A DNA stretch of 64,000 nt. It comes from Isurus oxyrinchus (taxonomy: Eukaryota). The stretch lies in the NCBI GenBank assembly GCA_026770705.1, contig JANJGN010000026.1:39990001-40054000 (forward strand), given 5' to 3'. The notes under the pieces are model-generated. The model was given only the letters and a program-made list of their open reading frames with translations, did no database searches and was not told the DNA's origin. The position numbers and the translations under genes were made by a program. Positions 1 to 64,000 of the stretch are shown in pieces. The stretch's first letter is position 1, and the number at the start of each line of letters is the position of its first letter.

Positions 1-193
1 AGATTTAGCGTGTCCGTAAACACAAACAAAGCGGAAGACTTTTATATATTTTTACAAGTCAAGTATTACTTATACCCATTATTTTATTTAGCTTCCATTT
101 TCTTTGACTTTTCCTGTTGTGATCGTGATCACCAATTTGAACAAACTCTTTCTGAGGTTTTTGTACGAGGATGTCGCTGTGCACAGCACTGTG

Positions 194-206
194 ATCCCCG
201 TAGTAT
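194..206 (-). other. Ig heavy-chain D1-type diversity segment (ATACTACGGGGAT) with V-facing 12-RSS and distal 22-RSS
   Basis: Plus strand: GGTTTTTGT(156-164)+22 bp+CACTGTG(187-193), 13-bp core, CACAGTG(207-213)+12 bp+ACAAAAACT(226-234). Asymmetric 12/22 flanks and a TACTAC core are typical of shark IgH D1; it lies ~370 bp from the VH RSS. Confidence 0.95.
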
Positions 207-604
207 CACAGTGAAATACACCCACACAAAAACTGCACCCACACTCTGATCAGTGCTGCCTCTCAATATTCACTTCAAATAGACGTTTACTTCTGATCTA
301 GTTTGGTATTTATGCAGCAATTTACAAAACTCAATGAACAGTGATTCCCTCCAAGTATCAGACATGTTAATATGAACATTATATCCAGGTCTGTAAATGC
401 GGAAACTGTTAACAGTAAATATAAACGCAGCCAAAAGCTCAGCCCATTATATCAATTGGTTTGTTAGGTTTTACTGTTAAATTTGCTGTTTTACGTTTGT
501 CAGAAGCGACTTGTTGTCGGGTTCTGATCATTACAGTTAATATTACATTTAAAACAAGTACTGACCGTCAGGTTACGATGAAAGTTGTTGAGTTTCTCTC
601 GATC

Positions 605-643
605 TGTTCTTGTTCGGGTCCAGCCCTGGTCCCTCTCGCTGTG
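605..643 (-). other. 23-RSS of the IgH V segment
   Basis: Minus strand CACAGCG + 23 bp + ACAAGAACA directly after YYCAKD. Confidence 0.93.
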
Positions 644-1122
644 GTCTTTTGCACAGTAATAGATGGCGGTGTCTTCCGTTTTCAGGCTCGTCATGTCCAA
701 GGAGAAGATGCTCCTTGAAGTGTCTTTGGACGCAGTGAATCGATTCTTAATTGCTGGGGCGTAGTTGTTGCTGGATGAACTATAGTAGTAAACCAGCCAC
801 TCCAGCCCCTGTCCGGGAACCTGTCGGACCCAGTACATGCTGTAGCTGCCAAGATTGAAGCCGCTGGTTTTACAGGTCAGTCTCAGGGAGCCTCCGGGAC
901 GCCCGGTCTCTGCCTCTGGCTGAGTCAACGCAACCTCCGACTGGACACCTGTAAAAATATATCAAAAGCCCGGAGGATTAATCCTGGTGAAATGATTTCT
1001 GACTCTGCAACATTTCAGAGAGAGACTAACACTGAGACAATAACAGTGAGAGACTTGGACAATAAAAACTACTCACAGGATAAGAAGGTCAGCAACAAAC
1101 TGAGAGAAATCGCCGACCTCAT
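644..1122 (-). CDS. IGHV: Shark IgM-type heavy-chain V segment, apparently functional (leader 1122-1077, V exon 948-644)
   Basis: Leader [15 protein letters not shown] with GTGAGT donor and phase-1 AG acceptor. V exon [53 protein letters not shown]...[33 protein letters not shown] has both Cys, the Trp and GLEW, with no stop. Closely resembles elasmobranch IgM VH. Confidence 0.96.
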
Positions 1123-3029
1123 TCTTCTGGTCATTTGGGGAAAATGGTTCTGTCCAGAACTCAGTGAACAAACCAGCTCCCGGACTGTTGGATTCTGGCC
1201 CCAGTGAGCGGCACTTAAATACCCGGCAGAAGGGGGCGGGTTTCCAGGCGCCGCCTGTTAATTCTCTGGTGGAGGCGGCGACTGGATCCACGCCCCACCT
1301 CCACATCCCCAACAGAATGGACTCAGATATTTACAATAGGTTATTGTTAAAAGTGGAAATTTTATCTGTATCGGGATATTTGGCTGAATGGATTCATTGT
1401 AATGTATCCATTGGTTCTAATGGTGAAATTGCAGTTGAGCATCTATTAATAAAAATCTAATTCCATTGTAAATTAAGTCCGTTTATTTCTACACTACTTC
1501 CTAACGGGTTGAACCTAAACAAAATATTACATTATCAGGGGAAAAAAGGGTCTATATATCACTACAATAATTAAGCGTCATCAGTTATAGGAATTATTAT
1601 TGATTTATGTAACTAAATGCAGGGGATGAACAAAGTGATTCTATTTACAGCCAGGGTGGCTATCGCTGTACAATTTGGGTCCAAAGATAAGAAGAATCTC
1701 CTCACGTTATACAATACCTCTCCTTGCATTTCTCGATCTGCCCCTGACCCAAAGACAGCCCTGTGAAAATTAGCGATAAAAGAAGCCCGCCTGCCTGATA
1801 ATTCAACAGTAAGTTTACAGACAAATGTAAAATTTACATCAACTTTTGATAAAGAAGTTAATGAATCAGAACAGTCACGGAGATCAGAAAAGTTATCCTT
1901 CAGCATCCAAATCATTGCAGCTAATTTTATTGGCCTCCCGCTGTCTACCATTCACTGGTATTGGAAACACAGGATATCAGGATTTTGCGGCATATTACAC
2001 AATATCACGAGAATAAATGTTTTATCTTCCACTGAAGCGGGTCATGAACATGTCATTTCTCCACTCATTGGCAGCTATGAGAGGGACTGTTAACTATTCG
2101 AAATCAGCACAAATTAAACTGTACAGTTCACGGTGCTAATGAGGTATAAGTGGCCACTCAGGTTAAATGAGGTGCACAACTGGGAGAATATTCAAGGAAT
2201 TCCTGCGGGTTCAATTCTATGATTTTCTTTCAATTTAATTTCTTTTAATTTTTTGCCATTCTACTCAGCTCATTAGACTGGGGGATTGAGACCATCAACA
2301 TCGCTCTCTCGCACTCCATGAAGTTCATAATCAACCGGCTTTAATAACTGGAATGCCCTTTTGTTTTAGAAATAATATAAATTAGTAATATGTGGTGAAT
2401 TTAATATTTCCTGATCGAGTTTAATCTCACAGTGAACACGGCATTTATTCAAATATTTCCCTAAATGAAATACCATTTAAAAATATCTTTCGTGTGCGAG
2501 AGAAACATTTATTGTTTGAATGGCTAAATCCCATTTTGTTCATTCATATCCAGGCTAATCTGCCCCACACAGTATTTGGAAGCAAGCCAGCCGGCTGCAG
2601 TCACGGTGGCTCGAATGTCCGATGTTGTTTACAGGAAGCATCAGGGAGTTTGTGCAGTAAATGAAAGATCTGTTTCCTCAGTCCTGACCGCTTGGCTGCA
2701 AGCCAACTTCAAACCGTTAATATTGTCAACATAGCCTATTGATAACAAATCTACCCAGCAACAACACTGGAGTCAGCTTTATTTATTAAATTTTGAATTT
2801 ATGTGAACTGTTCCCATCTCTCAGGAAAGAAAAGTTATCTAGCTTCTCTGACACCCTGTTAGCATTAATAGCTCATTGGAGGATCTCTCCAACACATCAT
2901 AATATTGTGATGGATGAATGGATGGAAAGAATTACAGGCAGATTATCAGAGAGGACTCAGAGAGAGGATGCGTTTTGTCACAGTCAAACATATACATTTG
3001 TGCGATCTTTATGCCCCTTTGCTCTTTCA

Positions 3030-3370
3030 CGGGATGTGGGAGTCACTGGCAAGGCCAGCATTTGTTGCCTGTCCCTAACTGCCTTTGAACTGAGTGCCTT
3101 GCTCGGCCATTTCAGAGGGCATTTAGAGTCCATCATGTTGCTGCGGATCTGGAGCCATATGTAGGCCAGACTAGGTACAGTGGCAGATTTCCTTTCCTGA
3201 AGGACATTAGTGAATCAGATGAGTTTTTTTCCACAATCGATGGTAGTTTCCCAGTTTCCTTCACAGGACCAGCTTTCAATCCCAGATTTATTATTGAATT
3301 TAAATTCCACGAGCTGCCATGGTGGTATTTGAATTCGCGACTTTGTTACTTATCCAGTGACATTAATACA
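3030..3370 (-). mobile_element. Shark tRNA-derived SINE (HE1-like)
   Basis: Shares GGCAGATTTCCTTCCCTAAAGG(A)CATTAGTGAACC core and GGCCAGCATTT tail with copies at 6820-7290, 33920 and 48020. Confidence 0.7.
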
Positions 3371-4184
3371 ACACAACCGTCTGCCAAAGAATGGAGGGAT
3401 GACTGCAGTGATGCAGGAATGAATGGTAATTGGATGTCTGGATATTTTGATTAAGGAATCAATAAATGGGTTGACCAATGTATCGATTGGCGAGCCTGAA
3501 AAACGCTGTTGTACCTTCCCATCTTGGTGCATGACTACTTTATATCTTGAAGCAGGTTCAGTATTTCATTTGTGTCAGTCTAATAATTCAGTCCCTCCAG
3601 ACTTTCTGGATGTATTCCATTCCCAGGCTAACGAGCTGAACGTCACAAGAGAAGGCTGGAGATGTCCCTGCCGTACTGATGATTCTTCCCTGCTGAGGGT
3701 GAATCATCATCTTTCAGACAGAAAGCGGGTACATAATTCGGTTTAGGATGGAGGATTGTAATATTTGAAATATGTGGTCCTTGCACGTACAACAAAACAT
3801 TCAACATATCCTCACCTAAATTAGTGAAGGTAACAGACGTTACTCACTGGAGAGCCGCATTAACTTACAGTCAGGTCCAGGTAGTTTTATTTATACCATC
3901 ACTTTACAAACCCTCACACACTTCAGTTACATATCAGGAGTTTCTGTGTGATGATGAGGTGATTACTTGTCAATAAAGCGCAGAGGCTGTTGGGTAGCTG
4001 CTCATTACCCTCGGTCTGATTTAATTTCATTTCCCACTGAATTCTGGGACAGATATGATCCTTTACTGACAGAATAGTCAATGTGACCTCAGTCAATGTT
4101 AATGATATTAAATGAATCGCAATTACATTTTGTATGGAATAAAATGCTGAAAATGATTGGTTCATGCAATTATTAATCTTTGTG

Positions 4185-4420
4185 AATGGATGATAATTTC
4201 TGAATATAATTATTTGTCTTGTGAATTGATTGCAATTGGTGAATATAATTATTTATCTTTGTGGGTTGATCATAATTGGTGAATATAATTATTTATCTTT
4301 GTGAATTGATGATAGTTAGTGAATATCATTATTTATCTTTGCGAATTGATGATAATTCTTGAATATAATTATTTACCTTCGTGAATTGATAATAATTGGT
4401 GTTGATAATTATTTATCTTT
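4185..4420. repeat. AT-rich minisatellite, ~40-bp unit, ~6 copies
   Basis: Repeated GAATATAATTATTTATCTTTGTGAATTGATGATAATTGGT. Confidence 0.9.
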
Positions 4421-4479
4421 CTCAGCCTCTACGACCTTCTTCTTCTCTGCTGAAAGATAAGATCCGTTCCACAGGAGGT

Positions 4480-5950
4480 GAATGATGCAAAAATCACCAC
4501 ACTATCTGAAAACAAAGCCGACAGGTGAGACTGCAACAACTACAGGGACATCTCACTCATAGAGTCATGGAGAAGGCCATTCCTCGGGTCATTCTTTGGT
4601 TATCTGGTTTCAGGCTGAAGCACAGTGTGATGCTTGTGTCAGAAGATATACTCTGGACAGGATTCGTGCCATACGCTCGACACCGTCAGCAGAGCACCAC
4701 TCTAGAAGATTTTTGGGAAAATTGGCTGTTCACCAAAGCTCCCCAGTCTCATCCACTCCTTCCATGACAACATGCACTGCACTGTACAGATTGATGATTC
4801 CACTTCCGACAGATTCGGAGTGAAGAATGGAGTGAAACAATCTTGTGTCCAACCCCCACTCTGTTGGGCACCTTTTTCTTGCAGCTGATCTTTGTCTTCC
4901 CTTTCGATATGGAAGGAGTCGACTTACACACTCGATCAGACCGCAAGCTCCACAATCTATAAGACAGAAAGCGAAGATATAAACACATTGAATCCTGATC
5001 AGAGAATTCCTCCACGCTGATAACTCTGTCATCAAAATGGAAACTTATCCACAAAGGCTGATGAACTGACTGTCCCATGCCTGTAACTTGTTCTCCCTGA
5101 CTTTAAGCATGGAGAAAACCGTGGACATGGGAAAAGGTGTTGCATTTCTGTCATTGATCACACTAAATAACAACCGGATGGAGGTAAATTCCACTCGCTG
5201 GGTTCCAAGGTGACAGGCAGCCTGTTCCTTGATGGAGAACTTATTACCCACATGGGGAAAGCAGCTGCCACCTTTGCCTGACTCATGAAACGCCCATGGA
5301 ATAATATCAAACTGACCCTTAGGGCCAAGCTGATGGTTTATAAGGCCTGTGTTCTCAGCACCTTGTTGAATGGCTGTGAAACATGGGTGACTTACAGTTG
5401 TCAAGTAAAGAAGCTCCACAATTTCCATCTTCAATACCTGCTGCACATTATGGGTATGTACTGGCAGGATAAAGGCACGAATGCAGTGATACTCTCAAAG
5501 GCAGAGCTCCCAAGGCTAAAGAACTCATCAAACAGAAGCGGTTTTTATGGCTTGGGAACGTTCACAGGATGGAAGACGGTCACATACACAAGGACTTTCT
5601 GTTTGGTGAGGGAGCTGGAGGCAGGCAACCAGTGGGACGCCCAAAACTCCACTTCAAGGCTGCTTGAAGTGAAGGCCCTAAACATTGATTATCGTAACTG
5701 AGTGTAACTAACTGACAACTGAGGAAAATGGCGACACCTCCTGTGGGTTGGCGTGAATCACCACTATGACCAGCGGCTAAAGCGGCTTGGAAATCGAGGT
5801 CAACACCGGGAAAAACAACAAGCCACAACGACACTTTGTAGCTTCATGTGCAGCACTTGTGGCAGAGCCTGCTCACAACAATTGGCCTCCTTAGCAATCA
5901 GCACATCTGAAATGGGTTTGTTTCCATTGTGTGTCTGTGACCTTTCATAG
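4480..5950 (+). mobile_element. Degenerate RTE-clade LINE (RT and C-terminal part)
   Basis: Frameshifted peptide KLTLRAKLMVYKACVLSTLLNGCETW...KKLHNFHL and terminal CSTCGRAC zinc-finger-like motif typical of RTE elements. Confidence 0.75.
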
Positions 5951-6819
5951 ATGGAAGGCTGTCCAGGATCATTGTGAAATTCAGTTGCAAACAATGTGAT
6001 GTGCTTCTCGCTCTTTCTCTCCCTCCCAATCTCCCTCACACACACAGACCAACTTAAGATGCCACCTTGACTTCCTGAGAGGCTCCATAGGCCTTAACTA
6101 TTGAAGAAAATGACCCTAACTGTCTATCAGGTGGTATCATGAACGAATAAACTCTCCCTAACACTATGTTTGTTGAGGTGGATATTAAAGCTCCCGCAGT
6201 CTCTATACAGCTCCTTGGTCAACATCCCTCCCTTTAATCAAGATGAACAAAGTTACATCACCAGGAATTGGGCCGCTTTACTCTGGTGCTGACTTTAACG
6301 TGCGCTAATCAACCACGTTCATCTGCAATTAATTGAATTTTGTTAAATTTTGACACCTCCTGCAGAAGGCGATGTGATACTACATCTGGGGAAGCGGATT
6401 CTTGATACAATAATGTCAAAGATCTAACCTGACAGCGACATTTTCACAGTAGCTGCAATTGCAAAGTCTGTCCAGCAGATGGATGTGAAATCTTGACTGA
6501 TACATTCCATGAAACAAGCATTGTCTCAGTTAGTACTGCACTGGACCCTGTCTCTGTCTTTTAAAATTGGACTCCAACTATTTTTATGTTAGACCAAACA
6601 CTGTCTCTCTTTATATTTCAATGTACCCTGTTTCAATTAATACTGCATCAGTCAATACCAATATTTATATCACACAGTCTGGAAGTTCCCAATTCAAACC
6701 GATCGGATTTACCTCTGCAGTCCTGTCACATCCAGTTGTAAATGGTGGTGGACAAGTAAACAAATAACTGGAGAATGGGGCTCCACAAAGCTGTGGGTCT
6801 GGAGTTAGATGTATGGGAG

Positions 6820-7290
6820 GTGGTGATGTGCTGGCATTCTCACTGGGCTAGTAAATTGCTGGGGGTCTGCGTTTGAATCCCACCACGGCAGATGGTGAAA
6901 TTTGAATCGAAAAATCTAATGATGATCATGAAACCATTGTCATAAAAACTCATCCTAACAAGCCACACTGTTCTCAAGGTGGTAATTAAGGATGGGCAAT
7001 AAATGCTGGCCTAGTCAGCGCCGCCCCCATTCTCATGAACGAACAAAAAAAAATGTAGTCCAGACTGGGTAAGGACGGCAGATTTCCTTCCCTAAAGGGC
7101 ATCAGTGAACCAGGTGGATGTTTAATATAATTGATTATGGTTTCATGGTCACCATTGTTGAGACGAGCTTTCAATTCCAGATTTATTAATTGAATTTGGA
7201 TTGCACTTGCTGCCATAACGGGATTCAAACCCCTATTCCCAGGGAAAAAACCTGGATCTCTGGGTTACTGATCCAGTGAAGTTCCCACTG
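6820..7290. mobile_element. Two HE1-like SINE copies in opposite orientation
   Basis: B-box-like GTTTGAATCCCACC head and GGGCAATAAATGCTGGCC tail plus A-run at ~7030, followed by an inverted copy. Confidence 0.65.
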
Positions 7291-7879
7291 CACGATCGTC
7301 CATCCCATATTATACAGGATCCTAGTTTGATTATTAATTCCCTGGGAACTACTTTATTTCTATTGTGCTGGATCAGGCCTCTGTGTGTATTAAAATAGAT
7401 CCTATTTCATTAATGTACCACTGGAAGCCATCTCAGTTTGTATTGCACTGGATTCTTTCTCTGTTTATATTACCCTAGGCCCTGTCTCTGTTTATGTTAT
7501 ATTAAATCTTGACTATGTCTACATTATAGTGGTCATTGTAACTATGCCACTAGGCTATGTTTTTGAAGAAGGGTCATATGGACTCGAAACATTAACTCTG
7601 TTTCTCTCTCCACAGATGCTGTCCAACCTGCTGAGTTTGTCCAGCATTTTCTGTCTTAATTTCAGATTTCCAGCATTTGCAGGATTTTGCTTTTATCTAT
7701 GTCTCTGTTTAAATTAGAGCTACATGACTCCATGTTTCTGTGAGATGGAGAGATAATATTATAATAAAGACATTAGGCTAGAAATCGGTATCTGACAGGA
7801 TGGTATTGGATCAACCGTATATGCTACACAGCACTTGATATTCATTTCAGTGCAGTCAGCAGAATTAGATTTCAGATAT

Positions 7880-10370
7880 CTCTTGTTTTCCGGCGCCAAA
7901 GGCCAAGTTCCCACTTTTGGAGTGGTATGTGTAGGAGGATGCAGGGTATTTTGTTCCCATGTGCTTGTTGCCCTTGTTATTCTGGGAGGTGGAAGTCACA
8001 GGTATGGAAGGTGTTGTTGAAGAGGCCTTGGCGAGTTGCTGCAGTGCATCTTGTGGATAACACACACTGCAGCCACTGTGTATCGGTGGTGAAGGAAATG
8101 AATGTTTAATTCCTGGATGAGGAGCCTATCAAGGGGTTGATTTCCCCTGGTTGGTGTGGAGGTTCTTGAGTGTTGCTGCAGTTACATTTGTCAAGGAAAG
8201 TAAACAATTTCCAACAGGCATCTGACTTGCAGATTTGCAGATGGTGGAAAGGCTTCAGGGAATCCGGAGGTGAGTCATTCGCCACAGCATTCCCAGCCTC
8301 TGACCTACTCTTGTAGCCACAGTATTTATATGGCTGGTCCAGTTCAGTTTCTGTTCAATGGCACCTGCACAACGTTGATGGTAGGTTTCAGCGACGGTTA
8401 TGTCTTTTGAACGTCAAGGGGAGATGTTTGGTTTCTCTATTGTTGGAGTTGGTCATTGCCTGGCACTTGAGTGCCGCTTATATCACTTGCAACTTATCAG
8501 ATCAAACTTGTCCAGTTCGAGATGAAATAAGTAAGGACGGTTTCATTATCTGATAGGTCATAAATGGAACTGAACACTGTGCAAATATGAGCGAACATCC
8601 CCACTCCTGACCCAGTGATGAAAGGAAGGTCATTGATTAAGCTGCTGAAGATGGTTGGACCAAGGACATTTCTCTGAGGGTCTCCTGGAATGATGTCCTG
8701 GTGCTGAGATGATTGGTCTCCAACAACACAACATCTTCTTATGTGCTAGGTGTGACTCCAGCCAGTGGAGAGACTTGCCCCTGATTCCCGTTGGCCTGAC
8801 ACTTTCCAAGGCTTCCTGATGCCACATTCAGTCAATAGCTACTTTGACATCAAATACTGAAGCACTCATTCATCTTGTCTGGAAGTCCGCTCTCTTGTCC
8901 ATGTTCAGACCAAGTTTGCAATGAGCTTTGATGCTGGCTGATCCTAGTGGATCCAGTCTGAGCTTTGGCGAGCATGTCAGCGACACCTTCAGTCACTTTA
9001 CTGATGATTGAGAGTAGACTGACTGAGCTGCAAGGAGATAGACCTGATCTGTTGTCCATTATGTACAATGTTCTAGCTTCACGCTATCGTTCATCATTTT
9101 TGGGTATGCCTGGCTTTGCTTCTGACCTGCTGGCCTACATTCCTCATTGTTCCCAGGCTGGATTTTAGACTCATAGACGTTTACAGCACAGATGGAGGCC
9201 ATTCAGCCCATCATTTCCCGTCCCAGTAAACAAAGATCTGAGTACACTAATCCCATTTTCCCGCACTTGGCTCATAGCCCTGGAGGCTATGGCAGCTTAA
9301 GTGAACATTTTAATCCATCTTAAATGTTGCTAGAGTTTCTGACTCAACAACCTTTTCAGGCAGTGAGTTCCAAATTCCTACCACCCTCTGGGTGAAAAAG
9401 ATTCTCCTCAACTCACCTCTTAGCCTTCTACCTCGTATCTAAAATCTCTGCTCCCTGGTTTCTGACCCCTCTACCAATGGAAAAGGTGCCTTACTATCCA
9501 CCCTATCTATGCCCCTCAGCACCCCCTCAACTATCATTGCTCCAAGGAAAACAGCCCCAGCCTATCCAATCTTTCCTCATAGCTCAGACCCTCCAGCCCA
9601 ATAAGCATCCTGGTAAATCTCCTCTGCACTCTTTCCAGTGCAGTCATATACTTCCTACAAATATGGTGACCAGAACTTCACGCAGTGCTCCAGTTGAGGC
9701 CTAACCAACGTTTGATACAGTTCCAGCATAACCTCCCTGCTCTTGTGTTTTATGCCTCAACTAATAAAGGCAAGTAACCCATATGCCTTCTTAACCACCT
9801 CATCTACATGCCCTGCTACCTTCAGGAATCTGTAGATAGGCACACGAAGGTTTGAGTGAGGGATATTCTGGTCCATGAGATTACAGGGTGTGATTGAATG
9901 CAACTCTCCTGCTGTTAATGACCAACAGTATCTCGTTGATGCTAAATTTTGAGCTGCTAGATCTGTTCTGAATGTATCCCGTTTAGCACAGTGGCAGTGC
10001 CGCACAACACAATGGAGAATGTGCTCAGTGTGAATACCGGCCTGGGTTTCCGCAAGGACAGTGCAGGGGTCAATCACATCGATGTCAATAGTGTGATGGG
10101 CAGAGATCAGGTACGGGTTTCCCTCGTGTTGGCTCTCTAACCATCTGTGGCAGGTCCATTCTGGCTGATACGTCATTCAGGACTCATCCAGCGCCGGCAT
10201 TTGTGGTCTTGTCACATGGTAATTGATTTTGCAAATTCTCAGCACATTCATTGCCCTTGCTACCCTCAGTGTTTCTTGCACGCAGTGCTAAAGATGAAGG
10301 AGTACAGATTCATCAGCTGAGGGAAGGCAATAGGTGGTAATCACCAGGAGGTATCTCCACCCATATCTTA
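7880..10370 (-). mobile_element. Degenerate HER1/CR1-like LINE interrupted by another CR1 fragment (9170-9845)
   Basis: Reverse-complement similarity to plus-strand copies at 34150-35630 and 42850-43980 (WHQ.AL..., GI.GK.L.WLES); the nested piece encodes KVAGHVDEVVKKAYGLLAFIS. Confidence 0.7.
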
Positions 10371-10379
10371 TCTGGTTCT

Positions 10380-11760
10380 GTGGGACTTCAATATGGTGTC
10401 AATATTGCTGCTCTCCACATTGTCTCTGTTCATATTACACTCAGCCTGTCTCATTGTTATTGCTCTAGTCCATGTTTCTGTTTCTGTTTCTGTAATACGA
10501 GACCCTGTCTCAGTATTGCTGCTCTCCACCATGCCTCTGTTCAAACTACACTGGGCCTGTCTCACTGTTACTGCTGTAGTCCATGTTTCTGGTTCTGTAA
10601 CACTGGACTCTGTCTCAGTTATTGCTGCTCTCCATTGTTCATATTTTACTGGGCCTGTCTCATTGTTACTGTCCTAGTCCATGTTTCTGTTTCTGTAACA
10701 TTAGATCCTGTCTCAGTTATTTATCTAATTGTCCTCTGTTTATATTACATTAGTATATTCCCTTACTTTATTTCATAAGACCCTGGAAATAGGAGTTAAA
10801 TGGTTGAATTTAAACAGCTGCAAGATAGGAGAGGTCTGCAGATCATGAACACAAATCTGGGATGTAGTGAGGACAAGTCAAATCATCTAAATAGGCACCC
10901 ATGTTAATTATTCCCACCATCTTGCTGCCTTATCTTTACTATTTCCACCCCAGCCAATTTCCACATTATTGCGCTTGTGCAGTGCAGTAATAACTGAGGC
11001 AGGGTCTATTGTAATTTAAATACAGATATGATCCAGCACATAACTGAAACAGCGTCTACTGAAATACAGAGACAGTTCTAGATTAATATGTACAGAGACA
11101 GGTCAATTATAATATAAACAGAGACAGGGCCTTGTGTATTTGAAGCAAAGACAGGGTCTAGAGTAATATAAACAGAAACAGGATTCAGTATAATATAGAG
11201 ACAGGGTCTAGTGTATTATAAACATACAGGACCCAGTTAATATAAACAGGGGCAAGGCCTAGTGCAATATAAACAGAGACCGGATCTAATGTAATATAAA
11301 CAGAGACAGTGTCTAGTGCAAAATAAACAGAGACATGTCGAGTCTAATAATAACAGAGAAATGCCAAGTGTAATATAAACAGCGACATATCAAGTGCAAT
11401 ACAAACAGGGGCAGGGCCTAGTATAATATAAACAGAGACAAGGCCTAATGTAATGTAAACCGAGACAGGGATCAGTGTAACATAAACAGAAACAGGGTCT
11501 AGTGTAATATAAACAGGGGCAGGGCCGAGTGCAATATAAACAGAGACAGTGTCTCATGCAATATAAACAGAGACATGTCGAATATAATACAAATTGACAT
11601 GTTGATTGTCATATAAACAGGGACAGGGCCTAGTGCAATATAAAGAGAGCCATGTCGAGTGCAATAGAAACAGGGACAGGGCCTAGTGTAATACAAAGAG
11701 AGGCAGGGTCGACTGTAAAAAAAACAGAGACTGGGTCTGGTCGAATGCAATATTGAGACA
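10380..11760. repeat. Degenerate 27-bp satellite; orientation flips near 10.9 kb
   Basis: Units like CAGGGTCTAGTGTAATATAAACAGAGA and their reverse complement. Confidence 0.85.
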
Positions 11761-11764
11761 GGGT

Positions 11765-12770
11765 CCACTGTCCCATCAAACACTCCCAGGACAGGTGCAG
11801 CATGGGGCTAGGCACAGAATTTAAAGCTACCTCTACATTGTCACATTGAACACTCCCAGGGAAGATACAGCACGGGTTAGAGAGTGGAAAACTCCCTCGA
11901 CCCTGTCAACATGAAACACTCTCAGGGCAGATATAGCATGGGTTAGATACGGTTAGACATGGTCTAGTGTAATTCAGAGACAAGGCCCACGGCTCTATAA
12001 AACAGCCCCAGGGCAGGTGTAGCATGGGGCTACATTAATAATGTAAAGTTCCCTCTACATTGCCACATGAAATTCTCCCAATGCAGGTATAGCACGGGTT
12101 AGATTCAGAGTGAATCTCCCTCGACACTGTCACCATCAAACATTTCCAGGACAGGTGCAGCACAGTTCAGAAACAGGGTAAAACTTCCTCTACATTGTCC
12201 GCTCAAACACAGTTGAGGCATGTAGGGTAAGGGTTCTATGCAGTGTAAGGTTTCCTCTGCACTCTTCATCAGACATTTCCCAGGCAGCTCGACACTGGGA
12301 ACAGGTAAAGAGGAAAGCTGCCTTTGCACCATCACATCAGATATTTCCAGGGCTTAGATAGGGGCAAATCCCCTTTTATAGTATCTACAGCCATGTCAAA
12401 TATAACATGGTTAAATGCAGAGTAAAGCTCCCTCTAAATGGCCCTATCAATTACTCCCAGGCCAGGTAGAGCACAGTTTAGATACAGAGTAAATCTCCCT
12501 CTACACAGTCATATCAAACACTCCCAGGGCAGTCACAGTACAGGTTAGGTGCAAAGTAAAGCTCCCTCTGCACTCCATCAGATATTCCAAAGGCAGGAAC
12601 AGCACGGGTTAGATACAGGGAAAGTTTCTTCGGCAGTGCCACATCAAATCTACGCTACTGGCTGCAACACAGGTTAGATACAGAGTAAAGTTTCATCTGC
12701 AGTTACCCACCAAGCACTCTCAAGTCAGTGAATGCTCAAAACAGATTTAGAATAAAGTTCCCTCTATGGA
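11765..12770. repeat. Degenerate ~65-67-bp tandem repeat
   Basis: Units like CCCTCTACACTGTCCCATCAAACACTCCCAGGACAGGTACAGCACGGGTTAGATACAGAGTAAAGCT, about 15 copies. Confidence 0.88.
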
Positions 12771-14024
12771 TTATAATCCATTTCATTAGATCAATTCATT
12801 TTGAAGTGTATGAACCGGGCTGAGAGAATATATTGGCTAGATATTGACTTCATGTTGTGGAGTAAAGACAGTGACCCATGGTGGAGAGACAAGACAAATA
12901 ACCAGAGAGGACAAAGAGACAGAGAGAGAGAGAGGATACAGGACATCCCTACAAACACATTTGCCATGACATTATATTTCGTGATAAGTGGGAATCTTAC
13001 TTAATTCTGAATATAGATATCATTGTGACATAATTCTCATATAACTGAATTTAAAAATGCTCAAAAAACAATTGCTACTGAAAGCGGTTGATGTATTTGC
13101 ATGTTTGACTCTATTTCTGTGCTGTGTTGATGGAGAAATATTTGCAGTGCTTTTGTGTCTCCAGAATCTAATCTGGGACTTCTATTTCTGTGTTTATTTA
13201 CATAAACGCCTGACTGATTTCAATGAAGTGTTCATGGCAGCAAAACCAGATAAACACAGACACTTATTGATTGGTTTCGTTCAAAACAAGGGTTTATTTT
13301 AAGAATATTGACAGTTGGCACAAAATTAATAGAAACATTTTCAACATCCACTAGAACAGATGTTATTTATTTCAAATAATTAAAAATACATTTAAATTAA
13401 TAATTCAATTCTGAAAGTTCTACTGTCACAATCAATGATGAATATTTGAACAGGGTGGGATTACACTCAATGTCAATTTGTTGGAAGATTTAACCAATTA
13501 AAAATGGACAATTTAAAATAGCAGCCAGAGGAGCGACCTATAATCATATTAATCTCAGTGTTTTCAACATATCACAACTAACATTTTAAAATGTTAACAT
13601 TTAGGAAGAATTTACATTTATAGAATGCTGCTTATGACACCAGGATGCCCTGAAGCCCTTGAAATTCGTTGATGTACATTTGTTGAAGTTTAGTCACTGC
13701 TGTAATATTGGAAATCCATCCGGTGATTTGTGCACAGCAAGCTCCCACGAATAGAGCTGCAAAAAATGATGAGATAATATGTGATTTTAGTTGAAGAATG
13801 AATACTGGACTAGCATAGTGGGGAGAACAGTCCTGCTCTATAGCTTGGTACCAAGGGAGATTTTGCACCTGTCATTGGCCTGAACGTTTGACCTGTTTCT
13901 CTCTCTATTGATGCCCACTGACCTGCTGAGTGGTTATTTTTTGCCCTGCTTCAGATTTCCCAAATCCGCAGTGTTTTGTAGTGTTTTAATTCATTCTTGG
14001 GATATGGGCGTCAATGATGAAGTA

Positions 14025-17000
14025 ATTCTTGCACTTGGCCCTGTCTCAGTTTATTCTTGTCCAGACCATATATCAGGAATCACTGCACTAGACATTGTCT
14101 CAGTTTATGTTACGTTAGACTCTGTATCATTAATCGCTGCAGTGGACCCTGTCTCAGTTTACATTAATCAAGACCCTATGTCAGTCATCTCTGCCCTGGA
14201 CATTGTCTGAGTTTATATTAATCTACACCCTGCATCAGTAACCACTGCGCTAGGCCCTGTCTCAGTTTCTATTAATCTTGACCCTGTATTAGTAATGACT
14301 GCACTGGACTTTGTCTGAGTTTATATTGATCAGGACCATATATTAGTAAACACTGCACTGGACCCTGTCTCAGTTTCAATTAATCTTCACCCTGTATTAG
14401 TAATGACTGCTCTAGGCCCTGATTCAGTTTATATTAGTCCAGACCCTCTAACAGTAATCATTGGAAAGGACACTGCCTCAGTTTATATTGATCCTGATCC
14501 TGTATCATTAATTACTGCACTAGCCCCTGTTCTAGTTTATAATAATCTCGTCCCTGTGTCAGTAATCACAGCACTCGGCCCTGTCACAGTTTGTATTAAT
14601 CTAGATTCTGTGCCAGTAATCACTGCACTAGACACTGTCTCACTTGATACTGATCTAGACCTGTATCAGTAATCAGTTTATATTATCACAGAATCACAGC
14701 ATCACACAGTGCAGAAGAGGCCCTTTGGCCCAACGAGTCTGCACCGACATGTGAGAAACACCTGACCTACCTGCCTAATCCCATTTTCCAGCATTTGGTC
14801 ATAGCATTGAATGTTATGACATGCAAAGTGCTCATCCAGGTATTTTTTAAAGGATTTAAAGGATTTTTTAATCTGGATCCTGTATTAGTAATCAGTGCAC
14901 TCAACATTGTCTGAGTTATGCTGATTGAGACACTGTATTAATAAACATTGTGCTAAACCCTGTCTCAGTTTATATTAATCTAGATCCTGTATCAGTCATC
15001 ACTGCACTATGGCCTGCCTCAGTTTAAATTAGTCCAGACCATCTATCAGTAATAATTGCAATAAGCCCCGTCTCAGGTTATATTAATCTAGATCTTGTAT
15101 CAGTAATGACTGCACAAGGCCCTGTCTCACTTTATATTAATCCAGACCCTGTATCAGTAATCACTGCACTTGGACCTATCTCAGTTTATATTGATCAGGA
15201 CACTGTATCAGTAATTACTGCAATCTGCCCTAAGTCAGTTTATATCAATTTAGACCCTCTATCAGTAATCACTGCACTTGGCCCTCTCTCTGTTTCTATT
15301 AATCTAGACCCTGTATCAATTATCACTGCATGAGGCCCTGCCTCAGTTTATATTAATCTAGGCTCTGCATCAGTAATCGCTCCACTGGACATTGTCTAAG
15401 TTCATATTGATTGAGACCATGTGTCAGTAATCACTGCACTCGGCCCTGCCGCAGTTTATATTAAGCTAGATGCGGTACAATATGCCAGGCCTCATTTTGT
15501 TTATCAATCTAGACCCTGTATCAGTAATCACTGCACTAGGCCCTATCTCAGTTTACATTAATTTAGTCCATGCAGCAGTAATCACTGCCCGAGCCCCTGT
15601 CCCAGTTATATTTATCTAGGCCCTGTGTCAGGTTATGTTAGTTCAGACCGTGTATCAGTAATTACTGCACAAGAGCCTGTCTCAGTTTATATTAATCAAG
15701 ACCCTGTTTCAATAATCACTGCACACGTCCCTGTTCCAGTTATTATAATCTGCACTCTGAATCTATAATCACTGCACTTGGCCCTCTCTCAGTTTCTATT
15801 AACCTAGATCCTGTATCAGTAATCACTGCAGTAGGCCCTGCCTCAAGTCAAATTTATCTCGGCCCTGTATCAGTGATCACTGCTTTGGGCACTGTCTGAG
15901 TTTATATTGATTGAGACCCTGTATCAATAATTACTGCACAAGAACCTGTCTCAGTTTATATTAAGCTAGATCCTGCATCTGTAATCACTGCAATGAACAC
16001 TGTCTCCATATATATTGCTCTAGGCTCTGTATCACTGCAATATGCCCTCCCTCAGTTTATATCAAATAGACCCTGTGTCAGTAATCACTGCACGTGACCC
16101 TGTCACAGATTCTATTAACATAGAGCCTGCATTTGTCATCACTGCACAATGCCCTGCCTCAGTTTATATCAATCAAGACCCTGTATCAGTAATCTCTGCA
16201 CTAGGCCCTGTCTCAGTTTATATTAGTCCAGAGCCTCTATCAGTAATCACTGCACTAGGCCCTTTCTCCATTGATATTGATCTAGATCTTGTATCAGTAA
16301 TCACTGCAAAGGACACTGTCTCAGTTTATATTGATCATGATCCGAATCATTAATCACTGCACTAGCCCTTGTCCTGGCTTATACTTATCAAGGCCCTATC
16401 TCAGTTTATATTAATCTGTACCCTGTATCAGCAATCACTGCACTATGCCCTGCCTCAGTTTTTTTAAAATCAGTCTAGACCCTGTATCAGTAATCACTGC
16501 ACTAGACCCTATCAAAGTTTATATTAATTTAGCCCCTGCAGCAGTAAACACTGCCTGAGCCCCTGTCCCAGTTATATTTATCTGGGCCCTGTGTCAGTGA
16601 ACAGTGCACCAGGCCCTGTCTCAGGTTATGTTAGTTCAGTCTGCGTATCAGTGATTACTGTACAAGAGCCTGATTCAGTTTATATTAATCAAGACCCTGT
16701 TTCAGTAATCACTGCCCTCGACCCTATTCTGGTTATAATAATCTGCACCCTGAATCTATAATCACCGCACTTTGCCCTCTCTCAGTTTCTATTAACCTGG
16801 ACACTGCATCGGTAATCAATTTAATATGTCCTGTCTTAGTTTATATCAATCTAGACCCTAAATCAGTAATTGCTGCACTATACATGATGATAGTTTTATA
16901 TTTATCAAGACCTTGGATCAGTGATCTCTGCACTAGACACTGTCTCATGTTATATTAATCCAGACCCTGCATCATTATTCACTGCACTAGACCTTATCTC

Positions 17001-18980
17001 AGTTTATACTGATGTACACCCTGTAACCATAATCACTTCAATGGACACTGTCTCAGTTTATATTGATCCTCATCCTTTATCATTAATCACTGCACGAGCC
17101 CCTGACCGAGTTTATATAACTCTCATCCCTGTGTCGGTAATCACTACACTAGGCCCTGCCTCACTTTATATCAACCTAGACCATCTATCAGTAAACACTG
17201 CACTAGGCCCTGTCTCAGTTCATATTGATCCAGACCCTGAATCAGTAATGACTGCACTATAGCCTGCCTCAGTTCATATTAATCTGTCCCTAAATCAGTA
17301 ATTGCTGCACTAGGCCCTGCCTCAGTTCATATTAATTTAGGCCATGTATCAGTAATCACTGCAATGGACACTGCCTCAGTTTATATTGACCCTGATCCTG
17401 CATCATTTATCACTGCACTCGCCTCTTTCCTGCTTTATATTCACCTAGGCCCTGTATCAGTAATCACTGCACTAGGCTCTGTCTCAGTTTACATTAATCT
17501 AGACCCTGTATCAGTAATCTCTGCACTCGACCCTATCTCAATTTATATTGATCTAGGCCATGCATCATAATCAGTGCAATGGACACTGTCTCATTTTATA
17601 TTAATTGAGGCCCTGTACCAGTAATCACTGTACATGCCTCCATTTATATCAATCCATATCCTGTATCAGTAATCACTGCACTAGACCTTAACTCAGTTTA
17701 TATTAGTCCAGAACCTGTATCAATAATGACTGAACTAGGGAATGCTTCAGTTTATTTTAGTCCAGACACTGTAACAGTGATCATTGCACTAGCCCCTGTC
17801 CCAATTTATATTTATTTAGACCCTGTATCAATGATCACTGCACAATGCCCTGTCTCAGTTTATATCAAGCTAGAGCCTGTATCAGTAATCGCAGCACTAT
17901 AATAAAAGCAAAAAACTGTGGATGCTGGAAATCCAAAACAAAAACAAAAATACCTGGAGAAACTCAGCAGAACAGGCAGCATCTGGGGAGAGGAGCCCAG
18001 TTCACGTTTCAAGTCCGCGTAACTCTTCAACAGAATGAAGGAAAAATAGAAAAGGGGTGAAATATGTCTTATTAGCTTATATCCCACCATTCCCTGCCCC
18101 CTTTAACCAGCTTATATTTCACCCCTTTTCTATTTTTCCAAAGTTCTGTTTAAAAGTCATGCAGACTTGAAACATTAACTGTGTTACTCTCCATAGATGC
18201 TGCCAGACCTGCTGAGTTTTTCCAGGTATTTTTGTTTTTGTTATTGTAGCACTATACCCTGTCTCGGTTTATATTAATCAAGACCCTGTATCAGTAATCA
18301 CTCTACTGGACACTGCCTCCTTTTATATTGATCAAGACCATGGATCAGTAATCATTGCACTTGGTCCTGTCTCAGTTTATATTAGTCTAGATCCTTTATG
18401 AGTAATCATTGCACTAGCCCCTGCATCAGTTTATATTGACCTAGACCCGGTAACAGTAATCACTGCACTTGGCCGCACCTCAAGTTTTATTAATCTAGAC
18501 CCTGTATCTCTAATCACTGCACTGGACACTCTCTCAGTTTATATTGATCTACCCACTGTATCAGTAATCATTGCTCTAGTCCCTGTCCTAGTTTATTTTT
18601 ATCTCAGCCCTCTATGAATAATCACTGCACTATGCTTGCCTCAATGTATATCAACCTAGACCCTGTATCAGTAATCACTGCACAGGGCATTGTCTGAATT
18701 TATATTGATCAAGATCCTGTAACAATAACCACTGGACCAGACCCTGTTCCAGTTTATATTAATCTAAATCCTGTGTCTGTAATCACTGCACTTGAGCATA
18801 TCTCAGTTCATATTAATCTAGATCCTGTATCAGTTATCACTGCACATGAGCCTGTCTCAGTTTACATTAATCTAGACACTGTATCAGTAAGCATTGCACT
18901 AGGCCCTGTCTCAGTTCATGATAATCTAGACCCTCCATTAGTAATCACTGCACTAGGCACTGTCTCAGTTTATATCAATC
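14025..18980. repeat. Large degenerate 54-bp (27+27) satellite
   Basis: Consensus TAGACCCTGTATCAGTAATCACTGCAC+TAGGCCCTGTCTCAGTTTATATTAATC; gives 18-aa periodic pseudo-ORFs (DPVSVITALGPVSVYINL). Interrupted by small TE insertions near 14680-14860 and 17900-18245. Confidence 0.93.
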
Positions 18981-18983
18981 TGG

Positions 18984-20295
18984 ATAAAAGCAAAATAGTG
19001 CGGATGCTGGAAATCTGAAAGAAAAGCATAAAATGCTGGGACATCACAGCAGGTCTGACAGCACCTGTGGTGAGAGAAGCAGAGCTAACTTTCTGAGACT
19101 GTATGACCTTCCTCAGAGTTAAAGAGAAGTCAAAATGTGATGACATTTGCTGTTTAAGTGGGGCGGAGCAGGTCAAGCTGGATAGAAGGCAAGCAATAGG
19201 TAGAAGTCAGGTGACACTGCCAAACATATCATAGGCAAACAGAAAAAGGGAGTGTTAATGGCAGTAGTAAGGCTAAAGTAGGTGCTGATAGAGTCATAAA
19301 GGTAAGAAAGCAGAATGTATTAACAGCAGAGCCAGAATCTGCACACTGTTGAAGAACAACATGGGACAAGTAACTGATTGCCCTTTTGGGGGTGTGGTAG
19401 GGGTGGTTGGGGAAAAACGGTATAAAAAGGAATGAAAAAGGGGATAAAAAGAGGATAAAATAATGAATAAATAAATAAGGCTGTAAAGTGCATAATTGGA
19501 AGATGAGTTTCTGTTCCTCCAGTTTGTGTTGGGCTTCACTGGGGCAATGCAGCAGGTCAAAGAGGGACATGTGGGTATCAGAGCAGGATGGCGTGTTGAA
19601 ATTGCAAGCGACAGGAACGTCTAGGTCATGCTTGCAGATAGACCAAAAGTGTTCCACAAAGCGGCCTGCCAGTCTGTGTTTGGTGTCCCCAATCTAGAGG
19701 AGACGGCATTGGGAGCAGCGAATGCAGTCGACCAAATTGAAGGAGGTGCAATGAAGCGGTGCTTCACCTGAAAGGAGTACTTGGGCCCTTGGATGGTGAG
19801 GAGGGAGGAGGTAAAGGGGCAGGTGTTGCATCTTCTCTGATTGCTTGGGAAGGTGCCATGGGAAGGGATGAGGTGTTGTGGATGATGGAGGAGTGGACCA
19901 GGGTGTCTCGGAGGGAACAGTCCCTGCGGAATGCTGACAGGGGTGGGGGTGGAGTGGTGAGGGGAAGGTGTGTTTGGTGGTGGCATCATGTTGGAGTTAG
20001 CGGAAAAGTCGGAGGATGATCCTTTGAATGTGGGGGTGGTGGGATGAAATATGAGGAAAAGGGGGACCCTATCATGATTCTGGGAGAGAGGGGAATGTGT
20101 GAAAGCAGAGATGCGGGAGATGGGTTGGACACAGTTGAGGGCCCTGTCAACCACAGTGGGTGGGTAACCTTGGTTAAGGAATAAGAAAGGCATGTCAGAA
20201 GCATCATTTTGGATAGTGGCATCATCGGAACAGATGTGAAGGAGGTGAACGAACTAAGAGAATGGAATAGCGTTTTTCCAGCATTTTCTGTTTTT
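18984..20295 (-). mobile_element. Penelope-like retroelement fragment (GIY-YIG region)
   Basis: Peptides GYPPTVVDRAL, RVPLFLIFHP, GTFPSNQRRCNTCP, PVACNFN..HMS, LEEQKLIFQL.TLQP typical of the PLE C-terminus; terminal repeat GCGGATGCTGGAAATC. Confidence 0.8.
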
Positions 20296-20594
20296 ATATC
20301 AACTTAGACCCTGTATCAGTAATTACTGCATTGGACCCTTCCTCCGTTGGCATTAATCTCTGCCCTGTATATGTAATCACTTCACTCGGCCCTGTCTCAG
20401 TTTATATCAATCTAAATCCTGTATCAGGAATCACTGCACTGGACCCTGCCTCAGTTTATGTCAATCGAGGCCCTGTTTTAATAATTCCTATACATCCCCT
20501 GTTCAATTTATTTCACACCCTCATTTGTAACTGTAAACGCCAGATTACATTTTGCTTAAGTTATTGTTGTACAGGTGAACGTCACTGTTAACAG

Positions 20595-20750
20595 TACAAA
20601 AACAGAATTAACTGGAAAAACTCAGCAGGTCTGGCAGCATCGGCGGAGAAGAAAAGAGTTGACGTTTCGAGTCCTCATGACCCTTCAACAGAACTCTGGT
20701 AATTCGGTTTTTGTTTTGGATTTCCAGCATCCGCAGTTTTTTTTGTTTTT
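20595..20750. mobile_element. Short Penelope-derived inverted terminal-repeat element (other copies 7560-7695, 17900-18245, 26700-27100, 31270-31475, 48960-49090)
   Basis: Shared GGATGCTGGAAATCC...CTGGAAAAACTCAGCAGGTCTGGCAGCATC sequence, present in inverted arrangement and matching the PLE end at 18984. Confidence 0.75.
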
Positions 20751-21084
20751 ATCACTGTTAATAGTACAATGGGCCTTATCTTGTTTGTTACTGCAGCCGT
20801 CCATATCTCTACTTGTGTTGCAATTGGTCCTTTCCCAGTTATCACTACACCTGACGCTGCTGCTGTTTATATCATGCATATCATGCGCCAGTTATTATTA
20901 CATTAGGCCGTGCTTCTGTGGACACTCCAATTAACCCTTTTCCAGTTTACACTGTAGTACAACCATGTTTTAATTTATATTTAACTGCAAATTGTGTTTC
21001 GGTGTTTTACACTGAACCATGCTTCAGTTATCACTGCCCTTGACTTGCTGAACTTGTCTCACTGATGACTGTACCAGACCATAC

Positions 21085-21745
21085 GAACACACGAGCATAC
21101 GAACAAGGAGCATGAGTAGGCCATTCAGCCCCTCGAGCTTGCTCCACCATTTCATAATATCATGGCTGATCTGACAGTAACATGAAATCTGCATCCTGCC
21201 GACCCCCGATAACTTATCACCCCCTTGCTACCAAGAATCTATCCACCTCTGCCTCAAGGCTCTGCTTCCACTGCCTTTTTATGGAGAGAGTCCCAAAGAT
21301 TCTCGACCCCGAGAGTGAAAATATTCACTTCATCTCCGTTTTACATGGCTGACACCTTATTTTTAAACAGTGACCCCAATTCCAGATTCTCCCACAAGAG
21401 GAAACATCCTCTCCACATCCACCCTGTCAAGACCCCTCAGGATCTTATATGTTTCAGTGAAATCACCTTTTACTCTTCTAAACCCCAGAAGACATGAGCC
21501 TAGCCTATCAAACCATTCCTCATTAGACAACCCACCCATTCCAAGTATTAGTCTAATAAACCTTCTCTGAACCTCTTACAACACATTTACATCCTTCCTT
21601 AAATAAGGTGACCAATACAGTAGACAGTACACGAAACATGATCTCACTGGTGCCCTGTATAGCTGAAGCATAACTTCCGTACATTTGTATTCAATTTTTC
21701 TCGCAATAAATTATAACATTCTATTAGTTTTCACAATTACTTACC
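21085..21745 (-). mobile_element. CR1 LINE 3' fragment
   Basis: Reverse of typical CR1 RT C-terminus and 3' UTR (GGCCATTCAGCCCCTCGAGC...). Confidence 0.75.
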
Positions 21746-22029
21746 ATTTCTCCTTTTATCTTTCTCTCAGCATTGTATCAGTGTATATAATGCTATCTGC
21801 AGTTTAACTTATTAATGCACTGGACCATGCCTCTATATACACTACAATTGACCTTTTCTCTGTTATTACTGCACTAGACTATTTCTCTATCTCTATTGCA
21901 TTATATGATGCTTTGTTTATTAATGCACATAGCCGTGCCTCTATATATACTGCAAGTGACAATTCCTGAGCTGCTGTTGCATTGTACAAAGTCTCAGTTT
22001 GTATTTTATTAGGATTTATCTGACAACCA

Positions 22030-23170
22030 AATTGTGGGAAAAGTTATAGCTCATGGAATAAAAGGGACAGAAGCAATGTGGTTACAAAGTTAGCTGAAAA
22101 AAAGGAAGTAGGGAGTAATGGTCAATTGATGTTTTTCGGGCTGGAGGAAGGTTTGTAGTGCAGTTCCCCAGGGGTCGGTATTGGGACCCTTGCTTTTCCT
22201 GATATATATTAACCATCTAGGCCTTGGTGTGCAGGGGACAATTTGAAAGTTTGCGGATGATACGAAGCTTGGGAGTGTTGCAAACTGCCAGGGGAATGGT
22301 GTGGAACTTCAAGAGGACTCAGACAAGTTGGTGGAGTGGGCAGATAGGTGGCAGATGAAATTCAATGTGGAGAAGTGTGAGGTGATGCATTTTGGTAAGA
22401 GGAACATGGACAAGCAAAATAAATAAGGGGTGGAGTTTTGAAAGGAGTGCAGGAGCAGAAAGACTTGGGTGTAGATATGCATAGATCATTGAAAGTGGCA
22501 GGACAGGTGGAGAGAACAGTTAATAAAGCATATAGTATCCTGCGCTCTATTAATAGGGGCATAGAGTACACGAGCAGGGAGGTTATGCTGAATTTATATC
22601 GTTAGACCTCAGCTGGAATATTGTGTGCCATCCTTGGTATGATATCAAAGGAAGGATGTGAAGATATTGGAGAGAGTGCTGAAGAGGTTTAGAAGAATGT
22701 ACCCAGGGATGAGAAATTTCAGTTATGAGGGGAGATTGGAGAAGCTGGGATTGTGTTCCATGGAGAGGAGAAGGCTGAGAGGAGATTTGATTGAAGTATT
22801 CAAAATCATGAGTGGGCTGGACAGAGTAGAGAGGAAGAAACTGTTCCCATCCGTAAAAGGATAAAGAACGAGAGGGCACAGGTTTAAAGTGGTTTGCAAA
22901 AGAAGCAAATGTGATGTGAGAACTTACTTTTTCACACAGCGAATGGTTCGGCCTGGAATACACTGACTGGAAGTGTGAGGAAGGCAGGTTCAACTGAGGC
23001 ATTCAAAAGGGCGTTAAATGATTATTTGAATAGAAACAAAGTGCTAGGGTGCAGGGAAAAGCCAGAGCAATGGCACTATGTCAGAATGCTCATTTGGAGG
23101 TCCGATGCAGACAAGTTGGGCCGAATGGCCTCCTTCTGTGCCGTTAAAGTTCTGTGATTCTATGATTCTG
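22030..23170 (+). mobile_element. CR1 LINE RT/3' fragment
   Basis: [48 protein letters not shown], ending in a (TTCTRTGA)n tail. Confidence 0.88.
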
Positions 23171-23789
23171 TGATATTACTGTTTTAGGCTGTTTCATTCA
23201 TTACTGTACTCTTCTATGTCTCACCTTATGTTATAAAGGTCCAATCCCATTTATTAATACACTAGACTACGTCTCAGTTATTACTTCACTATAAAAAGCC
23301 TCTGATAACTGTACAGAGGTGGAGAGAGAGCCAGGCGAACAGGTGAGTATTAATTTTTAAAATGTCATAATATCCTCTGGGTCAAAAGGTTTTGAAAGAA
23401 TACATTTAGTCTTGCTGCTAACTATTAGGCGTTCTGTGCAATTTCTAATTGCTCTAGTGTGATGTGTGTACTGTTTGTGCTGAAAGGTTGGGCTGAATCT
23501 TGTAAGATTCCCTTCATCAATGAGGTTGAGGATTAGAAACAAAGATGAACCACATTGCATTGCACATTGCACAACTTAGTCACAAACTGCATTGTGTTGG
23601 AGATGACTGATTCATACTTGAGTTTATCAATGACAATTGCTCACAGGTTTCTTTAATTTCCAGATATTTTTCCATCTTTCAACAGGAATGTCTGTTTGCT
23701 TTTGGCGTGGTCACTGATTGTGAGAGACAAGATCTGAAGGCGAATGAGCGGCAGCAGTCTCCTAATAACCAATGCTCCTGTGTGCGAAA

Positions 23790-23945
23790 GGTGTTTGTGT
23801 GTGTGTGTGTGTGTGTGTGTCTGCGTGTGTGTGTGTGTGTGTGTGTTTCTGTGCATGTGTGTGTGTGTGTGTATTACTGCCTGTGTGTCTGCATGGCTGA
23901 GCATGCGCGTGTGCCTGTGCGTGTGTGTGTGAGTGTGAATGTGTG
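23790..23945. repeat. (TG)n microsatellite
   Basis: Imperfect GT dinucleotide run. Confidence 0.95.
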
Positions 23946-24609
23946 CGGGTACATCTAGAACATATCATGCTTCATTGCTTTCAAAAGACATAATTATTTT
24001 TCAGCAAGTTATGATAGTTTATTGAGAATATATCTATATGCTGCCTATGCTGCCATTAATATTTATCGGTAATGCATTGTCTTGAGTGCACTGGAAAGTA
24101 ATGTCAAGCTGGCCATTCCATTATCATGGTAAATACATATTTGAAATGACTCAGTGAACTTCTTCCCTCTCTTCCTCTGTCTCAGAATACACCTAAATCA
24201 GTTAATCTCTCTTCTCTCAGACTTCACTTAACTCACTTACACGGACTCACAAGAGCCGGATCTGGCAGCTTCGAGGAACCAATGTTTAAATCTTTTGCTT
24301 AAGGCACATTATCACTTCAAAAAAATTAAGTGCCAAAACCTCATCAGAGGAAAATTCAGTGCCATAAAGACATCAGCTCACTCACTTAACTTCTCTCCTC
24401 TCTTTCTCTCAGGCAGCACCAAACCCTTTTAAAACTTTCCATTTTAGAATACCCCCTGTGAGCGGTTTCATTGTTTTAATTTCCCCTCTTTTCTCCCAGT
24501 GATTACATTCAGTCAATCTCGCCTTCAGTTAATATGTTATAACCAAAATAACCTCGTTTATTTAATTCTTTAAATTGGGAATGAAGGTGAATGTAATGCT
24601 GAGGCCGAC

Positions 24610-24885
24610 AGCAATCTGTGTGGTTGTTCTTGATGCTGTCAGAGTGAGTTCACCCTCACAGGCAGGAAGACTGTTCGGGGTGATAACATGAAAGTGACGC
24701 CTGCTTTTTCATTCTCAGGTAGCACAACTTCCTGTTTCTCTACTGCAGGTTCCAAACCGCACATCTCACTTCTGAGCAGAAAATAAATCCAGGGGCCACA
24801 ATCTGGTGAGAACATCTGTCAAGGCGGCCTATTTCTGGCCACAGAGTCGGGGCAGAGTCACACAGATCACATTGCGGTGACACTT
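24610..24885. promoter_or_regulatory. Candidate lymphoid enhancer (RUNX/ETS/GATA/CRE/E-box cluster)
   Basis: TGTGGTT 24619, CAGGAAG 24663, TGATAA 24681, TGACG 24695, ACTTCCTG 24727, AACCGCA 24755, CATCTG 24813, TGCGGT 24873 within 270 bp of non-repetitive DNA. Motif evidence only. Confidence 0.35.
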
Positions 24886-27255
24886 ACAAATGAGCCTGTG
24901 TGATCCGTTTAGAGCTTCCATTTCCAGGACATAACTGGATTGTCAGTCACTGAGCTCCCTCGAGTCCCTAAAACGGGGAAATGAGATCTTGCTACCTTTC
25001 ATTTTTCGTTGTCATGCTCCACCACCCGCGCCCACTCTAACTCCTCCTCCACACCCCACTAACACCGCTCCCCCACCTCTCCGCTACCCGCTAGGCACAC
25101 ACACTTTCCCTCCAAACTTGTTTCCTCTGTTTCTCTGCAACATTCCGTCTCCCTTTGTCATTTTAAGTCTCCTTTCTTAGTTTTATCTCTGTTTATTTCT
25201 CTAGTGTATCTCTCTCCAACTCTCTGTGTCTATTAAATAGAAGCGTTCAAAATCATGAAAGTTACGATATTGCGAATAAAGAGAGATTACTTCAACTGTA
25301 GGAGGGTCAGTAACCAGCGGACGCTAATTTACTTTTTTGAACAGGAAGGCAGGAGGATAATTGTTTACTTTTTTTTAACACGGCGAGTTGTTATGAACTG
25401 GAAACACAACTCGAAAGGGTGATGGAATCAGGTTAATAGTAACTTAGTAAAATGAATTCTATAAATACTTAAAGGGGTTAAAATTTGAAGGATTACAGGG
25501 AATGGGACAAACTGTAATGCTCATCTATGTCGTTGAGCCAGCAGCTTTCCTGTATCTACTTCTGTCCCTCACTGAGCCCAAATAAAATGCAATAATTACA
25601 CAGCTTTCGTCTTCTGTTAATCCTGTCTTTTGACAGCGCTTGAGTGTGTCGATAATTGCCAGGAATCATTCAGAAGTTCACCACTGTTTACAAATCTCTA
25701 CTTTGTACAAAATAATAACACTGAATAGAGCTCGTTTAGTAGAAAGCACGATTATCTTTAACATTTTCGGCTCTGATTTTTCCTCTAGTGAGGTTTCGGT
25801 GTTTAATCCTTTCAGTCATCATGTGCCTCAAGCTGAAGATTTAAACATTGGTTTCTACAAGCTGCCAGGTCCGGCCCTTGCGTGTCTGTGTAAATAAAGA
25901 ACTGTCGGTAAGAATGAGAAGGAGTAGATTATTTTCTATTCCTCTGACAGATGCAGCATTGACGCCTCAGATATCAGAAATCTCTGGAGTCCGCCATTAT
26001 TGTCCTCCCCTTGGGTGTAACAGCTCTCAGTCAGGTGGAGTCAGTCACACGGGCCTATGTCATGATGTTTCCGCTCCGTTTTTACCACACGAATCCCTGG
26101 GTCACTCAATATAACACAGAAGCTTGCGCTAAGGCCCTAAACATCATTGCTTCCTCACACTTTCACACCCTATTACGATCAGATGTTTATCAGACCCCCT
26201 GCCTCTCTTAATGGAAGCAGCAGCCTCAGTTATTGTTACACTGGAGCCGGACTCTGTGATTATTATTGGATCAGGCCCCAGTCTGGCCCGGGCCCGGCAG
26301 TCAGAATTCCCTTTGCAAATCCAAGGAGGGAGATGTTGTTTGTATTTTTGGAGAGGGCGGGAAGGTCAAAGCAGCAACAGTGTCCCAGGAACCCGTCCTT
26401 TGCTGGATGGAGAAACTGTCTAGAGTTTCTCTGTCTTTAATTCCTCCTACTGAGTGTAAGAAAATAATGGATAAAAGAACAGAAAGGCAAATATAAAATT
26501 AATATAATATAAAATATATAATATATGATATTTTAAAACAAATATAAACTCTCACCGTGAGCACTGGTCAACTCTCTGGATTGAGGCTTCAACCCACAAC
26601 CTTTTGACCCAGGGGTTAAGAGTGACGCTAATTCGACAATGTTGACATGATGTATCCGCAATTCCCATTGCATTAGTACAACGGCAACACATGACAGATG
26701 CTACAAATCTAAAATAAAAACCGAATGTGCTGGGAATCCTCAACAGGTCAGACAGCAGGTGTCGATCCTGTTTGTTTTCCGGGTCGTCATATACTTTGCA
26801 GCCTTGTGGAAAGTATGGAGAGGCGAGAGGATTTTGTAAGCTAATTAAAAACCGGCGTTCTGTCACACCAACGCTCTTCCCGTTGTCAACGGAGCCTGGA
26901 GTTGAATCTGAAGCTCAAAAGCAGGAGGACCACCAACAGTACCATTCGGGAGTGCAGTGGCTGTGGAGAGAAGCAGTGTTAAAGTTTCTAATCGATGACC
27001 CCGGTTCTGCTGAAGGGTTATTGCCATGAAACGTTCACTCTGTTTATCGCCACAGATTCTGCCTGACCTGCAGGGTAATTTCAGAATGTTATGTTTTATT
27101 TGCTATTACACTAGACTGTGTCAGTGTTATTACACCAACTCCATCCCATTCATATTGCAGTGGTGCTTGACTCTGTTATTATACATTAGGCAGAAGATTT
27201 GCTATTGTATCAATTGACGTTGTCTCATGCACTATTATATCAAGCCCAACTTCGA

Positions 27256-27992
27256 TTTGGGTGGATCAGATGCTGACTCTGCCGTTATCACACTGGATCC
27301 AGTGAATATTCATTGGCGCAGTGCAACCTGCCATCCCCTGTTATCATCAAACATTGCATTTGTTAGACACAACTTCCCTGATTTTAATCTGTTCCCTGTA
27401 TCCTATCATTGTATAAAACGCTGTCTCTGTAATAGTTGTACTAAGAACAGACCTGCCACTGAAATTCACATGCAAACCTCTCTCATTATTTCTGAAAACC
27501 TTTGGGTGGATCGGATGCTGACTCTGCCGTTATCACACTGGATCCAGTGAATATTCATTGGCGCAGTGCAACCTGCCATCCCCTGTTATCATCAAACATT
27601 GCATTTGTTAGACACAACTTCCCTGATTTTAATCTGTTCCCTGTATCCTATCATTGTATAAAACGCTGTCTCTGTAATAGTTGTACTAAGAACAGACCTG
27701 CCACTGAAATTCACATGCAAACCTCTCTCATTATTTCTGAAAACCTTTGGGTGGATCAGATGCTGACTCTGCCGTTATCACACTGGATCCAGTGAATATT
27801 CATTGACGCAGTGCAACCTGCCATCCCCTGTTATCATCAAACATTGCATTTGTTAGACACAACTTCCCTGATTTTAATCTGTTCCCTGTATCCTATCATT
27901 GTATAAAACGCTGTCTCTGTAATAGTTGTACTAAGAACAGACCTGCCACTGAAATTCACATGCAAACCTCTCTCATTATTTCTGAAAACCTT
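27256..27992. repeat. Near-perfect tandem triplication, 245-bp unit
   Basis: TTTGGGTGGATC starts at 27256, 27501 and 27746; only two substitutions noticed. Confidence 0.96.
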
Positions 27993-29224
27993 GTACCTAT
28001 ACTTTTCAATAGGAACCTGTTTCTGATATTTTTAATGTTGATCTTGCTTGTGTTAGGGATCCACGATGACCTCTTTCATTTGTTGTTTAATGCAAAACAA
28101 TTTTGCAACTATGCTTACACAAAAACTTGTACACTGGAATGTTATACCAGGTCCCCTCTCTGTCTTATTCCTGAACTAGCCCATTTCTCTGTTTATGTTA
28201 CTCCCAGAGAAAGTTTGTGTTATCACTGTTCTAGCGCACGTCTCTGTCTGTATTAGACCAGTACCTGTTATTACTGCACCAGCCGATTTCTCTGATAATA
28301 TTTGACCAGGTTCTGTCTCTCCAAATTACTAAACTACTCCATATCTCTGTTTCTATTACACCAGGTCCTGTTACCGTTATTATGCTCCAGACTATATTTC
28401 CATTTATATTACACCAAGCCTGTCTCGATTATTACTGCACTAGCCCATATCATTGGTTACATTACATCATCTGTCATTACCTAAACAGCCAATATCTCTT
28501 TTTATATTGCACGAGATCTCATCTTTGTTATTCTGCACTGGTCCATATCTTTGCTTATGTTACACCAGGTCCGCTCTCTGCTTATGCTGCACTTGATCCT
28601 GGTTTATTTTCAGACCAATCAGGCAAAAATGATTCGAGCGGTTGCGGTGGAATTTGTGAAGATAATGATAAAAACAGTGGAAACAGAAATAATGGAATTT
28701 CTCTGGAGAGCAGCAGGAGTTTCAATTCTTCTCATCAACAGGAATAATAAGCCGGAGAATTACAGGTGTATTTATCTCATGTCAGATATAGATAATGTTT
28801 TATTTTTGCCATCATTTGAAGAAGTAACCTCACATTCGATATATATCAGGAGATTCTGTGAGATGCTGAGTTGCCATTTGTTCATAAGCTGCTTGTTATT
28901 CTTGATGGGATTTAATTCACTTTCCAACTGACCATCGGAGACAAATAAACCTACCTCAGAAACTAAGTAGTCAGTCTGATATCATTTTATAAAGAAATGC
29001 ACACAACAGAATAATTATCAATAAATTGTTACAGTATTAAACAATCTGCGACTTAAATAAATGTGTAGTTTTGCATTTGAACACAATCACTGAAGGATGG
29101 AATGGACTGAAGATTGTCACTGAGAGAAATGAATGGAAATTATTGAAAAAAATGGATTTTCTCCTAAGAGTGTTATTAGATAACAGCAGATTCGAAATGA
29201 GTAAGAGGCTGTGTCAGAGACTGA

Positions 29225-29276
29225 AAGAGAGAGAGAGACAGAGAGAGAGAGAGTGGGAGAGGGAAAGAGACAGAGA

Positions 29277-29312
<36 letters not shown>
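29225..29312. repeat. (GA)n microsatellite
   Basis: Imperfect GA run. Confidence 0.95.
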
Positions 29313-29317
<5 letters not shown>

Positions 29318-29799
29318 TACAGTGAGTTAGACGCTGCCTCAGACAGAGAGAGAAGAGATATTCAATGAATTTGGTGATGGACGTGATCGTCTTAGTAACG
29401 ACATGGTCAGTATGACATCACTTCCTAAACAAAAGTGCACAACGAAACATGTTATCAATAAACATTTGCGGTACTAAATCATCCGTAGTTACATTCTGAG
29501 TGAAAGAAAATTAAGCATTGAAACATTCTGGTGGAGGTCATCGTTAATCTTTGAGAAATGACGGTATAAGCAAGAAGCATGTTCTTTGTGCATACAACAC
29601 ACATAACAGGCGACACCTGATATACAATTTCCCTAACTGAAACTAAATGAAAATAACTGTCAGGTGCTGCAAAGAATGGGCCATCAAATACCGCCCGTTT
29701 TAGGCCAACTCCAGAGAAAAATTCCCACGTCAACACCTTTGTTTATAATATTACCCCTCCAAATCACAGAGACATAGAACACTGCAGGAATAACAGTGA

Positions 29800-31640
29800 C
29801 ATGGTCTAGTCTAGAAATAATTGACGCAGGTTTAGTGCAGTAATTACTGAATAAGTACCTGGCTTAATATCAATTGATATTAATCCACTCTCGGGGCTAG
29901 GATCTGGTGCATAGATTAATAAACTCCTAGAGAGGACCTGGTGCAGTAATAACTGAGATTGCCTCTCGTGTAAGATAAATAAAAACATGATCCATTGGAA
30001 TAAAAACAGAGACAAAGTGTGTGTAATATAAGATGTATGAACTCGTGCAGCAACAACAAAGGCAGGCTTGACCTTTGTATGTAAAAACATTGGGTCCAGA
30101 GACTTTGCCATAGGTGATGCAACCAGAGACACGGCTGAAATCGGAACAGCTGAGACGAGGCCGAGCACTGAAATAACTGCGGCAGGGACTGGTGTAATAT
30201 TATCATAGACATAATCTATTTCAATATAAACAAAGTCAGGGTCTGGTGCAGTAGTACTGAGACAGGGCTGAGTGCTCCAATTATTGATACAGCACCTACA
30301 GCAATATAAACCGTGACCGAGCCTAGTCTCAGCGATTGCTGAGCCAGGATTTAGTGCATTAATAACAGACTTGGCCTTGTGTAATATAAACAGGGACATA
30401 GTCTGTACAGCCATAACAAATACAGGATCTAATCTAATTTAAACTGAGACAACGTCTAGTGTAATATAAACTGAGGCAGGTTCTAGTGTAATATAAACTG
30501 AGACGGGGTCTAGAGCAATATAAATTGAGACAGAGTCCAGTGTACTATAAACTGAGACGGGGTCCATTGTAATATAAACTGAGACAAGGTCCAGTTTAAT
30601 ATAAACAGAAATAAGGTCCAGCGTAATGTAAATGGAGACAGGCAGGGGAATACGTACTCAGGTGTGGTCTAACAGAATATAAGCAAAGACGTCATCTAAT
30701 GTAATATAAACAGGGACATGATCTACTGGAATAAAAAGTGAGGCAGTGCCGAGTGCAGTAATAAATGAGGCAAGGCCTTGTGTAATATGAACAGCAACAT
30801 GGTCTAGTTTAGTAATAACCAAGACAGGATCTAGTGAAAGGAAACTGACACGGAGTATACTGTAATTTTACCTGTTACAGGACCTTGACTAATGTAAACT
30901 GAGACAGAACCTAGTGTAGTAATTACCAACTAAGTGCCTGGATTAATATAAAGAGATGTTGGCAAGTGCAGCAATAAGAGAGACATTGTATTAACAATAG
31001 TAACAGTGACAGGGCATCATGTAATATAAACAGGGACATAGACATAGCATTGACCGAGACATCCACTAGTTTAGTATAAATGTGGCAGGGTCTATTATTG
31101 CAATATCTGAGACAGATATTGTGTCATGCAAACTGGAACATGTTCTGGTTTAGTATAAGCAGAGACAAGTACTAGTGGAGTAACAGCTGAGACATGGGCG
31201 ATTGTCATATCAGCCAAAATATGGGTCAATGCAATCATAACGAAGGGAATGTCGAGTGTAATATGGCCTTGACAAAAACAGAATTACCTGGAAAAACTCA
31301 GCAGGTCTGGCAGCATCGGCGGAGAAGAAAAGAGTTGACGTTTCGAGTCCTCATGACCCTTCGACAGAACTAGTTCAACTCTTTTCTTCTCCACCGATGC
31401 TGCCAGACCTGCTGAGTTTTTCCAGGCAATTCTGTTTTTGTTTTGGATTTCCAGCATCTGCAGTTTTTTTTGTTTTTATTATTATAGTAATATGGCCTTG
31501 GTCCGTTGTATTAACAACTGAGATTGGGCCTATTACAGAAATAACTGAGACACGACCGATTGTAATATGATCAGAGATTTGAATTAGTGTAATACATATA
31601 GACACAGGGTCAAGTTTATTATGAACAGGGACATGGTCCA
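29800..31640. repeat. Highly degenerate 27-bp satellite (reverse orientation)
   Basis: Units like GGTCTAGTGTAATATAAACTGAGAC, best preserved at 30420-30640; same family as 10.4-19 kb. Confidence 0.75.
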
Positions 31641-31779
31641 GTGCAGTAATGATTGAGACAGTGTGTCTGTTTCATAAAATGCCAGTAATCGCTGTTCTAC
31701 TGCCATCTACTGGATAGACCCCGCTATTGCAGATACTATGAAAATATCGGTTTCAGTGACTGCATCTGATATCAATGAT

Positions 31780-33060
31780 AGAATCATAGAATTCTTACAG
31801 CGCAGAAGGGTGTCATTCGGCCAGTCGTGTCCGTGCTGAACCCCTGAAGAATCAGTTAACCTATTGTCACTCTTTCCCTGTAGCCCAGCATTTTATTTCA
31901 TTTTCAGGTAATGATCCGATTTCTTTTCGAAACCATCAATTGTTCCTCAATCCACCGGACACTTAGGCAGTGCATTCCTTACAGCTCACTGCGTGAAAAA
32001 AAGTTTTTCCTCTAGTCTCCATTGTTCCTTCTTCAGATTACTTTAAACTTGTGCCCTCTGGCTCTCGAACTTTCAACCAATGAGAACAATTTCTCCCTAT
32101 CTCCCCTATCCAGGCGCTTCATGATATTTAATACCTCAGTCAAATCTCCTCTAAACTTTAGCTTCTCCAAGGAGCTTAAAGCCAACTTCTTCACTCTTTA
32201 TACATAACTGGAGTTCCTCTACTGGAACATTTTCCATGAATCTTTCCTGTGCCCTCTCTTATGCCTTCAAATTCTTCCAAAAGTGTGGTGCCCGGAATTG
32301 GATGCAATTCTCCAATTGAGGCCTAAGCAGCGTGTCACACAAGTTTAACCTGCTTGCTTTAATACTCCTTTATCCTACTGATAAAGTCCAGGATGCTGCA
32401 TGCTATATTAAGCAGGCTCTCAACTTGTCCTGCCACCTTTTAATAACTTATACAGATCAACATCTGCTCCTGCAGCCCCTTTGGAATCATACTCTTGAAT
32501 TTATATTGTCTCTGGGTGTTCTTCCGACTAAAATGAATAACTTCTCACCTTCTCTGTGTGAAATTTCAGCTGTCACTTGCCCGCCCATTCCACCAACCTG
32601 TCTATGTCGCTTTCAATTTCTGCACTATCCTCCTCATGGCTCACAATGTTTCCACATTTGGCAATGTTTCCACATTTCGCATCGTCCACATATTTTGAAA
32701 CTGTACCCTGTACACTAAATCTAGTTCATTGATAAATATTATGAAAAACAGGCGTACCAGAACTGATCCCTGGGGAACTTCATTATAATTCTTCCCCTAG
32801 ACCGATGAACAACCATTCAAAACTATTCTTTGTTTACTGGCACCCAGCCAGTCCCCTATCCATGATGTTACCGTCCATTTTATTCAAGCGATACCCAACT
32901 TTTTTCACAAGTCCGTTGTGGGGCGCTTCATCAAATGTCTTTTGGAAGTCCATGTAAACCACGTCAGCAGCATTATCCTCATCAGCCATCGCTGCTGTGT
33001 CATCAAAAAACTCAAGCAAGTTAGTTAAACATGATGTACCCTTTACTGCTCCATACTGGC
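31780..33060 (-). mobile_element. CR1 LINE RT/3' fragment
   Basis: LEFFDD..., DVVYMDFQKTFDEAPHNGL on the minus strand, with the CR1 tail ATAGAATCATAGAA at 31780. Confidence 0.82.
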
Positions 33061-33919
33061 TTCATGTATCCAGAACCCATGTCTACTGATGTGGAAAGTC
33101 CCGATATTTAAGGTGCAACTATTGCAGATTAACGTGACTGATCTATGCACTTTAAGATGAGCAAAAGAGAAAAGTGTCTAAATTCATATTTACTAATTCT
33201 TGATGATCTTGCCCAACTCAACAAATGCGACATGGGAAGTAATTATTGGATCATGGTACGACCTGAAATATGATGGCAGTGATTTCCCCGATACATCAGG
33301 TGTTGCAGAACCTCCGAGGTAGCCAGGTTGGGATGTTAAGTTGAAGTGTGTGTGTGTGCCTGTGTGTAAATGTGTGTACACGCATCATTTGTTTAAAAGT
33401 GAAGTGCACAAAAACAAATAATTATATTCACGTATTATGTTCCAGATTTTATTTTATTCAAAATGTAATTGCTGTTCACTTAGTATCGTTAACATTGACT
33501 GAGAAGACATTGAGCGTTCCCTCACCAGAGAACCCCTCTGTTCCTAGTATTCTGTGGGAAATAGGACCAAATTATTCCAAGGAGAATGAGCAGCTACCCA
33601 CCAGTCTCTGCATTTTATTGTTAAGTGTTCGGCTCAGCATTAAACAGAAGCTCTTGATATAAACATCGAGAGGGTGGTAATTTGTGCAACTGATTGCAAA
33701 AATGAAAACGATCTATACTTGACCTGAATTTACCCGGTCTTAAAATCCCTCTTTATTATTTCCCTTGCTTGGGAAAGAATGAAACACTTGCTGCTCTCCA
33801 AGAAGTTTCACACTATTTCTGTTGCCATTTTACTCCTTCTTAGCCTGTTGCGTGCATTATTTCCACACCAACGTCTTCCAATATCCTTGGGCATGATCTA
33901 ATATAGCAATGTAGAAAGC

Positions 33920-35630
33920 GGTGGCGTGGTGGACTAATATTTCAGAGACCCCGGGTATGAGCCGAGTTTCAATCCCACAAGAGCAGATATTGAAATTTGA
34001 GTTCAATAAGTCTAATGATAACCATGGCTGAATGCTGTAAAAAAATCTGGTTCACTAATGTCCTTTAGGGAAGGAAATCTGTTGCCCTCACCTGGTTTGG
34101 CCTACATGTGACTTAAGACCCACAGCTATGTGGGTTAACTCTCAAATGGCCCAGTAAGCCACTCTACTCTGTTGCATCAAAGGAATGAAACTGGATGGAG
34201 CACACGGCAAATTTAGGCCTGCCAGCACTGCACTGCCCTTCGTACTAACATGAGAGCTGTCTCATTGATCAGTCAAGCATAGTCATACTATCTTACAGAC
34301 AATGTCCCAGGCACCACCATCGCTGGTTATGTCCCGGCAGCAGCCGGGAAGGAGTTGCCCTAGGAGCCCTCAACATGGACTCCAGATCTCATGGCATCAG
34401 GTCAAACAGGAGCAAGGAAACCTCCTGGTGATTACCAAATACCCCCCTCCCCAACACCTGATGAATCTGTAGTCTTCCATTTTGAACACCACTTGGAGGA
34501 AACAGTGAGGGTGGTAAGGGCACAGAATGTAATCTGAATGGGGGACTCCAATGTCCATCACCTAAGAGTTGGTTGAGTCATAAAGGCCATGGCTGCTGGA
34601 CTGGGTCTGGGGCATGTGAACAAACAAGAGGGAAAAAGATATTTGACCTCATCCCCTCCAATCTGCCTGCCATCTCCAGATTGAGGGTACCCTCCATCGT
34701 GTTGTGTGACACCACAATCGTGCGAAATGGCATAGGTTTCGCAAAGATCTTGCAGTTCAATTTTAGACAACAACTAGGCGCTGTGGGCCATCAGAAGCAG
34801 CAGCACTGTTTTCAACCACAACCTGTAACCTCATGGACTGGCATACACCCCACTCTACCATTACCATCAAGCCAGTGGATCAACCATGGTTCAATGAAGA
34901 GCGCAGTAAGGCATGCCAGGAGCAGCACCAGGCATACCTAAAAATGAGGTGTCAGCCTGGTGAAGCTATAACATATGACTGCTTGCGTGCCAAACAGCAT
35001 AAGCAGCAAGTGATGGACAGAGCTAAACAATTCCACAACCAACGGATCAGATCTAAGCTCTGTCGTGCTGCCACATCCAGCCATGAATGGTGGTGGACAA
35101 TTAAACAACTTGCTAGAGGAAGTGGCGTCTCCAATATCCCCATCCCCTATGAAGAAAGAGTCTAGCAGGTCAGTGCAAAAGATAAGACTGAAACATTTAT
35201 TGCAATCTTCGGCTTCCTCCAGAGGTTCCCACAATCACAGATGCCTGTCTTCAGCCAATTCGATTCTCTCCTGGTGATTTCAAGAAACGGTTGAAGGCAC
35301 TGGATATGACAAAGGCTATTGGCACTGACAATATTCGGGCAAAAGTACTGAACATGTGTGCTCCAGAACTTGCCGCACTCAGACCGAATATTTTCCTGTA
35401 CAGCCACAACACAGGAATATACCCAGCAACGTGAAAAATGTCCCAGGTATACCTTGCACACAAAAAGCAGGACAAACCCAACCGCCCGAACAGACTATTC
35501 TCGATCATCAGTAAAGATATGGAACGGGTCATCAACAGTGCGACCAAGCAGCACTTGCTTAGCAATGAGTTGCTCACTGACACCCAGTTTGAGTTCCGCC
35601 AGGGCCACTGAGCTCCTGGCCTCATTACAT
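33920..35630 (+). mobile_element. HE1-like SINE followed by HER1/CR1-like LINE fragment
   Basis: SINE head GAGTTTCAATCCCAC; LINE peptides KPVDQPWFNE, EWWWTIKQL, KAIGTDNI. Confidence 0.7.
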
Positions 35631-35913
35631 CAACGACAGAATGAGACAGATAGACCCTCCAATGAAGAAAGTACCTGAGCTACCGAGAAAGACAGGGAGA
35701 AAGAGAAAGTCAGGGAAAATAATCGGCCCAGAAGCAATTGGTGCCCAATTGTCATCAGTCTTGAGAGAGCAGCCAATCATGTCGCTGGGAAATGCCTTTC
35801 AGTTTCTCAATAAGTGAAGCTTGCCCCGATCCGAATTTCCTCTTTATCTCAGAACAGAGTGTCAACATATTTCTAATCTTATCTTACTTCATCCGAATTC
35901 TAATCCTGACACC

Positions 35914-36384
35914 ATATGCTCCCAGTGCCCCTTAATGATAATAATGATCTTACTGCCTGGTGAGTCAATGTTTAAATGGTCAGTGTCTGTTCCATTTGTT
36001 ATATTCAATTCCAGATATTTGATACGTTCTGTGTTTTGTTCCAGGAACAAATGGTCAAGATTCAGTGTCCCAGGATCCCCCTAAATTAACGGCTCTTGAA
36101 GGACAAGGCATAAAACTGGAATGTATTTATTCGGCAGCTGGTGTAACTCTGTTCTGGTACATCCAGTACCCCGGGGAAGCTCCGAGATATTTAATGAAGA
36201 TATATAGCTCGGGGAATGCAGAAAATTTCCAGATTTCCCAGATAGATTCTCCGCTGTTTTGCACAATGGGAACAAAACGGTTCCTTTAAATACCGCTGGG
36301 GCTTTTCTCTCCGACAGCGCCGTGTATTTCTGTGCCATGGAGCCCACACTGCTGCAGAGATATAGCGTATCCCGTACAAAAACC
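35914..36384 (+). pseudogene. TCR alpha/delta V pseudogene (inverted paralog of 46161-46634)
   Basis: Leader with ATG>ATA (35914), GTGAGT donor, V exon from 36045 QDSVSQDPPKLTALEGQGIKLECIYS...LFWYIQYPGEAP; 1-nt frameshift near 36225; SDSAVYFCAMEP; CACACTG...ACAAAAACC (36345-36384). Confidence 0.92.
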
Positions 36385-36404
36385 CTGCTGGGAATTCCAG
36401 TCAG

Positions 36405-36423
36405 TGCTCAGCAGAGGGGGCTG
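36405..36423 (+). promoter_or_regulatory. CTCF-binding motif just downstream of V RSS
   Basis: TGCTCAGCAGAGGGGGCTG, ~20 bp after the nonamer; matches CTCF core CCASYAGRKGGCRS; conserved behind paralogous RSSs. Confidence 0.7.
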
Positions 36424-36607
36424 TCACACCTAAAAAACGGAAACAATTCAGCCTGTAACTCTTTCGAGTACAAACACGTTTCCAACTGTTTCAGATGAAG
36501 TTACATTGTTTCATAGCTTGCCATTGTGAGATTTGAACTCTTGATACTCTTTCAAGCACAAACCCGTTTCCATCTGTTTCAGATGAAGTTACATTGTTTC
36601 ACAGTTT

Positions 36608-36679
36608 TGCCATTGTGAGATTTGAACTCTCAATTTTGGTGTTACAAACCCAGTGCCATAACCACTTGGCTATTTAGGC
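36608..36679 (-). mobile_element. tRNA-derived SINE head or pseudo-tRNA, with a duplicated ~85-bp tail (36459-36631)
   Basis: GCCTAAATAGCCAAGTGGTTATGGCACTGGGTTTGTAACACCAAAATTGAGAGTTCAAATCTCACAATGGCA: A-box, B-box, 72 nt, but a broken acceptor stem. Confidence 0.6.
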
Positions 36680-37401
36680 CTGTAGGTGTCACATGGTCAT
36701 TAATGAAATATCAAAACCAATCATAACGCTGAACAAGAACAGCTGAGCAGCAACTGAGGAATTCTATGAGTTGGGATTTTAGCACGCATCTATACTAAAC
36801 ATGAATTTCCCAAATTAATTTGTGGTGCGTTAATTCACATTTTGCCTTTTGATGATCTTTCCTTGCCTGTCGAGAATTATTGCCCCTTTCTCGATCTCCA
36901 CTGTCTCTTTCAAAGTCTCTTTGGTCAACGCCGGCACATGTTGTCTATTTGACCAGACTATTTTTCTGGTTCATGGAAGGTAGGTAGAAAATGAACACAT
37001 TTCACAAGGGAATGATTGCGCTCTTTTAAACAAGCCCCAAGCACAGAGTTCCCTCAATGTGCATTGTCCTTTCGAGTGTCTGCTTGATATTTTCTTACAC
37101 CATTCACAACCCGGTGTTTCTGTTTTTCAATAACCAGACAAGGGGATCCATCCCCACCCCTGTCCCTAATAATATAATATTTCCGTTATAAGGACACAGA
37201 CAATAGCCCCGCTCGGGCTATTTACATTCACTGACAGCCGCTCCCCTCCGCTACCAAACCCCCCGCCCACCCCACCACCTACAGGTCTTAAAGAACCAAC
37301 GGATACACAAGGGAATGAGGTGAGAGGGTCCCGAGAATAACAACCGATTATTGATGGTTTCTGCTAATCTCAATTTCCCTTTCACAGAGCGGACAGCGAC
37401 A

Positions 37402-37990
37402 ATGTCGACAAGCAGCAATTGGGGTGTATGGGGAGTGACCGGGGTATTCCTGACAGGGAACAGTGAAATAAACACATTTCATCTCATTTTCAAAACATGG
37501 TTTCAATCTGAGTTTTAAACACTCTCCTGTATGAGCATTTTCTGTTTGATCATGTGTTTCAGGTCTGAGTTATGGAGATCGTTACTCAGATACTGTCCTC
37601 AAATGTTAAGACTGAAGGAGAAGTAGCTGGTTTAAGTTTCACTGATGATATTTCACGGAGTGAATGCGTTTTATTCTGGTACCGGCTGATCCCGATCGGG
37701 CTGTATTTACAGGGGCAGTCTTACTCATGTCTGCAGGCAATTGGTGAGACAGACAACAGCAAAAGGACCGTTCAGACAGTCACACCTCTCTCTGAGTTAA
37801 GGAAGTGAACTGTGAAGAGCTCATCAGAAGCAGGGCACAACCGGGGTTTATGTTGGGAAGCAATCTCACTCCCCAGTACTTTGTGCTGTGCTTGGGAGCT
37901 CCTGCCTGTTGGGGTTTGTACAGAATCCAGGGCAGGTGCAGCCATAATGTCCAGCGGCGCTGTCAGCAACTCAAACACACACTGAGAGAA
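37402..37990 (+). pseudogene. Decayed, internally deleted TCR V relic(s)
   Basis: Leader-like MSTSSNWGVWGVTGVFLTG; acceptor 37561-62; GLSYGD-VTQILSSNVKTEGE...VLFWYR jumps to a D-x-A-V-like motif; a second FR2-like piece (QPGFML) and an RSS-like end follow. Confidence 0.6.
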
Positions 37991-38204
37991 AACCACATTC
38001 ACCTCGGATCAAACCGGCAACAACTGTTTCCAGCAGCGGCCAAGAAAACAAACTGCAGAATCCGACCCTACCGAACACATGTCAAATAAATCTACAGGTT
38101 AAACCATCTTTCCTGTTTCTGATCAGCTTTTATTTCCCTTAAACTCCGAGCTCGATATTCAGATCAGCTCCGGGAAAGATGTTTCTGATCCTCAAACCAG
38201 ACCG

Positions 38205-38470
38205 TCTGACATCACACTGACTGCAGGGCGAAGACGTCTCACAGCTGCAGGGTGACGTCACACAGGCTGTGGGTGGAGTCTTACTGGCGGATGCTCTGAC
38301 GCATGCGCACTCCCCTCCCCCACGCCCCATCATGCTGAAGCTCCATCGCAGCTTCAGTTTGTGATCACAAGTCCCAGAGACTGCGGTCTGGCGGACGCAG
38401 TGTAACTGGTGTTGGGCTCAGTTTGATAGGGCACAGCGCTGCCTCCCCCGACAGCGCCTCTTGGCCTGAA
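38205..38470 (+). promoter_or_regulatory. V promoter with CRE cluster
   Basis: TGACATCA, TGACGTCA (38253-38260), TGACGCA and GC-rich boxes ~200-300 bp upstream of ATG 38511; CRE-type elements are established TCR V promoter motifs. Confidence 0.6.
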
Positions 38471-38510
38471 TCTGTTGAGAGTTACTTTACTGAAGTCGAT
38501 AGGGTCCGAC

Positions 38511-39050
38511 ATGAAGCTGAGCCTCACTTTAGTGATCATCTCCCTGGATTTCTTACTTTTCCCTCCGTGTTAGTGTGCTCACTATTCCTGACCAGAATAT
38601 TTTATACATCCCTTATGTTGTTTTACATTGTACTTTACTTTATTGCATATCTTCTATTATCTTGTTCTTATTGTGCTATATTATAGTTTATTGTGCTAGA
38701 TAATATTGATTTCATCTTATTACTCTATATCTACATATTCTTCTCAGACTCCACTGACAGTGAAGAAATGTCACAATCTCCCAAGTCAGTGGTTGCTACC
38801 AAAGGAGAAACTTCATCGTTCAGCTGTTCCATTAGAGTAGGAGGACAGATCCTACATTGGTACAGGCAACACCCGGACAGAACCGTGCAGCACCTGGCCA
38901 GTGTTCGGGACAGGATCACAGCTCGGTTGATTGCAGTAGAGAAGAGCAGTGCTCTGAATGTTAGTGACGCTCGAGTGACAGACACCACCACCTATTTCTA
39001 TGCGGTTGGGACACAGTCCAGCAAAGATCAGTAGAGATCGTACAAACACC
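38511..39050 (+). pseudogene. TCR alpha/delta V, open frame but second Cys>Tyr and CDR2 deletion (ORF or pseudogene)
   Basis: Leader MKLSLTLVIISLDFLLFPP (38511-38568, GTTAGT donor); V exon 38748-39011 SEEMSQSPKSVVATKGETSSFSC...LHWYRQHPDRTVQHLASVRDRITAR...TDTTTYFYAVG; CACAGTC+23+ACAAACACC. Confidence 0.88.
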
Positions 39051-39939
39051 TGCCAGCGAGACGCTGACGGATTGTAATCGGTACAGACATCAGAGCGGGC
39101 AGTCTCACTCCGGCTAAACAAAAGCAATAAAGGAGCCTCCACAGTGAGGGTCACAGGGACCTTCCTAAAACACCTAATAACAGCAGCAAAGAAGAAGAGC
39201 TGAGGAACACTTGCGCAATTATATTAGTTGATTTCAACTCGAATTTGTACCATAATCGATTTTCATAAATCAATTTGATCACTTTCATTTACTTATTGCC
39301 TTTTTATGCAGTTTCAGTGCCTGTCTGTAATATTGAACAACCCTTCCCCATTTATACACAATGAACCCAGCTCACCAGGCAGTGACTGTGATGTCTAAAA
39401 CAAACTTCAGATCTCGAGTTCACCCACTGACCATTGAGCTTCAGAATGTTCCTTCAATGCTGGAATATTTTCTGTACCCATTAACAATCCCAAATTTGCT
39501 AGTGATAATGAACAGATCAGGATTGAACTCCACGCCCCCCCACCTCCCCACCCCCCCACCACGCCCATCTCTAAAAGTGCAGGATTTCCCCTATCTGACT
39601 GTAGTCCAGCTCAGGATTTTTCCATTCAATGTCAGTCAGCTCACCACCGAAGGATCTCACGGACCCATGGAGACACAAAGAAGTGAGATGAAAACTACCT
39701 GACACATAGCAGCAAACTATTAAGGGTGGGGATTGGAATGGGTATCTTCAAATCTGATTCTGTCAGTCGGATCGGATTCTGCAGTTTATTCTCTCGGTCG
39801 CTCCTGGAAACAGTTGGGTGACAGTTTGATCTGAGGTTAAAGTGGTTTCCTCTCGGTGTGTGTTTGAGCGGTTGACAGCACCGCTGGACATTCTGGCTGC
39901 ACCTGCCCGAAATTCGATGCAAACCTCAACCGACAAGGA

Positions 39940-40260
39940 TTCCCAGAATGGAGTGAATAGAGTTTCACTAGGAAGGAAATACATATTGAGAAGTAAGATA
40001 ATGATGATGAGCGGACTGAGGGTGTTCCGCAGGATGGTCCTCCTCTGCATTGCTGCAGTCCGGGAAAACCTCTGTCAGAGCAGAAATACTGAGCCCGGCC
40101 CCACTGAACTGCCGGCCCAAACAATGCCAACTAGAACACAGGCAGCATTCGGTCCAATAATAAGGCGGGTCAGAGAGGCGACAGCAAACGGAAGCTGTGG
40201 GCGGGGCTACATCAGGAAGTCTTGTCACACATGGAATCCATTTGTAAGCAGCTGAAGTCA
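39940..40260 (-). pseudogene. Orphan V promoter and leader with no V exon
   Basis: (L)RNTLSPLIIIILLL leader with dead start and donor, homologous to leader regions at 41300-41560 and 57220-57500; joined directly to the downstream module at 39760-39930. Confidence 0.6.
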
Positions 40261-40798
40261 ATAGTATTGTCCCCTTCGAAAATGACATAACTCTGCCTCT
40301 CTATAACAGCTGCGGCACTTTCATATTCATTCCATATTGGGGGAGAGCAGGGTGAGCACCGGCAAGTCAGAATTAGTAAATTATTCAATAATAAAGGGAA
40401 TTATCATTAGCGACTTGGGATAAAACGAGGGTTGTATCTATGGGCAGCTGGATTAGTCTGTGTTAATGTTCAACAAGTATCAATGGTCTGAAACGGTTAA
40501 ACTAAAGACAGGAAGAAGGGAATGTCTGAAATTATTCGTAACGGGTGGAGACAGAGGCTGAGAGAGAACAAGTCGGCAGGGAAACGCATCCAAGGAAAAG
40601 AAAGATGAGTTAAAGCACCATATATCGATTCGTAGTGTTCATTTTTCTTAGGTGTGAGAGTTGAAAACGCACATTGATATTACTGCTGAAGCGATCATTG
40701 TCAGTTCTTGTAAGGGGTTGTGTTTTGGTGCAATTTTAGGACGGTCTCTGTGCCTCCCACTGTGGAGGCATGATTATTGTTTCTATTTATGGGTGTGA

Positions 40799-40817
40799 GA
40801 GCGCCCTCTGCTGAGCA
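40799..40817 (-). promoter_or_regulatory. CTCF-binding motif downstream of V RSS
   Basis: Minus strand TGCTCAGCAGAGGGCGCTC, near-consensus, 22 bp after the nonamer. Confidence 0.78.
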
Positions 40818-40839
40818 CTAACTGGAACTCTCAGTGTGG

Positions 40840-41370
40840 GGTTTTTGAACGGGGTCCACGTCTCTGCAACAGTATGGGCTCTCTGGCGCAGAAATATACC
40901 GCGCTGTCAAAGATCAGGGCATTGCAGATCATTAGCTCGGTAATCTTGGCTGTTTTATTTAACATAGCTGAAAAGCGATCGGTGATGTCGGTGTGTCTGT
41001 ATTGTTTCCCTCCCCGAATGTGAAGCATGTACTGTGGAGGCTGCCCGCGGCGCTGACTGTACCAGTACACATAAGGGTTAGAATCGCTTGTTTTCAAGGT
41101 GCAAGTTAGTGTGACATTACTTTAATCTTCCGCCGTTATTTCAGCAACCGGTTGTTCCACTGTCTCTGGGTGGCTCCATTCTAACATAAAACAATAGCAA
41201 TAACAACAATCAGCATCAGCCTCATTTAAGTAAACATAATCGTCATCAACATCACCATTTTCTTACTAAAAACAACATCTGGGTTACAGCATCAGGAAGA
41301 GAATGGAGTTTTACTGGGAAGGAAGTACTTACTGAGAAGTGATGAGGAGCGGAGCGAGACGGTTCCCCAT
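40840..41370 (-). pseudogene. TCR alpha/delta V pseudogene
   Basis: Leader MGNRLAPLLITS (out of phase), V exon 41180-40877 ETVEQPVAEITAED*SNVTLTCTLKTSDSNPYVYWYSQ...FDSAVYFCAREP; stop at 41124-41122; RSS degenerate (CATACTG+21+TCAAAAACC). Confidence 0.92.
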
Positions 41371-41799
41371 GGAACTTCCTGAGTCTGCAACTGTGCAATG
41401 CAGGAAATTCTCTGCCAGAGCAGAAATACAGATCCCTGTCCCACTGCACTGCTGACCCAACCAATGGCAGGGATGGACCAGCGGCAGCAATCACTCCAAT
41501 GCACAATCGGATCAGAGCAACAGCAGAAAACGGAAACTGTGGGTGCAGACTGAATATTGAATGAAGTGTGCAGTACTCTCAGCTGCACCTGGTACTGCTG
41601 GAGCGGAAATAGCGACGGTTGAATCTGCAGAATTCTCTAACCATCCTGCACCTGCTCACTGTTCAACTGACTGAAACCAAATAAGGTGTTTAGAATCTTA
41701 GAAGAAGGACTGAGTCACGTCTAGACTTTCGTCTCCGCATTTTCCACATAGCCGGATATTCTGCAGTGGTTCCAGCTCTGAACAAATGGCAGTGAAATA

Positions 41800-42115
41800 A
41801 GAACATAAAACATAACATAAGAATATAAGAACGAGCAGCAGGTGTAGGCGATTCAGTCCCTCGAACCTGCCCAGCTATTCAATACGATCATGGCTGATTT
41901 CATTTCGGCCTCAACTGCAATATCCCATCCTCTCCCCATAACCTCTCAACCCATTACTAATTGAAAATCTGTCTATCTCCTCCTTCAATTTATTCAACGT
42001 CCTGGCATACATTGCACTCTGAGGTAGTGAATTCCACAGATTCACTGCCCTTTGAGAAAAGTAATTGCTCCTCATTTATGATTTAAATCTGCCACCCCTT
42101 AGCCTAAAACTATGG
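41800..42115 (-). mobile_element. CR1 3' end fragment
   Basis: (AAGAACAT)n tail and CR1 3' UTR similar to 21085. Confidence 0.7.
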
Positions 42116-42849
42116 CAATGGTATCGGCAGAAACCGGCACAACCTGTAAGTTGGGTAATCAGCAAACTAATAGGACTGAAAATAGTTGAAATCTCAGGAC
42201 GATAACTGGCGGCTGCTGACGCATCTAAGAAGTCCGGTTATCTCAAAATAAGTGGCCTGAGTGCGGAGAGCGCTCTGAGGCCCAGTGTCAGTTAAAAGCC
42301 GAAAACCCGGACAGAAAACTCAGCGAGTATTCACTACTCAGCTAAGTGTTTTTAATGTCTATCTGCGACTTTAGTTTGCTCCCGAGCTCACAGAGAACAG
42401 GAGCTGACAAGTTTATTTTGAAACATTTGTATTGTTGTATTCGGCCTTGTCCAAATCAGCAGAGAGCAGGCCTGGGAAATTTTGAGACTCGACTCCATGG
42501 CCCGAGTTATAGCTCTTCAGTAAATGTCTCGGAGCTTACCCGAACATTTGATGTACCAACAGATGTAGAGAAAGCTCACAGGCATGGAATAACTATAGCA
42601 GACCATTATGGTCTGTTCTCCCACACAGTTAACTCAACGGGATCTTGGGACACTTGGTTGACACCACTTGTTACTGTAACAAAACAAAGAAGGTGTCAAA
42701 GTCTGGAATTGAATTTAACACATGAAATAGACAATGACGCTTTAAATATAGAATTAACAAACAGCATGACCATTATCAGAAAGGGCCGTAGAGAGTACGT
42801 AGTGTCTGGTGTAGACTTCGACAGACAGTAACTGAATTTTAAACGGCTT

Positions 42850-43980
42850 TTCAGGTGAGGAAGTGAGGTGATCGTGACTACCGTTGATATCAAGGCCACA
42901 TTTGATGGATTGTGACTTCAAGGAGCCCTAGCAAAACTGGAGTCAATGGGAATCAGGAGAAAATTCTCCGCTGGTTGGAGTCAAATTAACACAAAGGAGG
43001 ATGGTTGTGGTTGTTGCAGGTCAGTCATCTCAGCTACAGGAGTTCCTCAGGGTAGTGTCCTAGGTCCAACCATCTTTAGCTGCTTCATCAATGAACTTCC
43101 TTCCATCATAAGGTCAGAAGTGGAGATGTACGCTGATGATTGCAAAATGTTCAGCAATTCGTGACTCCTCAGATACTGAAGCAGTCCATGTCCAAATGCA
43201 ACAAGGCCTGGATAATATCCAGGCTTGGGCTGAAAAGTGGCAAGTAACATTCACACCACACAAGTGACAAGCAATGACCATCTCCAACAAGGGAGAATCG
43301 CCTTTGATGTGCAACGGTATTACCACCGCTGAATCCCGCACTAGGCACACCCTGGGGGCTACTATTGACCAGGAACTGAACTGGACTAGCCGTATAAATA
43401 CTGGCTACAAAAGCAGTTCAGAGGCTAGTAATCCTGTGGCAAATAACTCACCTCCTGACACACCAATACCTGTCCACTATCTGCAAGGCACGAGTGAGGA
43501 GTGTGATGGAATAGTCCCCACTTGCATGGATGAGTGGAGCTCCAACAACACCCAGGAAACTTGACACCATCCAGGACAAAGCAGCCCACTTGATTGGCAC
43601 CACATCCACAAACATTGAATCCCTCCACTACGTGGCACAGTAGCAGCAGTGTGTACTATCTACGAAATGCACTGCAGGAACTCATCAAGGCGCCTTAGAC
43701 AGCACCTTCCAAACCCACGACGACTACCACCTAGAAGGACAAGGACAACAGATAGATGGGAACACCACCGCCTGGAATTTCCCCTCCAAGTCACACATCA
43801 ACTTGACTTTGAAATATATCGCCTTTCCTTCACTATCGCTGTGTCAAAATCCTGGAACTCCTTTCCTAGCAGCAGCACGAGTGCACCTTCACCACAGGGA
43901 CTGCAACAGTTCGAGAAGGCAGTACACCGCCACATTCTCAACGGTTATTAGGGACAGGCAATAAATTCTGGCCCAGCAGG
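42850..43980 (+). mobile_element. HER1/CR1-like LINE RT and 3' end
   Basis: [34 protein letters not shown]; tail GGCAATAAATTCTGGCC shared with HE1-like SINEs. Confidence 0.85.
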
Positions 43981-44369
43981 CATCCTGTAAAATTACAATT
44001 CAGCATCGTACAAGATAATACAATATAGCAAAGTCCAGCAGAAGATAACGGATCTGATGAGTGAAATATTGCTGTCAGAAATAGAGATCACCCTCATGCG
44101 TTGGAAAGAGTAAGATATCCAGGAATGTAATCACTAAAGTGAAGCTCAGATTCAGGCGTCGGCTGTTATCGACTTGTATTTACAGGGACAGTCTTACATC
44201 TGTTTTCAGGCAATTGGTGAATCAGAAGATTCAAATCAAGAGAGGGACCTGGCGAAGGCATCGCTGTTGTGTAATCAAACTGAACCCAACATCAATTACA
44301 CTTTGTCTGGAGGACTCGGGTCTCTACGACATGTTATCACAAAGTGAAGCTTTGAGGGAGCTTCAGCAT

Positions 44370-44520
44370 TTATGGAGTGTGGGGGAGAGGGGTGCTCATG
44401 CGTCAGAGTAACCGCCAGTGTGACGTAATTCTGCGGCCTGCATTACGTAGGTCTGTCTGTGTAACATCACCTTGTAAACTTTGTGACGTCATCCGACAGA
44501 CTGCGTGACGTCAGGCTGTC
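44370..44520 (-). promoter_or_regulatory. Orphan CRE-rich V promoter (inverted copy of 38200-38340)
   Basis: TGACGTCA at 44484 and 44506 plus TGACGTAA and TTACGTA; no leader found downstream. Confidence 0.55.
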
Positions 44521-44749
44521 TGGTTTGTGGAACAGAAACATTTTTCCTCGGAGGTGATCTGAATATCGAATCCTGAGTTTAAGGGAAATAAAACAGGAAA
44601 CAGGAACAGGAAAGACGGTTTAACCTGTAGTTTCATTTGGTGGTCGATCTGTCGGTAGGGCTGGAATCTGCAGTTTGTTTTCTCGGCCGCTGTTGGAAAC
44701 AGTTGGATGACAGTTTGATCCGAAATGAATGTGGTTTCCTCTCGGTTTG

Positions 44750-45390
44750 TGTTTGAGCAGCTGACAGCGCCGCTGAACCTTGTGGCTGCACCTGCTCGAG
44801 ATTCGATGCAAGCCCCATCAGACAGGATCTGCCAGACACAGCCCAAAGTACCCGCATGAGACTGATTTTCATCGTAAACTCCGGCTGCGAGTCCTCCTTC
44901 GGACCAACTCGTCAAAGTTAACTTTCTCCACTCAGGGAGAGAGATGTGACTGCCTGAAAGGTGCTGTTGCTATTTTCTTGCCTCAGCAATTGCCTGAAAA
45001 CAGGTGTGAGACTGTCCCTGTAAATACAGCCAGATCGGGGCCAGCCAGTAACAGAATAAAACACAGATCACCCCATGTAGTGTCATAAATGATACTTAAA
45101 GCAGCCACTTCTCTTTCGTCGAAGCAAGTGAGGACAGTAGCTGAATGAAAACATCTCCATGACTCAGATCTGAAATGCATGTGCCAACAGGAAATTACTG
45201 ACTGGAGGGTGTATAAAATTCGGATTGAAATCTTGATTCGGAAATGAGACGAAATGTGTTTGTTCCACAATTACTTGTCATAATTATCTCTCCTCCCCCC
45301 CGCCGCACCCTCCCCCCACCCCCTCCGCCCCCAACCTCCCCCTCACCCCCTCCCGACAACCATTTCAACCTAGATGCTGGGTGGCTGCAT
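44750..45390 (-). pseudogene. Decayed TCR V relic (inverted paralog of 37402-37990)
   Basis: Acceptor TTTCAG|ATCTGAGTCATGGAGAT (exon from 45169); the same internal deletion and DSQPEF fragment as its paralog. Confidence 0.6.
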
Positions 45391-46121
45391 TGTTGCTGCC
45401 CGCTCTGTAAAATGTAAATTTTGATTAGAAGGAACTTGTAATCTTCACCATCAAGTATCTTCTGATGTTTCTCAACATCATCTCACTTCACTTCCTTGTG
45501 TATCCAGTGATGCTTTAAGGTTTGTAGTTGGGAACACGCTGGCAGCGAATGGAAACAACCCGAGCTGAGCTATAGTCAATGCCCTTTCAAGAGGAATGGT
45601 TACATGGTTAGGGACCGGGATGGGACTGGACCCCCTGGTTTAGTTATTACAATTCAGAAGCACTGGTTTGTTAATGGCGTCAGGAAAGGTTTGACACTCG
45701 AAAGGAGAATGAACATTGCGGGAACTCTGTCCTCGGGGCTTGTTTTAAAGAGTGATAACACAAACTGATAAAGTGTCTTCGTTTTCTATAAACTGTTTTT
45801 GAACCAGCAAAATACTCTGGTCAAATAAACACCACGTACAGGCTTTGACAAAAGGGGCCTTGAAGGAGAGAGTGGAGAAGGAGAAAGGGCTGCATAAGAG
45901 TTCAGGCAGGCAATGAAAGATCATCAAAAGACTATATGTGAGTTAGTGCAATACAAATTTATTTGTGGAATTAAATTTTACTACAGTTGCAAGTTAAAAT
46001 CAGCTAATATAATTCCTCAGTTGCTGCTCACCCGTTCTTCAGCGTTGTGTTTGTTTTGATATTTTATTGAAGACTCTCTGACCCTCAAAGGCTGAGTTGT
46101 TGCTTCAGTTTAGCGGTGTGA

Positions 46122-46140
46122 GAGCGCCCTCCGCTGAGCA
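46122..46140 (-). promoter_or_regulatory. CTCF-binding motif downstream of V RSS
   Basis: Minus strand TGCTCAGCGGAGGGCGCTC, 20 bp after the nonamer. Confidence 0.72.
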
Positions 46141-46160
46141 TTAATGGGAAATCCCAGTGG

Positions 46161-46634
46161 AGTTTTTGTACGGCATCCCCTATATCTTTGCAGCAGTGAG
46201 GGTTCCAAGGCACAGAAATACACGGCGCCGTCGGATAGAAGAGCCCCGGTGATATTTAAATGAACCGTTTTGTTTCCTTTGTGCAAAACAGCAGAGAACC
46301 TGTCTGGGAAATCTGGAGATTTATCTATATTCCCTGAGCTATATATCTTCATTAAATATGTCGGAGCTTCCCCGGGATACTGGATGTACCAGAACAGGGT
46401 TGGGGCAGCAGCCGTCGAATAATTACAATCCAGTTTTATGCTCTGTCCTTCCAGGACCTTTAATTCAGGGGAATCCTGGGACACTGAATCTTGACCATTT
46501 ATTCCTGCAACAAAACACAGAATGTATCAAATATCTGGGAGTGAAGATAACACAAGTAACGGACACGACCATTTAAACATTGACTCACCAGGTAGCAAGA
46601 TCATTATTAGCAGCAAAGAACATGGGGAGCACAT
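46161..46634 (-). CDS. TCR alpha/delta V segment, open frame (leader 46634-46589, V exon 46504-~46201), RSS heptamer non-canonical
   Basis: MCSPCSLLLIMILLP|GINGQDSVSQDSPELKVLEGQSIKLDCNYSTAAAPTLFWYIQYPGEAPTYLMKIYSSGNIDKSPDFPDRFSAVLHKGNKTVHLNITGALLSDGAVYFCALEP; nonamer ACAAAAACT; heptamer reads CTCACTG(+24) or CACTGCT(+22). Confidence 0.92.
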
Positions 46635-48019
46635 GGTGACAGGATTAGAGCTCGGAAGAAATAAGATAAGATTTGAGATATGTTGACAAATCTGTTCTGA
46701 TATTAAAGAGGAAATTCAGCTCAGGGGCAGACTTCACCTACTGAGGAACTGAGGGGCGTTTCCCAGCGACAGGATTGGCTGGTCTCTCAGAACTGATGAC
46801 AGTTGGGCACCAATCAGTGTTAGTTTGGGCCGATTATTTCTTCTGAGTTTCTCTTTCTCCCTGTCTTTCTCGGGTTTTCGAGATCTCCCTTGGTCTCAGG
46901 ATCTCTCTGGCTCGCTTTGTCTTTCGGTCTCTGTGGCTGTAACTCCCCTCTGGCTGTTTCTGACCCTCCGTCACACATGCTTTCTCTGCCTCTTTCTCTG
47001 TCACCCGATTTCCCTAATTTCAGAATGCAGAAAATCCAATTTTTCCCAGTCTCCCATTTCAATAAGTTCAGATAAGTCCTCAATCAACAGGAGCAGCTAC
47101 AATAGATAAACTACTTAACTGCAGCTCGGAGGCAGCATTAAAATGGAAACAGTTAAGTTTACATCCCAACTATGGCACGCGTCCTATTCTTTGTCTGTGT
47201 TGATATTTAAGACTCGGCATGCCATCGGGATCTCGGTTGTTTCATTTCGTTAATTAAAGCTTCTTTTAACCAGCAATGGCCGAGGTATTAAAATAAACAA
47301 GGGAACCGCTAGGATTTAAAGTAAAGTTTAAATTAGCTCGCGTGTATAAGTTCACCTGCACTAAGATACATTACAATAATAAGAAGAACTCTAGAAATGC
47401 GACATAATCATGCAACAATATCATGCTCCAGTAATTGCAGTTCCCTGATCGTCTCTGTGCATTCACTGCAGCGGATATGGGCACGGTAACATGGTGGTTA
47501 TGAAACTGCTCTATTAATCTAGGAGGCCAAATGCCTCTCGGAAATTATCCTTTCCCTATCGCCTGCTATCTTATCTTATTTTTCTTTGACTTCCTGGAAT
47601 TCCTGCCTCTCTTTCGAGCATTGTTATTCTCACTATATCCCTTAGATTCCCTCGCTGTCTATGCCGGTTTCTCTCGTTTCGTCTCTCTTCGTTGCTCAAT
47701 CTGTATTGTCTTCATATTTCTGCATCTGTTTCCTTCAATGTGTCTTCATCTATTTCCCTCCCTGTCTCTGTTCTCCCTCATTTCTCTCAGTGTCTCTCGG
47801 ACTGTTTATCTCACTGATTTCTATCATTCCCTTTCCTCCTGTTTATCTCTCCGTATCTTCACCTGTTTTCCTCTCTTTGTCTCCATTTCTATCACAGTCT
47901 CTCCCTCTGATTCACTCGCTATATTTTTTAATTTTTTCTCTTCATTTCTCAGTTTGCATGTCTTCATGTTGCTGCATCTGTTCCCTTCACTGTATCTTAA
48001 ACTTTTTTTACGCATTCGT

Positions 48020-48365
48020 GAGATGTGAGCGTCGCTGGCTGGGCCAGCATTTGTTGATCATCCTTAATTGCCCTTATTCAGCGGGCATTTAAGAGCTGAC
48101 CACATTGCTGCAGGTCTCGAGTCACATATGGGCCAGCCCAGGTAGGGACAGCAGATTTCCTTCCCTAAAGGGCATAGTGAACCAAATGGGTTTTTATGAC
48201 AATCGGCAATGGTTTCATGGTCATCATTAGGCGTTTAATTCAAGGTTTTTTTTAATTGAATTCAAATTGCATCATCTGTTATGGCGATCCCCAGAGCGTT
48301 ACCGAGGGTAAACCTTGGCTCTCTGAATGACTCGTGCAGCGACAATGCCACTAGGCCATTGCCTC
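48020..48365 (-). mobile_element. HE1-like SINE
   Basis: Same core and tail as the other copies; flanked by CT-rich low-complexity DNA. Confidence 0.75.
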
Positions 48366-49333
48366 CCCTAAATCTCTCTCTCTTTCTCATTTCTCTTAAT
48401 GTCTCTCCCTCTGTTATCGCTCTCTGCTTATTTCCATCTCTCTCCTTCAATTGTATCGTTCTCTTCCCTCCTGTTTTTCTCTCTTTATCTCCATCTGCAT
48501 TTACCTCTCTGCCCCTCACTCAGTCTCTCTCCCTCTATCTCCATCTGTGTTTTTGCCATTGTCTCACCCACAGTTTTTGTTCCTGTCTGCCTCTCAATGC
48601 GCTTCTCCCTCTGCCTGTCCCTCACAGACACGTTTGAAAAACAAATATTTAGCCGCCCAGGCGGCCCTCTAGTCCATCGTAATTATTTGATTCATTGAAG
48701 TTATCCAAGTGTTGTTTTTACATTCCATTCCCTGGGGAGTCTTCAGGATTAGATGCCTGTAGCTGTTGTAGAAGAGGAAGTTAGTCGCCACAACAACAGG
48801 CCTCAGAAACTCTCCATTTTATATCAGGACATTCGTTTCCAAAACCAAATGCGGTGTCTAATCATTTTCTGGGCCCGAATTAAATTCATCAGAAAAGGCA
48901 GCCTCAAACCAATTGATGTACTCAGTCCCCATCAGACACAATAGAGGTCCATCCTTGTATAAAAGCAAAACACTGTGGATGCTGGAGATCTGAAACAAAA
49001 ACAGGAAGTGCTGGAAAGACACAGCAGTTCTAGCAGCATCTGTGGAGAGAGAAACAGAGTTAACGTTTCGAGTTCAATGAAACTCTTCTTTGGAATCCCG
49101 AGTTAGGGAGACAATTGTATCTTGATTGATGAGGAAAAGTGAAAAACCTGGCTCCAGAGGGCATGTCAATGGAAAAAATTCCATCGGCGTCAGTTTGCTC
49201 CCTTTCCCTCGCCAACGATATGAAAGATATTTACCATAAAAATATCTTTAATTGTAAATCTCAATGACCCCAGATTAAACCAATTCTCCAGTAATATTCC
49301 TGATCCAACGTGTTCAAGAACCAGGAAAACGCA

Positions 49334-49905
49334 ATGAATGGAATTACAGCTTCACGGTTTTGATTTTAGGTGAGGACTTTGCGGAGAATAGTGTTGCCAA
49401 CAGAACATGTTTCTTCTCATTTGTATCAGCAGCTTTTGATGGAGAGACTGTGATCCACCAGTCACAGCGGATCCTTACACAAGAAGGACAATCGAATGAA
49501 ATGCAGTAAAATGTAATCACCAGAGGCTCTTGAGAGTATTCACTGGCATAGGATACGTCAGAAAAGTGCTCGAAATTTATCATATCGACTGTTATCAGAA
49601 ACATTACAGGCAAACTCTTCAACCTATTCATTTACCCAACAAGAAGTTATAACATTCCCGGTAAGGGCAGCACTGTTGCACGTGGCATTCAAGAGGGCAT
49701 TAGATGATTATTTGAATGGAAATAATGTGTCGGGGGATGGGGAAAAGGCAGGGCAATGGCACCCTTCTGCTCTGCTGACCCAATGAATGGCAATGAGTAA
49801 ATAATGGCAGCAATCTCTCCAGTATCACAGATATCACAGTGGGACTGGCACTCTGTATTACTGCTGTGACAGAGAAACTCACTGCAGAGTTACCGACAAA
49901 GGCAG
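49334..49905 (+). pseudogene. Decayed V relic interrupted by a CR1-type fragment (~49650-49790)
   Basis: Leader remnant with GTGAGG donor; exon from 49430 AFDGETVIHQSQRILTQEGQS, IHWHR; 3' SITDITV..TGTLYYC and RSS-like GACAGAG+21+ACAAAGGCA. Confidence 0.55.
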
Positions 49906-50139
49906 CGAAAAGCGGAACTATCTCTTATTATTCCTGATAACTCTAACACTTCGCAGCAGGTGTGTCCTTCCGAATAAAACCCCCATTTTCCTGCTGATGG
50001 CACTAATCAAGTTATTGTCCTTTGTGAAATGATGGTGGTGTCGTTAGTGGAGGGTCAAACACATTTTTCTTTCCCTCTCATTTCCTACATGGTTCAAATG
50101 TGAATGTTAAATACCCGCCAGTTTGATCTTTCCTGTTGT

Positions 50140-50185
50140 TCTGAGTCATGGAGATTTTGTCACTCAACAGCTGTCCTCAGGAGGA
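50140..50185 (+). pseudogene. 5' V-exon fragment
   Basis: TCTGAGTCATGGAGATTTTGTCACTCAACAGCTGTCCTCA (LSHGDFVTQQLSS) matches the exon start of the 37563/45169/53454 family. Confidence 0.5.
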
Positions 50186-51848
50186 TCAGAGGTATAGCAG
50201 CAAACTGAAAGTTCTGGGAGGGCCTTTAATAGGTGGTGTTATCCTATGTAGTGTCCGCCTGCGAGAAATTGTGCTGTCTGCACTTGCTGTCTCAGTGATC
50301 CCCCCTTCTTTCTGTGAAATAAACTATCCCAAGGAGACAGTTTCCAGCCCTCCTGCCCCGCTGCTGAAGGACAAGTCATTTTTTCAATCAATGTCCTATC
50401 CGAGTGCCTGACTGCAACAACACTTAGATCAGTATCAGAATGTTCATGTGTTGAAAACATATCCCGCAAGTTTACTGTAAACTGAATTGTTGAGTCGAAT
50501 TGGAGGTGGGGGCAGGAGTTCAAATGTGAATTTGTGAAATAAATTCCCAGCTGGAATGGAAGACGTCGAGACTTCTACAGAGTTCAAGGAAATATTTGGG
50601 GCATCGTGGGGGAAGGTTCAGAACATCTGCGAATGATTGATGTTAAATTGGCCGCATGGTCTCCAACATACCGAATGATCGAATGAACTGGTGCACGGCA
50701 GGAACTGCATAGTGTCTGAAGTAAAACTATAAAACTCTGGAGAAGTTCAGCAGGTTTGCAGCTTTGGAGAGTCGGAAACAGATTTTAGTCGATGATATTC
50801 ATCATAACTGGAAAAAACTGTAGATGTAACAGGTTGTAAATAATTACGGAGGCAGGCATAGGCGGCATTACATAAAGAAGAAAATGGTAGATCAGTGAAA
50901 CGGTGGCTGGCAGGATAGGTTAAAAGTTACAGGCGAGGTGGCCCAAGGGAAAAATGTAATGGGGCAAGTAAAGAAACGAAATGTAGCTCTGGCGGAGGTG
51001 TACTTAAGGAAAGCAGATTCATCCCTTCGAGTTTCCATCCAAAATGCAAAGAGAAAACATAGAAAGAAGAACAAAGTGCTGTAGAAAAATTGTTAAATGC
51101 AATCTTGAATCCGGAAGGTTAACAAGTGCTGGAAAGCTGCACCTTGTAGTTCCAATCACCGCCACCAGTGGGCAGTGGGAGACTGTTGTGATCAGTGTTG
51201 GGGAGAATTCCATTTTGAGAACAATATTCGGTAACTTTATTGAAGAAAATGTCATTGAAGGAACACATGTGGAAACAAAAATTATTTTAATATTCATAGC
51301 ATGTTTTATATTGTTTAACGTAATTCATTATAATGAGCTGTCAATGTTGCTATTACTGTTGGCATGTTGTTAATATTTGAAAAAAAAAGTTCGCGCTGCA
51401 TCCAAGTGGGGAGGCACACGGGTTCACAATATGAAAGGAGACTGTTGGGCAAATCTTTCTGTTGTCACACTGAGAATGATCGCAATCTGGAATAAAGCTT
51501 CAGTCAGAATGCGGAAGGACAATGCACTCGAATCGTTGGATGCTGCAGTTGAAGGCGAGATGTAGGGTCTCCCCCGAAAAGAAACCTATTGTAAGAGGGA
51601 GAGAATAGCTGTTCTAATTTGTCTATCTAACTATATTGTGCACTGTAGCTTGGCGGGAACTCACGTACTTACCGGTACATGCCATCAGAGAGCAGTGTGA
51701 ACCAATGAGAAAATTGAATGTGGGCGGACCGGAGCGAGATCACAAACAGTGTGAGCTGGTGTCAGTGTGACACGCTGAGTGTGGGCGGGTAAATCCCAAG
51801 ACTAAGCTTCTTATGTTAGTTCGACAATAAGGCGCCTCTGAGTTGGAC

Positions 51849-52326
51849 CTGAAGCCCGTGTGTAGCTTCTTGTTAATTCTGCTGAATATAATATCCATCT
51901 TCTGTTTCTAACCTGACCTCCCTGGGCAATCGTTTCAGCCGCTTTTTCATGTGATCTGATAATGATCAGAATTTACATAATCTGTTTTTCACTCTGATCT
52001 ACAAGGAGGTGGCCGGTAAGGATGAGGTGGTGCAGCTCCCTGGGCAGGTGGTCTTTAGGGAAGCGGAAATCGTAACCATGAACTGCACTCGCACCACAGC
52101 GTTTAACCTCGTGTTTTGGTACAGACAGCTCCCGAATCAGCCACCCCAGTATCTGGTAATGGCCACAAGAGGAACCGGTCATCAAGGGAGGATCACGGCT
52201 TCAATCGGTGAAGGCAGCAAACTCAGTATCCTGACTGTGAGCGATGCCCAAGCTACAGACACTGCCACCTATCTCTGCGCTGTGGGCCACAGTGTAAAAA
52301 ACATATGTGGCGCTCGTACAGAAACC
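51849..52326 (+). pseudogene. TCR alpha/delta V with open V exon and canonical 23-RSS but defective leader
   Basis: V 52009-52287 KDEVVQLPGQVVFREAEIVTMNCTRTTAFNLVFWYRQLPNQPPQYLV...SDAQATDTATYLCAVG; CACAGTG+23+ACAGAAACC. Leader starts CTG rather than ATG, donor GTTTCT is weak, and available acceptors are phase 0. Confidence 0.85.
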
Positions 52327-53250
52327 TGCACCGAGTGCGAGAGCCGCTTTACTGTTTTTGGACCATCAGCATTGCGAGTGGCGCCGTTATAAAATGATCC
52401 GTAGGTAGGAGATATGAGTGCCAAAATAAAGAAAACATAGAAGAGAAAGATTGAAAGAGAGTCAGAAATAAACAGAGCTGCAAACATAGACGAAGAAAAA
52501 GGAAGAGTAAAGACGTAAGCCAGAATATGTAGCGCAAAAGAACGAGAGAAAAAGTGCAGTAATAATACTTGAACAGGACATATATTCAGGAAACTACTGA
52601 AAGAGACAGCAAAAAGAGATAGGAAGAAAAGAGAGAGAAAGGAGGTGAAGAAAACGGATTTAACCATTGAGGACAGACGTGCACTGAGCTGATCCACCGG
52701 GGCAACCCCACTCAAGGGCATTGACCAGATCTTCTTTTCATTCAATCAGTTGCATTGTTCAGCTGAATAAATTTTATTAAGCTATACGTTTCATTTTCTC
52801 TGGTTTATCTGTTTTTACTTCTAATTAACCCCTTCTGTTCAGTTTGTCGTTGTTCACTTCCCTCCAGCTCCGCGATTCACTTTGCGATCGGTCGATTGCC
52901 CCATTAACGTGACCCCGGTCTCAGTTTCTGTAATATGTTGTCGCTCAGGTTCAATGGAGGTTGGGTTTCAGTACCCTCTTCCTTGGAGATTATCTCAACA
53001 TAGCTCCCTGATTTTAGTGACAGAAATAGTTGATTAGAAACGGGAAGGAGAGTTTAATTGGCAGATTTATCTTTGGCGTCGCTCCGATTGGATTCTGAAG
53101 TTTGTTCCTCTCGGCCGCTCCTGGAAACTGTTGGTGACAACCTTATTCAAGGTTTATTTGGTTTCCTCTCGCATCTTGTTTGAAATGCTTCATTGGTGCG
53201 ATTGCGCACACCCGTCAACAGATAGGAGCTCAGACATACAGTCCAAAGCA

Positions 53251-53756
53251 GGTTTTTTGTGCAGGTGTGGAATTGCTTTCCACAGCTCTGTGTCCCAGGG
53301 AGCGCAGTGATGCACCGCAGGCATCATTACTAAAGGGTAAATCTGGACTAAACAAGTTTTATTTTACCTCTAATTTCCAAAGTATGGATTGAATCTGAAC
53401 TTTAAACATCCGTGAGTCAATTTTTTTTTTCCCCAATGGGCCCTGTTTTTCAAATATGATTCACAGGGATTATATTACTCAGTCGCTCTCCTCAGATGCC
53501 AAGGCAGAAGGAGCTACGCTGAATTTAAGTCACATCTATGATACTGCTTGAAGCAGATATAATTTATACCGTTACCGGCAACACTCAGACACGCAGCCCG
53601 AGTTTCGACTGTGGAAATATTCTCTTGGTAATTTAGATGAAGCAGAGTTTGACGAAGTCGTTTCTCTACAGATCTACAGACCTCGACTAAGTTCATCAGT
53701 TGAAATATTTCAAGGCTTCAGCTGCCTGACGCAGCCCAGATGCTGAGTCGCCACAT
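53251..53756 (-). pseudogene. TCR V pseudogene with internal inversion (~53320-53736)
   Basis: Minus: promoter+ATG (MWRLSI, 53756) and 3' end AVHHCAPW+CACAGAG+25+ACAAAAAAC. Plus, between them: leader end, GTAAAT donor, intron, DYITQSLSSDAKAEGATLNL...YRQHSDTQPEF...ISRLQLPDAA. Confidence 0.8.
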
Positions 53757-53989
53757 TGCCACTGTCCGCTCTGTAAAAGGGGAGTTGGATATTTGAAGGC
53801 GCCCTTTTACATCTTCACTCTCAATGATCTGCTGCCGTGTCTCATGATGCTCTCACCTCACTTTCCTCTATCTTCGGTGGTGTCCTGAGTCCGGTAAGTG
53901 GTGATCTGGTTGTCAGTTAGTGGAAACACCTCGAATTCGGCTATAGTCAGTGCAGAAGGGTGCACCCTCCGATCCCGCAAAGTGGAAGA

Positions 53990-55765
53990 GGTGAAGTTAC
54001 ACTCTCCAATTACAAAGAGACCAGAGACTCTCAGGCTTCTTTTAACCGGTTTTATTCAAGCATATGCAAGGCAGCTGCAATCATTTCTAAGAATGAAGAC
54101 CCAGTTCCCAGATTGATTACTTTTCATTACTTATGTACTTTTTCTTATCATAATACATTTGAATACATTTGAATACATCCAATCGGTAACCGACACACCG
54201 GTCTCATGGTAACCCCATCCGATTGAGTAAATAAACATGTGATTTTGCTAACCAATTATTCTAAAGGAGATATACATAATTATGTTATCCAATCAAAATT
54301 AAAACTCGTACAACAAAGACCTTGGTTTTCACAGCTCAAGACTGTTTGCGTTTCATCAAAGCCCCCTCTTTGTCCATTGTATGTCTTCCCATATCTAAGT
54401 TAAAACCATCTGCCCCTTCCCTATGTGAAAGGGGAGTACACTTAATCTATTTTATGCCCTGCTTGTGTCTTCAGCCTGATTCTCAAGTCTGTGCAATATT
54501 CATCTGTTAATCGTCAACTCTTAATATGCTTAGCAGCCATGTCTACCTGAGGATTTTAAGTTTTCTTCAGTAAATTCTTACAGTATTCTCTTTTAGCACG
54601 TTTAATTTCTCCCTAAGAGTCACTTTTTTCATAGACGTGATGGTGTCGTTGTTAAAAACTTTGGGATCATGTGTGTAAGGGTGGGGTGGGGTAGCAGAAT
54701 GGTGGGAGGGGACAAAATTCATTGATTGGTTCTTGTGATTATTAATGATTTTGGTTTACTCCAGCGTTAATTCTCCCTCTTACATTTAGCAGCTTCACCA
54801 ACAGGATGCTGCTAACTGTGACTCCAGTGACCCTTTCCTGACAGATCAGGGAACCAGTGGTTGAAGTTTGATTCTGTAATTCTTCGGAGTTATTTATGGG
54901 GTCTTCATATTAGAACAATGATACCTGTTGTTACTGAACAAAAAATTTTACAGACCGAAAGAATTAGCTCACGCTTTAATTTAAATTTCACCTAAGTTCC
55001 ACAATGAACTACATTTTTGACAACTGCCCTTATAGTGTCTTAACTGAAATATCCATGAAATATTACCCAAGTTAAGAAATTGCCTTCGACTGCAAATAGA
55101 AGTACAATCTACAGCTTCCCAGAAACAAAACGTGCTGATGTGGTTTTGAAAAAGCAGATTCTAACAAACTGTTTCACAGGACCAATGTTCTCCAGGCCTC
55201 AGGCTGCTACTTTCTACAATTAAAAACCTTTCACATGCAAAACAAAGGAGCTGGTCTCCAGTGAGACATCCCCGCCCCCGCCGCCCTCCTCCTCCCGCCC
55301 CCAGCAATTCACTGCAGCTTAAAGGCTGCTTTCCTAAATACTTTTTTTCTTTTTCATGTTCCCCATTGTCTTCACAAACCCCTTTAACCTTGGGTTTCCC
55401 AAATATTAAAACCTTTCATGTTCCTATGTTACCTTTATTTCGCATCTCACGAATCTCCGGTAAGATGAAAATGTTCTTTGAACCTCTTTTGAAATGCACT
55501 AGCTGCACAGGAATTTTAACACAACACCAAATATATATTTCAAATCTACTTTGTTTACTTGTAAATTAAAACCCACCACAAGACCTCAATTCAAATGCAA
55601 AGAGATAACACATTTACTCTTTCACCCCTTAGACTCCACAAAGAATTTGACTCCAGGAACCTCTGCATTGATTAACCCTGAACATACACAGGCACAGCTT
55701 TCCTTACCTACACAGGGTATATTCATAAACACACAAAAATAAAAAGATGCACATATAATCACACC
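53990..55765 (-). mobile_element. Probable solo-LTR-like insertions (about 53990-54616 and 54926-55762)
   Basis: TG starts, a CA end on the second block, reverse polyA signal near 54050, no coding capacity; target-site duplications not convincing. Confidence 0.3.
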
Positions 55766-56273
55766 TCTCATTGGTTTAATGTGGCAGGAGGGAGAATAGC
55801 TCTAGACTGGTTTCATAGCCTCCAGGGTAAGATGTAGAGCGGGTTCTCGTTGACATGAACTCGTTAGCAGCAGAAGATGAATATCTCTACAACTCTCACT
55901 CAGATTACAAAAGCACATGGAGCAAAGAAATAAACAAATCACAAGATTTTTAGATTTAGCTTTTCCCCTTTATCATCGATCCCCTCTAACTGTACAGTTC
56001 ATTGCTTCAGAAAACTGATCTCACCTCGGCTCTTTATTCCTCCTCCATTTTCCATACCTTCCACTCACCTGTCCCACTCATTGCTTAGTATCTGAAGCCT
56101 ATCCTTCAATATGTGGGTTTACTTTGTGATCCTATTGTCCAATGGACGCTCACATACCATTAAAGTATTCTGATTTGAATTATTAAATTGCTATCTATTA
56201 CAAAATGAGTCAGATTTTGGAGATACAGCAGTTAACCCGCTGCCCTGGCCTGATGAAAGGAACGTTGTGGCAT

Positions 56274-56291
56274 TACGCCCCCTGGTGGGCA
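56274..56291 (-). promoter_or_regulatory. Intergenic CTCF motif
   Basis: Minus strand TGCCCACCAGGGGGCGTA, near-perfect consensus. Confidence 0.7.
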
Positions 56292-56762
56292 TTCTATGAA
56301 GTGTTCAGATGCCCCTGAGAGGCTGTGAGAGATCCAATGTTCATTCAATAACCCGATATGAGATTTCTGGTTCAAAGGAAGCTCGGTTGGAGCAGTTTTG
56401 AATTCACATGCCGAGCAGAAACAATGGTTTATATAGTTAAACTATATACTGGAAAAAGGAAAGTTCAACAATTATGGGTAAAAGTGGAGACAGGCAATGA
56501 TAAGGCACAGGGCCAAAAAGGAAATCATCAGACAAAGGGTGAGTTCAGGCTGCATTGGTGCATTTGTGGAGTTTGTATTTTATTACATATATAACTTAAA
56601 ATTACAAACGAATATATTTTTGCCAGTGGACCTCATCTGTTCGTTTTGAGTGCCTTACTTCATTACACTTTTTAAAACCTCTTTGTGACTCTCCCTGAAT
56701 TATTGCTTCCGTTTATTGCTGCGAGAATGGCCTCTCTTGAGCAGTAACTGGAATATTCAACG

Positions 56763-57270
56763 TCTTTTTGTTTGGGATCCGCTGTATCCCTGAAACTGCG
56801 TCGTGCTCATGGTACAGAAAAACAAGACGGGGTCGGAGATCAGGACATTGATGATCGTTGACTCGTTGGTATTAGCAGTTTTACTGAACATGCAGGAGAA
56901 TCGATCAGCAATTTAAAGGTTCTTGTTGACTGTCTCTCCGATGATCTGGAACACCCACTGCGACCTGAATCGGTAGTGCTGACTGTAACAGAAAACTGAA
57001 GGGTTAGAATCACTTGTTTCCGAGATGCAGCTCACTGTGACATTAATCTCCTTTTCAAGCATCATTTCTGGAACTAACTTTTCCACTGAGTTTTGTTCCC
57101 TCTTTTCTAACATAAAATAAAGCAACGCTCATTACCGTCATCATTACCATTGTCACAGTTTTATTTTTTAGCAGAATTAATAGCTAAACTACGGCAGTCA
57201 GGGGGATAATTGATTTTATTAGGAAGGAAGTACGTACTCAGCAGTGATTTAATGATGAGGAAATGGCAAT
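56763..57270 (-). pseudogene. TCR alpha/delta V pseudogene (paralog of 40840-41370)
   Basis: V exon 57106-56803 QNSVEKLVPEMMLEKEINVTVSCISETSDSNPSVFCYSQ...L*IADRFS...ISDPVLFFCTM; Trp lost, stop, heptamer decayed, nonamer ACAAAAAGA. Confidence 0.85.
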
Positions 57271-57976
57271 GCGAGCTGCTGTTTGAGTTTGTAACCCCGC
57301 ATTCATTTAATTCTCTGTCGGATCAGAAATGCAGATTTCCATCCCAGTGCACTGCTGATCCAAACAAATGCCAAACAGGGAGTAACGGCAGCATTCTGCC
57401 CAAAAAAAACAGAGCAAGCAAGGCAGTCAATGTAAAGCAGAAGGCGAAAGCTGCGGGCGAGGCTGAGGCAGTGCTTGTTATTGCAGTGTTATTGCAGAAT
57501 CCATTTGTCATGTTCTGAATTCAATAGTAACGTACCCATCAGAAATTCTGTAACTTTGCATCCCTATAAGGTCTGCCGTCGCTTCATATTCATTGCAAAT
57601 TCGAAGTCAAAAGGCTCGCGGATGGAAACGCAGAATGATTATGTTGTTCAATATTTACTAAAATCTTCATCATTGACACTGGTGTAAAAGAACACTGGGA
57701 CTGAAATTGGCGATGACAAATAGAGCAAAACGGCAATAGATTCCTATTTTCTGGTTGATGCACACACTTAAACTTAACTATCTTATGAAATTGTGGAAGT
57801 GTAACGGAAAATATCACATTAAAAACTATAAATCTGGCATAAAACGATTTTAGGTTAATTTGTATTCAGAAAATCGATATTAGCCGATGCAACGTAGACG
57901 GGTGAAAATCACGATCTGTGTACACTACCTGCTGGGTGGGGTTAAAGCATCCGCATTTACTGATCTCACAGGGCAC

Positions 57977-58312
57977 GGATACTGGACGAAAATTCCCCAG
58001 TGCCTTCTCCCCGTGGGTCATAGGACACAAAGGTAAACTGCACGATTATTGAACTGCACCTCAGTCAGTGTAAAATCATTTAATTTTCAGAACGATTCAA
58101 TAATTGACAGAGATCGGCCATTAGGACAACCCTTTCCATAGGAGTGTTTTCTAATTATGAAAGTTGACGCCTTGCTGTGGGTCTGACTATAACGTTCAAT
58201 GTATAACAGCTTGATCCAGCGGTTCAACAGTTATAATTAATCTTCGTTGAGGTCCTTTCCAGATATTGGGTTGCTGATGGCCACTGCTTGGTGGAGTCTC
58301 CAGAACTCAATC
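57977..58312 (-). pseudogene. TCR V pseudogene (not in the ORF track)
   Basis: TTTCTGTAG|GLSSGDSTKQWPSATQYLERTSTKINYNC*TAGSSCYTL..YSQTHSKASTFIIRK...LTEVQFNNRAVYLCVL, then CACGGGG+23+decayed nonamer. Confidence 0.75.
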
Positions 58313-58929
58313 CTACAGAAAGGATTTCTGGTTACTCGTGCAAAGAGCATGAAGAACAGATCATTGGCATGTTTCCGTAATAATATGTCGGTTTATTTAA
58401 CAGTATATACACAGGGAGACAAAGAGGAAGAGAGAGAAAGGCTTGAATAACGGCTGGACATTCATAGGTAGACAGGTTGATAAACAAATGTAGAGATACA
58501 GATGGTGAAACAGAGAGAAAGACAAAAACAGGGAAAGAGAGAGGGAGAGAGAAACAGTGAGAGAGACAGATAGATAGAGAATAATGGAAGGAGATCGAGG
58601 GAGAGTAGGAGAGAGAGAGCTAGAGAATAGAAAGTGAGGGGCGTAGTTGTGTGTGACGGAGAGAGAGAGAGAGAAAGGCAGAGAGGCAAAAAGGCAGCCA
58701 ACTAGACAGACCCAGACATTATTCATTAGAAGATTGTTGTAGTAAGAGTGAAATGGACAAGCAGACACCTATATAGTAAGATTTAAACCAAACAGATAGT
58801 ACCGCACGAACGACAAACATAGCAGGAACTCGAAACTCCATTTTGGCCGCTTTTAACCCGTTTATGCCTGAGTGTGAATATTGTTTCTACATCTATTTAT
58901 CTATCTGTATTTGTGGTGGGGAGCATTTG

Positions 58930-59795
58930 AGTGGGAATTAGGGGGGTCCTTCTCAGGATGGCGGCTGGTGACTAGTGAAGTTCCGCAGGGGTCAGTTTTG
59001 GGACAACAGCTTTTCACTTTATACATTAATGATACAGATGAAGGAACTGAGGGCATCCTGGCTAAGTTTGTAGATGACGCAAAGATAGGTGGAGGGACAG
59101 GTAGCATTGAGGAGGCATGGAGGCTGCAGAAGAATTTGGACAGGTTAGGAGAATGGGCAAAGAAGTGGCAGATGGAATAAAATGTGAGGAAATGTGAGGT
59201 CATGAACTTTGGTAGGAAGAATGGAGACATGGACTATTTTCTAAATGGGGAGAGAATTCAGAAATCTGGAGTGCAAACGGACTTGGGAATCCTAGTCCAG
59301 GATTCTCTTAAGGTTAACTTGCAGGTTGATGTGGTAGTTAGGAAGGCAAATGCAATGTTGGCATTTATTCCGAGAGGACCAGAATATAAAAGCAGGAATG
59401 TGCTGCTGAGGCTTTAAAAGGCCCTGGTTAGACCACATTTAGAATATTGTGAGCAATTTTGGGCCCCGTATCTCAGGAAGGATGTGCTGGCACTGGAGAG
59501 GGTCCAGGGTAGGTTCACGAGAACGATCCCAGGAATGAAACGCTTAACATATGAGGAACGTTTGAGGACTCTGGGTCTATACTTGATGGAGTTTAGAAGG
59601 GTGAGAGGGGATCTGATTGAAACTTACAGAATACTGAAAGGCCTGGATAGAGTGGATGTGGGGAAGATATTTCCATTAGTAGGAGAGACTAGGACCTGAG
59701 GGCACAACCTCAAAGTAAAGGGAAGACCTTTCAGAACAGATATGAAGCGAAACTTCTTTAGCCAGAAAGTGCTGAATCTATGTCATTCATTGCAC
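58930..59795 (+). mobile_element. CR1 LINE RT fragment
   Basis: [50 protein letters not shown]. Confidence 0.9.
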
Positions 59796-60175
59796 AGTGG
59801 TCGCCCAGTCTGAATTTGGTCTCTCCAATGTAGAGGAGACCGCATGGGGAGCAACGAATGCAGCAGAGCAAATTGAAGGAGGTGCAAATGAAGCGCTGCT
59901 TCGCCTGAAAGGAGTCTTTGGGCCCGTGGGCGGTGAGGAAGGACGAGGTAATGGGGCAGGTGTTGCACCTTCTGCGATTGCCAACTCCAGCACGATGCCA
60001 CCACCAAACACACCAACCCTTCACCAACCCTGTCGGCATTCTGTGGGGGCTGTTTCCTCGACGACAGCCTGGTCCACTCCTCCATCACCCCTAACACTTC
60101 ATCAATCTCCCAAGGCACCTTCCTGTGCAATCGCAGAAGGTGCATCACCTGCCCCTTTACCTCCTCCCTCCTCAC
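59795..60175. mobile_element. Rearranged (inverted) Penelope-like fragment
   Basis: RCNTCP...CIRCSPCGLLYIGETKFRLGDH GIY-YIG motif on minus, joined to an opposite-orientation piece. Confidence 0.8.
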
Positions 60176-60700
60176 AAAAATTATGCTGTTTAACTTTAAT
60201 GAAAGGCCACTGACGGTGAAGGAAGGCGATTCAATATAATGTTACGTCTGAGATGATGTAGGCCATGTGTTCAAACTGCTGGGAAGGTTTCGGTTTATTT
60301 TCCGGAGATGCGTGTGCTGTCATGATTGGATTTATTGCCTAACTTTATTTGCCTTTATGTAACTGAGCACCTTGCTGGGCCATATGTCCAGAATGTTAAG
60401 AAAAACGACTTTCGTGTAGTACTGACGCTCCTCTCTTGGGCCAACTGGGTACTGATAACAACTGCGGACCCACCAGCAACGACAACATCTCAGAATAAAT
60501 TTACATGTCACGTCCTTTCGTCCAATCAGATTGGATCTCTCCCTCATATGCTAATTTATCTCAGGAGCGGCTATCGGATGCTCCTGGTTTGTTTAACCCG
60601 GCACACACGAGCAACTCAACATAAGTACTCGATCAGCTTCCCGCAAAGGACAATCAGATCAACCTGCAGAGGCGCACTGCGGCTGGGATTCACAGAGATC

Positions 60701-61160
60701 ATGCATTTAAAATTCACCCTTTTAACTACCCTCACCTACTTAGCATTTGGTAAGTCTACATGGGAAGTTATAGTACAAACCATTAAAAACTCACTGATTC
60801 TTAGAAAATTCGCAATTCAGTTGTAATCTATACTTTCAATTAGATCTGAGTCACGAAGATTCTGTGTCCCAGGGTTGGTCAGCAGTCGTCCTGAAAATCG
60901 GACAGACGTTCAGAACGCAGTGCAGCTATTCGACAACAGCAACCTGGTATGACCTGTACTGGTACCGAAAGTATCCCGATGATCGCCCGGAGATGATTGT
61001 GTGGAGAAGTACCAGTGGCAGTGGAGGGAAAGCGGAAAACATTGGGAATCGCTTCAGTTCTGTAATAAACAAATCGTCAAAAACGTCTGTTTTAACAGTC
61101 ACTGCTCTTCAGCTGAGCGACACGGCACTCTACCTTTGTGGATTCGCCCGATCAGATCGA
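60701..61160 (+). CDS. TCR alpha/delta (Vdelta-like) V segment, apparently functional (leader 60701-60749, V exon 60844-61160)
   Basis: MHLKFTLLTTLTYLAF|DLSHEDSVSQGWSAVVLKIGQTFRTQCSYSTTATWYDLYWYRKYPDDRPEMIVWRSTSGSGGKAENIGNRFSSVINKSSKTSVLTVTALQLSDTALYLCGFARSDR; GTAAGT/AG phase 1; no stop. Confidence 0.94.
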
Positions 61161-61199
61161 CACAGTGACACAACCCAATCCTTCTCTCGTACAAAAACT
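61161..61199 (+). other. Canonical 23-RSS
   Basis: CACAGTG+23 bp+ACAAAAACT. Confidence 0.96.
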
Positions 61200-62049
61200 G
61201 ACTGCATCTGTTTTCACAGAGGATGTTTCATTGTGGTCAGGACGAGGTTGCAACAAGACTGCAATTCCCATGAACTGATCAAACCGCCATAGCACTGGCG
61301 CCTATCCTGCTCTTTGAAAGCTCTATCCAATTAATTTCAACTGACCTACCTTGCCCCACTGCATTGGAATATATAACTTCCTTCAAGAAATTATCCAATT
61401 GACTTTTTGATAGTTACTATTGAATCTGCTTCTACCACCATTTCCAGCAATGCATTCCATACAACAACTCGTATGTAAAAATATCGACTCATCTCTATCT
61501 CGTTTTTTTTTGTCGATCACGTCGTATCAGTTTCCTATTATTGAGGACTTTACTTCCAATAGAAGCAATTTTTCCATAACCTACTCTATCAAAATTTGGA
61601 GCAGTTATATTCAATCTGCTCTCAACTGCCTTTGCTCAAACCAGAATAATCTTAGCCTTTCGAGTCACTCCATATGGCTGAAGTCCAGCATCTTTGGTTC
61701 CATTCTAATAAATCTGCTCTGCATCCATTCGAGTCCTAATATCCTTTCTGAATTGTTACGCATAGGTTTAAGTAGAGTAATCTATCAGATATATCAACAT
61801 GGATTATATAATCATTTTTGGGATGTGCACCGCCAGCATTTATTGTCCAATCGTAATTATTTCTGCAAATAATATGCTTTATCCGTAAAATAACTAAGTA
61901 CTTTCCAAAACATTTCAAACTGAAATTGCAATAATCCTTAACTTTTGTCCATGCAGCGTGTTGCACTCTGAGGTGCATCATTATAACTGCATTTACTATA
62001 TACAGTCAATGACAAGTGTACAGCCCGAGGAGTTTTACACAGTTAACCG

Positions 62050-63610
62050 GCCTTCGGCGCACTATACCTGAAAAGTTCTAGGCAGTGGCCTTTCCCCATT
62101 GCACCTTTGCAGCGACTGCCCCAAGCTTTAGTGGATCTCCCTGCACGTAGTCTTGGACTTTGGTATTTGTCAGTGTGCAATGCTCGGCCATGATCAATTC
62201 TTTGCACTCGGGGACCAGCAAGTTTCAGGCAGAAAAAGGAACCATTTTAACCGAGTTGAACATCCTTCAGCAGTAGTTGATATCTGTCGCTGTGCGTCCC
62301 TGGAAACTTCCCACAGAGCTTAGAGTCCTGCGTGACAGATCTGTTGGGGTGACTAACTCCACTGCATCCCCTTCTTTGCAAAGCCACATTCTAGAAGGAG
62401 TTGTTCCACTGTCTGTACACCACCGCAGCTGCTTTTGAGGCAGCGTGCGGTGGCACAGAGATTTAGGGCGTGCATGAAGGAGCTGATGGGGAGGGCCTTT
62501 CTCACCACCACACAGCCACGGCCTTGGTGTTTGATTGAAAGTTCTGGTGCTGAGGTATTTTCGCCAATGACTTTGACAATCTGCTCAAGGATCCATCCGA
62601 CAAGGCCCAACATCTCCATCTACCTCAGGGCCGATAGGATGGAACGTGCTGACCGCTGTCTCATGGATTTGTGGTCAGTGAATGTTTTTTTTGTACAAAC
62701 CTTTCCCACCAGGGATGGATGAATGGACATAGAGCAACTACTTGGAGCGTTCTGAGGTACAGTGGCCAGACTCATTCTTTGCAACACTGGGGACAGGTAG
62801 TGACTGCATTTAGTGACACTTGTTGTTCACTTATTAAGGGTCTACACAAGGCTTGATCCAGGCACACGTAAAGGCGGCCATCAGGATGAGGGTGATGTGA
62901 GGCATGTTTCCTTGCCTCCGCCCCACCCCACCTCCACCCCTATTCCAGAGCTTCGCACATGTTGTCCCTGTGGGCACGCTCCATCTTTGACCTCCGGATG
63001 AAGCAGAATATGATTTCGTGGACTGCTGCCATGCAGCATCTAGTTGCAGGGCTTACATTATGTACAGCAACACTGAGGGCATTTCACACCTGATGAGCAG
63101 GTTGATATTCGCAATGGAGAGACAGAGTCGCTCCCTCATGCCCAGTTCCTGCCTCACCTTAGCTATACGTCCTTCCCAGGCTCAGGCGCACGGTCCGGAC
63201 TCTCACAACCATATCTCCAGGTAGTCTGACCTGACGATGAAGAGGGCAAAGGGTCTGTCGGCCCAAAAATCATGTACTAGCTCTTGCCACGATTCACCTT
63301 AGCTCTGAGGCCAGTTTAAACTGGGCGCAGGTGTTCATGACTGACTGCGGGTCCGAGTATAAGACAGTGACATTGTCTATATACAGGGAGACGTTGACTT
63401 GTCCGCCTCCACTGCCTGAGATCAAACCGCTTAAACCTCCAACACCCCCCCGTCCGCCCCCACCCCCTCCCCCCCCCCTCCACAACCACCCCCCGTCCCG
63501 GCCATCCTTCCTGATTGGCTCAGTTTTATGCAAAATATGAAGAAGGCAGAGGAGAGAGGGCAGCCCTCTCTGATTTGATTCTTGATTTGATCGGAAACCT
63601 TTTCAGTTCT
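62050..63610 (-). mobile_element. Degenerate L1/Tx1-clade LINE fragment
   Basis: IREGCPLS, VSLYIDNV (YxDD relic) and a C-terminal CGG..TVEQLLLEC zinc-knuckle relic. Confidence 0.7.
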
Positions 63611-64000
63611 CACCTATTGACTCAAACCGTGCGACTGATCTTTGTGTAGAATAGCTGTATTTGATTGTGGATTCCACACCCAAACTACGTTTTGGAGAAC
63701 ATAAGCGTCATCATTCCTGATAAACCAGCCAATCGTGTGCCTGGGAAATCCCTTCAGTTTCTCAGTAAGTGAAGCCTGATCCTGATCTGAGTTACACTTT
63801 AATATCAGAAGGAACAACATATTTGGAACATTCTCTGATTTTCTGTCGAACTCCAAACCAGACACCTTGTTCTCCCTATGTTCCCTTACTACTGATAATA
63901 ACGGTCTTCCTACTCTTTCAGTGTATGCTTAAATAATGGGTCTCGCTTCCATAAATAATGTTGCTCAGACTTTCGAAACTTTCTGCATTTGTCTTACATG

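What the first reader, a model, noticed from the sequence alone, without database searches (positions are those of the whole stretch)
156..1122. Intact IgM-type VH-D unit linked in cis to a TCR alpha/delta V array
Seen: a complete shark IgM-like VH with 23-RSS and a 12/22 D, 35 kb from many TCR-type V segments. Known: sharks make chimeric IgHV-TCRdelta chains, and Ig-like V-D units occur in the nurse shark TCR alpha/delta locus. Inference: the D's distal 22-RSS could join a 12-RSS TCR D or J, so this unit may feed antibody V domains into T-cell receptors. The window ends 155 bp past the D, so a full IgM cluster to the left cannot be excluded.
Basis: partly seen in the sequence, partly recalled or inferred. 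Interest (0 to 1): 0.8.

Follow-up and report, generated by a model that had tools for sequence, protein, structure and literature searches.

The report
Shark IgM gene front end beside TCR V segments
This is most likely the front end of an ordinary shark IgM antibody gene cluster that lies next to mostly decayed T-cell-receptor V segments, a neighbourhood that a 2025 paper already describes in sharks.

Summary
On the minus strand lie a split leader, an open VH exon, a 23-RSS and, 437 bp downstream, a 13-nt D with a 12-RSS and a 22-RSS.

The VH is of the classical IgM lineage. It is 78% identical to horned-shark HV01_HETFR, and the leader matches at 14 of 15 residues.

The layout and spacing are those of the V-D1 part of a shark IgM minicluster (PMC5192425, PMC2435157). 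D2, JH and Cmu would lie left of the window. One untested scan note places a J-Cmu intron 7.65 kb to the left.

TCR-type V segments are real: six clear ones and one relic at 36-61 kb. Only two have a canonical RSS. Orientations are mixed, and the window holds no D, J or C.

IgH clusters linked to TCR alpha/delta, with TCR-type V exons between them, are in print, with a catshark among the species (PMC12227049). The scan saw the same neighbourhood on another piece of this genome (s1-864177).

The 12/23 argument is valid but does not discriminate. A dedicated TCR-feeding V-D unit is not supported. Interest is low.

The parts
1077..1122 (-). VH leader exon. ATG at 1122, 46 nt, donor GTGAGT at 1076. 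A second in-frame ATG lies at 1134.
   Evidence: It matches the HV01_HETFR leader at 14 of 15 residues. The splice joint is seen in contigs of family members.
949..1076 (-). Leader intron, 128 nt (GT...AG).
   Evidence: Joint 945->1074 with the cut shifted +3, skipping 128 nt, in X1 and X17. No depth at 988-1034 in any of the 4 runs.
644..948 (-). VH exon of the IgM lineage. It is open and ends ...YYCAKD.
   Evidence: Pfam V-set E 9.8e-20. 83% identical to an S. torazame protein and 78% to HV01_HETFR.
605..643 (-). VH 23-RSS: CACAGCG, 23-nt spacer, ACAAGAACA.
   Evidence: Read through the same place, bamboo-shark P0002 also gives DHSER.
207..234 (-). D 5' 12-RSS: AGTTTTTGT, 12-nt spacer, CACTGTG.
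194..206 (-). D coding segment, 13 nt. Taken as D1 of an IgM cluster. It lies 437 nt downstream of the V coding end.
   Evidence: The spacing fits the 250-500 bp given in PMC5192425 and the ~400 bp given in PMC2435157.
156..193 (-). D 3' 22-RSS: CACAGTG, 22-nt spacer, ACAAAAACC.
1214..1221 (-). TATA-like TATTTAAG about 95 nt upstream of the ATG. Candidate promoter element, inferred only.
   Evidence: Read. There is no ATGCAAAT octamer near it (one match in the window, at 13095).
36023..36384 (+). TCR-type V (context). Pseudogene with a frameshift. RSS CACACTG, 24-nt spacer, ACAAAAACC.
38756..39050 (+). TCR-type V (context). Short, and the second Cys is replaced (YFY). RSS CACAGTC, 23-nt spacer, ACAAACACC.
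   Evidence: The Pfam V-set match is below the curated cutoff (20.3 bits against 26).
40834..41121 (-). TCR-type V (context). The exon is open, but the heptamer reads CATACTG.
46113..46526 (-). TCR alpha-type V (context). The exon is open and a leader lies 165 nt upstream, but the heptamer reads CTCACTG.
   Evidence: Its best single-domain PDB matches are TCR alpha chains.
52009..52326 (+). TCR alpha-type V (context). Open exon with a canonical 23-RSS. My crude scan found no leader.
   Evidence: Its best single-domain PDB matches are TRAV12-type alpha chains.
56760..57128 (-). Decayed TCR-type V relic (context), split over several reading frames.
   Evidence: (E 4.7e-4).
60864..61199 (+). TCR-type V (context). 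Open exon with a canonical 23-RSS. My crude scan found no leader.
   Evidence: All 60 PDB rows shown are antibody-type constructs and none is a TCR chain.

Best explanation
Window 156-1122 (minus strand) is the 5' part of an ordinary elasmobranch IgM heavy-chain minicluster: leader, VH with 23-RSS, then D1 with 12/22 RSSs. D2, JH and the Cmu exons are expected to continue leftwards, beyond the window's first base.

Inferred working, from the known pathway: in B-lineage cells RAG joins V to D1, D1 to D2 and D2 to JH within the cluster, and the VDDJ exon is spliced to Cmu.

The cluster lies head-to-head, across a 35-kb repeat-rich spacer, with a group of mostly defective TCR alpha/delta-type V segments. 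This is part of the published shark antigen-receptor complex, in which IgH clusters and TCR-type V exons are interspersed.

Any contribution of this VH to TCR-delta chains would be the incidental, already described trans- or long-range rearrangement of IgM V segments in thymocytes. It would not be a dedicated function of this unit.

Shown here: the anatomy, the V lineage, splicing and transcription at the level of the V family, and the nature and state of the neighbouring V segments. Inferred: D2-JH-Cmu to the left, and use by B cells.
For: - Anatomy is exact: split leader, open V, 23-RSS, then a D 437 nt downstream with 12- and 22-spacer RSSs whose heptamers are perfect.
- The spacing fits 'VH-D1 ... 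250-500 base pairs apart' (PMC5192425) and 'about 400 bp apart ... 6.3-6.8 kb from the Cmu1 exon' (PMC2435157).
- All 24 proteins that reached E <= 0.001, of 25 candidates, are VH-type. The best are 83% (S. torazame), 82% (C. punctatum) and 78% (HV01_HETFR, named Ig heavy chain V region).
- The leader matches HV01_HETFR at 14 of 15 residues.
- In a tree of 22 rows, the VH sits in the 18-row VH group. A 100/99 branch separates that group from the window's four TCR-type V rows.
- Contigs at 92% or more likeness show the leader intron removed at the predicted sites, with very high depth on both exons.
- Lead only, untested: scan note s1-870910 places a 'J-Cmu intron of a shark IgM cluster' 7,651 letters before the window start. 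That is about where a minus-strand cluster starting at this V would have it.
Against: - The left flank was not read, so D2, JH and Cmu are not shown. The only pointer is an unchecked AI note.
- Other scan notes report V-D-J units without constant exons inside TCR V arrays of this genome (s1-863999, s1-866034), so truncated units do exist here.
- Most read depth on the V exon comes from paralogues. At position 680, 269,924 of 275,973 depth units in X1 carry the other base. Expression of this particular copy is therefore not shown.
- The V nonamer matches the consensus at only 7 of 9 positions, and the heptamer reads CACAGCG.
- The tree held no IgW or TAILV reference rows, so it does not separate those lineages.
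Confidence: 0.8

Rival explanations
1. A dedicated TCR-feeding V-D unit: a TAILV-like VH that kept one Ig D. The unit has no Cmu of its own, and its V, or a V-D1 joint using the distal 22-RSS, joins TCR-delta D or J to give VH-bearing TCR-delta chains.
For: - The RSS geometry allows it: a 23-RSS or 22-RSS can pair with the 12-RSS of a TCR D or J (the 12/23 rule is established knowledge).
- TCR-type V segments lie in cis.
- Scan notes report VH units without constant exons, and a VH beside TCR-delta D, elsewhere in this genome (untested).
- IgH clusters are RAG-accessible in nurse-shark thymocytes, and V-to-D1 joints are frequent there (PMC2435157).
Against: - The geometry is the same as in every IgM cluster, so it does not discriminate.
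- The window holds no TCR D, J or C (0 J-like segments).
- The unit faces away from the two intact TCR-type V segments.
- Published chimeras are described as IgH V joined to TCR-delta D, J and C (PMC6795676).
- A note places a J-Cmu intron 7.65 kb downstream (untested).
- A note places TCR-delta D-J-C about 10 Mb away (s1-871158, untested).
Confidence: 0.07
2. A dead or silent IgM cluster copy. The V-D1 part looks intact, but the cluster is broken further downstream or never expressed, like other decaying copies in this genome.
For: - The window's own bases are a small minority of V-family depth at several positions.
- The V nonamer is weak, at 7 of 9.
- No octamer lies near the promoter.
- Scan notes describe several dead IgM clusters in this genome (untested).
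- The neighbouring TCR-type V segments are mostly decayed.
Against: - Everything visible is intact: ATG, splice sites, open frame, conserved Cys and Trp, and a CAC start on all three heptamers.
- Some contigs match with 0-1 differences, for example X16 record 23 (0 in 76 nt) and X17 record 27 (1 in 96 nt).
Confidence: 0.12
3. Assembly artefact. The IgM cluster and the TCR-type V group are joined falsely somewhere in the repeat-rich 1.3-35 kb spacer.
For: - The spacer holds a ~5-kb 54-bp satellite at 13.9-19.0 kb, further 27-bp arrays, and a perfect 3 x 245-bp repeat. Assemblies can go wrong at such places.
- No laid record spans the stretch (which covered 1-1400 only).
Against: - The window has no N.
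- The same kind of neighbourhood is reported from four chromosome-level elasmobranch assemblies (PMC12227049).
- The scan noted it on another piece of this genome (s1-864177).
Confidence: 0.04

Closest known systems
Elasmobranch IgM heavy-chain minicluster (VH-D1-D2-JH-Cmu), as in horned shark and nurse shark
   Same: - Split leader, VH with 23-RSS, and a D about 400 bp downstream with a 12-spacer RSS on the V side and a 22-spacer RSS on the far side.
- VH 78% identical to horned-shark HV01_HETFR, with a near-identical leader.
- Segment spacing as in PMC5192425 and PMC2435157.
   Different: Nothing visible differs. D2, JH and Cmu lie off the window and were not seen.
Shark antigen-receptor complex (AgRC): IgH clusters linked to TCR alpha/delta, with TCR alpha/delta-type V exons between IgH clusters (Flajnik et al. 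2025, PMC12227049)
   Same: An IgM-type cluster lies 35 kb from TCR alpha/delta-type V exons on one chromosome piece. One V (61 kb) resembles antibody V domains more than TCR alpha in PDB matches. That may correspond to the paper's V domains 'intermediate in sequence'.
   Different: The paper's coordinates (table S1) are in a supplement that I could not open. I cannot say whether this very cluster is listed there.
TAILV / VH-delta: Ig-like V segments resident in TCR alpha/delta loci and used with TCR-delta (Deiss et al. 2019, cited in PMC12227049; the paper itself is not held)
   Same: A VH-type V with a 23-RSS lies in cis with TCR-type V segments.
   Different: This unit carries its own Ig-type D1 and shows the IgM cluster layout. 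It points away from the intact TCR-type V segments, and no TCR-delta D, J or C is nearby. That TAILV is a lone V segment is my recollection, not a call.
IgM/IgW VH to TCR-delta trans-rearrangements in nurse shark (Criscitiello et al. 2010, as cited in PMC6795676 and PMC12227049)
   Same: The same kind of VH with a 23-RSS could take part. IgH clusters are open to RAG in thymocytes (PMC2435157).
   Different: That is a property of IgM and IgW V segments in general, not a feature of this locus. No chimeric transcript of this VH was seen or could be sought here.

Membership tests
Elasmobranch IgM minicluster | VH with split leader, open V exon and 3' 23-RSS | tested here: met
   The splice is confirmed at family level.
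Elasmobranch IgM minicluster | D1 some 250-500 bp downstream of VH, with a 12-RSS on the V side and a 22/23-RSS on the far side | tested here: met
   The distance is 437 nt, with spacers of 12 and 22. The spacing range is from PMC5192425. The RSS asymmetry of D1 is recalled.
Elasmobranch IgM minicluster | D2 and JH about 400 bp further on each, on the same strand | not testable with these tools
Elasmobranch IgM minicluster | Cmu exons several kb downstream of JH | not testable with these tools
   There is only an unchecked scan note of a J-Cmu intron 7,651 letters before the window (s1-870910).
Elasmobranch IgM minicluster | V belongs to the IgM VH lineage, not to IgW or TAILV | tested here: inconclusive
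   78% identical to HV01_HETFR, leader 14 of 15, and nearest neighbours are catshark and bamboo-shark VH. No IgW or TAILV reference sequence was available for the tree.
Elasmobranch IgM minicluster | Transcribed, and spliced from leader to V | tested here: inconclusive
   Clear for the V family: joints in X1, X15 and X17, and no depth in the intron bin 988-1034. Most depth is from paralogues, so this copy is not shown.
TAILV / VH-delta (TCR-resident Ig-like V) | A lone V segment without an Ig D, J or C of its own | tested here: not met
   An Ig-type D with 12/22 RSSs follows 437 nt downstream. The feature definition is recalled.
TAILV / VH-delta (TCR-resident Ig-like V) | Lies among TCR V segments upstream of D-delta, J-delta and C-delta, and points towards them | tested here: inconclusive
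   It lies at the edge of a TCR-type V group and points away from the 4 + strand V segments. The window has no D, J or C. A note puts TCR-delta D-J-C about 10 Mb to the left, with orientation unknown (untested).
TAILV / VH-delta (TCR-resident Ig-like V) | Transcripts join the V to TCR-delta D-J-C | not testable with these tools
One loose end at 649 is a CDR3-like run-on of a family member, and its constant region is not seen.
TCR alpha/delta V array (the neighbours) | V-set exons with 23-RSS that are most similar to TCR alpha/delta V domains | tested here: met
   Five of the 5 TCR-type exons tested match Pfam V-set at E <= 0.001; one of them, the 38.7-kb V, scores below Pfam's cutoff. The V segments at 46 and 52 kb have TCR alpha chains as their best single-domain PDB matches. 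The V at 61 kb matches antibody-type domains instead. The word search found no named relatives for the V segments at 52 and 61 kb.

The most novel reading that the evidence does not exclude
This IgM-type cluster is a regular dual-use donor. In thymocytes its V-D1 joint, a frequent intermediate in sharks, uses the distal 22-RSS of D1 to join a 12-RSS TCR-delta D or J in cis over megabases. The resulting TCR-delta chains would carry both an antibody V and an antibody D segment, a junction type that the papers I could read do not describe.
Probability: 0.07. Interest if true: 0.55.

Novelty: already known. Interest (0 to 1): 0.2.

Why it matters
As it stands, the locus is one more instance of two published facts: the IgM minicluster layout, and the close linkage of IgH clusters with TCR alpha/delta-type V exons in sharks (PMC12227049).

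Its use is modest. It gives a precisely annotated boundary between an IgM cluster and a TCR-type V group: head-to-head, with a 35-kb repeat-rich spacer. That boundary could serve studies of how chromatin keeps Ig and TCR rearrangement apart or lets them mix.

Tried and rejected
The word search returned no protein of the window itself. The one read-laying run showed no piece running past base 1 with readable sequence. The key test therefore stays undone.

Expression of this copy. Contigs at 92% or more likeness are dominated by paralogues, so nothing can be said about this copy's partners. Three low-depth joints (144->688, 157->793, 162->662; depth about 2, one contig each, 'between: not known') do not fall at RSS borders. 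I take them for contig chimeras, not V-D joints.

Lineage test against IgW and TAILV. No such reference sequence came from any tool. The tree separates VH from TCR-type V segments only. Rows left out of it: P0011-P0013 (unnamed), P0017 and P0022-P0024 (fragments).

Naming the TCR-type V segments from shark relatives. The word searches for the V segments at 52 and 61 kb found nothing. I used PDB sequence matches instead. Multi-domain scFv rows top those lists because they hold several V domains, so I judged by single-domain chains.

Genes in the spacer. None of the 10 longest ORFs between 2.8 and 35.6 kb matched Pfam at E <= 0.01. No V-like ORF scored better than E 0.57 between 1.3 and 36 kb. 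In that HMM the row for the 41-kb V was mis-framed by my slip, and three window V segments were in the model, so their own scores are by construction.

Octamer. ATGCAAAT occurs once in the window, far from the VH.

Big protein search.

Papers. I read sections 6 and 15 and passages of PMC12227049. I read passages only of PMC5192425, PMC2435157, PMC6795676 and PMC4279169, and an abstract passage of PMC2191167. Not held: Deiss 2019, Ott 2021, Criscitiello 2010 and Hsu 2016. What I say of TAILV anatomy is recalled. Table S1 of PMC12227049 (a supplement, closed) may list this cluster.

Spliced model. I searched the V exon alone and did not join leader and V in any call. The joined step was left out.

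Full report
OBSERVATION. The feature is real, and it lies on the minus strand.

- Leader exon: it starts at ATG 1122, with a second in-frame ATG at 1134. It encodes [15 protein letters not shown] plus one base and ends at a GTGAGT donor.
- Leader intron: 128 nt, 1076-949, ending in AG.
- V exon: 948-644. It is open, with the usual Cys, Trp and YYC, and ends ...YYCAKD. Pfam V-set E is 9.8e-20.
- V RSS: it follows the exon directly and reads CACAGCG, 23 nt, ACAAGAACA.
- D: it lies 437 nt further on. It is 13 nt long (206-194), with AGTTTTTGT-12-CACTGTG on its V side and CACAGTG-22-ACAAAAACC on its far side.

At the threshold I used, the window has 8 RSS-like sites. One hundred first-order Markov sequences gave 1.76 +/- 1.29, with a maximum of 6. 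Seven of the 8 abut a V or D coding end. The eighth (40752, minus strand) lies about 120 nt past a V.

WHAT THE V IS. The word search with the V exon alone gave 24 proteins at E <= 0.001 among 25 candidates, all VH-type.

- The best are 83% (Scyliorhinus torazame), 82% (Chiloscyllium punctatum) and 78% (HV01_HETFR, named Ig heavy chain V region of Heterodontus francisci).
- The leader matches that horned-shark protein at 14 of 15 residues.
- The bamboo-shark model P0002, read through the same place, also gives DHSER. The CACAGCG heptamer therefore seems to be a family trait rather than damage.
- In a tree of 22 rows the VH falls in the 18-row VH group. A 100/99 branch separates that group from the four TCR-type V rows of the window. 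There is no resolution inside the group, and no IgW or TAILV rows were available.

The V is therefore a classical IgM-lineage VH, as far as I could test.

WHAT THE LAYOUT IS. [quoted passage not shown] In nurse shark the segments are 'about 400 bp apart' and '6.3-6.8 kb from the Cmu1 exon' (PMC2435157, passages). V(23)-437 nt-(12)D(22) is what the V-D1 part of such a cluster looks like. That D1 carries 12 and 22/23 spacers, D2 12/12 and JH 23 is my recollection, not a call. The window ends 155 nt past D1, so D2, JH and Cmu would lie to the left.

THE LEFT FLANK. I could not read it.

- The word search returned no protein of the window itself.
- The reads call gave no piece running on with readable sequence.
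- One unchecked first-reader note of this scan (s1-870910) places a 'J-Cmu intron of a shark IgM cluster' 7,651 letters before the window's start.

That position is about where a minus-strand cluster beginning at this V would have its long intron. It is a lead, not evidence.

READS (the stretch laid was window 1-1400; the runs are coded X1, X15, X16 and X17; all are contigs; likeness 92% or more).

- Both exons carry very high depth. The intron bin 988-1034 has none in any of the 4 runs.
- Joints remove the leader intron at the predicted borders: 945->1074 with the cut shifted +3, skipping 128 nt, in X1 and X17. Neighbouring variants appear in X1 and X15.
- X1, listed as 'DNA?', therefore behaves like cDNA.
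- Most depth is from paralogues. At position 680, 269,924 of 275,973 depth units in X1 carry C where the window has T.
- Contigs 99% or more alike number 1,212 of 4,910 in X1, 33 of 131 in X15, 23 of 83 in X16 and 1 of 6 in X17.

The V family is transcribed and spliced. This copy's own expression and its partners remain unknown. One loose end at 649 (X15) is a CDR3-like run-on of a rearranged family member.

SURROUNDINGS.

V-like exons. A V-domain HMM run over 994 six-frame ORFs of 35 aa or more found, besides the VH, V-like exons at these places (see the caveats under Tried and rejected):
- 36.0-36.5 kb (+), in two frames, so frameshifted
- 38.7-39.0 kb (+)
- 40.8-41.1 kb (-)
- 46.1-46.5 kb (-)
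- 52.0-52.4 kb (+)
- 56.8-57.1 kb (-), a relic
- 60.8-61.3 kb (+)

Between 1.3 and 36 kb nothing scored better than E 0.57.

State of these V segments. Only those at 52 and 61 kb combine an open exon with a canonical 23-RSS. The others have a frameshift (36 kb), no second Cys (38.7 kb), or heptamers that start CAT (41 kb) or CTC (46 kb).

Type. The best single-domain PDB matches are TCR alpha chains for the V segments at 46 and 52 kb. For the 61-kb V, all 60 rows shown are antibody-type constructs.

Other segments. No J-like segment exists in the window.

The spacer. It is repeat-rich:
- a 54-bp satellite over 13.9-19.0 kb
- 27-bp arrays at 11.1-11.7 kb and, inverted, at 30.4-30.6 kb
- a perfect 3 x 245-bp repeat at 27,256-27,992

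None of its 10 longest ORFs matched Pfam.

Orientation. The VH points left, and the four + strand V segments point right. The two groups are head-to-head. The three minus-strand V segments, which share the VH's direction, are all defective.

LITERATURE.

- Flajnik et al. [quoted passage not shown] - A review describes those chimeras as Ig heavy-chain V segments joined to D, J and C of TCR-delta (PMC6795676).
- In nurse-shark thymocytes IgH clusters are extensively but partially rearranged, with V-to-D1 joints frequent and Ig transcripts undetected (PMC2435157).

The cis linkage is thus in print, and the route by which an IgM VH can reach a TCR needs only the V's own 23-RSS.

MECHANISM.

Most likely (0.8): this is an ordinary IgM minicluster. 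RAG joins V, D1, D2 and JH within about 2 kb in B-lineage cells, and the product is spliced to Cmu. This step is inferred from the family. In thymocytes the cluster may be cut and partly joined, and on rare occasions its V may be joined to TCR-delta D. That is a general property of shark IgM V segments, not a feature built into this locus.

Rivals:
- a dedicated TCR-feeding V-D unit without Cmu (0.07)
- a silent or downstream-broken cluster copy (0.12; compatible with the anatomy seen)
- an assembly misjoin in the satellite-rich spacer (0.04)

Untested scan notes place TCR-delta D-J-C about 10 Mb to the left on the same piece (s1-871158). They also report VH units without constant exons elsewhere in this genome. 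This keeps the first rival alive but does not favour it here.

NOVELTY AND VERDICT. The arrangement is already known, both as a gene layout and as a neighbourhood. The scan met the same neighbourhood before on another piece of this genome (s1-864177). Interest is 0.2.

LIMITS.
- The left flank is unread.
- Copy-specific expression is unknown.
- No IgW or TAILV references were available.
- The TAILV and trans-rearrangement primary papers are not held.
- The species is known to me only from scan notes (a catshark) and from the best protein hit.

Noticed in passing
window 35860-38019 and 44708-46688: A large inverted duplication, with arms 78-86% complementary (pairs I1-I4 and I6). It makes the V segments at 36 kb (+) and 46 kb (-) mirror-image copies, and the 41-kb V lies between them. 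Both copies are defective in different ways: a frameshift in one and a CTC heptamer in the other.
   Followed up: partly
window 13943-18981, 11066-11738, 30435-30642: A satellite of about 5 kb built of 54-bp units (27-bp sub-period). Related 27-bp arrays lie on either side, one of them inverted. It is a likely weak point for assembly between the IgM cluster and the TCR-type V segments.
   Followed up: no
window 27256-27992: Three tandem copies of a 245-bp unit at 99-100% identity. It is either a very recent duplication or an assembly artefact.
   Followed up: no
window 60864-61199: An open V exon with a perfect 23-RSS heptamer. All 60 PDB rows shown for it are antibody-type constructs, and none is a TCR chain. 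The word search found no relative. It may be one of the V domains 'intermediate in sequence between TCR and Ig' mentioned in PMC12227049.
   Followed up: partly
window 38756-39050: A short TCR-type V whose second canonical Cys is replaced (YFY). It still has a fair 23-RSS. Its Pfam V-set score is below the cutoff.
   Followed up: partly
window 46085-46110, 40800-40825 and 36385-36400: GC-rich motifs of the type GCTCAGCGGAGGGCGCT lie about 20 nt past the RSS nonamers of the 36/41/46-kb V family. The resemblance to a CTCF site is my recollection.
   Followed up: no
run X1 laid on window 1-1400: A run listed as 'DNA?' has no depth inside the leader intron and hundreds of thousands on both exons, and it carries spliced joints. 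It behaves like cDNA or an Ig-repertoire library.
   Followed up: no
window 1123-1134 and 1214-1221: A second in-frame ATG lies 12 nt upstream of the leader ATG and would add MTRR. A TATA-like TATTTAAG lies about 95 nt upstream. No ATGCAAAT octamer is nearby.
   Followed up: partly
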